From NCBI RefSeq assembly GCF_009914755.1, contig NC_060936.1: a stretch of DNA of 64,000 nt; one strand, given 5' to 3'. Below, piece by piece: positions 1 through 64,000 of this stretch. The notes under the pieces are model-generated. The model was not told where the DNA came from and did not search any database. It saw only the letters and a list, made by a program, of their open reading frames with translations. Positions within the stretch are counted from its first letter, which is position 1. The number at the start of each line of letters is the position of its first letter. Source of the stretch: the human T2T-CHM13v2.0 reference genome, Homo sapiens. Both the position numbers and the translations under genes were made by a program.

Positions 1-282
<282 letters not shown>

Positions 283-384
283 CTATTGGAAGGCTTTTAA
301 AGTCTTTTTGACTGTAAATTTTCTGAATTCTAAATATAAATCAAGAATTTTCAACAAACTTGAGCATCCACATGTGATGTGTTA

Positions 385-566
385 TTGGCATAAGATATGC
401 ACTAGATTTTAAAAACTTAGGATGCAAAAAAATGTAAAGTGTCTCACTGATAAGTTTTATGTCTATTACGTGATGAAAGGATAATATTTTGGTTAAAATC
501 ACTTAAATATATTATTTAAACTAATTCTGTTACTTTTCACTTTTTAAAATGTGACTACTAGAAAAT

Positions 567-605
<39 letters not shown>

Positions 606-876
606 TTAATTATTGTTGAGACAGGGTCTTGCTCTGTCGCCCAGTATGGAGTACAGTGATGCGATCTTGGCTCACAGCAACCTCCATCTCCCATGCTCAA
701 GTGATTCTCCCACCTCAGCCTCCTAAGTAGTTGGGACTACAGATGCACACCACCATGCCTAGCTAATTTTTGTAACTTTTTTGGTAGAGACGGGGTTCTT
801 GCATGTTGTCCAGACTGGTAGAAAATTTAAAATTACAAACGTGGGTTTCCTTAGATTTCTACTGTACAGTGCTGGG
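385..876 (-). mobile_element. MER33 (hAT-Charlie) split by an Alu
   Basis: Matches recalled MER33 reverse complement (...AATGTGACTACTAGAAAATTT / AAAATTACA...TTTCTACTGTACAGTGCTG) on both sides of the Alu. Confidence 0.75.
570..818 (-). mobile_element. 5'-truncated AluJ with (TTTA)n tail
   Basis: Alu right arm plus part of left arm; TSD TAGAAAATTTA at 559-569 and 819-829. Confidence 0.9.
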
Positions 877-1237
877 CTAGAGTGTAGTAAGTCACTGAAG
901 AAAGACCATTTCACAAGTCTGTTCTTTCTGCTGTAAATGAGGTACCAACTGAATCATCTCTGGTTGTAGCATGAACCCAGCACATTCAATGACAATGGGA
1001 TGAACAAAGGAATATACATGCATACATGAAATGCAATATTTTTTCATTTCTAGGCTTCACTGCAGTTGCTGAAATCTGGCATCTCATGTGAGAGGCTCCC
1101 CTGGGTCTTTCACATGTTGTCAGAGATTCCATAGTTTATCACCTGAAATATTTTTCTTGTATTGTGTACCTCCTGGCAAGATCTTAAGTTGACATCAACT
1201 GAGAAATAAGGAAGTAAGAAATACTGTACTTTACTTC

Positions 1238-1752
<515 letters not shown>

Positions 1753-2027
1753 TTATCTGCTGTATTTCCTTCCCCATGATCTTTCATATATTACCTTCAC
1801 TGAGACTATTTTTTCTTTTCTATCTTCTCCTTCCTGGTAAGTTTTGGGAGAATCAAGGAAGCAATTTCTGATGAAGTCTTTGTTATGACACAGATAGGCT
1901 CCTGGGGGAACCTAAGAAAGTAAGCCACAAGATGGCCCCAGAATTAGACACTGCTGCCCAACATTCGTGCGACTTCTCCATCTCCAGTTCTTGACAGACG
2001 ATCAAGACTAGTCACCAGGAGAACTGA

Positions 2028-2501
<474 letters not shown>

Positions 2502-3201
2502 TGAACATTTTTAAAAAGCTCTCTATTAAAAAAATTGTTCATCTGCTTTATGCTCGTCTGTATTTCTTCTGTAACAGTTTGCTAGAACTTTAATGACCGT
2601 ACTGTGTGCTATTTGAAGGCCAGGACATATTGCACTCATATAGTGCTGAACACATGGTATGTACCTTATAAATGCTTGTGTTGTTATAGTTTAAGTGTTA
2701 AGCCTATTTTATTCTTCTACCCGGTCATTGCTATAGGCAAAATGTTTTGAGTTAGTTAAGGAATTTTTAGTTGTTGGAAGCAAAAATTTACCATAAATCA
2801 TACAAAAAATGGAATGTATTACAGGGCATTGGGATATGTTGAAGATGACAAGGTCAAAGGTGCATGATAGGCCTCATCAGGGCCTGGAACCAGGAACCCA
2901 GAAACCCAGGACCTGAGACTACTTTGTCCACCTCTCCTGGTTTCATGTGGCTTGTCATCTCTGTTTCTCTCTCTATAGGTCAACTTCCTGTCTTTGTGGT
3001 CAGCTTTTCTATGTCACTTGCACATGTCTATTATTCAAACTACTGTAGACACAAACATACATCCATCAGTATGTCCTCATAAGAAGATCTTAGGAAGGAA
3101 AAACTGATTGGTCCAATTTAGATCATGTGCTCCTGTTTGCTCCAATCAGCCGAGGACAAAGATGAAGACTCACACATTTCACAAATTAAGAAAAAGAGTT
3201 G

Positions 3202-3794
3202 ATGGTGCAGCTGCTTTGAAAAACAGTGTGGCAGTTTCTCAAATCGTTGAACATAGACTTACCACATGACCCAGCAATTCCACTCATAGGCATTAATCAA
3301 AAAAAAAAAAAATGAAAACATTCATCCACATAAAATTTGTACATGGATGTTTGTAATAGCCAATAAGTGAAAAGAACTCAAATGTCCACCAACTGGTGAT
3401 CTGATAAATAAAACGTGGCTTAGCCGTGCAATGGAACGCTAGTGGGTAATAAAAAGGAAGGAAGCACTGAAACACGCTACAACATGGATGAACCTCAAAC
3501 GCATGATGTTAGGTAGAAGAAGCCAGATGTAAAAGACCACATATTCTATGATTTCATTTATTTAAATGTCCAGAAAAGGCAAATTTCTAGACACGGAGTA
3601 GATAAGTGTTTGCCTGGGACTGGAGTGGGAATGGGAAATAACTGTAATGGGCACGAGGTTTCTTTCCAAGGTGATGGGAAAGTTTGACTGTGGTGATGGT
3701 TGCACAACTCCATAAATATACTAAAATCCATTTAGTTGTATACTTTCAGTGGGTAAATTTCATCATATGTACATTATTTCTCAATAAAGCTATT
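3202..3794 (+). mobile_element. L1MB-type 3' end
   Basis: TGACCCAGCAATTCCACTC, ACATGGATGAACCTC, GTGATGGTTGCACAACT, ends TCAATAAAGCTATT. Confidence 0.85.
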
Positions 3795-4290
3795 CGAAAG
3801 GAAGGAAAGAAAGAAGGGAGGAGGTTTGGAAGAAATGGTTTACATCATCCATGGATGGGTTCCCCTCCAGTTGCCCCAACCTGCAAGGTGAATTCCTGCC
3901 TCTGTGTCATTTTTTGAATCATTTATTTTGCCAATACCATTCTACCCTCCATTTATTCAATTGTTGGGGGTGGGGGTGGGGGGGCTTCTGTTTCATTCTC
4001 TGCAGCTATAAGCATCAGACATTTCTCTCTTTTTAAAATGAATTTCTTATTCTCAAGGCCCCTAGACCTCACTTGCTGACACTCTTCACCTCATTCACGC
4101 ATCCCCACAACTGACCTTCTTTCCCTCTATTTCATCATGCCCTATGAATTTCTCCTAAGATCCCAAAGTGGCGTTCCCTGAAATGTTCTTTCCCCACATC
4201 TCTGCAAAGTTCATTGGTGCCTCTCATTCAAGTCTTCCCTCTAACATCGCTTTCTCATAGGGATCATCCTGACAACTCTTTCTAAAACAG

Positions 4291-4430
4291 TGTCTCAATC
4301 CCAAATATTTTCTGCTTTTCCCTTAGGTCACCCTCCACCCTTCCCCACCCTGCTCTGCGTCTGGAAACTGACTTATAGAGACACATCAATGGACTTTCCT
4401 GCCCTCTGCCTTCCTGTTGGGTTTGCCAAG
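4291..4430 (+). mobile_element. LTR33-like (ERVL) 5' fragment
   Basis: CCACCCTTCCCCACCCTGCTCTG...GCCCTCTGCCTTCCTGTTGGGTTTGCCAA resembles the LTR33 5' end. Confidence 0.6.
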
Positions 4431-4619
4431 GACCAGTCCTGTCTTACCAATTCCATTTTCAATTTTATTAGTGTAGGGACTAATCTTTACACTTTTGGAT
4501 CCACCCTTTAATACTATCCCCAGTTCCTTATAGATGCCCCTCAATTTGTGGATAATGACTGCCATATTTATCATAGTTCCCTAGGAGGAAAACTGATAAC
4601 CTTCTTTTGGAGATTCACA

Positions 4620-4760
4620 ATATAAAGCATAATATCAAAGGCTCTGAGAAGGCCTGCACATAAACAAACAAAGCAAGCATGCAAACACATTTAATTTTGT
4701 TTAGCCTAGCTTATCCCAAACTTCTTAAACCATGGATCCCTTTTTCATGCAGTAAGTGTT
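4620..4760. mobile_element. MER103-like hAT fragment
   Basis: AAGGCTCTGAGAAGGCCTGCA...TCCCAAACTTCTTAAACCATGGATCCCTTTTT. Confidence 0.55.
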
Positions 4761-6274
4761 AACGTCTTATAGACTTAAAGTCCTTCTGAGCATAGTTTAG
4801 GAAACTTTGTCTTTTCCTATGTGAGTTCCAATTTTCATGTCCGTCCCACAAACTTTCCCTTATGTCAGAGTTAAGACTCAGAGAAGTCAAGCGGCTTCTG
4901 CACAGTAATTTAAGCTCACGAGTTGCATAGCTGGAATTTGAGCCCATGCCTGGACACAATGAAAGCCATATTTTTGCCCCTGTACCATGCTCTTCCTAAG
5001 ATAGGGTGGATTGCCTGGGATTCACCTTAATTATTTGATAAAAATAATTTGTAACTAACCATCGACTGCTTCTCAGTGAATGCTATTCTGAAGGACTTGA
5101 TGACAGTTCATTCTCCGCTCCGACAGTCTGCTTTGCATTACCAATTTGTTAAGAAACTATTTTTGTAGAGCTGTGCAAAAGGAAACTTCTATCCAGACTG
5201 TCTGAATTATCCAAAAATTCTGAACTGATGGCATCCAAATGAATAAGACTTTACAGAACTGTATCTCAAGAATTGATTAGATTTGTCAGTTTTCCTGGGA
5301 TATAAAGTCCTGGATGGCTTTCCTGAAAGTATGCTAGAACATAAATAATCAGTAAGTTTTCAGGTGAATTCCAGGGAGTCCATGGGAAAAAGAAAACTCT
5401 GGCTGTCTGCGTGGAAATCTGTAGTCTACCTGACAAAACCTTACACATAGTCCCAAAGTATGAGCTCTATGATGAGGGTGTTTGGGGGAAAAAAAAGCAA
5501 AGATTTTTTTTTTTAAAGTTAAAACACTTTCCAGCAACCAGTGTTAAGATTTAACAGCCAAGAAGGTCAGGGTGATGAACTTGCAAACGTTCATGGACAC
5601 TAGGCACCCAGTCAACTCCCCAAGCTCCAAAATGCTAGAGGGTCAGCAAACAAGGAAAACATGTTTTCCTAACTAAGAAAAAAATGACGTCTTGGATTGA
5701 TATATTTATTTATTTATTTCCCATCAGGGGATTTTTGGAAGGCCATGTCTCTTGGCTTCCTGAGTCTCTTCCTCCTCTGTTTTAGGGAGGGTGATATGTA
5801 AGGCAAAGCTTACAAAACAAGATTTGGACCATTCTCCTTTATGTTTTCCAGAGGCTACATACTAGTGATGAAAGATCTGACCCAGGAATTTAAGTTCATG
5901 AGTGGGGTGGGGCGGTGAGGGGATGCTGGGGGGCCTTCCATCCCCAGCTTCTGTCTGTCCCTGTGGCTGGACTCCAACCACTTTATTTTTGAAGGGCTGA
6001 GCCAGTCCTGTGGTTCACTGGTGGATCCATCTTTCCTTACAAGGAAGTGGCTTTTTGCTTCTTTCTGGGATGTGGGGTCTGGGATGTGTTTACGCTCAGC
6101 AGAGCTTTGGATGAGTCTCAGTATCCACTCATTTATTCAGTGAGTACTAATTGAACATGACTGTATGCCTGGCACTCTGCTAAGCATTGAAGATGTCAGA
6201 AACAAACAACACTATGTCTATCTTCTTAGGGATCCTGATATTTTTTGAATTACGTGGCACCAGTTCCCACTATA

Positions 6275-6470
6275 GGTCATTTGGACTCAGAGGGAAAGAT
6301 TGTATTAGCAATCATCTTTCCCAATCCTCCCACTTTACAGATGGGAAGACCAAGGTTCAGAGAGGAAGAAGGGGCTTGCTCAGGGTCACATGGTAGATTA
6401 CTTACATGTTCTGAAGAAAGATACAGTTTTCTTGCTATTTAACCCAAAGCTCTCTTCTTTGTATCATATT
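6275..6470 (-). mobile_element. MIR/MIR3
   Basis: CTTTACAGATGGGAAGACCAAGGTTCAGAGAGG...CTTGCTCAGGGTCACA core. Confidence 0.7.
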
Positions 6471-6649
6471 GCCTCTCACGGTTCATTCAACTAGCTTTCC
6501 TGAGCACTCGTTGGACACCATGAACTGCATTAGGCTGAATGAAACTCACATATGTCACTCAAGAAGTTGAAAGATCCAAGCTGGTGGTGATGGATTCTTA
6601 AGTCATTAACTGGGAAATATGGAAGAGAGAGTGTAGACGTGGGAATTAT

Positions 6650-6870
6650 ATGGGCTTAGGTTTAAATTCTGGAATCCCACTTACTCATCATGGAATTCAA
6701 CTTATTCATCATGTTGTCTTGGGCAATTATTTAGCTTTTCTGAGCTTCAGTCTTCTCACCCTTAAAACAGGAATAGTGCTAGGACCTAGTGCCTATGAAT
6801 GTTGGAAGTAGAAGCAACAATATATGGAAAATACTTTGCAAAGCACCTGGCACAAAATACTGAGCACTGA
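6650..6870 (+). mobile_element. MIR
   Basis: TTGGGCAATTATTTAGCTTTTCTGAGCTTCAGTCTTCTCA core. Confidence 0.7.
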
Positions 6871-7709
6871 CTGGTTGTCATGAGTAATAATCACTGTGAT
6901 AAATGCTATCTATAATTGTGTGTACAGCATTCTGGAAACACATAGCAAGAAGGAATTCCATCCCAGGGATAGGACCTTTGGTTGGATTTTTCTGCCTGAT
7001 TTTGGGGAGGAGGCATATTTTTCAAGGTGAAAATCTCTCTACAGGCATTTCTGCTCTAAGAATTATATTCTCTTATGAATGACTAGAAAAGTGAGTACAA
7101 GAGACATGGCCACAAAGTGATATAAACACAAAACAGGACCATTCTTGAAGCTGACCAGCTAGATATTGAGTTCTTTTAATGGATACATCCACATGCTCCA
7201 ACTACAAAGATAATCCATGTTTAAAGGATGATCCAAGACATGGGAATCTCAAAATGCCTTATGAATCATCAGAGATCAAACAGATTGAGTCATCCAGGAT
7301 TATTTACATTTTTTATGTTGCAATGCTTTGAAAATTGGTAATAGTATAGAGTTCACTCCCTGTTGATGCTAACAGCAATTGGCCTTGACAAGCATTTCCC
7401 AAAGCCTGCTTTGTGGAACACTAGACCTGTGGCATTCTCACTAACTTTAGGTAAAACATATACCCACATATTTCCAGAATACGTTAGCTCATGCACAGCA
7501 CAGTCCCTGAGTGCAGAATCCCATTTATGTTCTTTACCCTAGTAGAATTTCCTTTAATCCCTTGATTATAATGTCCTCTAGGACAGGAACTGTGCTTGTC
7601 TTGTTCTTCACTGTATCCCAGCAACTGGCACAATTTCTGGGATGTCGTACACACTTAGTATGTATTTCTTGAAATAATCATGTACTTCTTAAAAGGACTT
7701 GTAAAAGTA

Positions 7710-8200
7710 ATTTCAACTTTTATCTTAGATTCAGGGGGTACATGTGCAGGTTTGTTACATGGTATGATACATGACACTGAGGTTTGAAGTGTAAATGATC
7801 CCATCACCCAGGTAGTCAGCATGATACCCAGTGGGTAGTTTTAAACCCTTGCTCCCCTCCCTCTCTCCCCCTTCTAGCAGTCCCCAGTGTCTATTGCTTC
7901 CATATGTACCCAATGTTTAGCTCCCACTTATAAGTGAGAACATGCAGTGTTGGATGTTCTGTTCCTGCATCAGTTCACTTAGGCTAATGGCCTCCAGCTG
8001 CATCCATGTTGCTGCAAAGAACATGATTTCATTCTTCTTTATGGCTGTGTAGTATTTCTTGGTGTATATATACCACATTTTTAAATTTTTTACCCAATCC
8101 GCCATTGATGGGCACTTAGGTTGATTCCATGTCTTTGCTACTCTGAATAGTGCTGCAATGACCATATGAGTGCATGTGCCTTTTTGGCAGAATGATTTAT
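7710..8200 (-). mobile_element. Old L1PA (PA15/16-like) 3' end including an ORF2 C-terminal remnant
   Basis: GGGGTACATGTGCAGGTTTGTTACAT; ORF 7917-8207 gives AALFRVAKTWNQPKCPS...MFSLISGS, the L1 ORF2 C-terminus. Confidence 0.9.
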
Positions 8201-8385
8201 AAAACATGGAAATTTATCCTGAGAGGCTACAGAGGTGCCTTAAGGACAACAGAAAGAAGGTGGGATGGGGCAAAATGGGTGGGGCTCCAGACCACACCCT
8301 TGCCTTAACCACATCCTCCACACCTTAACGGTGACTGCTCTATAGATTTGGCTTTCTTTTGAATTAAGGGTTAAGTGTTTGTAAC

Positions 8386-9440
8386 ACACCACTGTGGAGA
8401 AGAGTATGGAGGTTCCTCAGTGTATTAGTCCATTTTCACATTGCTGATAAAGAGGTACCTGAGATAGGTAATTTATAAACAAATAGAAGTTTAATGGACT
8501 CACAGTTCCACATGGCTGGGGAGGCTTCACAATCATGGTAGAAGGCAGAAGGCACGTCTTACATGGCTGCAGACAAGAGAGAATGAGAGTCAAGTGAAAG
8601 GGGTTTCCCCTTATAAAACCATCAGATCTCATGAGACTTATTCACTATCATGAGAACAGTATGGGGGAAACCACCCCATGATTCAATGATCTCCCACCCA
8701 GTCCCTCCCACAACACGTGGGAATTATGGAAACTACAATTCAAGATGAGATTTGTATGGGGACACAGCCAAACCTCATCACTTAGAAAACTACAAATGGA
8801 ACTACCATATGATCCAGCATCCCACTAGTGGGCATTTATCCAAAGGAAGGGAAATCGGTACATCAGAGACATCTGCACCCCCGTGTTTATTACAGCCAAG
8901 ATATAAAGTCAACCTAGGTGTCTAAAGATAGATGAATGAATAAAGAATGTGGATGAATAGCATGGAACACTATTCAGCCATAAAAAAGAATGAAATCCTC
9001 TCTTTCATAGCAACATTGACAGAACTGGAGGACATTATGTTAAGTAAAATAAGCCAGGCACAGAAAGTTGAAACCTTTCATGTTCTCACTCATATGTGGA
9101 AGCTAAAAAAAAAAAAAAAAAAAAGCTGATCTCACAGAAATAAAAAGTGGAAAAAGGATATTAGAGACTGGGAAGGGTAAGGGAAGAGGGCTTAAGGACA
9201 AATTAAATGTGACAAAATTACAGCTAAATAGGAGGAATAAGTTCTAGTGTCCTACAGCATTGTAGGATGACTCTAGTTAACAATAACACATTATATAGTA
9301 TCAAATAGCTAAAAGGAGGATATTGAATGCTCCCAACACAAGAATGATAAATGTTGGAGGTAATAAATATGTTAATTACCTTGATCTGATTACTATACGT
9401 ATGTATCTCATAAATATGTACAATTAAAAAATTTAAAAAA
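8386..9440 (+). mobile_element. L1MA-type 3' end interrupted by a THE1 LTR
   Basis: GGAGGTTCCTCAG|AAAACTACAAATGGAACTACCATATGATCCAGCA reads through once the LTR is removed; AGGAGGAATAAGTTCTAGTG in the 3'UTR. Confidence 0.85.
8421..8780 (-). mobile_element. THE1 (MaLR) solo LTR
   Basis: TGTATTAGTCC...CAGCCAAACCTCATCA, 360 bp; 5-bp TSD CTCAG/CTTAG. Confidence 0.92.
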
Positions 9441-9542
9441 TTAACAGACAAACAAATACACTGTTCTAGAAGAAATTGTATCATAGAATGTAGGTGTTGA
9501 ATACTTGAAGGGAACAATCAAGGTTGGGCCTGACAGATTTAG

Positions 9543-9932
<390 letters not shown>

Positions 9933-9947
9933 TGATTGTGGCCCTAG

Positions 9948-10400
9948 TCATTCATTCTTCCCTAATTATGGAATGTTTCTACATGTCAAACACTGCTCTA
10001 GACCTTGAAGATACAGACAAATATGAAAGACAAGGCCTCTTGACCTCAAGGAACTTATGGTCCAGTGGGAGAAAAGGGTACTCTTAATAAACCAGTAAAC
10101 AATCACATAGCCAGCATGATTTCAAATGAGACACACACCATGAAGATGATATAATGGAGATGAAGTTGAGAGTGCTGGAGAACGAGGTGGTGATGGAAAA
10201 GAAGTCCTCTCATGGAAGAAGCCATTTGTATTGAGACCCAGAAGGCATCTGAAGACTAGCAGGGAGGAAATCCTGCCTGCAAGGGATGGCACATGCAAAG
10301 ACATTGAGGCAGGAGTGAAATTTGTATGCTCGAAGAACATGAAGCAAGCCAGTGTGGCCAGAGCGTATAGTAAGGTAGGGATTGAAATGCGATTGAAGAT
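9948..10400 (-). mobile_element. L2 fragment
   Basis: TCATTCATTC tail; CCTCAAGGAACTTATGGTCCAGTGGGAGA; GCACATGCAAAGACATTGAGGCAGGA. Confidence 0.8.
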
Positions 10401-12447
10401 GTAAGCCGAGGGTTACATTCAGCTCATCTGTCTTCTCAGTGTCAACCACTGTGTCTGGCAAAGACCAGGCACCATGGATATATGCTCAAGGTCCAAACTA
10501 ATGAAATTAATTAATTGCATCTCTCAATTCCTGTTCTCCATAACCTTTGGTGCCACTGTCTGTGCATATTTTACAAAATAAAGCTAATTTTAAAAACACA
10601 GCTGTATATTGTTGTAGCTATTTTAATAAGTATGACCATGCCTATGGAGTCAGTACAAGAAAGGATTTGATATTGACTGCCCCCCACCCCCCAAATCTAA
10701 GACTTACTTAGAGGATAGATATTGCCCAATTAACTGACTGGAGACACAGGGAAATTGCCGCCTACTACAGAAAAATTATCTTTGGGGAAAATAGCCCATG
10801 GAGGACCAATGACTTGGCCAACATCACACAGGGGATTTGATGAATACCAAGGGTAGGAGCCCATCTTCTTACCCTGCAATTGAGCTCTTGGATGGGAGGA
10901 TTACCTGATCCATTTAATTCCATCTACTTTGACATGCTCGTACTTGAAGATTCCCCAGTACAATGTACTCAGTTCCCAAAATATGGGATTTTAAGTGAAA
11001 CCCTGATGTTTAGCTCTAGGGCTAAATAGCAATACACAAATCCCCCAATTAGAAGCAGAGATGGAGATGAAATGGTCCCAAGGAATCTGGAGACACAACA
11101 GTTTCAAAAGGCAGCAACACTCTGGGGCAGAAAGAGAGAAGTTTCAGATCTCACACCAGGAATGCAAAACTAAATGAGAACCATTCAAAACCTCTGGGGG
11201 TTATAAAGTTGAATTCCCTCTTGTACAGTACACAAGAGTTATTAAGTGTGTATATGAGGCTCCTGTTTTACTTCATGTACATGATTATTTTATACAGGCA
11301 AGTTTGGAAAGAATTATAGGCTGAGAGCTGGCCAAGATGCAAGATGAGCAGCAGAGAGTGGGGGCGGTGGTTGCCATGTCATTGTTTGGGAGCTTAGGCT
11401 TCTTGGAGAAAGCTAAGGCGGGATCTATCATAGGTCAAAGGGTTAGGGTACAAGTAGAGTGTAGAGTTGGACTCTGTGCAAAGCTCATCTCCAAAAAGGC
11501 ATTCCAGGCTTCAGCTTCACGGGAAAGGGGCAAGTTTGAGAACGAAGGGAACAGAACTAGGGACCAAGCCCAGCAAGCTTGGTTTAGTCCACTAATGTCT
11601 GGAGACCAGGAGGATAAAGAATTTGGATTTGACTTGCGTGGCTTTAAGATATGAGAGAGAGCATGGGTTATTGTCAACATAGCCAGTGATTACAAAAGTG
11701 AGAATATATTATGTTTCTGAAAGAAGTCCCGGAGGCAGAGAGCTGGGGATAAAGGGCTGCTTTTAGGCGAGACCCAATTACAACCAGTCTGGACTGGTCA
11801 CATCTTTCCTGAAAGCGGGTCAGAGGCAATGGAATTGGTCTACCCAGCTCTTTCTGGATTACATTCCTATATAAGAGGGGCAGGTCTCTGGCATTGGAAA
11901 ATGCTGAATTCCTACCTTTGCTCTTAACTCTGTGAACTTGGGAAAGCCCCAGTTGTACCCGCTGTAAAATAGGGATTAAAACCTCTACTTATATTAAATT
12001 TTTAATATGGCAGAGACTATGCAAGGTGGGCTCTTATTAAGTGACAGCTGTCATATTAATAATAATGACTATATTAATAATTTTAATGAAGAAGGATTGA
12101 CTGGGTGGCATGTGGAGTGGGACTGATATTGGGCATGATATGTGTAGTTTGATGAGCAGGGGATCTCTCACCATATGTTTTATATGGCCTGGGTTCACTG
12201 TGGTGCAGCTACAAAAGACTCCCAAAGCTTTACCGAGTTGGCAAAATGGTTCTATAGCTTGAAAGACATTGTTTTCATGGTGACCTCCCTCACATTCATG
12301 GATTATTTGAATTTTGTAGACACTAGCCAGACCAAATGTCAACTGTACTAGAGGCTAAAGCTTTTCTCTTGGGTAAGCTCAAGATACACTACATGAAGCC
12401 CTAGTTTCTTGGAGCTACAGCTTAGCTAAAGAAATATAATGCATACA

Positions 12448-12748
12448 GCTAGGCATGGTAGCTCACACCTGTAATCTCAGCACCTTGGGAGACTGAGGCA
12501 GGTGGATCACTTGAGGTCAGGAATTCAAGACCACCCTAGCCAACATGTTGAAACTCCATATCTGTTAAAGACACAAAAATTAGCCAGGTGTGGTAGTGCA
12601 TGCCTGTAATCCCAGCTACTCAGGAGGCTGAGACAGGAGGATCATCTGAGGCTGGGAGGTGGAGGTTGCAGTGAGCTGAGATAGTGCCACTGCCCTCCAG
12701 CCTGGGCAAGATTCTGTCTCAAAAAAAAAAAAGTTTAAAAAGAAGTGT
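12448..12748 (+). mobile_element. AluJ/old AluS
   Basis: Perfect 18-bp TSD AGAAATATAATGCATACA at 12430-12447 and 12749-12766. Confidence 0.93.
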
Positions 12749-12771
12749 AGAAATATAATGCATACATAAAT

Positions 12772-13165
12772 CTGTATTATTAGGACACAAAATTGTCTTC
12801 TTTTGTCAGGCTTAAACAAGATAGATATTTATTTTTGTCACATATATCATACAAGGCTGTTTCCATCCCATAAGGCCGTGCAGAGACACAGGCTCCTTCA
12901 GCCTTGTTGCTCTGCCAATTCTAGAATGTTGCTCTTAATGACATAGTCTAAGATTGCACATAACCACCTTCATTCCAGCTGGAGAAAAGAGGGCAAGAAG
13001 AGAGAGGCATGATCCTTCCTTTTAAGGGTATAACTATTGGTCAGATTGGAGTCACATGACCACGTGGCTGCAAAGAAGGCTGGGTAATGTAGTATTTATT
13101 CTCAATGCTCATGTACTTAGCTAAGAGTCAGGGGTTTGTGGAAGCAATGGGAGAACAGGTATTGC
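12772..13165 (-). mobile_element. Old MLT1 (J/K/L-like) LTR
   Basis: GGCTTAAACAAGATAG...ATTGGTCAGA...GTCACATGACCAC...GCTGCAAAGAAGGCTGGGTAATGTAGT. Confidence 0.65.
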
Positions 13166-13199
13166 AGCAATCAAGTATTTATGCTCAGTTTCCTTTTGG

Positions 13200-13930
13200 C
13201 AAGGTTAAGCAACATAGGTTCAGGTCTCAGCAAGACCTGGATTTGATTCCCAGCTCTCTTGTTTGCCGATGGAATGAATTCAGACTAACTTTATACCCTC
13301 TGCTTTGTCAGTTGTAAACTAGGGATAAATAATAACTCTAGCTTCACATGACTGTTGTTAGGATGCATATAGAATGCATATTACAGAGTTTGTACTGCTG
13401 TTGTTGCTACCTCTGCAGCTGGTATCAAAACCTTGGCTCCTTCCTTTCCATGCTGATTCTGCTGTGCTCCATCCAGGCAGTTGCAGCTACTGGAACGTTT
13501 TTTGCACTTAGCTTGTTACACGCCTTCTCCTCCCAGACTGTAAGGTCTTAGGAACAGGGACCATGCTTACATCCATTTTAACATTCTGAATAGGTTACAT
13601 AGCACCTGGAACAGACTAGGTTCTCAATAATGTTTGCTCAAATTAATAAATGAATGTAAATCTGCTGCTGATGAAGACAGAGCTGCTTGTAAAGGGGCCT
13701 GAGATGGCACCCTACATGCCAGGTGCTCTAAGTTTCTTACATGGGCTAACTTATTTATTAAATCATTAGTGAGTACTATTTAATATTACCATGTTTTTCA
13801 GGGAAGGCAACTTGAATACAGAGATGCTATACTTAGATTGACCAAAGACATCCAGATATCAGGTGAAACAGCCTGGGCTTTGGACCCAGAAAGCTTGGTT
13901 TCAGGATCCATGCTCTTAATCGCCATACTG
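13200..13930. mobile_element. Cluster of MIR (+), L2 tail (+) and MIR (-)
   Basis: MIR cores near 13240 and 13800; L2 tail CTCAATAATGTTTGCTCAAATTAATAAATGAATG. Confidence 0.6.
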
Positions 13931-14440
13931 ACTCTTCGCTTTGGGATAGATCAAAGATACCTCAGTTTAAAGACAGATTAAATTAGACCCTTTCATATTT
14001 GATTTTCAGTAAAAAAAAAAATCATCTTTAGATTTTCAGCTCTTAGAAGAGTCATTTCAACTAATCTGATGGCCTTCCTTCCTCCCTCCCTTTCTCTCTT
14101 CCTTTACTCCTTCTTTCCTCCCTTCTTCCTTTCTTCTTTCTTTCCTACCTGCCATTTTTCTTTTCTTGTTTCACAGAACAACACCCCTCCACCCCATTAA
14201 CTGTTAGGACATATAAAACAGAACACAGTGAAGTGTCAATGGTTGAAAAGGACAGTACCACATTTTCCCTACTAGCTTTCCCTGTCATCTCTAGGAGGGT
14301 CCTTCTAGTAAGTTCAAAGTTCTATGACATACACTTTGAAAACTATCAACTTAATTCACCCCCTTCTTTACAGTGGGGAAAACTGAGGCCAGTGCAGAAA
14401 GGGATTCATCCAAGTCTAAATCAGAAATGTACCATCCCAC

Positions 14441-14752
<312 letters not shown>

Positions 14753-16184
14753 AGAAATGTACAGTCATAGTGTTCAGCTCAGTAATCAAGCTGTTTGTAA
14801 TACATGCTATGAGTCTCCAAGAAGGCCGTCAGATACTTTCAACCAAAGTCACCCAAACTCTGGAGCAGGAGATTACAGTTAAGTTGCTGGTGAATTACAG
14901 CTTCAGATAACTGAAGAGAACACATTAATTATTTAAGACTGTTGTTGTTAGGCAAAAATATATGTGGCCAATATTTGGAGGCAGAACATTTGTTGCAATC
15001 TGTGCTTGAGAGGCGGATGTGTTTGTTTATTCTAAAAGTTTGCAAAGTGCCAACTCCCCAGCAGTGAATAACTTAATAATGCAAATGTAAATCTCAGACT
15101 CTAAACTGGCTCAGAGGAGGTGGTGATTATGGAAAAATCCTTTTTCATCTAGCCCAAGGAACTGACCACCCATGAGCTGGAACATAGACCTCAAAGCAGG
15201 AAAGGAACAGAAGTGTCCAAAGAGGAAATGGAAAACATAACGCAGAAACAAGCTGGTCCTTGAGAATGACCATATGCAAGCAGAGGCAGGGGCAGTATTC
15301 TCAGGTGGTTCCTCGAGGACTTTGGGCTCCTGGGTTCTGGATGAGGATGCGATATGAAGATAAGAACAATCTACTTTAAAAGGCCCCAAAGAATTTGGAT
15401 CCCAGAAGCCTTAGACTATTGGCTTAGATTTGGGGTTGCAAAGCCAATGTCTACCCAGACTGGGCAGGAAATGAAAGTTAGTAAGTGAGTTGGGTGTAAG
15501 ATGATAAAAGGCGGCTGCCACTTAGTCTCAGTGTTGGGAGGCAATGGGGAGTAGTGGGGAGTGCAGTTAACTCAAGCAAATTTGCCTCGATTAAAGACAG
15601 CAGCTGCTGGCCCTGAGCCAATTGTTGCCATGTGTAAATGTAGGTCCAGTGTTGACTAATGTTTTGAAAGAAATCAAAAACTTTGAGTTTCATGAGAAAT
15701 TGATCTGCGTTTTAAAATATTCCCAACTATTTTAAAACTGCAAAGTTTTAAAAGCAACCTGTGAGCTGTCTCCTCCCTCTCCCTAATACAGCCACTAAAT
15801 ATGGCCGTTAACTATCTGTGTGGTCCCACATTTAAAATCCTTGGAGTACACAGATGACATCTGATTTTACCTCTTTATTCTGTAGGTATAAAAAATAGAC
15901 CTCAGCTTTCATCTTAAGTCACATGGTCGATGGCAGAGCTGGGACCAGAACCAGTTCTGAGTTCTGCCCTTCTTTTCTTCCCAATATAGATTCTAGAACA
16001 GTGTGTTTCAGATTGGACAGGAAGTGTATTCTGAGTAAGGACAAGTGAAGTCTCTTGTTCTCCATGGAGAACAGTGAATCCTGCCCTAGTCCTTGATGGT
16101 GATGTCAGCAATGATGCTGATAAATATCAGGTAGAATGTTTTGGGCAGCAAGTAACAGAAAACCTTGATTCACATGGACTTAAA

Positions 16185-16878
16185 CTCCTCCTCCTTCCCT
16201 TTCTCCCTCACTCCTCCCTTCTTCCCATCTTCCCTGCCTCCTTCCTCTCTTTCTCCCTCCCACTTCCTCTCTACCTCCCTCTCTTCCTTCCTTTTTTCTT
16301 TCTTTCTTACCCCCTCCTTCCCCCTCCTACCTTCCTCTCTTCCTCCTTTTCTCTCTTTCTTCCTTTCTTCTTTTCTCTCTTCTTTATCCCCTCTTCCCCA
16401 CCCCTTTCCCTTCCTCCCTTTCTCCCTCTCTCTCTCCCTTCCTTCTTTCTTTACTCCCTCCATTCCTTCCTTCCTTCCTCCTTTCCTTCTTTTATTTCTT
16501 CTTTACTCCCTTTTTCCCTCCTTTCCTCCCTCTCCCTCTTTTTCTTTCTTCCTCCCTTCTCTTTCTTTCCCTATCCCTCTTTCCCTCTGTTCCTTCCTTC
16601 TCTTCCTCCCTTCCTTCTCTTTCCTTCTCTTCCCTTTCACTTTCCTTTCTTTCCTTTTCCTTCCTCCCTCCTTCCTTTCCTCTCCTCTTTCTTCCTTCCT
16701 TCTCTTCTCTTTTCTTTCTTTTCCCTTTCCCTCTTCCCTCCTCCCTATCCCCCTTTTTCTCCCTTCCCTTCTCTCCCCACTCATGTCCTCTCCTCTCTTA
16801 CCCTTTCTTTCTCTTCCCTTTCCTTTTCTTGCCCTCCCTCCCTTCCTCCTTTTCTATCTCTCACTTTTCCTCCTTTTT
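16185..16878 (+). repeat. ~690-bp polypyrimidine (CT-rich) low-complexity tract
   Basis: Almost purely C/T with CTTC/CCTT/CTCT units. Confidence 0.95.
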
Positions 16879-17299
16879 GTAAGAACAAGGTTGACAACAG
16901 CAAGGTCTATGTATTTCACTGATTCTCCTAGAGATTGAGAATGAAAATCTCTCTTTTCGAAACCTCCGTGCAGGCATGGGCTATATAGATCCTTCTTTTT
17001 TTAATCTAGTTGAGCCCATGTGTCCACTTCTGGGTCAATTATCAGTAGTCAAGGGATAGCTGTTTGCAGATCAGTTGAGCGTTTCAGTTAATCCCACAAC
17101 TGAGATGGGATTCTGTAGGGGAAGGCATAGTTTTGTGTGTGCTCACCTTCCTGTTCACCTGGATACCTTGGCTCCTTGAGGAGGCCAGTGAGCCAACTTG
17201 TGGCTCTTCAGAATGTTCTTGTGGTGAGCTGCCCCTGGGCTTTTCCTCAAATATCTAGAAGCCCAACTCTCTGTTTTCCTGGTGAACCTAGTCTAAGGG

Positions 17300-17460
17300 C
17301 AGAGCTTCCCAATCTTTAGTGACACCAGATAGCCCAAGAATGTTCATAAAAATGAACATTCCCAGGCCCCTATCCTCAGAGATCTGAGAATCTGAATATT
17401 TTTACATTTCCCCAAGTGATTTTTATTTGGGTGGTCAAGTGTCATAATTTAAGGAGCCCT
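17300..17460. mobile_element. MER5-like hAT fragment
   Basis: AAAATGAACATTCCCAGGCCCC...GAATCTGAATATTTTTACATTTCCCCAAGTGATT. Confidence 0.55.
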
Positions 17461-17936
17461 CCTCTAGGCTATGACACCTGGATGGCTCCAACTCACATAT
17501 ATTTAAGAAGTGGCCATCGGCCATCAAAGAAATTCGTAGGTTCATGAAAGGTAGAATTTTAATCTGTTACGGCACAATAGAAATTTCTTTTTTGTACCTA
17601 CCTTTGAATTCTTAAAATTAGCATCTGCATTTCCAATCATGGTTTTCTGGAGTGCCTATAAGGCACCTTTAGAAAAGAGTAAGGAAGCATTTGGGAAGAA
17701 GATAAAAGGAAGGCTATTTGTCCACTTTGACCAACATCTCAATTTATCCTCAGTCCATGGGCCACAGATATGGGGGAGAAGTTGCCCTGGTTCTAATTAA
17801 TTAATGTAACCCTATTTGTGGAATTTTGGCCACTGTATGATTGAGGTTGTACTTAAATAAAGTTGACTCACAAGTGGGAAAATAATTGCCACTCAGAATT
17901 TAATCATTCTAATAACTCAAGGGAGTTTCATGCTAG

Positions 17937-18432
<496 letters not shown>

Positions 18433-18440
18433 TATATTTC

Positions 18441-18802
18441 CTTTTTAAAAAAACTTTTAAGTTCAGGGGTACATGTGCAGGTTTGTTACATAGGTAAACT
18501 CGTGTCATGGGGGTTTTTTATACAGATTATTTAATTTCCGCGGTATTAAGCCTAGTACCTATTAGTTATTTTTCCTGATCTTTTCCCTCCTTCCAGCCTC
18601 CACCCTCTGATAGACCTCAGTGTGTGCTGTTCCCCTCTGTGTGTCCATGTGTTTTCATCATTTAGCTCCCACTTATAAGTGAGAACATGTGGTATTTGGT
18701 TTTCTGTTTCTGCTTTAGTTTGCTAAGAGTAAAGGCCCCATCCATGTTCCTGCAAAGGACATGATCTCACTCTTTTTTAAAGCTGCATAGTATTCCATGG
18801 TG
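18441..18802 (-). mobile_element. Old L1PA 3' end
   Basis: GTTCAGGGGTACATGTGCAGGTTTGTTACATAGGTAAAC; TTAGCTCCCACTTATAAGTGAGAACATG. Confidence 0.9.
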
Positions 18803-18937
18803 GCTATATCCCTTTTGACATAGAGAGAGCAGACCTTGGACTCAGAGACTTGATAGTAACATCAATATAGGTATATTAACTTCAATATAATTAAAAGCAT
18901 CTAGCTATCATTTAATTGCTTTGTTTTCCCTTCATTA

Positions 18938-19333
18938 TATATCAGGCAGGATACATGCCAGATTATGCTGACCTAAAAAAGTCCCCATAGCTTCAAATAA
19001 CAGTTTTATTTTACATTCACACTGCTTGTCCATCATGGGTCTCAGGGGATTTCCACTTACTGGAATCACTTAGGGATGCCCGCTGATGCAGGGACCACCA
19101 TCTCAAACATTGTTGGTTCCCATCGAGAAGATAAGGTAATTTTGATAGTTTTCACATACCTGTTAAATAGTGTGGCCTGAGTAATACACAGGGAGCTTCT
19201 GCTCACAGCCTATTGATTAGAACTAGTCATATGGCCCTGCCCAGGCACAAGCACCCAGGAATAAGAGCCTCTCATGTGACTGGGAGGGGAGAACTGGGGA
19301 TATTTGATAATGAGCACAAGCACCCACCACACA
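18938..19333 (-). mobile_element. Old MLT1 (I/J-like) LTR
   Basis: GATTATGCTG...ATTGATTAGAACTAGTCATATGGCCC...GATATTTGATAATGAGCAC...CACCACA. Confidence 0.65.
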
Positions 19334-19439
19334 TTGTGTATATTTGCTCTGGTCCTCCATCATTGTTTTCTACTAGATTCTGAAGGTAGGCACCTTCCTT
19401 AGGGATGTGTTAACCTAGAGTACAGCCAGCTGTCCATGT

Positions 19440-19668
19440 AAAACTGCAACCGGACAGCCTGGGTGTGACCCTGGGCATTAACCCCCCCTGACTGTGTGCC
19501 TTTGGGCAAGTCACTTCACCTCGTTGGTCCTCAGTTTCCTCATCTGTAAAGTGGGCTAGTAATAATGGCACTGACTTCAGAGGGTCATTGAGAGATTAAT
19601 AAAAGAGTTAATACGTGCAGTGAACATTGAGTGTGGCACATAATACACACTCAGTAAATGTTAGCTGT
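19440..19668 (+). mobile_element. MIR
   Basis: TTGGGCAAGTCACTTCACCTC...CCTCAGTTTCCTCATCTGTAAAGTGGG. Confidence 0.88.
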
Positions 19669-19739
19669 GGCTTTTGTAGCCCTGGAGCCAATCAATTACC
19701 TAAGCAATTACAATTAAGTGTAATGGGTGTGTGTGTAGT

Positions 19740-20283
19740 TGTATTAGTCAGGGTTCTCTAGAGGGACATAACTAATAGGATAAATATGTAGATAAAGGGG
19801 AGTTTATTAAGAGAATTGACTCACATAATCACAAGATGAAGTCCCACAATAGGCTGTCTGCAAGCTGAGGAGCCAGGAAGCCAGTGTGAGTCCCAAAACC
19901 TCAAAAGTAGGGAAGCCGACAGTGGAGCCTTCAGTCTATGACCAAAGGCCTGAGAGGCCCTGGCAAACCACTGATGTAAGTCCAAAAGTCCCAAAGCTGA
20001 GGAACTTGGGGTCTGATATTCAAGGGCGGGAAGCATCCAGCATGCAAGAACGATGGAGGCCGGAAGACTCATCTAGTCTAGTCTTTCCATGTTCTTCTGC
20101 CTGCTTTTATCCTAGCTGTGTTGGCAGCTGATTAGATGATGCCTACTCGGAGTGTGGGTCTGCCCCTCCCAGTCTACTGACTCAAATGTTAATCTCCTTT
20201 GCAACACCTTCACAGACACACCCAGGAACAATTCTTTGCATCCTTCAGTCCAATCAAGTTGACACTCAATATTAACCATCACA
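19740..20283 (-). mobile_element. MLT2A (MLT2A2-like, HERV-L) solo LTR, full length
   Basis: TGTATTAGTCAGGGTTCTCTAGAGGGAC ... CAAGTTGACACTCAATATTAACCATCACA, 544 bp. Confidence 0.9.
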
Positions 20284-21704
20284 TTAATGAAGTGCAGGCT
20301 ATGTAGGTATCAAGCAGTGGGAAGGGAATCAAGTCTAGGGCTTTATGGGAAAAAGGTCTCCCTGCAGGAGCAGGGCCTGAAGGAAGAGGGTGGTTCCCCA
20401 GGGGAAGAAGGTGACAATCTACATCGTAGTCAGAGGGAATTGCAACTGTGCAGGATTGTGGTGGGCTTTAATGGACTTCCATTAAAGGAATTCCGGATAG
20501 AGAGCTGATTTGAATAAATGGTTGCTGCTTTTCCTTTGGTGCCTTGTAAGTGATATCAGGTTCGTAGCTCTTGCAGACATCTCAATTCTCAGTAAGAGCT
20601 GGCCTTCCAGAGCAGCCTTTGCCTTGCCCCTTGGATGTGAACTTCCTACGGCCTAAGACCAATTCATTAAGAGCTCAGAACTGCTCTCGGTGGGTGGCCC
20701 AGGAATGACTACTGTCTGCAGAATGGTGGGGAGAAACTTTTCTTAGAGGATTTTTGGAAACATAAGGACTAAATAAATTAGAGTTTGGATTACTTGAGCA
20801 AGCGAGTGCTTTTCAGAGTATAGAAAGCTAGGGTGTTTGCGTGTGTGTTGTGGTTGGAGGTGGAGAGAGCTGGTGAGGAAGGAGCAGGAAGAAATCCACA
20901 GGGAATTTTTATAAAAGGCAGAACATTGCAGAGCTCTGTTTCTGAAGAGATAGATCATAACCTTTTCAATTTTATGCTAATTTGCCTTCCCCAGTCACTT
21001 TGGCTTGGATTTGCTCATCGTGAATCTTCAACCAGGTGTGTGCGTGTTTAAGAAAACTGCTTTGAGCTGCAGTCCTGGCATCAGTCAGCAGCCACCCAGC
21101 CTGAAACTTCAGTGAGGCTGGTGGGTGAGATCGTCTGGCTGGCACCCTGGTAAGAGTGTCATTTATTGAGACAAACTGACTTTCTAGAAAGAACTTCCAC
21201 TTGACCAGTAGGCAAGAGCAAAACACATGGTGATGAGGCACAGTGGAGGTTTCTTACCCTCCAGGAATCATTAAACCAGTAAGGTGCACCGCCATGACTT
21301 AAGCCCTCCTATGTGCCGGGCACTGCACCAAGTTCTTTTCCCAGATAATCTCATTTGATTTCCACAGCAACCTTGAAATGGAAACGTTATTTCAAGGAGG
21401 ATTCCCTGCTATGTCCAATTTGACACAGTTCATTGAGGGAACAGCCATAGCCCAAAATCACAGTTTTTATTACTTGGAAACATGTGTAGTAGATGTCCTG
21501 GTTTTTTATCTTATTCCTGACTCTGCAACCCATCTCCTCACTCAAGGAAAAGTTTAACTACCTGATGTTTTAGTGTCTTGGCCATGTCAATTGAAAGAAA
21601 ATGTCCTATATGCTGGTCTGAAAATCCTTATTTTGGGATGAGGAAACTGAGGATAAGAGAAGTCAAGTCATGATAAGTTCCAAAGTGGCAAAGCTGAGAT
21701 TGCT

Positions 21705-22905
21705 TTTTTTTTCCATTTAATATTTTTTAGCATAATTTCAGGCCTGTACACAAGTTGCAAAAAAATTTCTGTATACTCCTTACCCAGTTTCCCCAAATGT
21801 TAACACTTTACCCCATTGGTTTTATCCTCCTGCTTTTATTTTTTTCTAAGCCATTTGAGAATCAGTTGAAGGTTTAATGTCACCTTACTCCTAAATACAT
21901 CAGTGTTTATTTCCCAAAAACAAGGATGGTCTCTTACATTACTGCAGAACAGCTATTAAAATAAGAGGAATGATATGGATACAGACACACTATTATGATT
22001 TAATCTACAGAGTTTGTTCATACTTCACCAATTGACAAATAGTCCCTATGGTGTACTTATTGCTAAAACAATAAAAAGAAAGAAAAAAAAAACAAGATAA
22101 AAAAGAGATGAAAGAAAAAATGTAAAAGAAGGCCCAGACATGCTGGCTCATGCCTGTAATCCCAACACTTTGGGAGGTCAAGGCGGGTGGGTCAGATCAC
22201 TTGGGCCCAGGAGCTCGAAACCAGCCTGGATAACACAGCAAGTCCTTGTCACTACAAAAAATAAAATAAAATTAGCTGGGGGTGCTAGTGCATACCTGTG
22301 GTTCCAGGTATGCTTGGGAGGCTGAGGTGGGAGGATCTTCAGAGCCCAGGAGGTCAAGACTGTAGTGAGGTGTGATGTCGCCACTGTACTTCCAGCCTGG
22401 GTAACAGAGCTAGACCCTGTCTCAAAGTAAAAAAAGAAAAAGGAAAAGAAAAAGAAAAAAGAGAAATGAAAAGAGAAAAGAAAAAAAAAGAAAAAGAAAG
22501 AAGTGAAAAGAAAAAAATTCTAAATCATACAATGCATTCAATTGTCATGTCTTGTAGTTTCTATTAATCTGGAAGAGTTTCTCAGTCTTTTACTGTGCTG
22601 GATGTATTGACAGTTTTAAAGAGTACAGGACAGTTATTTTGCAGAAAGTTCATCAATTTGGATTTGTCACATTAGATTTATGGTGGGTGATTTTGACAGG
22701 AACAGCACAGAAGTAATGTTATGTTCTCCACAGTGTGTCGTATTAGAAGGTATGTGCTGGCACTGTGCCCTGTTATTGGTGAGGTTTAGCTTTGATCATT
22801 TGGTTAAGGTAGTTTCTGCAGTTTCCTCCACTGTAAAGTGACTATTTTTCCCTGTGTAATTAATGAGTATCTTGTGGGGAGATATTTGAAACTATGTGAA
22901 CATCA
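21705..22905 (-). mobile_element. L1MC4/5-like 3' region inserted in a MIR and interrupted by an AluJ
   Basis: TACCCAGTTTCCCCAAATGTTAACA; TTTGATCATTTGGTTAAGGTAG; MIR halves at ~21637 and ~22905. Confidence 0.75.
22131..22516 (+). mobile_element. AluJ with long A-rich tail
   Basis: GAGGTGGGAGGATC...GCCCAGGAGGTCAAGACTG, AluJ diagnostics. Confidence 0.9.
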
Positions 22906-23129
22906 GAACTAGGACTTTTAACCCAGACATTCTGACTACAGAATCCACAAACATCTGCTACACTTACCATTTCCCTATATAGTGGGTGTGTGTTCTGGAT
23001 TTACCAGGCACTATGCTAGTTGAGTTAAAAGTGTTATTGCTTTTAACTCTCACGGTAATTTTCAGAGATATGGGTGTCCCATCTCTCACACTGAGTTTCC
23101 CATCTATGTCATAGAAACAGATTCAGGAT

Positions 23130-23312
23130 ATGGAATGATAGACAATGGAGGCTTGGAAGGCTGGGGGAGCAGGAGGGTTGTGGATGATGAGAAATTACTT
23201 AATGAGTATAATATACGTTATTTGGGTGATGAATACCCTGGAAGCTCTGACTTCACTACTACACAATATAGCCATGTAACAAAATTACACTAGAATCCAA
23301 TAAATGGATACT
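23130..23312 (+). mobile_element. L1MA/MB 3'UTR fragment
   Basis: GATGAGAAATTACTTAATGAGTATAAT...GACTTCACTACTACACAATATAGCCATGTAACAAAATTACAC. Confidence 0.75.
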
Positions 23313-24624
23313 GATAGAAACTTAAAAACTCCAAGTATATTCAGGATCCAAATGAGTTAATCAGCTCTTGCTAAAAGAATGAGAAAGGTGATCTCCAGTT
23401 CCATCCTCTGGTCGTAGAACCCAAACTAGGAGCTGAAATGGCTCTCACAGATTCCCAAGGAGCAGATGTCCCTGTAAGTATTATACAAACAAAACTCCTG
23501 CCAGAGATGGGAACTAATAGGGGAAAATCCATGTGCGTGCAACTTGGAAAGGGCCTGGATCAACTGCAGGAATGGCTTTTTATGAGATTTAATATTCCCC
23601 TCACTGGAGACACAGTACTATCGAATAATAAACAGCAGAGTCTGTGGTGTTGATCTTTAAAGTAAATCCTATTGCTATTAGCTTATCTGTCCAACTATTA
23701 AAACTAATAAAATAATAAACTCTATGACACAGACACTTAGCTCAGTTTAGTCCTCCCTCCTAACTGCAATTTTCTCCTTCTATGACTGTTGTTTTTTTTC
23801 AGCAATTTCCTGCTTATCATTAAACTATCTGGAACATTTTCATATGTTTGGATGACAGTTTTCAGTTGCCCTGGGATATTTTTGTATTCCTCTCTCTCTC
23901 TCTCTCGAAATTTATTGTCTATTTTTACTTCAATCTTTACTTAACTTTTGCAGCCTGTCATCCCAGCAGGCAGGAATGCTTCTTTGTCAGGTTCAAAATC
24001 ACCTGCCTCTTGGGGCCATTGTGAACTTGCTAAAGAAAAAGAGAAAAAGCACTCCAAATTAACTGGGGAGGGGAACCCGAATACTCATTCAGGCTTCATT
24101 TGCTATGCAGTCTCTGAGAAACTGGTCAAAATTATTTTATAAGTTTCGAGAAGATCAGGAAAAAAAACCATACAGATGGATTACTTCTTATGTGGGGGTT
24201 AACTAAATGTACAGTGATAGCATAAGGCAATCTGAACATAAAATAAAAAGATCCCCAAGTCTCCCTTAGACTATTCCTGTACTAGAGACCAATATCTCAT
24301 CCTTCTATAAGTCTACCAGATGCAGTTTTGTTTCCATCGTTGAAGATCTCTTTCTGTATTTGAGAACCAGAAAAAGTAGCTGACTGTATTGAAGGGGCAT
24401 GTTGCATGTTGTATGTAAACAGTCAGCTGTGTTTAAGGGCCATGTATATATGCCCCTAGAATGACACTCAATATAGTGGATGCTCGGACTGAATGAAGAC
24501 CAAATTTACCCTCCCATCTCACTTTTTGGGGCATGTGCTCACAGTGAAATGTTTTGGTTCTCCCTCTCTCTCTCCCTCTTTGTCCTACAGCAGAGAGTTG
24601 GACTTTCTTATAATAACTGTATCA

Positions 24625-24935
24625 GGCAGGGTGCGGCGACACATGCCTGTAATCCCAGCACTTGCACTTGGGGAGGCTGAGGCAGGCAGCTCACATGAGG
24701 CCAAGAGTTAGAGACCAGCCTGGCCAACATGGCAAAACCCTGTCTCTGCTAAAAATACAAAAATTAGTCAGGCATGGTGGTGCGTGTCTATAATCCTAGC
24801 TATTCAGGAGGCTGAGGCATGAGAACTGCTTGAACCCAGGAGGTGGAGGTTGCAGTGAACCAAGATGGCACCACTGCACTCCAGTCTGGATGACAGAGCA
24901 AGACTCTGTCTCAAAAAAAAAAAAAAAAGAAAAAT
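24625..24935 (+). mobile_element. AluS (Sz-like)
   Basis: Both arms, GAGGCATGAGAA, poly-A tail. Confidence 0.93.
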
Positions 24936-25462
24936 CAAAAGACAAAATCTTATTGATGAGACGACCTCCCTGTATTTAATTCTGCAACACCCAGATCTCA
25001 GCAGGCCACAGACTTTACAACTTCATTCTATTGATTTTCTGGCCTCAGTCTTAAGAGCATCACAGGTTCTAATATAAAGGAAGACCCTGGGATGAAAGGC
25101 TGTTTTCATGTCTCAGGCATCTTGTATTCTATCTCTAGCCATCAGTATTAGCAGTGTTTTGCCAATGTTCAGAAAAGCATAGTATCAGGTGACAATCAAC
25201 AGACTGAATGGTAATTTGACCCACTGCCAAAACCCCGCAGGTCTTACACCTTCCCCCTTCTTTTTAACTTAGTGGATTTGTGTATGTCTGTGTCTGAATG
25301 AGGTGAGAAATATGTTATTCAGGCAAAAAGAAAGACGTGCTTAGGAAGAGTTTTAATTTGGCCTGAGTACTTTAGTACCTCAAAAAGGACTTTACTCCAC
25401 ACCCTGCCCCCACCCAAGTATAAAAGAAACATATATTCATTCCAGAAAATATGGAAAAAGCA

Positions 25463-25880
25463 GTATATCAGTCAAGGGACATGACTGTAAGAAACATAAG
25501 CCAACTCTGACTGGCTTAAGCAAAACTTAATTTATTTGATGCATGGCCTGGATAACCGAGCACTGGCAGGAGGTTTTGCAAACTGGGTTTAGAAAGCGGG
25601 AACGAATTACGGAAGCTATAGGAGGCAGGAGAGCAAGAGCCATAGCTATAGTGCCATGATGGGAAGTTTCAGGTCAGCACACCTCTGCTTGTGGTGAATG
25701 GCCTGGAACTGCTCTTCCTGTTGCATCATTCACTAATTCACTAAAAATGCAAAGTCTTGGGACAGGGCATCTGATTGGGTGGACTAAGGTCACATGACTA
25801 TTTTCTGGTTGTATCTCCCAACTTCTGTAGTGAAAGGCAAACACCTAAAATTCCCTGGCCACCAATGCACCATATGGGAT
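25463..25880 (-). mobile_element. Old MLT1 (K-N-like) LTR
   Basis: CCAACTCTGACTGGCTTAAGCAAAA; GCATCTGATTGG...AGGTCACATG. Confidence 0.55.
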
Positions 25881-25899
25881 CCCTCAAAATAAAATTGGG

Positions 25900-26499
25900 A
25901 TATGGTAGTCAAGTCCCTTGATCTCCCCCTGTGATCCATGATTTTCACCTCCTGGTGTTTACACTCTCGTGTAGCACCCCCCCCGCCCCCGACACACACA
26001 CACACACACACACATACACACATATACATTGAATCACAGCTGGTCTGTATGAGCAATAGATTATGCTAGAGGAAACAGTGCATAGCTTCAGAGTTGGGTC
26101 ATAAAAGGCATTGTGCTTCTTCCTTGGTCTCTTGGATTGCCTACTGTGGGAGAGGCAGCTGTCAAGTCATAAGGATACTTAAGCAGCATGTGGAAAGGCC
26201 CACGCTGGGAGAAAGTGAGGCCTCCTGCCAAAAGCCAGCATGAATTTGCTAGCTGTGTGAGCTGGGAGTGACTCAACTTGGAAGCAGATGCTCCAGCCCC
26301 ATTCCTGCTTTCAGATGAGAGTGCAACCCGAGACAACATCAAGACTGCAACCTCATGAAAGACTCAGCCAGAATCACCCAGCTGAGCTGCTCCTAAATTC
26401 TTGACCCACAAAAACTGCAAGACACAATAAATGTTTATTCTTACTTTAAGTGTCTGAGTTTTGGAGTGAGTTGTTACACAGCAATAGGTAATTAAAACA
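25900..26499 (+). mobile_element. MLT1F-like LTR with internal (CA)n
   Basis: GTCATAAAAGGCATTGTGCTTC; TTCTTGACCCACAAAAACTG; ends TTGTTACACAGCAATAGGTAATTAAAACA. Confidence 0.85.
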
Positions 26500-26908
26500 G
26501 TGTCCTCCCAGATCCCTGGAGGTTCTTTTAATTGGCTGTGCAGGTGCTGTTGTTAAGAACTCCAACCTACCGTCTTCTCCAGAGCACTACTCCTGTGTGA
26601 TGTGCACTCCCTCACCCACAGGTCCCTGAGAGTTAGATATTTCCCCATCTCCCACCCCCAGCATGCAATGCAGTCGATTTTTCCGTCGGTACTTCTCCCT
26701 TATCTCAAAAAGGTACTGACCCTATGATGCAATTTACACTCTAGAGCTCCTCTCAGGACCAGGCTGAGGCTGCACTGCACTGGAAAACACATCTTTTCTG
26801 CTTCTCCCCTTCTCTATCTTGCTTTCCTCACGACCTTACAAGTTGAAAACATATCCTCAGTAAACAACTTACACAAGAATTTGCATCTCAGGTGCTACTT
26901 CTAGGAAG
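26500..26908 (+). mobile_element. LTR16 (C-like) ERVL LTR
   Basis: CCCAGATCCC start; ACTCTAGAGCTCCTCTCAGGACCAGGCTGAGGCT; CATCTCAGGTGCTACTTCTAGGAAG end. Confidence 0.7.
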
Positions 26909-26924
26909 GAGTAGTGGATCCAAG

Positions 26925-27258
26925 CTTCTTTCCTCTGAGCTTCTATAACAAAATACCACAGACTTGGTGGCTTATAAACAACAGGAATTTGTTTTTCATC
27001 ATTTAGAGGCTGGAGGTCTGACATCAGGGGGCCAGCATAGTTGGGTTCTGGTGAGGGCTGTCTTCCTGGCTTGGCTGCCTTCTTGCTGAGTGCTTATATA
27101 GTGGAAAGAGGGCAAGAGAGCTCTCTGGGGTGCACCCTCATGACCTAATTACATCCCAAAGTCTCCACCTCCCTATACCATCACATTGGAGGTTAAGATT
27201 TCAATATATGAATTTGGTGCAGGGACACAAACATTCACAGAACTTCAGTCCATAGTAC
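26925..27258 (-). mobile_element. MLT1A LTR
   Basis: ATAACAAAATACCACAGACTTGGTGGCTTATAAACAACAG; CACCCTCATGACCTAATTAC; CAGTCCATAG. Confidence 0.85.
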
Positions 27259-27659
27259 GTGCAAAGGAGAAAAAAACATGAGATATGACTAATATTGTTT
27301 ATCCTATCAAGAGCCCAACTTGTCTCCCCCCAACCCAAGTATTTACACTACTCAAATATATGCATCTCCCTATACAAGCAGAGACAGATCTGCCTCCTCC
27401 CTGTAGGGGTAAAAAAAAATCCATATCTTGTTAGTGAATGCACTTAGCCACAAGCACAAGCTTCCTGGGTCAAGTTTATTTTCTTCTATTATTTTGTGCC
27501 CTATTTCAGTATCTTGCAACCTATGAAACGGCAAATTTAACTATTCCCATATACCATAGTCTGTGAAAAGGAGAAGAAAGATAATCAAAAGTATTTAGAA
27601 CATATCAATGTATATCTGACACAAACAAACAAGATACAATAAATTTTCATAAAAACTCA

Positions 27660-28015
27660 AAGGCCATGGATAGGATTTGCTACCCTTTCACATCCCATTC
27701 CATATTTTCTGTTTGAGTTTATTTACCCCATGAGGTGATCCAAGCCTTTATTTCTGAGAGAACTAAATCCTTGATGTCCTTAAATGGAAGGACTTGCCAT
27801 AATTTTCCATTCACTTTGACCACTGTATGTAGCTGCATGGGGCTGGAAGACACCCAAGGAATCCCCTTAGTTCCATTCAGACTCCTCCAGCTCATGTTGT
27901 AAATCAGAATTTCTGCTTTCCTTTGATAGAGAGGGTCACCAATCCCAGCCTGCTAGCACCACAAACCTCTCTTTTTATTGGAACATAAGGAGTACCTAGA
28001 GCTGCAGGCTTTAGT
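27660..28015 (-). pseudogene. Degenerate ERVL internal region: dUTPase C-terminal half and downstream pol-end peptide
   Basis: Hand translation across frameshifts gives VVLAG..GDPLYQRKAEILIYN..EESEWN*GDSLGCLPAPC..VVKVNGKL..IKAWITSWGK..ENMEWDVKG, colinear with recalled HERV-L VLAGVIDPDYQ..EEYAWNTGDPLGRL..VIKVNGKL..MKVWVTPPGK..GNTEWVVEEG. Confidence 0.75.
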
Positions 28016-30699
28016 TGGGCTAGTTGGGCTAGTTGGCCAGTCATAGTTAGGCTCCCTCTTGGAAGCATCACATGTCGAGATTCAGATTCTGAGAAGTTAT
28101 GTGAGCGTGCCCAAGTCACCCAATGGTAGAGACTTGAATTCATGTCTATCTGTTTCCAAAGTTTGAATATTTAGCTGATTCATCTGCTTCAGTGAGTGTA
28201 AAGACCTTTGTATTCTGTGTAGGTCGTGGCAGAGGACAAGTAGAAGGGGGTATTAGCAGAGAAATGCCACCCAAGAAAAGGCTGTGTGGGGTAGTGGAAC
28301 AACCCATGGCTAGAGTCCCAGCTCTGTACTTATATTTATTCAATGTATTCAACATTATTTGGCAAGCTCTTTCTATGTGGCAGGCACTGTCCTAGGCACT
28401 AAAAATAGAGCAGTGCTCATAAACAAACTCTTGCATTTTCCTTTTTAGTCATCTGTCCCCTGCAAGTTATTTCACTTCTCTGAGCCTTGCTCTCCTGCCC
28501 TATAAGATGAGGGTATTAATACCTACCAGATGAGAGCAGTCAATTTGTTTTGTCACTAGGAAAGTGAGGACATTAATATCCAATCTTGCTGGGAGAATTA
28601 AATCAGGCAAATGTAGATAGATCCATTTATTGCACCAACAGTTATGGACCATCTACTGTGTGGCAGTGGCTGGGCTGAGCTCTGAGAACACATCCAGTGA
28701 ACGAGCCAAATATAGTTTCTGCTGTCTTCGACCTTGCACTGAGTAAAGTTGGATATTAAGCAAAAAATCACAACCATGACTAGGGTTTTCAATGGATATG
28801 CAGGTAGCCACAGTGACTGCTATTATTCTTCCTTTTCCTTGCCCTGCTGGTGCTTGTTTCCTCCTACTTCAAGGTCTCCAGAGTTGGGGGAGCTCACAAC
28901 GCCTCTCTTGTTTGTCTAGGGAGTCCTGAAAAAGAGAATAACATTTTGATGCTGAACGGCAGAGGCAGGGAAGAGTTAAAGTAGAAAAGTTCCTCAAAGG
29001 GGCAGCAACCAATGAGTCTGCTGCCATCCTGGCTGAGTCTTGCTGTCCCTTTGCCATGGCTTTAGGTTTATGGAAAAAAAATAGGCTCTTTAGAGAGGAA
29101 GAGAGGAAGTCTGTTTTCCTACAGCTCAGCTGAAAATCTCATCGTTCTGTGGAATTCTTTTCCCCCTTTAATGTGCACAGTTTTGGGATGAATTTTGCTC
29201 CTCTGTCAGTTTCCTCTGGATGTTTTATTGTAGGGAGGACTTATGGACTCTGCAACCAAACATAAATGGCCAAGTCCTAATTCTGTAGTTCCTTGGTTCT
29301 AGCAGCATGTGCCTCGAAAGGTGCCTGGCATGCAGTAGGTGCCCCACAAACATTTGCTGGATGAATTGCCGCCTGGGGACCCCAGGGTAGTCATAATATT
29401 CTGGAAGATCTGTCTTTTCACTCCTCTTGTTTGCAGAAGAAAAAAGTGTCAATCTGTCTTTCTGCATTGGCAGGTCTGTCAGGGTAGAAATACATCAGGG
29501 TTCTAGATAATTCATGTTTGAGGAACATCTGCTAGATATGTCATTCCAGTGGCATTTTACAGGTCAGGTCCTTGAAATATTTAAAAAAACCAGGAGACAA
29601 GCACATCACACCCATTTTTCGCTCCCACAAGAACAGGCTATGAAATGATTCTACTTTGACCCCTAATTCATTTCCGTGGGGATTCTGCTTATTAGTTGCT
29701 GCAAGTCTCATGTGTCTGGCAGAGATGTGTCTGTCTTCTTGTTGGCTAATGGTTTTGTCATTAGCCTGATGAATAGACTTGATCTAACATTCTTCAACTC
29801 CAGAGTAGGACGGACTCTTCCCCTCACCACCCTGCTGACCCTGTCAGTTTACAGCACAGAAATCTTCCAGTTGGGTTTTGTAAGGAGGCAGATTAAACAG
29901 AAAAAGTGTTTCTTCTTCCCTGGCCAAGTCATTTTGGATTGAGAGCGTACAAAAGTTGCTTTGTAGTTTGAGAACTGCTCATAAAAGTAAATTTCTTTTT
30001 TGATGCAATGATTAGAATTGCTTTGCTAGAAGAAAGTTACATATAACTGGTTACTTACTAGCATATCTTGTATATTGTAATAACCTCAGGCACATGATAG
30101 GCATATTTATTAAATGAATAGTCATTATGTAAATGGAAAAAGATAAATAAGACCAAAGGGTGACAGATATTCAACAAATATTTGATGAATAAAGAAGTTA
30201 ACAGATAAAATAAATGAATGAAAGTAGTTCCCAGGATGAAAGAAACATGAAGTCACTGCGACTGGAATGTGCTAGAGAATTGCAGGGTGTCTGTCAGCAG
30301 ATAATGGTGCCCTTGCTTTTCTTCCCACAATTCGCAGGGGAGGTTTCTCTGCACCTGCCTTTGTCCAAGGTGACTCATTTCTTCCGGCCACAATTGTTTG
30401 ACCAGAAATGGCATCTAGCCCCAGGGGACAAATAAAAAATATCTTCCCCAAGAAGACAGAACTGAAGCTTAGATGAAGATTCTGTGTTGCAGGGACAGTA
30501 ATATGCTCATGTGACTACTACAGGAAGCCATCTTTCGCTTGCCAATGAGATAAGGAAGAAGGAAAAGATAATCTGCCATGAGGAAGAAGAATAAAATAAT
30601 AGAAAAGAGGGAGAGAGAAAGAGAGAGGGAGGGAGGGAGGGAGAGAGGGAGAGAGAAAGAGAGAGAGAGAGAGAAAGATTGAATCAGGAAAGAGAAATG

Positions 30700-30955
30700 G
30701 GCCGCACCCTGTTGCTAATGTCTGTAATCCCAGCACTTTGGGAGGCTGAGGTGGGTGAATCACCTCAGATCAGGAGTTCAAGACCAGCCTGGTAAACATG
30801 GTAAAACCTGGTCTCTACTAAAAATACAAAAATTAGTGAGGTGTGGTGGTGCATGCCCGCTTAAACCTGGGAGGCGGAGGTTGCAGTGAGCCAAGATCGC
30901 GCCACTGCACTCCAGACTAGGTGACAGAGTGAGATTCCGTCTCAAAAAAAAAAAG
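30700..30955 (+). mobile_element. AluS with ~38-bp internal deletion in the right arm
   Basis: GTGCATGCC|CGCTTAAACC junction lacks TGTAATCCCAGCTACT...GAGAAT; TSD AGAGAAATG. Confidence 0.9.
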
Positions 30956-31073
30956 GGTGGGGGGAGAGGGAGAGAAAGGGAGATAGAGAAATGTCTAGAT
31001 ACCTGAGATTCTTCTAGTTCCCAGATATAACCCCAAATCTTTATAATTTCTTCAACATTTTCCCTGAAGTTAG

Positions 31074-31392
<319 letters not shown>

Positions 31393-33599
31393 CCCCAAAC
31401 ACTCTTAACATATGTGCCCAGAGATGAGACATTGTAGCCTTCATGGTCTTTGTCCATTCAAAGGCAAAGACTGGAACTCTCAAGCAGCCTTGCTAATACT
31501 TCCAGTTCCCTTCCTACTTCTTAAGGTCCTAGGTTGTAATGAGTATTTTTTTTTCTTTTTAAGTATAAAAAAAGAAGAAGGAGGAGAAGAAAGCCGAAGG
31601 GGGGAGGAGAAAGAAAAAATGAAACCCCTTTGCCCTCAAGTCTGTGAACTGGCTGATGAGGCGCTGCTATTTGATTTGGTTGCCACTCAAGGCTGAGGTT
31701 TTTCTTCTCCACTTTTCGCATGGACTTCTGTTGCTTTTTCTTGGCTTCTGGTTGCTCAAGAGGACTGAAGGGTGTCCAGGGCAGGGCTGTGGTGTTTGCA
31801 TTGGCTGTCAGAGCTGAAGGGGCGGCAGAAGGGCCTGACCTCCACCTCAGAGCAACAGGAGTTTCCTTTCTGGGGTTCCTTGTCTCGGGGATTAGGACAA
31901 AACACACCCACAGTTGAGCTTCAGTAAAACCTGATTAGAGTCTCCCGGAAGTGTTTGTTTTGTGGGGCTACCACTACAGATCATGGGAAACAAATGCTTC
32001 TTCTCTTCCTCTCTCTTCTCTTCCCCAGCAAGGGAGGCTGGTGGTTTTGGCTGCCTTGGTGGAAAAACCAATACTCTTCCGCAAATGGGTTCTTCTCACA
32101 GCCGTGAATTAGTGTTGGCACAGACGCCTCTGAGTGGGGATCCCACAAAGGTGCAAGCCTTTGCAAAGACAGGACCTCAAAGACGTGGGGTGGATGGGGC
32201 GGGTGGGTCAGGTAGAGAGCCAAGGAGGGCAGTGGGTGTCCCTAAATGGAAATGCTGACAAAACTGAGAGTTAGGAGGGACAAGGTGTCCTGGCACCTTT
32301 CTCCGTGTCAGACAGGGCACTTCAGCCAGTTTGCAAGGTGTTGGCCAAGGCATCTGTGAAACCCAGCAGCCAGAAACCTCATGACTGGCTGGGAAAAGCA
32401 CAATTATAACAAGAAGAAGAAGAAAGGAGCTTGTTTTATGAATACATTTGCAGAGCCTGGAAACTGCAGGGAAGGGGAAGTTTAACATAATGGGACCCTC
32501 GTGGAATCCCTCTCATCCGCCTAAAACACACACCTCTGTGGTTTCTTTTCTCCCCGATGTCCTTTCTCAAGCACCACCTCCACCTTTGCCACCCTGACCC
32601 CATTGGCTGGCCTTTTCCTCCCCTTGCCCTCACCAATCAGCTGGGTCTGCCAGTCCGAAGGCTAGGGCATGACATGTTTGCACCATGCGTAAACACCACT
32701 CACCATTAAGAGCTCCCTCTAATGAGAAACAGAGCCACAGAGGGGAAGCTTCAAAGTGGTTAACGGAAGGAAGTGCCTGGAATGAAATCCGACTTGATGT
32801 CCCAATTAATACGTCCCCTAATTCTATTTCCTGCCCTTGCGGGCTTGCAGCCGCCTCCCTCTAATTTCTGTGGGAGACAGAGACTCGGCTGATGGGGAGG
32901 AAGAAACCTGGAAATGGGGCGGCTTCACGGATGACTTGATACACAGGCAATGGGCATATTAGGACAAATTAGGGAATTAAGGAGGAGGAAAAAAAAGAGA
33001 CGACGACAGTCAGAGGAAATGTCATCTGAAGTAATAGTATTAATGGAGACTGGGGCATTGCTGGAGAGGGTGGCTGGAGAAATTGAGAGCTCCAAACACC
33101 AGCCAAATTGTCTTTTATTTCAGGCTGGGAGAGAGTAGCCATTGCCAGACCCTTTCTTCTCTGCTCTAGGATGTTGGGGGAAAAACAGCCATGGGCCTGT
33201 TCAGCAGGATTAGAGGCAGGCCCCAATCTCAGCCCAAAGTCTGTTGTATCCAGGTGAAGGCTTTATGGAAATAAAATGAAATATAAAGACATCAGCCTGG
33301 CAATAGTCAAGTTAGAATAAGTGGTGCGCTCTGGAAGTGTGAAAAGACCTTTGGAATATCTCTTTATAGTCTGGTCAGCCTGAAAGTCCACCATTTGATT
33401 GCTCTTTTTCAGATAGGCATTGCCCTCTCTGTATCGTCCCATACAGAGAAAGATGCTTGCAGAGGGTAAAACGTGGCATCCCTGAGGCAGTGGGATAAAG
33501 AGTTTGTCAGGGAAATCAGACACCCCAGAAGAAGTGGTGACCAGAAGACCCTCATCCATTCGGCTGCGATATTTGAGCAATCTCCGATTGATTCCCATC

Positions 33600-34208
33600 T
33601 TCAGTTTCTCCAGCACTCTTTTCTATCCTCTGTCCATCTTGCACACACCTGCCTCATGATCTTTCTAAAATACAAAACCCATCTTGTCTTCACCCCACTT
33701 AAATATCTGGTGGGGCTCCCCAGTGCCTGTGTGGTCAAGTCTGGCCACTTTAGCATGGCATTTAAGGCCCGTCATAAACCATATGAGTTTTCTCTGGAGC
33801 CTGGCTATCCTCCACTCTCCTCCTGGGCCTCCACCCAATCCCAGGGTCTCCCCAGCCTGCCAAACTCATTCCTTCTCCATAGCCTTGCACATGGTGACTT
33901 CCTCCAGCTTTATCTTTCTCCCTCTTCTTTGCCCAGGGGGCTCCCTGTTTACCCAACAAGTCTAAGTTCAAATGGCGTCTCCTTATTAAAGCCTTTCCAG
34001 GCATCTAAGTCATCTCTCTGTGTTCCTGGGGGCCGCTCTTTGAATTTCTGCACCATCCCATATCCCACTGCATTGAAATAATTTGCTTTCGTTTCTGGTT
34101 TCCCCAGGAGATTGAATCTCCTAGAAGACACACAGAGGACAGAACTAATGGTACACGTTTCTGTATATGTGCAGTGTTTGACATAATATCAGAGCTCAAT
34201 AAATGGAG
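33600..34208 (+). mobile_element. L2 fragment
   Basis: GATCTTTCTAAAATACAAAAC...CTTTAGCATGGCATTTAAGGCCC...GCTCAATAAATG. Confidence 0.8.
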
Positions 34209-34409
34209 AGAGAAAGAAGGGAGAAAGAAACAGAGGGACACAGCAAGAGATAGAAGAAAGGAAGTGCAGAAAGAGCAGGAAACATCTAGAACTGCATTGC
34301 ATTGTCCACGGCATAATTTTATGATTATTTAACCCAGCCACTCACTTAGATGTAAGATTTGGCTGAATTCATTTTAACACTCCTTCAGTTTAAGCAAATT
34401 GGCCAGGCT

Positions 34410-34610
34410 ACACAATGCAACCAATGTTTAAGAGCCTATGCTTTGGAAATTTGGACGCAAATTCCCCACTGGGGAAGTCACTTCCCCTCTCTGGGCCTTA
34501 GCTCTCTTATCAGTAAAATGGGAACAAGATGACCTTGAGGAGCAAACAAGGTGAAATACTTAAAGTGCCTTGCCCAGTGCCTAATACGTAGTAAGTGATC
34601 GATAAAATCT
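34410..34610 (+). mobile_element. MIR
   Basis: AAGTCACTTCCCCTCTCTGGGCCTTAGCTCTCTTATCAGTAAAATGGG. Confidence 0.8.
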
Positions 34611-35426
34611 AATATATATGAGAGTCTTAGCTTGGGAATTCTGCTGTCTTCTCAGGCCATCTGAGGTTCTTTCTCCCTCCTATTACTGGCCTCTGCTGCC
34701 CGGGCTCTGCCCTATAATCTGAATTGTTTGCTCTTCCTGCTGCCAGGATAGACAACCCAGGGAGTAGTCCTTGCATCCATGCCAACAGTTACTGGCATTT
34801 TGGTTACTGGGAATGATGTCACTCCTGTGTCTTGGCTCCTTAAAGGATCTGATGCATGCCACACACATATGCAAATAAAAGAAAGTTTCCTGGTTATATC
34901 CTCTACTTGGGAGCAGAAGTGGTGGCAAAAATTTGCAGGTCTGAGATCATATGTCTGAGTTCCTCTGCTGTGGTTTTCCAGACAGTGAAGAACCTGGAGG
35001 AACTGCTGAGGCCACACAGTGGGGCTTTTCCATTAACGTAAACCTCTGCACAACTTGAATTCTTTTTCTCACGTCCCTAGGACCTTGTGTTCTTGTTTGG
35101 AGCAGAAGTCACCACTCCCTGGCCAGACAGTGCCTGTTCATGTAAACATGGATGCAGTGGTCAAAGAATTCCGTGTTGGAATTTCTCCTTAGGAAATCAC
35201 TGCAGACAAGAGAATGTTCTTAAGGTCCACAGAAGATGGCTTCAAGGTTGGCTAGGGCATCACCCGAGTCTTTCTCCAAGGGGATGAACTGGGTGCTAGT
35301 GGTATTGAGAACTTACCTGAGGCCTTTCTATTGGAATAGTCTGTGGATGTGTTTGAGTCAAATACATTTTACTATTGACAAACTTTGGTCAGGAACCAGA
35401 GAGTCTCCCTTTTCTTGACAACTCAC

Positions 35427-35559
35427 GGTATTGGCAGAGTTCTTCCTTCTTCTCATCCTCCTTTTCCAAATACTTCCAGATCCATGATTTACTGGAGATC
35501 CTTCTTTGGGGTTTGAGACTTTTTAAAGTCTCCATTTGATCGACTTGAAAAAGATGGCA
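35427..35559 (-). other. Candidate spliced exon (133 nt; alternative donor at 35317 gives 243 nt)
   Basis: Minus strand: TTAATGTTAACCTTTCAG|TGCC acceptor, ACC|GTGAGT donor, second donor CAG|GTAAGT; purine-rich body; motif evidence only. Confidence 0.3.
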
Positions 35560-35584
35560 CTGAAAGGTTAACATTAAGTGTCAT

Positions 35585-35996
35585 AATTGCATGATGTGCT
35601 ACCCAGATCCATTTCAGGACTGAAGGACTTATTCTCCCCAGCTTCTAGGGGTGTTGCCAGCTGAATGCTTTTAGCTCCCAGCCCTCTGTAGGTATTGACC
35701 TCAGCTGGAAAGATCCCTCTCACTCAATATTCCATCTTCCTCCAAGGTCAGCCCACATCCAAAGATTGGTGTGGCAAGAGAATTAAGGCATATCACCCTG
35801 TCCCCAGCTGAAGGGTCATCCCATTTTCAGAACCCCCATGGGGTCGGTTGAGGCCTTTGCTGAGACTGCATCACAGCTCAACTTCTCCTTCCACCCAATC
35901 CTGATTTTTTTCCCCTCCCTTCTAGCTCGAATATATGTCCTGCACATTAATCTTTACCCCAGAATGTTTCCTAGAGAATCTGCAACCTCAAGGTCA
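35585..35996 (+). mobile_element. LTR16A-like ERVL LTR (arm 1 of inverted duplication)
   Basis: CAGATCC...CAGGACTGAAGGACTTATT; GCTGAGACTGCATCACAGCTCAACTTCTCC. Confidence 0.8.
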
Positions 35997-36059
35997 GACA
36001 AGGTGAAAGGGGCCAATGTGAGTCTGGAGTACAAACATCAAGACTTCTGCTCAAGACAT

Positions 36060-36480
36060 CCATGGCCAGTTCCTGAGTGCTTACTAGGTACCAGGCACTG
36101 AACCAGGAGCTGTAGATGAGGTGATGAACAAAGCTCATGGGACCTGCTCTCATGGGACCATATTTAGAATGCAACAGACACTGAATTTATAATTATTTAC
36201 AGGGGTGATGAGTAGTAAGAAGAGAAGGTAGAGGATGCTAGAGAAGTAAATAACGGGTATCACACCAATCTGGGGGATAATATAAGGCTTCCTGGAGGCA
36301 GTGACGGTTGGATTAGGACCAAAGGATGATGAGGACAAGTTAGCCAGGCAAAGATAAGGGAGGGAAAGACAGTAGCTAAGAACAAGTAGAGTTTGGAGGA
36401 TGTATGCCATGACAATATAATTCACAGGACTCTGGGAGAGGGGGGGAGCATGGTATAAAAGGAGTCTGGGTGCATGAGGC
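36060..36480 (-). mobile_element. L2 fragment
   Basis: TGAGTGCTTACTAGGTACCAGGCACTG; AAGGCTTCCTGGAGGCAGTGAC. Confidence 0.75.
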
Positions 36481-36499
36481 AGTGGCTTGGACCACTTGG

Positions 36500-37003
36500 A
36501 TAATCCGGAAAGCTCTGGATCACATTTACTGCTTCACTCAAAGATAGGTAGAATCTATTTCTCCTCACTCTGAATCTAGCTGGGCTTGTGACTTCCTTGA
36601 CCAATAGGCTATAGCAGAAGTGATGCTATGCCAGTTCTTGGCCTAGGCTCTAACAGGCGTGGTGATAGCAACCTTCACTTTGGAAGCCTGCCATCAGGTT
36701 GTAAAGAAGCTCACATTACTACTGAATAATGAAACATCCCACGGAGGACAAAAGACCACATGGAGAAACACTGAGCTTCCCTGCATCTGAGGAAGCCCAC
36801 GTGGACCTTCCAGCTCAGCCCAGCAAACAGCTAAATGCAGTAAGTGAACCCAAACAATGCCCCTAAACTGGGGCCAAAGAACCACCCAGCTATGCCTAGC
36901 CTGGATTCTTGACCCACAGGATTGTGGAAAATGATAAATCATTTTTGTTTTGAACCGTGAAGTTTTGAGTTGGTCTGTTACACAGCAATAGCTAACTGAA
37001 ACA
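36500..37003 (+). mobile_element. MLT1G/H-like LTR
   Basis: GGGCTTGTGACTTCCTTGACCAATAG; ends TGTTACACAGCAATAGCTAACTGAAACA. Confidence 0.8.
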
Positions 37004-37044
37004 TTCTCCCTCAGGAAAAGAAAATCCCTCATACACATCTATCT

Positions 37045-37260
37045 TTAACAGCTCACAATTACTGAGTGCCAACAATGTACCAGACTTTGTGCTATGGGAG
37101 TTTTATATTTTATTTCATTGAAATCTCACCAAAAACCTGATGAAGTAGGCATTTATGTCCATTTTAGATGAGAAAAAAAAAAGAGGTTCAGAATAAATGT
37201 GACTTGCTCAAGTCACTCAGCTAGTGAAGTGGTGAAATATGGATTTGAACCCAGAACCCA
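37045..37260 (-). mobile_element. MIR
   Basis: CCATTTTAGATGAG...GTGACTTGCTCAAGTCAC...GGATTTGAACCCAG. Confidence 0.8.
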
Positions 37261-37264
37261 GGTG

Positions 37265-37580
37265 GTGTTTTTTTGTTTCATTTTTTGTTGTTGTTGTGGT
37301 TTTTTTGTTTTTTTTGTTTGTTTGTTTTTGAGAGAGTGTCTCTCTCTGTCACCCAGGCTGGAGTGCAGTGGCACGGTCTCGGCTCACTTCAACCTTCAAG
37401 CGATTCTCCTGCCTCCTGAATAGCTGGGACTGCAGATGAGCACCACCATACCCGGCTAATCTGTGTATTTTTAGTACAGATGGGGTTTTGTCATGTTGGC
37501 CAGGCTGGTCTTGAACTCCTGACCTCAGATGATCTGCCCGCCTCAGCCTCCCAAAGTGCTGGGATTACAGGCGTGAACCT
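37265..37580 (-). mobile_element. AluS with small internal deletions
   Basis: (GTT/TTTG)n tail, both arms. Confidence 0.9.
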
Positions 37581-38425
37581 ACTGACTTTTCTTGCATGGG
37601 CTTGGGGAGTTAGGTCAAGGAGACCTGGGCCAAACACTGGATCTATGGGAAGATTAGTCTGTGGATGGCAGATACCACTGAGCTAAGGCTTGTACTTTTC
37701 GGACAGTAATTCCTGCATCTCAGGTACTGCCATGGCTATCCAATGCCTCCTAGGATGCCTGGTTCCTCAGTCAGTAAGATTTGTCACACAGAGGTCAGGG
37801 CAGGGAGAGACCAAACCCAAACCGCAGTTCGTAGAGCTGGTTGTTAGCCCCAGTTTTGCCTCTAACTTGCCAGACTTGGGTCATGTCTTCCCGACCCTGT
37901 ACTCCTATTTCTCCATCTGCAAAATGAGAGCAGTGTTTTCCTGGCATTTCCAGATTCTTCTTATCAGCAAACCACCAAATCTGTTACACACTCAGTTTGT
38001 TCATCGTCTTACATTTGTAGACTTGTCCAAAGATAAAAAATTTATTACCTTGGGGATTTAAACATTCTAGTGGTAGATTTTTTTTGGATGCACCTGAAAA
38101 CGAATTTTAAAAATGCCTGTATGTTACCACCTGCAATCACCCCACGTGCTGCTGTGATGTGGATACTACCTTGGTAGACCTGGACCCAGGTGGTCTAGGT
38201 GGGCCTGTTGTTCTGGTAGAGGGCCTAAGTCTTGGGCAGAAAAATGGGTTTCAAGCCTGGGTCCCGCTAACCTGGCCAAATGACACCTCTTAAACCAGAC
38301 TTTGAGGAAATGAGACACAAACCACCCAGCAGCCTTGTTCTTCAACTACAATTACCCCATTAACAGCAAAACTATCTCATTCTGGATTTTCTCCATCTCT
38401 GAGCAGCCAAGCTTCAGACAAGGGG

Positions 38426-38826
38426 CTCACATTGGCCCCTTTCACTTTGTCTGTCTTGGCAGTTGCAGACTCTCTAGGAGCCAGGTTCTTGGGTGAGGAT
38501 TAATATGCTGGGCATATATTGGAGCTAGAAGGGAAGGAAAAGAATGAGGATTGGGTGGAAAGAAAAGTTCAGCTGTGATGTAGTCTCAGCAAAGGTTCAA
38601 CTGACCCCATGGGGGTTCTGAAAATGGGATGACCCTTCAGCTGGGGACAGGGTGATATGCCTTAATTCTCTTGCCACACCAATCTTTGGATGTGGGCTGT
38701 CCTTGGAGGAAGATGTGATATTGAGTGAGGGGGGATCTTTTCAGCTGAGGGCAATACCTACAGAGGGCTGGGAGCTAAAAGCATTCACCTGGCAACACCC
38801 CTAGAAGCTGGGGAGAATAAGTCCTT
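38426..38826 (-). repeat. Inverted copy of 35623-36022 (LTR16A plus ~26 bp of flank)
   Basis: Hand alignment ~91% over ~400 bp; 97 bp identical (35749-35845 = reverse complement of 38603-38699). Confidence 0.95.
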
Positions 38827-38921
38827 GAACCAAGGCACTTTTCAGGCTCTTTGCAACCAACCCAGCCTCGCCTTTTTCTCCAGGTGGGCAGGGAAACTGG
38901 AGGCTTCTCATGCCACACAGC

Positions 38922-38993
38922 AGCCCCTCATTACAGAATGAGAGCTTCCACAAGTCAAGCCCCTCATTACAGAATGAGAGCCTCCACAAGTCA
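38922..38993 (+). repeat. 36-bp tandem duplication, 2 copies, 1 mismatch
   Basis: AGCCCCTCATTACAGAATGAGAGC(T/C)TCCACAAGTCA x2. Confidence 0.95.
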
Positions 38994-39289
38994 GGCTCAG
39001 GAGAAAGACACTAGGCAGGGAGGAAAAACCAAGCTGAGAAAAGGGAGTTCAGTTCCTCAATACTGGATGGTGAGAACTTCCTCCTCATCTTTCCTTCTAG
39101 AGAAATTTGGTATTTTAAGAGCCCCTTGTCTGAGGCTTGGCTGCCAGGAGATGGAGAAGATCCAGAATGAGATTGTTCTGCTGTTAATGGAGTAACTGCA
39201 GCTGAAGAACGAGGCTGCTGGGTGGTTTGTGTTTCATTTCCTCAAACTCTGGCTGGGTCACTGGCGTGTTACATTAAGTTTCAGAGCTA

Positions 39290-39650
39290 GCTGTGTAGAG
39301 TAGAAAGAGTACTGGATGGAGAGAGAATAATAGTGCATAACAACAACACCCGTCACCATCACCACCACCACCATCATCATCATCAGTAACATTCACTGAA
39401 TGTCTACATTCTTGACATGGCTTAACTTACCTGATTGAAACTCTCAACAACCCCTTATGAGATAGGTTCACTCTTCCCCCGTTTTACAGATAAATAAAGG
39501 GGTATAAAGAGGTTAAGTCAGTTGATCAAGATTTTACACCTGGTAAATGCAGGTATGAGATATAGCTGCAAGATGCAACACTGAACTTGTTCCTTCCTTC
39601 TCTCTGGGCCTTGGGGATCCATTCTGTAAAATGAGGGTTTGAGCAGATGG
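39290..39650. mobile_element. MIR fragments with a (CAC/CAT)n tract
   Basis: CCCCGTTTTACAGATAAA...GAGGTTAAGT core. Confidence 0.7.
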
Positions 39651-39949
39651 ATGGTGGCTTAACAATTTTATTTTTAAAAAATCATGGGCCATTTCTTCAA
39701 ATGAAGCTGATCAGAAAGTGTAAGATATAAACAAGAACCAAGTGAGATTGCCCTGTTGATGTAAAGTGAAGGTATTTAGAATTCATTTACAAACCGGAGG
39801 GAAAAGAGCTTCTCTTAAGGTGCTTTCTAACTTTGTTGTTTCATGTTTCTGAAAATCAAATTTGTGGAAAGCTCAGAGTCTCTGTGGATGGGTTAAGGTG
39901 TAGTTCTTGATGCTGCAGTTCAAGGTAGCAAAGGTCCTTGATTGGAGAC

Positions 39950-40360
39950 TTTCCACCATTCATCCCCCTCACATGTCAGGCTCTTATCGAACTGAGTACC
40001 TAGCCTGATGCAGAGCAGAGGGATAAAAGGAAGAAGAGATGTTCTTTCTTCCTTTTAGATTTTTGTAACTTTTGGGGAAAAGGGAGTGGAGAGGGAGAGA
40101 CAAGTTCATGGGTCATTACAATGTTGAGTGATAAGTATTTTAACATAAATAAGTACAGAGCACTGAGAGAAGGGGCTTTTAATTCATACTCAGGATAGGA
40201 AGGCTTTCTGGCATGAAAAACGGTTAATAGAAAGAGCTAAAGGGAGTGGGGGACATGGGGCGAGGAAAACATTTCAGGGAGTGGGAGACGCGTGTGCAAA
40301 GCCACAGAAGAGCGAGTCATTGAGAAACTGTAAGCTGTGTAGTGTTACTGGGATGCAGTC
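39950..40360 (-). mobile_element. L2 fragment
   Basis: GGAAGGCTTTCTGG; GGGAGACGCGTGTGCAAAGCCACAG. Confidence 0.55.
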
Positions 40361-41329
40361 ATGGCCAAAGGCATTAGCAATTGACGGCTATCTATTTTAT
40401 GGCCTTCTCCCTCTGCTCCCACCATCCTATCCTCTTCTCAATGCTCTATTCTGCCTCAGCACAATGAGGAGTACAAGGGGCAAAAGGTTGATATTTGGCA
40501 AGTACTTGGTTCTTGGTTAAATCCATCATAAGAACCCACACATACTTAGGTTTTCCAAGAAACTCAGCTCTTGCCTTCTTAATACAAACAGGAAACAGAA
40601 AACTGCTACCCATACTCAGTGGTAACCTGGACATTTCCAGATTGAGTAAATAAGATGACATCATGGGAGGAGAAGACATAAGAAAGCGTGGTGTGTTTCA
40701 CTGCAATGAAAAGCAGCCTTCTAGGGGGAAGCTGGTCCGCACCCCTCAAACCCGTTCTCCCCCATTTCTCTCCCTAGTGTCTGATTCTTTCTGTTGCCTC
40801 TGTGACTCACTATTTCACAAGGTGGTTTACTTGTATTCCCTCTCCGGTGATGCATCATTACCAGAAAATAGGTCTCATAGCGCACGGTGAGAAACCAAAA
40901 GGCAAGGGGTAAGAGAGAGTGGTTGCCTAATGGGTGCCTCATGAAAAACTGGTTGTGAAATCTGAGTTCACAACCCCACCTGCAATGCCCTGGATGTCTG
41001 ATCATAGAGGCCTGGCCCTGTGTGCCAAGAGTGAGAGCCCATAGTTTGATGTCACAGAAAGCTGGGTTACCACAAACTTTATTTTGTCTGATATTCATAT
41101 TACAAAACCAGCTTCCTTTTGATTCGTATTTATTTAGAATTTTTAATCTTTAATTTTCAACTTTCTATTAATTTATGTATGCCTCAGGAAAAGCACATGG
41201 TTGATTTAAAAAAAAATCATTCCCAATTCTCTGTCTTTTAACTGAAGAGTTTAATCCCATTATGATTAATGTGATTCCAGACTAGTGTGGATTTATTTCT
41301 ACCTTCTGATTATGAGGTTTCAACTTACA

Positions 41330-42147
41330 TTTATTTTTTAAGACTGTATTTATTTTTAAAGCAGTTTTAGGTTCCCAGGAAAATTGAGGAAAAGGCAGAG
41401 AAATATCCCATACACCCTCTGCCCCGACGTGCACAGCCTCCTCCATCATCAACACCCCCTCCCACCGCCAGAGTGCTACCTTTGCTGCCACTGGTGAACC
41501 CACATTGACACGTCATTATCTTCCAACTCCAAAACCTACAGAATGTACAACACCAAGAGTGAACATCAGAGTTCACTGTAGGTTTCAATAAATGTATAAT
41601 GACATGTACCCACCATTACAGTATAACACAGAATAGTTTCATTGCCCTAAAAATCCTCTGTGCTCTGCCTCTTCATTCCTCCCTCCCCTTTAATTCTTTA
41701 CAACCACTGATCTTTTTACTGTTGCCATAGTTTTGCCTTTTTGAGAATGTCATGTAGTTGGAACCATATAGTGTGAGCCTTTTCAATTGGCTTCTTTCAC
41801 TTAATAATATGCATTTGAATTTCCTCCATGTCTTTTCAAGGCTTGATAGCTCATTTCCTTGCAGTGCTGAATAACCCTGTATTCCATTGTCTGGATGTAC
41901 GATGCTTTATTTATTCATTCACCTACTGAGGAACATCTTGGTTGCTTTCAACTTTCGGCATTTATGAATAAAGCTGCTGTAAACATCTGTGTGCAGGTTT
42001 TTGTGTGCATATAAGATTTCAACTCCTTTAGGTAAATACCAAGGAGTGTGGTCGCTGAATCATATGGTAAGAGTATGTTTAGTTTTGTAATAAACTGCCA
42101 AACTGTCTTCCAAAATGGCTGTGCCATTTTGCATTTTCATTAGCAAT
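41330..42147 (-). mobile_element. L1MC1/2-like 3' end nested in an older L1M fragment (~41100-42500)
   Basis: GCAGTTTTAGGTTC; AATAGTTTCATTGCCCTAAAAATCCTCTGTGCTCTGCC; ACTGCCAAACTGTCTTCCAAA. Confidence 0.85.
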
Positions 42148-42869
42148 TTCTACTTAATCACATTTTCATCTTTTTTCTTTTTGTCTTTGCTTTTTTCTTC
42201 CTCCTTTTCTCTTTTGTATTAGGTGGAGAGAATTTTTTTTTACCTTTTCCTTCCCACCCACCTTTTCTTCTCTCCTTCTTCAGAAGTTATTGGTTCTATT
42301 TCTATTTTCTAAATAGGCACATTTGATTCTTACCATGCTTATGGTTAATCACTGTAATCAATGTAATAATCCATATAGCCCTTCCTGAGCAAAATGAGGT
42401 CCTCAGAACACTTAACCTCCAAACTTTCCCCCTTTCTAGCATTTATATTCTTTTTGTCTACCCACACTAGAGCCCCAACTCCAGCCCCTTCCTCTCTGTA
42501 TTATGTTGTAAGTAATGTCACCTCCCTGATTCTCAGATTCTTCAACTAAAAAAGAGTAGAAGTCATAACATCTTCTTTGGAGGCTACTTGGATGGCCAGA
42601 AACAATGTACATGAGGTGAAAATGTTCCAGGCCATCCACGCATTTATTGTAAAATCTGCTAAAAGTTGAAGAAGTCAGAGAATGATTGCAGCAGGACAAT
42701 AGGGAAGGACTTTTATTCTCCTTTCCTGCCCCTTCCTTATTTTGTCCTATTTGAACACGCTTTTTATTTTATAATCGATGTCTATTAGGACCTCACTTCC
42801 TGTCAAGGCGATGAAGTCTTACAAAGATCCATTTGCACTGAACTCTCCACGTGCAGGAAGTTACCGCCT

Positions 42870-43390
42870 TGCTCTCTGGACCTCCTGTCTCTTTTCTCTG
42901 AATCTTCATTCCCTCCTGTTCCTCTGTCTCTGACCCTGTCTCCATGTCTGTCTCTTCCACTGCCTGGCTCCTTCCTCTTCTTCACTTGCTTCTGACAGTC
43001 AGGGTTTCTGCCTTGCCCCGTCTTTCTCTCTGTCCCTCCACGTCTTTGTTTTTCTCATCTCCGCTTCTCTCTCCCTCCGTGTCCAGGTCTCTTCCTGTCC
43101 ATCCATCTCTCAGCCTCAGCCTAGCTCGGTCCTCCACTCTGATTCTCTCCCATCCATCTCCCTGGGCCTGACAGAGGCTCTTTGTCGAGTCTCTTCCTCT
43201 GTCTGCCCCCATCCGTTGTTTTCTCTGTATGTCGCTGGCTGCGCATGTGCCACTGTTTCTATCATTTTCTCTCCATCTAGCCATTGATCTCTGATTCCCC
43301 TGCTCCGCTTCTCTGTCTCTCATCCCTGTCACCACCTCCCTCTCTGTCACTTTCTTATTCTCTCCCTGCCTCTTTGCACGCTCTTTGCAC
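42870..43390 (+). repeat. Degenerate CT-rich low-complexity region
   Basis: Repeated TCTC/CTGTC units. Confidence 0.7.
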
Positions 43391-44524
43391 ATCAGGCCCG
43401 GCCCCAGCCCAGGGTCTCTGGGCTCCAGGAAGCCAGCCAGGGGCTGTGCAGGCTGCGCTGTAACTCAGGAACTCCGCCAGCAATCATTTCATTAGGCAGG
43501 AATGGCGTTCCCATTACCAGATAGCAGGCCTGCTTCTTCCCCGCCATGGCCCCCTCCCCGCTGCAAAGCCCCCTTGCAACTTCCTGCTCGCAGCAGCCAC
43601 ACAAGGCCTCATTCTAATCCTCCAACTTGTCTGTTTAGTGTCTTTGGAGAGGGGAAAGGAGCAGAAAAGTAGCTTGTCTTTTATTTTTATTTGCCTTCTT
43701 TTTTTTCCTTCCTCCAGATATCCCCCTGGGGCACCGGCCTAGAACAGAGCAACAAATATTTACTAATTCCATTAACAGAAGAGAGTTGGAATTTTTTTTT
43801 CCCAAGCGAATATCCGAGGCCCCAAGTTCATGGTGAGCCCTCTCCCCCGCATGGCCCCCTCTCCCCCCACCTCCTCCCTACACGCCCAGGACTTATATAT
43901 AGTTCACTCAGTGCCATTTCCCCAATTTTTTCTGAAGTTCAAGACAAGTTGAAGGGTCAAAAAGGCAAAGGGTGTTTTAGAAGTTTAGCAGACAGCTTTT
44001 GGTACAAGGAAAAGAGAGGGAGAGCTGGAGAGAGGGAAACAGGGTGAAGAGGCAGGAATCTGGCTCGCATTAAGCTGGGAGGTTCCAACCATTGATTCGC
44101 TCTGGAATTATGGCTTAAAAAAATTGCAAGACATGGTTTATTCATGAGGGTTCTTTTTTTTTCTTAAGTAGCCACCCAAAGTTACACTTTGGTTCACCAA
44201 GACGAAGACTCATCCTTCCTCTCTCTATGGATCTTTCAGGTAGGACTGGGAGTAAAGGGAGGGAGGATGGGAGACGATAGATTTTCAAGACAGTGAGTTC
44301 TGAGAACATAGAAGCATCTTCTGGCCAGGCCTATTCAATGTCTTTACCTTCCCTGCTTCTTAGGATAAACCAATGACAATTCTTTGCAAGGGGAAGGGAG
44401 ATCTCTTATGGGAAGGGGGAACTTCTTCTGAAAGGGCAACTCCTGACCTCTGGTAAAAGAGGACGTAGAGGAAAAAATACGGGATTAGGCTGATGAATGC
44501 TACATTGGAAACAGGTTTAGTGAT

Positions 44525-44979
44525 TGCATTCATCTCCTAGAGCTGCCCCCAACAAATGACCACCAACAGGTGGCTTAAAATGAGAGAAATGTATTCTTCC
44601 ACAGTCCTAGAGGCCAGAAGTCTAGAATCAAGGTGTCATCAAAGCCACACTCCCTCTGAAGGCTCCAGGGAGGAATCCTTCCTTGCTTCTTCCAGCTTCT
44701 GATGGCCCCAGGCATTCTTGGCTCATGCCTGCATCACTCCAATCTCTGTTCCCATGTTCACATGGCTTTCTCGATGTGTATCAAATCTCCCTCTCCTTTC
44801 TCTGATAGGGACATTTGTCCTTGGGCTTAGGGTCCACCCTAAATTAAGGATGATCTCATCCTAAGATTCTTACATCTGCAAAGACCCTATTTCCAAATAA
44901 AGCCACATTCACAGTTACGTGGTGGGGGATGTTAGGACTTGGGCTTAGGTATTTGGGAGACACCATTAAACCTACTACA
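44525..44979 (-). mobile_element. MLT1B/C LTR
   Basis: GAGGCCAGAAGTCTAGAATCAAGGTGTC; ACATCTGCAAAGACCCTATTTCCAAATAA. Confidence 0.87.
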
Positions 44980-45679
44980 GTGATCATAGAGTGCTTCTCA
45001 ACAATGCCACATGTGGAAGTCAATTAAAAGCAACCTGGAGCAACACAGCTGGAGAAACGCTTGGTGCTGAGTTCTTTCTCTTCTCTTTCCATCCTGCTTA
45101 TTACAAGGAAAAAGCCTTAGCTGGGTGCTAGGGTCCTTGAACACTTTCTTACCCCCTTGTGAATCCTCCTTTTTAAGAAAGAGAGATGACATCTCTGGAA
45201 GTCAACCTTCAGCAGGTTAAATAAATCCAGTATTTATTATACACTTGATTCACATGACCTTCTATTTATGAAAATAGATACTGGTCTTCCCCTGATGTCA
45301 TGACATGTAGCTTCCTTTTGGATTAAATTAAATTTGAGCAATTGATAAGCAATTGAGTTGAGAAAAATATTAAGTAGATAAATAATGGAAGTAGTACATA
45401 ACCATGGCAAGTGTGCATTTGCTGCACAGGTTAAGGAAAATTGGGAAATACTGAAGTGGCATGCTGGTTTTCCACAACAGCCCAACACCTGTGAGGTTTA
45501 CCAGCACGAGGGGGGTTAAGACAGGTTCAGTCCGCTGGAGTCTGCTGTTTCTCCTTGAACCTGAGCCACTGTTTCTCATGGTTATATGCATTGGGTTTCC
45601 CCATGAGATTTTATTTGGGGGTGGGAAAAACCCCCAAAGTTCCATAACTAAAAGAAAGCTTAACACATCAACCTTCTCT

Positions 45680-46010
45680 GTCATTTCACTTCTGTTTTAC
45701 AGATGAAGAAATTAAGGCTCAGGAGGGAGGAAAAAAATAAAAGAAAGAATTGTCCAAGGTCACCAAGGCATCTGGACTCCCATATGTTGAGCTACTTCTG
45801 CTTGTGGGGCAGCTGCAATACATGAATTCTTCACTACATGAGTTATTGTATTAAGTCCTCAGAACAGCACTGTGAAGTTGCTGGAATTTTACAGGGGAGG
45901 AAACTGAGGCGCAGAGAGGTTAGGAGCTCATCTGAAATGGCTGAGCTGATAAGGAGAGGAGCTGGGATTCCCACCCATATCTGACTGTCTTTCCATCTGG
46001 TGTATTTACT
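45680..46010 (-). mobile_element. Two MIR fragments
   Basis: TTTTACAGATGAAGAAATTAAGGCTCAG; TTTTACAGGGGAGGAAACTGAGGCGCAGAGAGGTTA. Confidence 0.8.
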
Positions 46011-46040
46011 ACAGCAGCCTATTGTCTTCTCTCACTGCAT

Positions 46041-46041
<1 letters not shown>

Positions 46042-46097
<56 letters not shown>
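46042..46097 (+). repeat. (CA)28 microsatellite
   Basis: Pure CA run. Confidence 0.97.
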
Positions 46098-46098
<1 letters not shown>

Positions 46099-46939
46099 GG
46101 TTTTTGCACCAAAGCATTTGGCTGAGGACATGCTAAGTCCTGGTTGTTTTTGCAGGCTCTGTATTCACACACCTTGTCCACATGACACTTCTCTGTTGGA
46201 TCTACTTGGAAGTTCTTGCAGGTGACAGCATATTTCTGGCTTATTCTGAAGGGTATTAAGTGTAAGAGAGACTTTCCTTCTTGGAGAAAGAAGAGGCACT
46301 GTGTGTAAAGAGAGAGATTTTGAGCCTAAGGGTGTCAAGTTATTGCTTTCTACTCTGGAAATTTCTAGACATTGGAAGATAATGAAATGAAGCCAATTAT
46401 CTGGCTTTTTTATTTTAAACAACCAGATGTTGAGCCCTGACACCATGATCACAGGAGTGACCTGCCTCTGATGTGTTAGCTGCTGAGAGTCTACACTGAT
46501 GATGCTGTTGTATTGTTAGTTCCCTGGCGCAGGCGCTTCCAGAAGCTAATGTGAGCCATGAACCTCCTATCCCCATAGCTAAATGCCCACACACAACATT
46601 TTTCATACAACTCCTTGGATTTTATATACTCTTGGAAGCTCTTCTCTGAGTTCTGGTGTAAGATTCTCTTATTTACTAATCAGCTTGGGGACACTCCTGG
46701 ATATTCCCATGGGTGACTACTTCAACTCACAGATGGAGAAACTGAGACCTGAGGGCAGAAGAACTCCCCCAAGTCCCAGGGATAGTTAGGACTGGAGGGT
46801 TTGGGTGCTATCTATGCCTTCTCACTATACCTACGGCTCACTGCCTCTTCTCACTGCCTTTCTCTGTGAAAGCTTAAGACATTTCTGAGTAGACGTAGGC
46901 AGTCTGGGAGAACAGGACATTGGGAACCCAAAGAGTAGA

Positions 46940-47190
46940 GAATAAAGGATTCTGCACCAATCTCGTAGGTTTGAATCCAAGCTTCACCACTTACCTAAAG
47001 TCTTGGACGAGACATTGAACCTTTCTGTTCCACAATTTTCTCATCAGTAAAATGGGGATTATATTAGCATCTACATCACAGAGTCATGCTGAAGGTTAAA
47101 ATAGGACCCACATAAAGTTTTGAAAGAACACCTAGCACACAGTACACATTCAATGAATAGTTATTCCTATTATCATCATTATTAGGATCA
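46940..47190 (+). mobile_element. MIR
   Basis: GGTTTGAATCCAAGCTTCACCACTTAC...TTTTCTCATCAGTAAAATGGGGAT. Confidence 0.82.
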
Positions 47191-48529
47191 TGATTAGATG
47201 TAGAGGGAAAAACGCCTCTTGTGATGTGGCACAGACTCCATAGACAGGCTCATATGCGTCCTCTCCCACTCCAACTCAGCCAAGAAACATTTCACTCCAG
47301 GCACAAACTGATTTTGGTATTGGGATGGTAAGATTCAGAGGTGCTTGGAGCCTAACTGGCTTAATCCATAATTTTTAGGCAGAGAAACAAATGTGTAGAG
47401 AAATCGAGGGATTTTTCTGAAGCTCCCAGAGCTATCTAGAAGCACAACCAGGTCTCCAGAACTTTCAACCTGGAGCTGGGACTCCATTCAATAGAGCACC
47501 CTCTCCTCCCACTACTTCAGGCTCATCTCCCTCAAAATGTAGTTCTGAAAAGAAGCCACCGGCTCTGTGACACCGAAGGGGTTAACTCAGAACCCTGCAG
47601 CTGGCTGCAGTGAGCTTCCTCAGTTCTGATTTTCATTTGCAAAACAAACAAACAAGAGCCTCTCTAATAACTCCCAGGCCTCCTTCTTTGTGGCTGAGAT
47701 GCAGATTTTGTAAGAAGCAAGGCTTCCAAAGATCCCTAATTCCTATGCTGTTGTTGACAAAGGACTAAAGGCTGTTTCATGGCTAGTGAAAGCTTTACAC
47801 TCTCATTCATTCATTCAAATTCATTCATTCACCAAATAATTACTGAAGACCTACCTCATGCTGCAGACATGGATACAGCCACCCTCCCAGCCCTCATAGA
47901 ATGGATGGTATTCTTACAGTGTTTTCAGAGCTGCACCAACAGAGAGGCTAGCATGAGATAGGAACATGGAGGTATTCAGCAAATAAATGCCAGTCCAAGA
48001 GGAACATGGGATCATTTGGTTCAATGGAAGTCCAGTTCTCCAGGTTGAATTTCTAGTTTCTTGCCTGGTTCAGAATCACATTGGCACCCCAGATTGGCCA
48101 TTCTTCTCATCCTCTCCTCCTTTTCCTCTTTTTCCTTCTTCCTCTTGTTCATGTTGTCTATCATGAGCTAAAAAATAAATCAAGATGATATATTGGGTAC
48201 CCCCCTTTTTCTAGATGGGCAGTGGAGGACAGAGAAAACAGTCTATGCAGCCAAATCTTCACAGGTAGTAAGTAGGGAAACAGGGTTTGAACCCAAGTCT
48301 GTAGGCCTCCAGATCCTAGGCTCTTCTCTTCTGGTTTATTTGTGTCATCTCCTTTCATTTGTCAGATCAAATGTAGAATAAGGGAGGTTTAAGGCCCACC
48401 ATGAGTTTCCACAACAGCTAATATTTGGAGGAATTATAAGTTCTGGAATGACAGCCACTTTAAGCTGCAATGTAAATGTTCTTCTTTAGAAACATACCTG
48501 AGGGATTGGGAAAAGCAGGTGGGAGAAAT

Positions 48530-48732
48530 GCTAGCTATGTCCTTACATGGTAGAAGGGGTGAGAAAGGTCTCTGGAGCACTGCTGAGAGGGGCACTAATC
48601 TCATTCATAAGGGCTCCACCCTCGTGACCTAATCACTTCTCAAGGCCTTCTTTTCAAATAGCATCACATTGGGGATTAAGTTTCAACATAGGAATTTTGG
48701 AGGGGGGGACATAAGATTTCAGTCTATAGCAT
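48530..48732 (-). mobile_element. MLT1A/MST LTR fragment
   Basis: AGGGCTCCACCCTCGTGACCTAATCAC...CATCACATTGGGGATTAAGTTTCAACAT. Confidence 0.8.
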
Positions 48733-48799
48733 CAATCAAAGCTTTATCTTCTCAAATAGATATTGTCTTATGTAATCAGGTTGAATTTGATTAGTACCT

Positions 48800-49222
48800 C
48801 CCTGTGTCCATTGAGTCCTATGGGAAGCAGATGGTAAAATGGAGTGAGAAATACAAGACATGTCTTAGGGGGTAATGCTTGTGAAAGATAAAAGCAGAGA
48901 AAACAGGAATAGGTAAAAAGAGCCTCAGATTACAATGAAGATCCAACAAAGTCTGAACCAACTTAATGAGGACCTCTTCCAGAGCTGAGATTTCCCATTA
49001 GAGGAGTCCTGCAGTGGGCAGAACCGGCCAGGCTCTGGTACTTCTCCCATGCTCAGTGTTTGGCTGGGGGCTCCCGAAGAAAGATGTGGCTTTGATTTAA
49101 AAGCTGAAGTAGATCTCAAAGGTGCTGCGGCTGAGGGCTGTCCACTGACTTCACTCCTTGCAGCTGAATGGCAAGTTATTTCTTGAAAGGAGACCTGAGT
49201 GTCACATCTTCATGGCTACCAT
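48800..49222 (-). mobile_element. LTR16-family ERVL LTR
   Basis: CCCATTAGAGGAGTCCTGCAGTGGGCAG; GCTCAGTGTTTGGCTGGGGGCT. Confidence 0.65.
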
Positions 49223-49316
49223 ACCCTTTTATACCTACTATATATGAAACACTGTATTAGGTCCTGGAAAGGGAGAAGGAAGGTAATACTTAATTCCTAC
49301 CTTAAGAGAACTTACG

Positions 49317-49727
<411 letters not shown>

Positions 49728-50137
49728 CTAGAAGTAGCCATTAATTCTTATTGCAATTAATGTAAAATCCACAGCGTTTTTTTTTGTTAATAGAGAAGTA
49801 AAGTCAAGCAATAAGCCGGTGACATGTAATATGGGTCATAATTATATGCCACAGATACCTGTGAAATCTATTATTATACTAATAAATTGCAAAAATTCCT
49901 GCAAGAACGTGTTGGCAGCTGCCATGCCAATGCTTACCAGCTCATCAGTTGTTTGCAGGCTCTGCAAACATATGAATATTGGTTGAAAAAACACACTTGA
50001 TATTTGCTGAAGAATGCTTATTTTCAGATTTGACACTGCATTGCAGTGTGTATACTTTATTTAAGAATATATCAAATAAAGATCTCTACCAAATAGTACC
50101 TTGATTAAAAATCTATGGTGATAATAATGAAGATTGG

Positions 50138-50670
50138 TATTCCAGTTATCTAATATTGCTTAATAAACCAGTCCAAGCTTAGTGCCCTAAAACAACAACT
50201 ATTTCATTATGCTTATGGGTGCTGTGGATCAGGATTATGGATTAGGACAGCAGCAGGGTTGTTTTGTCTCTGCTGTATGATGACCAAGTTTCATCTGGGA
50301 AGATTCTTAAAGGCTGGGGGCTGGAAACATCTGGAGGTTCCTTCACTTATATGAGTGATGGCTGGGCTTAGCTCAGATATTGGATCAGAGAACTTACATC
50401 TGACTCCTCATTGTGGCTTGGGCTTCCCCACAGCATGGTGGCCTCATACTCTCTCCAGGAACCAGTGCTCCAGTGTTCTAGTGAACAAGGCAGAAGTTGC
50501 ATGGCCTTTTATGACCTAGCCATGGAAGTCAGACAGCATCACTTCCACCATACTCTTTTGGTGAAAGAAGTCACAAACCCACCCAGAGTTGAGTGGGGAG
50601 GATACAGACGCCACCTCTTGATAGGAGGAGGGTCAAAAAAATGTGTGGCTATTTTAAAGAACTGCCACAG
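50138..50670 (-). mobile_element. MLT1G/H-like LTR
   Basis: GGCCTTTTATGACCTAGCC...CATCACTTCCACCATACTC...ends ACTGCCACA. Confidence 0.82.
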
Positions 50671-53169
50671 TTGTTGATGATAGTTATCACAAGCTATGTG
50701 CCAAGCTTGATGCTAAGCTATCGTGCATTTATTCTTCACAATATCCTTGGGAATTAGGTACTGCAATCTTCATTTTATAGAGAGCTCAGGTGACTTTCCC
50801 AGTCACACAGCTACAAAGTGGCATATCCATGATGAATTCCCAGATCTGTCAGGTTCTATAACCCTTCACACTAGTCTCAGTTTCATGCCTGGATGTCACC
50901 TCACCCTGACTCCTATTCCTGGGCTGGGGCTGGCATAGGAGGAGAAGGCAATTGAAATAAAAAAATCAAAAATGAATTCAAAGCATTTCCTGGCTCATGA
51001 AAATAATGTAAAATAATTTTATGATTGCTTTTATTCATATGCAAACTCTTAAGTTGAAAATACTATAGCAAAGTGGCCAGTGACAATGTTCCATTCATAA
51101 TGTTCCATTGCCTCCTGCATTATATACGCTAACCTATGCTGCCTAGTCTTTCATGCCCATCTCTAGATGGGTGATAGTGCCTTGAAGGGGTATTAGATGC
51201 TCTTCCTTAAGGAGATGGCAGGAGAGAAAATGAGGTTCAGACCCTAACTTGCTCTCTATTGTGCCTGCATGGAATTGATCATGTGTGTCAGAACACCCTG
51301 GGACTCACTGTGACAGAGTCTGGAAGACACCTAAGCCTTGGTGGGAATGGGTCCCCTGCAGGGAAGATGAGAATGTCTCAGAGAAAGGAACCATAGCCTT
51401 GGTTTTGGTAGGTGGTCTGTGTCAGCCCAAGAGTTAGAGGGGACAGATCTGGGAGACAGAAGAGACTCAATTAACCCCTCCCACCCCTTCCCTTATCCTG
51501 ATGCCCACCTAGGCTGCACCTAAACATTTAGCATGGACATTGAAGGTGTTTCACTGTGCGTTTCTGCCACACTTCTGGGGTTTGAAGTGACTTTGGACAG
51601 CACAGTTTTCCTTTTCCACGTCCTAAGTTCATGACATCTCCTGAGATCCCAGCTGAGACTCCTCCTTCCCTACTACACTCTTGCATCCTCTGGATCCTCC
51701 TATGAGGCACCCGGTACACAGTAGGGGGCCCATTAATATTGAAAGAATTGTACTTGGCATTCCACCACTTTGAAATTGCAGATAATCTGTCTGCTTCGCA
51801 CATATTTCTGCTTCCTACCTTGGTCTGTGTTGTCCGTCTTGCCTCAGATTTACTCCTCACTCTCTGCCTGACCTTGATCCTTTCCACCCCTCAGGATACT
51901 TCAGATTCACTTGGGGCTCATTTCCCTTGAGAAGCTTTCCTTACAGCCAGTCTTCCAAGCCTGGGTTGAAAGCTCCTCCCTCTTCGCCCTCTGTTTACTC
52001 ACCTGGCAGCATACTGCGATGCATTCATGTGCAGGAGGGTTAAATTTCAATTTCATATGCTGTGATTCAGATGTACCCTGAAGAATTTAAGAAACAAAAC
52101 ATATCTTTCTTCAGTTTTTATATTTAATTTTGCTCTGGAGTGTCCATTTCCATTAATGGCATAAAAAATTAAATTTGCCAACTAGAGGTAACTATCTCTT
52201 TAATAAATATTCAGCCAATTCAAACTCCTGGTAAGGGCTGTATCTCCTTTTTCAAGGTGTCTCTGCTCTCTGCTTCATCTCCTGGGAGGCTTCTGGGTGT
52301 GGAATAGGATGACCCTCCACTGAGTCTTCACTGTGCTCTGCCATGGGAGGCTGGCTTTGCCTACCCACTAGATGTCATGCTGCCATGCCATTTTTGACCC
52401 CTGATGTTGGCCAGGGTTGGAAGGTCTCCCACATTGTGATCCCAGAAAACACTGTGTTTCTGGCCTCTTAACACTTCCCACTGGGATGCATGAGAACTTA
52501 GATGCTACCACAAACCCTGGGGAACTGAAGGCCTCCTCTCAAGCCATGCTCCCTAGTACCTCTCAGCAATGTACAGCCTCCATCCCAGAGAAATGGGGCC
52601 ACCACCCAGATGTAGTTAGATTTTCCAAACCTATATAGATGATTCTGCCTCCACTGACTCGTGTAATGGGGTGCAGAGTCTTGCTGGGGGTTGATCAGAG
52701 ACTCTTCCTTCCCTGACTGCCCAGCTCTGAATGTACTTTCTTCTTTTCCTGCCTGCCTAAGAGTAACTCCCATTATATCATACCCTCTTTTGCTGTTACT
52801 CTACAAGCTCTTTGTTCTAGGTGGAAGCCACCTTTCCATTCTGTAGGGCAATCACTCTGTTGCTTTGACTTAATGGCAAAATCGATGTAGCAGAATGAGA
52901 AAGAGAGAGAGAGAAGAGAAAAGTACATCAGTGGATAGTAATACACATGCACACATTTCCTTTGTTACACATTGAACTCCTTTGGAACAGCTTGGTACAA
53001 GGAGAGTGCTCAAGAAACATTTCCGGAATGGAATCTTTATTTCCCAGATACTGTTTTTGACTTCTAGAGACTTCAGTACCTGGCCTAGAATGCTCTATAC
53101 TGACTGTTGGCTCCATGTCCTAGTGGGGAAAATGGAAGGGATATAATAATAAGGCTGGGCACCAGGTTG

Positions 53170-53400
53170 TGAGCATCTAGTATATATCAGATATAGTACT
53201 AGGTGCTTTCATTAACTTATCCATAAGTTCACTCAGCCACGCAGGATAGGCTTGATAATTTTCCTCTTACAGATGCAGCAACTGAAATTTGGAGAGGTTA
53301 AATTTGTTGTCTGAACATGCATTGCCAGTAAGTAAAAGGGCAAGGATTTGATCCCATGAATCTGGGACTCCAAAGCCCAGGGCCTTTTCGCTTGATCACA
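53170..53400 (-). mobile_element. MIR
   Basis: TTACAGATGCAGCAACTGAAATTTGGAGAGGTTAA...CTGGGACTCCAAAGCCCA. Confidence 0.8.
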
Positions 53401-55061
53401 GTAGAAGTAAGAGGTCTGCATGGAAACCCTCCTTTAGAACTGAAGAAAGACCTCTGGTCTCAGATGGTCATGGAACTCAATCATTGTAAACCCCTATCTC
53501 CAGGAGGGCAGGCCTTGGAACTGCAGGTTAGAGTCTGGAATTCACTGGTGCCAAATCTCTGTTATATGGGACACACCATATGGAGCCTAGAATTCATCAC
53601 AGCCTTTGGCAGGCAGCCTGGCCTGGAAATAACCCCAGAAGGCTATGTTTTGATCAGGAAACTTGCAGCTGTTTTTCAAAGTCATCTTTGGAATTTTTAA
53701 TTTTACTTTATTTTTAGCAAACCTACATGCCCCCTGTTTTTTCATCCAGGGTTCTGATTTCCTTGGTGTTCTGGATTACCACATAGGTACATGGCATGTG
53801 TTTGCAGAGATATGGAGAGGTCTGGAGAAGTTAGCACACCTCATCGAGCCAAGCAAGAAACAGGGGCCTCGGGAAAAAAAAAAAAATCCCAAGTAACTTA
53901 AGTAAAAAATCCCAAGAAAAGTTAAACACATAAACAGCTGTGGCCTCATCACTGAGCCTTAAGGTTGCAGTGGGGAAAAGGAGGGAGGACAAAGAGGCTC
54001 TGAGCATTCCAAAACATGGGCACAGCTTCTCTCCCAAAGGTGAGGCATCTGGACAACTAGGCAGACAGCTCCATCAGGAAGGAGAGCCTGTCTGCAGAGG
54101 CCAGTTTGCCATGGGCCTTAGTGGGATCCGTAGGCTGCCGAGAGCTCTCAATTTTTGATTTTTCCAAGTGTTTCACCAGATCCCCATCATGCTGGGGCCA
54201 AATTCTTGAAAGCAAAGCCACATTTGAATTCTCCAAAGTAAAGCCACGTTTTAGGCTTTGGCTGCAGGGGCTTGGAATCAGGCCACTCTGGGACTTGAGA
54301 GAACAGCAATTCCATTTTTGAGGTTTGAGGAATCCTAGAGTTCCCCAGCCTGGGAGAAAAACTGATTTCAATCTGGTTTAATTCCTCATTCCCCTACCTC
54401 CATTCCCCACCACACTGACCTGGAGTTTTGGACGGCATACATAGCTCTCAGCATATTCTGATTTGAAGGTACTAGGAGGTTAATCAATGAAGGGCCAAGC
54501 TTTTTCTCGCTGGGGTAAAACTTCAAGATCTCATGAATGATCCAATGGAAATGATGTATATGTTTTATTCTTGTCATCCCCCCACCCTTTCTCCTTCGAG
54601 CGTGGCAATCTTTCTGCAGTTGTGTCTACATGACTGGTTCAGACAGGGAAAAAAGAGAGAAAAAAAGAAGCCACATGTAAAATTCAGTTTTGTTATTTTC
54701 TTTTGCCTACACGATACCACACAGATTGTGTGGTTGACTTATTTTTAACTGAGTCTTTGTGTGAATGAACCAGGCTGGTCAGTTGCTTGGGCAATATTGA
54801 GATCAGAAGCAAGATGATTAAAGGCACCAAAAGCAACCACTAATTTGACCAAAGACATCCCACAATAGCTAGACAAAGACATGTCAGTTTGGACTGTGTA
54901 TAGACGTGGCTTGCCTCGAAGTCTGGTGACCAGCATTAGAACACCACCAAAATGAACCAAGTACACTTGGTACTTCTGGCCATCAAAATAGCTGAACCCT
55001 ACCATTCAATCTGCCAGTTTAGCTTGTTTGATCCAGTTTTCAAGAAAGCTAGGAGAAAATG

Positions 55062-55062
<1 letters not shown>

Positions 55063-55117
<55 letters not shown>
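55063..55117 (+). repeat. (TG)n microsatellite, one interruption
   Basis: TG run with a single TT. Confidence 0.97.
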
Positions 55118-55336
55118 AGGGAATTTGGGGGTCATGTAAAAGGAAAATGGTTGGAAGTATAATTATGACTGTTGACTTTAATGATCAATTAAGTTGACCA
55201 TGCAAAAATCCAACTACTTGTTAGTTGATTGATAACAAAGTGGCCAGTACAGCCAGTTGTATAATTTTTTGCTCCTCATTTCTTTGAAGCTGAGAAATCT
55301 CTTGTCATACCTCCATTCATGTATGGCTTGAATAAG

Positions 55337-55795
55337 TTATGGGTTGAATTGTGTGTCTCAAAAAGATACATTAGAGTCTCAATCTCTGGGACTTCAGAAT
55401 ATGATCTTATTTGGAAATGGGGCCATTGTAGATGTTATCATGAGATCATGCTAGAGTAGGGGGGGCCCCTCATCAAAGATGATTGGTGTCTTTATAAGAA
55501 AAGGAGAAGAGACAGAGAGACAGATATACCAAAGAAAATATCATGTGATGATAGAGGCAGAAATAGGAGTGAAGCAGCTATAAACCAAGGAATTCCAAGG
55601 CTTGAGGGCTACCACCAGCAGCTAAGAGAGAGGCATTGAACAGATCTCCCCTATGAGTTTCAGAGGTTTCAAAGTTCGGTGATACTGATTTCAGACTTTC
55701 AGCCTCCAGAACTGTGAGACACTATATTTCTGTTTTTTTTTTTAAGCTACCTAGTTTGTGATTCTTTGTTATAGCAATCCTAGGAAACATATGAT
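55337..55795 (+). mobile_element. MLT1B/C LTR
   Basis: TTATGGGTTGAATTGTGT; CAGCCTCCAGAACTGTGAGAC. Confidence 0.87.
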
Positions 55796-55844
55796 ATGTC
55801 GGTAAAATAAAGGAAAAGTCAAGAAATAAAACATTCAAAATTAT

Positions 55845-56270
55845 AAAATATTAGAGCTAGATGAGGCTTCAAAATTCATCTCAGCCACATTTTTTCACAT
55901 GGATTCTGCACTACTCTAATCCTTCAAGATAGTACATAAGATGCAGATTCCATGTTTGTCATGCAAATTTGGAAAATTCTCCATATCATCACCTTAGAAA
56001 CAATAAATGACTTCAGTAAGTCAAAGCCACTGACAAGTCCTGCAGCTGGGAAACTTCTTTCACTCTGAACAAGGCAGCTTTTCCAAATATCTTTGACGAT
56101 GAGACACTTCTAGACAAGATGCTTATCTACTTCCCATGAAACTAGTCTTTCATGGATAATACTTTGGAACATCCAACTTTTTCTTTTTATAGATAAAGAA
56201 CTTGAGAACTAGAGACAAAAGAAACTTGTTTAAAGTTATACAGTGTCATAGCCTGAATTCTAATTGTCCT
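55845..56270. mobile_element. MIR3 interrupted by a MER103-like element (~55885-56172)
   Basis: CTGACAAGTCCTGCAG...AACTAGTCTTTCATGGATAATACTTTGGAACA; MIR halves on both sides. Confidence 0.55.
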
Positions 56271-56437
56271 ATAGCAAAGACTGCAGTCATCTACCGTGGG
56301 CCTCCTGGCTGAATGAAGAATCCCTCATTCAAACAGCCAACTCTGCCCTTATGTGACTTTATGATCTTCAGAGAGTCTTGCCTTCTGCCAGGTTTCCATT
56401 TCTCCACTTGGAAAGTCAAGAGCCTGGACTAGTTCAT

Positions 56438-57245
56438 TGTTATGGACTACATGCTTGTGTCTCTGACAAAACAAATATGTGGAAACCCTCATCCCCAATG
56501 AGATGGTTTTCGAAGTGGGGCCTCTGGGAGGTAATTAAGCTTAAAAGAGGTCAGGGGGGTGAAGGTCCCATGATAGGATTAGCATCTGATATGGTTTGGC
56601 TGTGTTTTCACCCAAATCTCATCTTGAATTGTAGCTCCCATAATTCCCATGTGTTGTGGGAGGTACTCAGTTGGAGACGATTGAATCATGGGGGCGGTTC
56701 CCCTGTATTGTTCTCATGATAGTGAATAAGTCTCATGAGATCTGATGGTTTTATAACCATCAGATAACTTTCACTTAGCTCTCATTCTCTTCTTTTGTCT
56801 GCCACCATGTAAGACATGCCTTTCACCTTCCACCATGATTGTGACGCCTCCCCAGCCATGTGAAACTATGAGTCGATTAAACCTACTTCTTTGGTAAATT
56901 GCTCAGTCTTGGGTATGTCTTTATCAGCAGCATGAAAACAGACTAATACAGTACCCTTATAAGAAGAGAAAAGGACCAGAACTCTCTCTCCATCACGTGA
57001 AGATACAGCAAAAATTCAACTATTCACAAGTCAGGAAGAGGTCCCTTCCATGAACCTAACTAACCATGCTGGCACCGTGATTTTGGAAATCCTGATTCCA
57101 GAACTACGAGACATAAATTTGTGTTGTTGTTGTTGTTGTTTTGCTTCCTTTATTTATTTATCTGGTTACATATACATCAGGAAAATTTGTGTTGTTTAAA
57201 TCACCTAGTCTGTGGTACTTTGTTGTGGCAGCTCAGGCTAAGACA
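56438..57245 (+). mobile_element. MLT1A LTR carrying a nested THE1 and a micro-retroinsertion
   Basis: TGTTATGGACT...GGATTAG|CCTTATAAGAAGAG...ends GCAGCTCAGGCTAAGACA. Confidence 0.83.
56587..56950 (+). mobile_element. THE1 solo LTR
   Basis: TGATATGGTTTGGCTGTG...GAAAACAGACTAATACA. Confidence 0.92.
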
Positions 57246-57670
57246 GTCATTTCTAAGATCCCTTACAGTATGAAGATTCTGTGACTATTGATCTCGCCTG
57301 TATGTGCCTAAAAGGTATAATTTATCCTTGGATGAAAATCTCTATCTAAAGGGCCAAATTATTATTTTGGTCAATGATGTATTACACTTCCCTTGTCCAT
57401 TTCTTGTCTTGGCCCTGTCAGCAAATTCAGGGCTGATGAGTTAATGTATGTGAAAGTGCTTTGTAAACGGTCAGGCCTTGTCCAAATAAAAGGACTGATT
57501 TTTGTGTTATTAGGTTGAGAGCGTTGCAGCCAAGATGAAGGTGAAGTGTACCCACTATCCTGTTGGCATGGGTGTACAATATTTGGGTATGTGCATGATG
57601 AGTGTAGTGAACATGTCCACGTGCCCATGTATGTTTCAGTTTAACTGAAAATTTAAGAAGGAGCTGAGAA

Positions 57671-57962
<292 letters not shown>

Positions 57963-59262
57963 GCAGCTGAGCAATAGTTTTACAAACATGTGTTCTTGGA
58001 GTAGACTGCTCAAAGCCACAACCACACTGTAATACTTAACACCTGTGTGGGCTTGGGTGAGTAATTTATCCTCTCTGTGACTTTGTCTCTTCTTCTGGGA
58101 AATGAATATAATATTAATTCTTAATTTCCTGGGTTCATGGGAGGATGAAATGATGTCATGCATCTGAAGCCCACAGCCACATATGCTGGCTATGTAGATG
58201 CATATCCATTGCATGTGCATTTTATGTATGAAGCATGTGCAAATGTCATGTGCCTATTTGTGTTTCCTTTTATATTTTGCAAATTGCTTTATTCCCCATT
58301 GTTTGGCTTATGTTCCCAGAGGAAGCCATCAGAAACAAGAATAGAAGATGGCATCTTGAAAGCATAGCATTGAGCACTTGGGCTTTGGAAGACACTTGAA
58401 GGGTTATCTTTCCCAGACTTCCAAGGGCTGCATTCCCTCGTCAACATCTTAGGATCATACATTTGTGACCACTGCTTAGGACTTTAAAGTATGATTCACA
58501 ATGGCCTGCATTGTGAATTTCAGCCAATGACCCAAAAGAACAGCTTTGCCTTAAGTAGGATTAAACCTTCCTCCGTGCTAGGGAAAAATTAAGAACGTGA
58601 GGAAACAGTTGCATTTCAGGCCACTCTAACCTTTCTGTCTCAGGCTCTGTCCTTGGCACGCTACTGATGAGTTTGCTAGAGAAGAGAAACGTTTGAGTCC
58701 ATTATTTTAAAAGCAGCAGAAAATAGACTCTGGAAAAAAAAATTGTGCATTGGCCACAGAAACTTAATGGCCCATTTTGATCTCTGCCTCCTGCCTGGCT
58801 GAGGGTGTCAGGAGCCATGCTCTCAGCTTGCAAAAAAAATGTCATAATGAAGTGTTCAAGTAATGGAGAGTTAATGGAACTGGGAGCCTGAGTTATAACA
58901 AAAGGGCCTTAAAAGAGAGGTGGGGTATAATTTATTAACAGCAATATATGAAGCAGGGAGCCTGCAACATTTATGAGAAAAGAAAATGGGACCTTTTACA
59001 AGATCCAGGTTTTCTGCTCTTCATGGGATGGGGAGACACTCAATGGAATGATCCAGGCACCTCCCTTTTCTCTGTTAATGCCCCAAGCCCTCTTCCTCAG
59101 GGAAGACTGGCATTTCTGCTAAGTATTGAGGATCCAAGTTACCTGCTCTGCTTCTTCCTGGGATGGAGAAATTTCTTTATGATAAGGATGTTGACATCTC
59201 CATCAATGGAACATGGTTCTAGTAACTTCCAGTGCTTGTGGGCATTTCTTTCCTAATCTGGT

Positions 59263-60532
59263 ACATTAGTCAGGATTCTGTTGGCTGTACGATGTAGAAG
59301 CACAATTTTCAGTGACCTAAGACTGACAAAAATGGTATGTGAGGTTTTTTTTGGATTCCCCACGAAGCAGAGCCTGAGACAAGGAGGTAAGTGGAATTTG
59401 TTTGGGAGATGATCCGAGGAGGTCATGGCAAGGGAGTGGAAAATGAGGCAGGAAAGAGAAGAAAGTCAAGAAAGGGCATCGTTATTAAGCCAGTCATAGT
59501 GAGAGCAACTGGAGCATTACCCCCTGGGAAATGCTGGCTGACAGCGAGTTATCTCAGTTGAGGGCCAAGGGAACTGGAGAAGTTATTTATTCAATTCCTG
59601 CAATAATTAGTTGAGGGCTGTTGCTGTCTTTCTTGTTTTTTAACTGTTACGTAGTGTTTGTGCACATTTATGTGGTACCTGTGATATTTTGTTGCATGCA
59701 TGGCTGTGTCATGATCAGGTCAGGGTATTTAGGGCATCCATCATCACCTTGTGTATTTGTCATTTCCATGCACTAAGAACATTTCAAGTCCTCTTTACTA
59801 GCTATTTTGAAATATACAATACACTGTTGTTAACTATGTCACCTTACTCTGCTATCAAACACTAGCACTTATTCTTTCTATCTAAGTATGCGTTTGTTCT
59901 CATTGACCAACCTCTCTTTATCCCTCACCCCTATGTACACACCCTTCCCAGCCTCTGGTATCTGTCATTCTATGCTCTACCTCCATGAGTTCCACTATTT
60001 TGACTCCCACATATGAATGGGAACATGCAATATGTGTCTTTCTGTGCTTAGCTTTTTAAGTCTCTGGTACATCTGGCTTTTTCCACATGATGACGAGAAT
60101 ATTTCTATGTCCAGGGGCTGCAGAAGGGACCCTCAGACAAAATTACAGGCATTAGTACAGCCACAGAGTTCATAAAGGACTTTCAGTATGTAAATTGACT
60201 GCCAAAGAGACAGTAGATCAATCACAGCATGTAGCAAGGAGAGGTAGGTATTATTTGCCTCAAGTGGTTGAAAGTTCAAGTTTGGCTGGCTTCAGGCATA
60301 GTTAGATCCAGGGGCTAAAGAAGCAATAGCAGGACTTGGTCTGTAGCACTTTATCTTTGGCTCTTCTTTCTTTGGCTTTGGCTCTATTCTCAGGCAGGAC
60401 TGCCCTTGTGACGGTGTGTTGACTGCCAGTAGCTCCCAGCTTATATCCGATTCGGCAACCCCAGTGAAAACAGAATATTTCCCCACCTCAAACAATTTCA
60501 GTAGAAGACCTGGGATTTGTTCTTATTGGTTA
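59263..60532 (-). mobile_element. MLT1K-like LTR (59263-59332, 60240-60532) split by an ERVL LTR (LTR67B/LTR16-like, ~59336-59625 and ~60053-60232)
   Basis: ATTAGTCAGGATTCTGTTGGCTG start; CTGGCTTCAGGCATAGTTAGATCCAGGGGCT continuation; GAAGCAGAGCCTGAGACAAGG in the nested LTR. Confidence 0.6.
59628..60052 (-). mobile_element. L1MA 3' end
   Basis: CTAGCTATTTTGAAATATACAATAC; CCTTCCCAGCCTCTGGTA; CTCCCACATATGAATG. Confidence 0.87.
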
Positions 60533-61001
60533 GTTAATAGTAAGGCATTTAACAATTAACTTAATCTGTCTGGGATCCACAAGTCTTCATCTGTACAAGG
60601 ACACTGCAACACTGCCTTCAGCTGGAATCATTTGGTTAAAGGTGAACTCCATTCTACCTTCTTCAAGGATCTTTCCATATTTCATGGCACATTTGTGCAA
60701 ACATTATTTCAAATGTTATCCTTTGACTAGTTTGGTTCCTCTGTCTATATGAGATCAACCTAAATAATGCTCCCATTCCTTGCTCAGCTTTTTCTTTGGC
60801 GCAGATGCCCTTTCACAGGCACCTATATGCTCTAACTCAGATGTGGCCTCTTGGATGAAACTATTACATTGGCAAGAACTGTTTTGATAACAAGTGGCAG
60901 AAAATTTGATTAAAGTTGTGTTAATATACACATGCACTTACCTACCTGTATATATACATGTGTATATGTACATATGCATATTAACATGTATATTAACACA
61001 A

Positions 61002-61267
61002 CTTCTACTAAAATTTTTTGAGGTGGGGAAATATTCTGTTTTCACTGGGGTTGCTGAATTGGATGTAAGCTGGGAGCTACTGGCAGTTGATGTACCATCA
61101 TATGGGCAGTCCTGCCTAAGAGTAGAGCCAAAGTTGAGGAAAGAAGAACCAATGATAAAGTACTACAGACCAAGGCCTGCAAATGCTTCTTTAGTACTTG
61201 GATCCAACTATGCCTGAAGTTAGTCCAAACTTGAACTTTCAACCAGTTAAGGCCATTAATACCTACC
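61002..61267 (+). repeat. Inverted copy of 60243-60507
   Basis: Hand alignment 230/266 identical (86.5%); mirrored ORFs 60292-60495(-) and 60894-61217(+). Confidence 0.95.
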
Positions 61268-61407
61268 CCTCCTTGGTACATATGCACTTATCTACCCTAT
61301 GTACATATGTGTGTGTGCATGTGTGCGTGTGCACGTATAGGGGTTTGTGTGTGTGTATTACCTACCATAAAGTTACAGGTATCCATACAGGTAGGTAAGT
61401 ACATATG

Positions 61408-61669
61408 TATATAAATATATATATATATAGTATATATATATATAGTATATATATATACTATATATATAGTGTATATATATAGTATATATAGTATATATAT
61501 ACTATATATAGTATATATACTATATATAGTATATATATACTATATATACTATATATAGTATATATATACTATATATATAGTATATATATAGTATATATAT
61601 ACTATATATATAGTATATATATAGTATATATATAGTATATATATACTATATATATACTATATATATATA
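61408..61669. repeat. Long interrupted (TA)n array with TAG/TAC spacers
   Basis: Repeats of TATATATAG and CTATATATA units. Confidence 0.95.
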
Positions 61670-61812
61670 CACACACACATATATATTGTAATATACACAC
61701 ATACTCCTATATACCTATAAAAATTTACTTACATGCATATGTTCACTCTCACATTAGCCTGTGAGTTCCTTGAGGATACATATGCTCTCACTGTTTTTAA
61801 TATGCCCAGCAT

Positions 61813-62131
<319 letters not shown>

Positions 62132-62575
62132 CTAGCATACATTGGCTGTACAAGAAATCTTTGAGAGACAAAGGAGGAGAGAAACAAAGAATAAAGGACT
62201 CAATATTAAGTTCTATACTTCCTTCCAAGCTGACAGTTTGGAACTGGATATTGTACTGTCACCATGCAACATATTAATGTTGCACTTTCAACTCAATATG
62301 TTCCAAACTGAACTTACCATCTTATTTTCCAGACCTTACCTAGCTCACCACATTCCCCACCTTGCTGTTGTTGACTTCATGACATATTTGTATCTTGGCA
62401 ACTTACCAGAGGTCTAATCTGGTGGTCCTAGACCCCGTGTGTCAGAAGGTCCATGAACTTCTAAAAATCACATAACATTTTTAAATGCACTTGTTCCTAT
62501 GAATTGACTTGAGGAATTGGGTCCATGGATTTCATCAGACTGACCTAAGAGTGAGTCCTGTTTCTCTTTCTGAAC

Positions 62576-63103
62576 TATTATGGATGGAATTGTGTCCCTG
62601 AAAAATTCCTAGGTCAGCGTCCTAATCCTCCAGCACCTCAGAATGTGAAGTTATTTGGTAATCAAGTTAAAATGAGGTCATGAGGGAGGGCCTGAATCCA
62701 GTATGACCCATGTCATTATAAGAAGGAGAAATTTGGAGATGGACACACACATAGGACAACATCATGGGAAGATGAAGGCAGAGATTGGGGCAATACTTCT
62801 ATTAGGTTGGTGCAGAAGTCATCGCAGTTTTTGCTCTCAAAAGTAATGGCAAAAATCACAATTATTTTCATTACTTTTACAGCAACTTAATATAAGCTAA
62901 GGAATGCAAAAGATTGCCAGCAAATGACCAGAAGCTAGAGGGGAGGCATGGAACAGATCTTCTCTCACAGCCTCAGAAGGAACTAGCCCTACTGACAGCT
63001 CGATCTCAGACTTCTAGACTCCAGACTGGTGAGACAACATATTTCTGTTGTTTAAGCCACCCAGTTTGTGGCAATTTGTTACGGCAGACCAGCAAATGAA
63101 TAC
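62576..63103 (+). mobile_element. MLT1B/C LTR
   Basis: GGAATTGTGTCCC; CACAGCCTCAGAAGGAAC; TTTAAGCCACCCAGTTTGTGG...AATACA. Confidence 0.87.
62802..62890. mobile_element. MADE1 (Hsmar1-derived MITE)
   Basis: TTAGGTTGGTGCA...AAAAGTAATGGCAAAAA...CAACTTAA flanked by a TA duplication. Confidence 0.88.
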
Positions 63104-63689
63104 AGGATCTCTACAAAATACACTCACCTTTCAGGCAGGCCAAGAGGATTGTTTACTGTCAGAGCTCCAAGCCCGGAACTTACTCACACACCAAAAAAGG
63201 GGCATGGAAGTGGGAGCAAGGATGGAGTCACGATCCCAAAGTCCCGGAGCATCTTCTCCACACATTCATGAGAGTCAGGCACAGGTTTTTATCTCATGCC
63301 CACATTCAGGGGGCCATCATCCTGAGCCTGCACCCCCAGAGAAAGTGAGGCCCAGGAATTTGTGAGTTTGTTGTTGCTTGTGTTACCGAATATCCATGAA
63401 CTGCAAAATGGCACCATGACCTAATGAAGTATTAACCCTGCCTCATCACTGCACATCAACCATGAAAGCAGGCTCTTCTTGGCCAGGGCTGTTTCAAGGA
63501 GATTTAGGAATATATTTGAGGCTTCTGAAGGATAGTTGGAAATTAGGGGGTCTGCAAATGGACCTCCAAGAACTCAGGACAGGGGACATGGACCAGAAGC
63601 ACCCCCTGATCTGCCTGGGGTCTCCAACATACTGTTCTTCCCTCCCACCCCTTTCAAGGGCTATCCAACGTTGGAAAGAATAAAAACTC

Positions 63690-63834
63690 AGAGTCAATAG
63701 ATCTGGGTTTACATCACAGCTTTACTCATGAGACATGAGACAAATGACTTAGTCCTTCTGAGCCTCAGTTTTCTCCTCTGTAAAATGGGAATAATCATTG
63801 TAGATGCTTCACAGAGTTGTGAAAACATAATGGG

Positions 63835-63879
<45 letters not shown>

Positions 63880-63935
63880 GGAATGAAAATGCACCTGGCT
63901 CATAGTAGACACTTGTTAACTCGAAGCTGCTTTAT
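63690..63935 (+). mobile_element. MIR containing (TATC)11 at 63835-63878
   Basis: CTGAGCCTCAGTTTTCTCCTCTGTAAAATGGGAATAAT; pure TATC run. Confidence 0.87.
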
Positions 63936-64000
63936 TTTTGTTGTTGATTTCTTATTGTGATTTTTTGTGACATTAAAAGGCAAAGTTTACTTTCAGAGCT

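What the first reader, a model, noticed from the sequence alone, without database searches (positions are those of the whole stretch)
35623..38826. Homogenised ~400-bp inverted duplication of an ancient LTR16A bracketing a 2.4-kb candidate invertible segment
Seen: 35623-36022 and the reverse complement of 38426-38826 align at ~91% (about 37 differences by hand). Identity is graded: 97 bp identical in the core (35749-35845 / 38603-38699), ~94% on the outer side and ~82% on the inner side. Similarity continues ~26 bp past the apparent LTR 3' end (GTGAAAGGGGCCAATGTGAG), and arm 2 lacks the LTR 5' end that arm 1 has. Established: independent copies of old ERVL LTR16 are far more diverged than this, and nearby inverted repeats undergo gene conversion and mediate recurrent NAHR inversions. 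Inference: an old local inverted duplication, not two insertions, whose core is still being homogenised. The 2403-bp spacer may flip within or between species.
Basis: partly seen in the sequence, partly recalled or inferred. Interest (0 to 1): 0.75.

Follow-up and report, generated by a model that had tools for sequence, protein, structure and literature searches.

The report
Old LTR partly copied in reverse nearby
A very old retroviral LTR remnant and a few bases of its flank were later copied in reverse 2.4 kb away as part of a small three-piece rearrangement, which is a real but ordinary scar of DNA repair and has not been shown to be a flipping switch.

Summary
The inverted repeat is real and as described. 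35623-36022 matches the reverse complement of 38426-38826 at 90.8% (37 differing columns of 403), with a 97-nt identical run.

The arms are not two LTR insertions. The family's similarity runs from about 35579 to 36000. Arm 2 lacks the first ~44 nt of the LTR, and both arms carry 22 nt beyond its 3' end. Other genomic copies are only 67-86% alike over shorter stretches.

The middle copy runs on for 134 nt that match 39119-39252 at 90%, not the left flank. So 38295-38826 (minus strand) is a 532-nt composite of two nearby templates, both inverted, joined at a shared GAG.

My best reading is one complex templated (template-switch type) rearrangement in the primate lineage. A short gene conversion probably followed in the outer half (3.6% against 16.2% differences).

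Conversion is not proven, because derived changes are patchy between the copies. The duplication's age is bracketed only at 8-90 Myr. Whether the spacer inverts could not be tested. The arms fall below published length and identity ranges for recombination-driven inversions. The name LTR16A rests on print and indirect matches.

The parts
35579..36000 (+). Solo LTR of an ancient dispersed family (LTR16 group of ERVL by print and indirect match). This is the original copy, complete at both ends: it starts TGT and ends ACA.
   Evidence: Family similarity starts at 35577-35592 and ends at 36000. The flanks on both sides have no other copies in the genome, so it is a solo LTR. No target-site duplication is recognisable (by eye).
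35623..36022 (+). Left arm (A). It covers LTR positions ~45 to the end plus 22 nt of non-LTR flank, and served as template of the inverted copy.
36023..38294 (.). Spacer S, 2272 nt of single-copy old DNA. It holds an ancient dispersed repeat at about 36524-37011 and a soft-masked SINE at 37238-37581.
   Evidence: Its ends have no paralogue elsewhere: 2 of 2 matches are local and again. The old repeat matches 39 places elsewhere at 69-85% identity. The masked stretch is, with SINE-like self-matches.
38295..38826 (-). Middle composite copy, 532 nt. Read on the minus strand, 38826-38426 copies the left arm and 38428-38295 copies the right piece. The two parts overlap by 3 nt (GAG on the minus strand).
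   Evidence: It is the most diverged member of the family alignment: mean identity to 28 relatives is 0.575, below all 28.
38827..39118 (.). Single-copy stretch G, 292 nt, between the middle copy and the right piece. It contains a 36-nt tandem duplication at 38922-38993.
   Evidence: One search found no paralogue of this part. The tandem pair is family D2.
39119..39252 (+). Right piece (b), 134 nt of non-repetitive DNA that matches the far end of the middle composite in inverted orientation at ~90%.
   Evidence: (3 of 3 genome matches are local).
36020..36022 (+). GAG shared by the end of the left arm (36020-36022) and the start of the right piece (39119-21). It occurs once in the middle copy (38428-38426, minus strand). 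It is either 3-nt microhomology at a template switch or a 3-nt duplication at an insertion site.
   Evidence: Similarity does not continue beyond any of the three junctions: the scores are reached by 64 to 380 of 500 shuffles.

Best explanation
An ancient solo LTR (35579-36000) sat here long before the event. Later, in the primate lineage, one complex repair or replication accident created the 532-nt stretch 38295-38826. This stretch is a patchwork of two nearby templates, both copied in reverse. One is the 134 nt now at 39119-39252. The other is the 400 nt at 35623-36022, which is most of the LTR plus 22 nt of its flank. The two are joined at a 3-nt shared GAG. In the simplest version the patchwork was inserted between S and G (ancestral order L-LTR-S-G-b-R). 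An equally short version has S-B as the ancestral order, with G inverted in the same event.

Shown: the three-piece collinearity, the sharp junctions, the GAG overlap, the truncated LTR in the copy, and the flank carried along.

Inferred: a single event, the template-switch mechanism, and which piece is the original.

Afterwards the outer ~224 nt of the large arms were probably made alike again by at least one short non-allelic gene conversion, which would give the identity gradient. The structure is a scar, not a demonstrated switch. Recombination between the arms is possible in principle but expected to be rare.
For: - The inverted pair and the third piece are each highly significant (E 3e-157 and 1.7e-46).
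- The middle copy is collinear first with the left arm and then with the right piece.
- The switch point has a 3-nt overlap, and no similarity continues beyond any junction.
- The left copy keeps the LTR's 5' end and the middle copy does not.
- Both copies carry 22 nt beyond the LTR's end.
- The right piece, G and the ends of S have no other copy in the genome, so no outside donor is needed or seen.
- S holds an ancient repeat, so it predates the event.
- The two pairs have similar overall divergence (9.2% and 9.6-10.4%), as expected for one event.
- Published replicative rearrangements are complex, include inverted segments from nearby and have 2-5 nt microhomology at junctions (PMC2621351, abstract and passages). 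Small inversions with extra insertions have been ascribed to single FoSTeS/MMBIR events (PMC6748972, passage).
- For conversion: the 97-column identical run has permutation p 0.001 within the arm and 0.0012 over all 537 columns. The change point gives 3.6% against 16.2% differences, p 0.0014.
Against: - No outgroup genome was available, so the ancestral arrangement is inferred by parsimony only.
- Two scenarios need the same number of new adjacencies (three each). A third, a 3.1-kb insertion into a once-contiguous A-b, also explains the GAG.
- Only one of the three junctions shows microhomology.
- Conversion predicts equal numbers of derived changes in the two copies wherever differences remain. 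Observed: inner zone middle 13, left 4, unresolved 8 (28 relatives); outer zone left 5, middle 1, unresolved 1 (19 relatives). The zones differ with Fisher p 0.018, although the pooled 9:14 is not significant.
- With relatives found using the middle copy as query, the inner-zone asymmetry is only 12:7 (6 relatives).
- Given the outer zone's own density, the 97-column run is not unusual (p 0.086).
- Global identity of 90.8% is below the ~92% reported as usual for interlocus conversion (PMC3966225, passage).
Confidence: 0.6

Rival explanations
1. One reading: a simple old inverted duplication whose core is still being homogenised, and whose 2.4-kb spacer flips by recombination between the arms within or between species.
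For: The arms are real, close together (2403 nt) and unevenly alike. Short matching stretches under 50 nt have supported recombination between repeats about 5 kb apart at the alpha-globin locus (PMC2583991, passage). [quoted passage not shown]
Against: The structure has three pieces, not two arms. The longest perfect stretch is 97 nt against a 300-500 nt processing segment in human meiosis. Recombination-made inversions in the 45-inversion set had repeats of 654 nt-24.2 kb at over 90% identity. Recurrence depends mainly on repeat length, mostly 10 kb or more. One past conversion is enough; nothing shows it is ongoing.
Confidence: 0.1
2. The 400-nt arm and the 134-nt piece were once contiguous (A-b). 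A 3.1-kb segment (36023-39118), carrying a reversed copy of that same stretch, was inserted between them and duplicated 3 nt (GAG) of the target.
For: GAG stands on both sides of the 3.1-kb segment and only once in the middle copy. The middle copy shows A and b contiguous.
Against: It needs four new adjacencies and an unknown source for 2.6 kb of old single-copy DNA (S and G). No second copy of either exists in the genome, and S holds an ancient repeat. I saw no terminal repeats when reading the ends of the segment; I ran no search aimed at the segment's two ends. A 3-nt match is weak evidence.
Confidence: 0.1
3. No gene conversion occurred. The duplication is young (outer-zone divergence of 3.6% gives about 8-18 Myr), and the excess differences near the switch point arose in bursts. 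These could be error-prone synthesis when the copy was made, or transient hypermutation.
For: In the inner zone the middle copy carries most of the derived changes (13 against 4; 16 against 3 with the other set) and is the most diverged family member. The left copy is not unusually conserved: 25 of 28 relatives have a higher mean identity. Five left-derived changes lie within 35 nt. Replicative rearrangements are described as error prone; I saw only the title of Carvalho et al. 2013 in a reference list, and the paper is not held. Closely spaced multiple mutations are discussed as a rival to conversion in PMC3966225 (passage).
Against: About 20 extra changes in 300 nt is far more than the few point changes near junctions that I recall for such events (recalled, not from a call). 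The asymmetry is borderline (p 0.049 and 0.096; 12:7 with the other ascertainment). The right-hand pair cannot be polarised because it has no relatives.
Confidence: 0.2
4. Two independent insertions of the same LTR family in opposite orientation, or an assembly artefact.
For: The family is abundant: 567 first-look candidates for one 231-nt query, and about 18,100 solo LTRs for LTR16A-E in print (PMC5134097, Table 1 passage).
Against: Similarity starts inside the LTR and ends in non-LTR flank. Independent copies are 58-66% alike across the 3' half, and a neighbouring independent pair on chrX shows no mutual match. The arms differ at 37 columns, so they are not a collapsed or doubled assembly. 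Reads were not available to me.
Confidence: 0.02

Closest known systems
Complex rearrangements by replicative template switching (FoSTeS / MMBIR), as described for PLP1 and other loci
   Same: Several short segments from nearby templates are stitched together, some in reverse orientation, with 2-5 nt microhomology at a junction and net gain of sequence (PMC2621351; PMC9199198).
   Different: This one is old, fixed in the reference and small (532 nt), whereas the described cases are recent, often pathogenic and kilobases to megabases long. Only one of the three junctions shows microhomology. The mechanism is inferred from the scar alone.
Human inversions bounded by inverted repeats (the HsInv set; recurrent inversions of the haplotype-resolved surveys)
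   Same: A pair of inverted repeats over 90% alike brackets a short unique segment.
   Different: The arms are 400 nt with at most 97 nt of perfect identity, against 654 nt-24.2 kb and mostly 10 kb or more for recurrent cases. No second orientation is known. A second, overlapping inverted pair (134 nt) is present.
Interlocus (non-allelic) gene conversion between nearby duplicates
   Same: A tract of identity significantly longer than the surrounding divergence predicts, a few hundred nt or less in size, as for mammalian conversion tracts (PMC3961182 passage).
   Different: Global identity of 90.8% lies below the ~92% usually seen. The polarity of the remaining differences is patchy. No species comparison was possible.
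The inverted pair at chr4 (locus L089, 4148-4453 and 5122-5426), found here by chance
   Same: Part of an LTR of the same family plus about 135 nt of non-LTR flank is duplicated in reverse, at 84.6% over 306 nt with a 668-nt spacer. One copy is truncated inside the LTR.
   Different: It is a simple two-arm duplication in which both copies are contiguous. The LTR heads face each other there, and the tails face each other here. The breakpoints fall at other LTR positions.

Membership tests
LTR16A / HERV16 group (ERVL, class III) solo LTR | Member of a dispersed, ancient, multi-copy family | tested here: met
   With the left arm as query, 40 matches lie elsewhere (65 candidates, 40 scored). With a relative as query there are 567 candidates, 40 scored, at 71-86% identity. 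With a 5' half as query, 37 matches lie elsewhere. Median pairwise identity among 28 relatives is 0.632.
LTR16A / HERV16 group (ERVL, class III) solo LTR | LTR ends TG...CA, and no internal region attached (solo) | tested here: met
   The left copy begins TGT at 35579 and ends ACA at 36000. Neither flank has repeated sequence.
LTR16A / HERV16 group (ERVL, class III) solo LTR | Target-site duplication of the length typical of the class (5 nt; this length is recalled) | tested here: inconclusive
   No matching 4-6 nt was seen at the ends of the left copy or of 5 relatives, by eye on the alignment. This is expected for copies this old.
LTR16A / HERV16 group (ERVL, class III) solo LTR | Match to a copy that print names LTR16A | tested here: inconclusive
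   No repeat library is on hand. PMC4987104 (passages) places LTR16A, LTR9 and MLT2C1 at DSCR4 exon 1, exon 2 and promoter; the table saying which is which is a closed supplement. 20 of 28 3'-half relatives match chr21 36504947-36505082, within 320 nt of the annotated DSCR4 5' end. The window's own LTR aligns there at 36 of 48, with 0 of 1000 shuffles reaching the score; the middle copy does not (448 of 1000). That element is split by a younger abundant repeat, which fits LTR9 inserted into LTR16A.
LTR16A / HERV16 group (ERVL, class III) solo LTR | Detectable similarity to a copy that print names LTR16B2 (ALK intron 19) | tested here: not met
   None of 48 queries hit the expected place, and none of 120 loci matched it in the reverse search. 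The place was carried over from hg38 using a recalled ALK start, so it may be off. Old subfamilies may also be too diverged for pairwise search.
LTR16A / HERV16 group (ERVL, class III) solo LTR | Association of family members with an ERVL-type internal region (pol) | not tested
   The relatives' flanks share nothing beyond the LTR ends. I translated no flank.
Recombination-prone inverted repeat bounding an invertible segment | Arms long and alike enough: 654 nt-24.2 kb at over 90% identity, and 300-500 nt of uninterrupted identity | tested here: not met
   The arms are 400 nt at 90.8%, with a longest perfect run of 97 nt. Thresholds come from passages seen.
Recombination-prone inverted repeat bounding an invertible segment | Both orientations seen among haplotypes or species | not testable with these tools
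   Only one human assembly could be reached. No reads, pangenome or primate genomes were available.
Interlocus gene-conversion tract | Identity tract longer than chance within diverged duplicates | tested here: met
   The 97-column run has p 0.001 within the arm and 0.0012 over 537 columns, but p 0.086 given only the outer zone's density.
Interlocus gene-conversion tract | Paralogues grouping within species over the tract | not testable with these tools
   No orthologues were available.
Template-switch (FoSTeS/MMBIR-type) complex rearrangement | Templated segments from nearby, some inverted, with microhomology at junctions | tested here: inconclusive
   There are two inverted templates, 292 nt and 2.3 kb away. 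One junction has 3 nt of microhomology and the other two have none. The ancestral empty site was not available.

The most novel reading that the evidence does not exclude
The two overlapping inverted pairs (400 nt around S+B, 134 nt around a+G) make a nested four-state arrangement that has toggled or still toggles in primates, in the gene desert 322 kb from TBX3. Alternatively, this LTR family is itself prone to provoking local reversed copying, since a second such locus turned up on chr4 among about a hundred copies examined.
Probability: 0.04. Interest if true: 0.5.

Novelty: new member of a known kind. Interest (0 to 1): 0.25.

Why it matters
The significance is modest. The locus is a clean, small, fully resolved example of a multi-template reversed duplication fixed in the human lineage. 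It shows how such a scar can pass for a pair of retroviral LTRs or for a simple invertible cassette. It also warns against dating by LTR-to-LTR or arm-to-arm identity, because different parts of the same duplication here give ages from 8 to 90 Myr. If primate or pangenome data showed two orientations, it would be among the shortest-armed recombination inversions known. Nothing suggests a function: no gene, annotated element or known RNA family overlaps it.

Tried and rejected
- Junction-spanning old repeats. I searched the genome with stretches crossing S|B, a|G, G|b, b|R and A|S, hoping an old repeat crossing a junction would show which adjacency is ancestral. Only local matches came back, plus short low-complexity ones at 39341-39538, so the test gave nothing. 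By eye the end of S looks SINE-like (MIR, recalled), but I could not test this without a library and make no claim.
- Extended similarity beyond the three junctions. All scores were at chance level.
- Staggered-break inversion with duplicated ends, and recombination between two complete copies. Neither can produce the observed order A-S-B-a-G-b in one step (reasoning only).
- Constraint on the left copy as the cause of the asymmetry. The left copy is less family-like than 25 of 28 relatives.
- Target-site duplications to type the class. None were seen.
- The ALK intron 19 LTR16B2 as a named comparator. There was no match.
- Known RNA families. There were none in 34500-40000.
- The chrX pair of family copies 2.8 kb apart. 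These are ordinary independent copies; the self-matches there are SINEs.
- A scan of 94 family loci of ~1.1 kb for internal inverted matches. One was found (L024), flanking rather than including the LTR, and I did not follow it up.
- Literature. The main texts of four inversion papers hold no 'chr12' or 'TBX3'. The one '12q24' mention concerns a region rich in segmental duplications. Supplementary tables were closed and may list this place.
Full report
**1.

A BLAST self-comparison of window 30001-45000 finds 35623-36022 against 38826-38426 at 90.8% over 403 columns (32 mismatches, 4 gap openings, E 3e-157). The repeat finder reports the same pair as five collinear ungapped blocks.

A global alignment gives 37 differing columns: 32 substitutions (19 transitions, 13 transversions, 2 in CpG context) and 5 gap columns.

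- The outer flank has 8 differences in 127 columns and the inner part has 29 in 179.
- The best change point is at 35846: 3.6% differences on the outer side against 16.2% on the inner side, permutation p 0.0014.
- The 97-column run has p 0.001.

**2.

A second inverted pair abuts arm 2: 38295-38428 against 39252-39119, 134 nt without gaps, 89.6% identity, E 1.7e-46.

A three-way alignment shows the relation. Read on the minus strand, the middle stretch 38826-38295 is collinear first with the left arm (35623-36022) and then with the right piece (39119-39252), not with what follows the left arm.

- The left arm ends in GAG and the right piece begins with GAG. The middle copy has GAG once.
- Beyond each of the three junctions, similarity is at chance level: the observed scores are reached by 64 to 380 of 500 shuffles.

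The layout is L - LTR start - A - S (36023-38294) - B - a - G (38827-39118) - b - R. B+a is one 532-nt composite.

**3. The repeat family and its limits**

- With the middle composite as query, the genome gives 11 matches. Three are local. Eight lie elsewhere, at 67-80% identity, all within the first 301 nt.
- With the second half of the composite as query, 3 of 3 matches are local.
- With the left arm plus its flank, 42 matches appear. Two are local. The other 40 lie elsewhere, several starting about 31 nt before the arm.
- Pairwise comparison with the saved loci places family similarity from 35592 to about 35924.
- Relatives compared among themselves run on for up to about 175 nt past the position matching 35850. 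An alignment shows their similarity ending at ...ACA, which corresponds to 36000.
- At the 5' end, sharing with 19 independently found relatives rises from 0.2-0.3 of 19 to 7.3 of 19 at 35577-35582 (also 25).

So the LTR spans about 35579-36000. Arm 2 lacks its first ~44 nt, and both arms carry 22 nt that are not LTR. The flanks of the LTR are not repeated elsewhere, so it is a solo LTR. No target-site duplication is recognisable.

Sixteen of 39 alignment rows start exactly at 35808. This suggests that many relatives share only the 3' module, as expected for a group of subfamilies.

**4. Not two insertions**

- The shared stretch is offset from the LTR at both ends.
- Relatives are 58-66% alike across the aligned 3' half and at most 86% over shorter pieces.
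- On chrX, two independent copies in opposite orientation 2.8 kb apart show no mutual match.

One other locus does resemble this one. On chr4, part of an LTR of the family plus about 135 nt of flank is duplicated in reverse, at 84.6% over 306 nt with a 668-nt spacer. Its structure and breakpoints differ, and I take it for a coincidence.

**5. Origin**

S, G and the right piece have no other copy in the genome. S holds an ancient dispersed repeat at 69-85% identity to its relatives, so S predates the event.

The left copy keeps the LTR's 5' end, so it is the original and 'a' is the copy. I counted new adjacencies for each scenario.

- Version (i): the composite B+a was inserted between S and G, copied in reverse from b and then from A. 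This needs three new adjacencies.
- Version (ii): S-B is ancestral, and the same event added 'a', reversed G and copied B to make b. This also needs three.
- Rival: a 3.1-kb insertion into a once-contiguous A-b, with GAG as a 3-nt duplication. This needs four new adjacencies and an unknown donor for 2.6 kb.
- Single staggered-break inversions, or recombination between complete copies, cannot give the observed order.

The pattern has several nearby templates, reversed orientation and short microhomology at a switch. It fits what is described for replicative template switching (PMC2621351, abstract and passages; PMC6748972, passage on single complex FoSTeS/MMBIR events). Only one of the three junctions shows microhomology.

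**6. The identity gradient**

One short conversion covering the outer half would explain it, and mammalian tracts are a few hundred nt (PMC3961182, passage). Two results cut against a simple conversion story.

First, given only the outer zone's own density (8 differences in 224 columns), a 97-column run occurs in 8.6% of trials.

Second, I polarised the differences by counting how many relatives share each arm's base.

| Zone | Relatives used | Middle derived | Left derived | Unresolved | Test |
|---|---|---|---|---|---|
| Inner | 28, found via L016 (unbiased between the arms) | 13 | 4 | 8 | p 0.049 (0.096 without 3 places already found with the left arm) |
| Inner | 27, found with the left arm | 16 | 3 | 7 | |
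| Inner | 6, found with the middle copy | 12 | 7 | 7 | |
| Outer | 19, found via L018 | 1 | 5 | 1 | |

- The five left-derived changes in the outer zone lie within 35 nt.
- The two zones differ with Fisher p 0.018, while the pooled 9:14 is not significant.
- The left copy is not unusually conserved: 25 of 28 relatives have a higher mean identity. The middle copy is the most diverged of all.

Conversion does not predict patchy polarity. Bursts of mutation would, but the number of changes seems too large for what I recall of error-prone repair. I keep conversion as more likely than not, and not as shown.

**7. Ages**

These use assumed neutral rates of 1.0-2.2e-9 per site per year (recalled).

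| Part compared | Age |
|---|---|
| Outer zone | 8-18 Myr |
| Whole arm | 19-42 Myr |
| Right piece | 23-51 Myr |
| Inner zone | 42-91 Myr |

The duplication therefore falls within the age of primates and cannot be placed more closely here.

Relatives of the LTR differ by a median of 36.8% in the aligned 3' half (K 0.51). Halved, that gives more than 100 Myr, which is an overestimate because subfamilies are mixed. In print, LTR16B2 is shared by primates and rodents, at least 70 Myr (PMC5134097, passage). PMC4987104 gives 29-45 Ma for one LTR16A insertion (passage), which disagrees with that.

**8. Family name**

- Print lists LTR16A-E under ERV3/ERVL with the internal part ERV3-16A3_I (PMC5753468, table passage). 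It gives about 18,100 solo LTRs for HERV16 (PMC5134097, Table 1 passage).
- The printed LTR16B2 copy in ALK intron 19 gave no match: 0 of 48 queries, and 0 of 120 loci in reverse. The place was carried over using a recalled offset.
- The DSCR4 5' region is said in print to be built from LTR16A, LTR9 and MLT2C1. It holds a family member 180-320 nt from the annotated gene end, matched by 20 of 28 relatives.
- The window's own LTR matches that element weakly, at 36 of 48 with 0 of 1000 shuffles reaching the score. The middle copy does not match it.
- That element is split by a younger, very abundant repeat (4,569 candidates, 75-91% identity), which fits LTR9 lying inside LTR16A.

So an LTR16-group (ERVL) identity is likely, and subfamily A is unverified.

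**9. Invertibility**

This is not testable here. Published figures make it unlikely to be frequent.

- Recombination-made inversions in the 45-inversion study had repeats of 654 nt-24.2 kb.
- Recurrence depends mainly on repeat length.
- The efficient processing segment in human meiosis is 300-500 nt, although stretches under 50 nt have sufficed between repeats about 5 kb apart.
- The locus is not mentioned in the main texts I searched, and the supplements were closed.

**10. Surroundings**

The locus lies in the gene desert between TBX3 (322 kb away) and MED13L. No gene or annotated element overlaps 35000-39300, and no Rfam family matches 34500-40000.

**Verdict**

The switch idea is unsupported.

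Noticed in passing
L089 (chr4:168707000-168716999) 4148-4453 and 5122-5426: A second locus where part of an LTR of the same family plus about 135 nt of non-LTR flank is duplicated in reverse. Identity is 84.6% over 306 nt with a 668-nt spacer, and one copy is cut off inside the LTR.
   Followed up: partly
window 38922-38993: A 36-nt unit repeated twice in tandem (97% alike), inside the single-copy stretch between the middle copy and the right piece.
   Followed up: no
window 35808: Sixteen of 39 pairwise alignments to other family copies start exactly at 35808, and 21 of 39 start within 35806-35811. Many relatives seem to share only the last ~190 nt of the LTR, which suggests a modular subfamily structure.
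   Followed up: partly
window 35698-35732: Five substitutions and one gap between the arms lie within 35 nt. In all five substitutions the left copy has the unusual base, while 13 of 17 polarised changes further in (35853-35990) are on the middle copy. Neither simple conversion nor a steady clock explains this patchiness.
   Followed up: partly
L123 (chr21:36500500-36510499) 4448-4583 and 5450-5591, with 4590-5406 between: At the 5' end of DSCR4/DSCR8, a copy of this LTR family is split by a younger, very abundant repeat (4,569 first-look candidates) that carries the shared promoter region. This fits the printed statement that LTR16A and LTR9 built this region.
   Followed up: partly
L024 (chr1:219320559-219321641) 92-265 and 910-1083: A 176-nt inverted pair (84.7% alike) flanks a full copy of the LTR family on both sides. 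It may be two SINE fragments or an older element into which the LTR inserted.
   Followed up: no
window 36524-37011: An ancient dispersed repeat inside the spacer, with 39 matches elsewhere at 69-85% identity. It looks like a MaLR-type LTR to me, but that is recall only.
   Followed up: no
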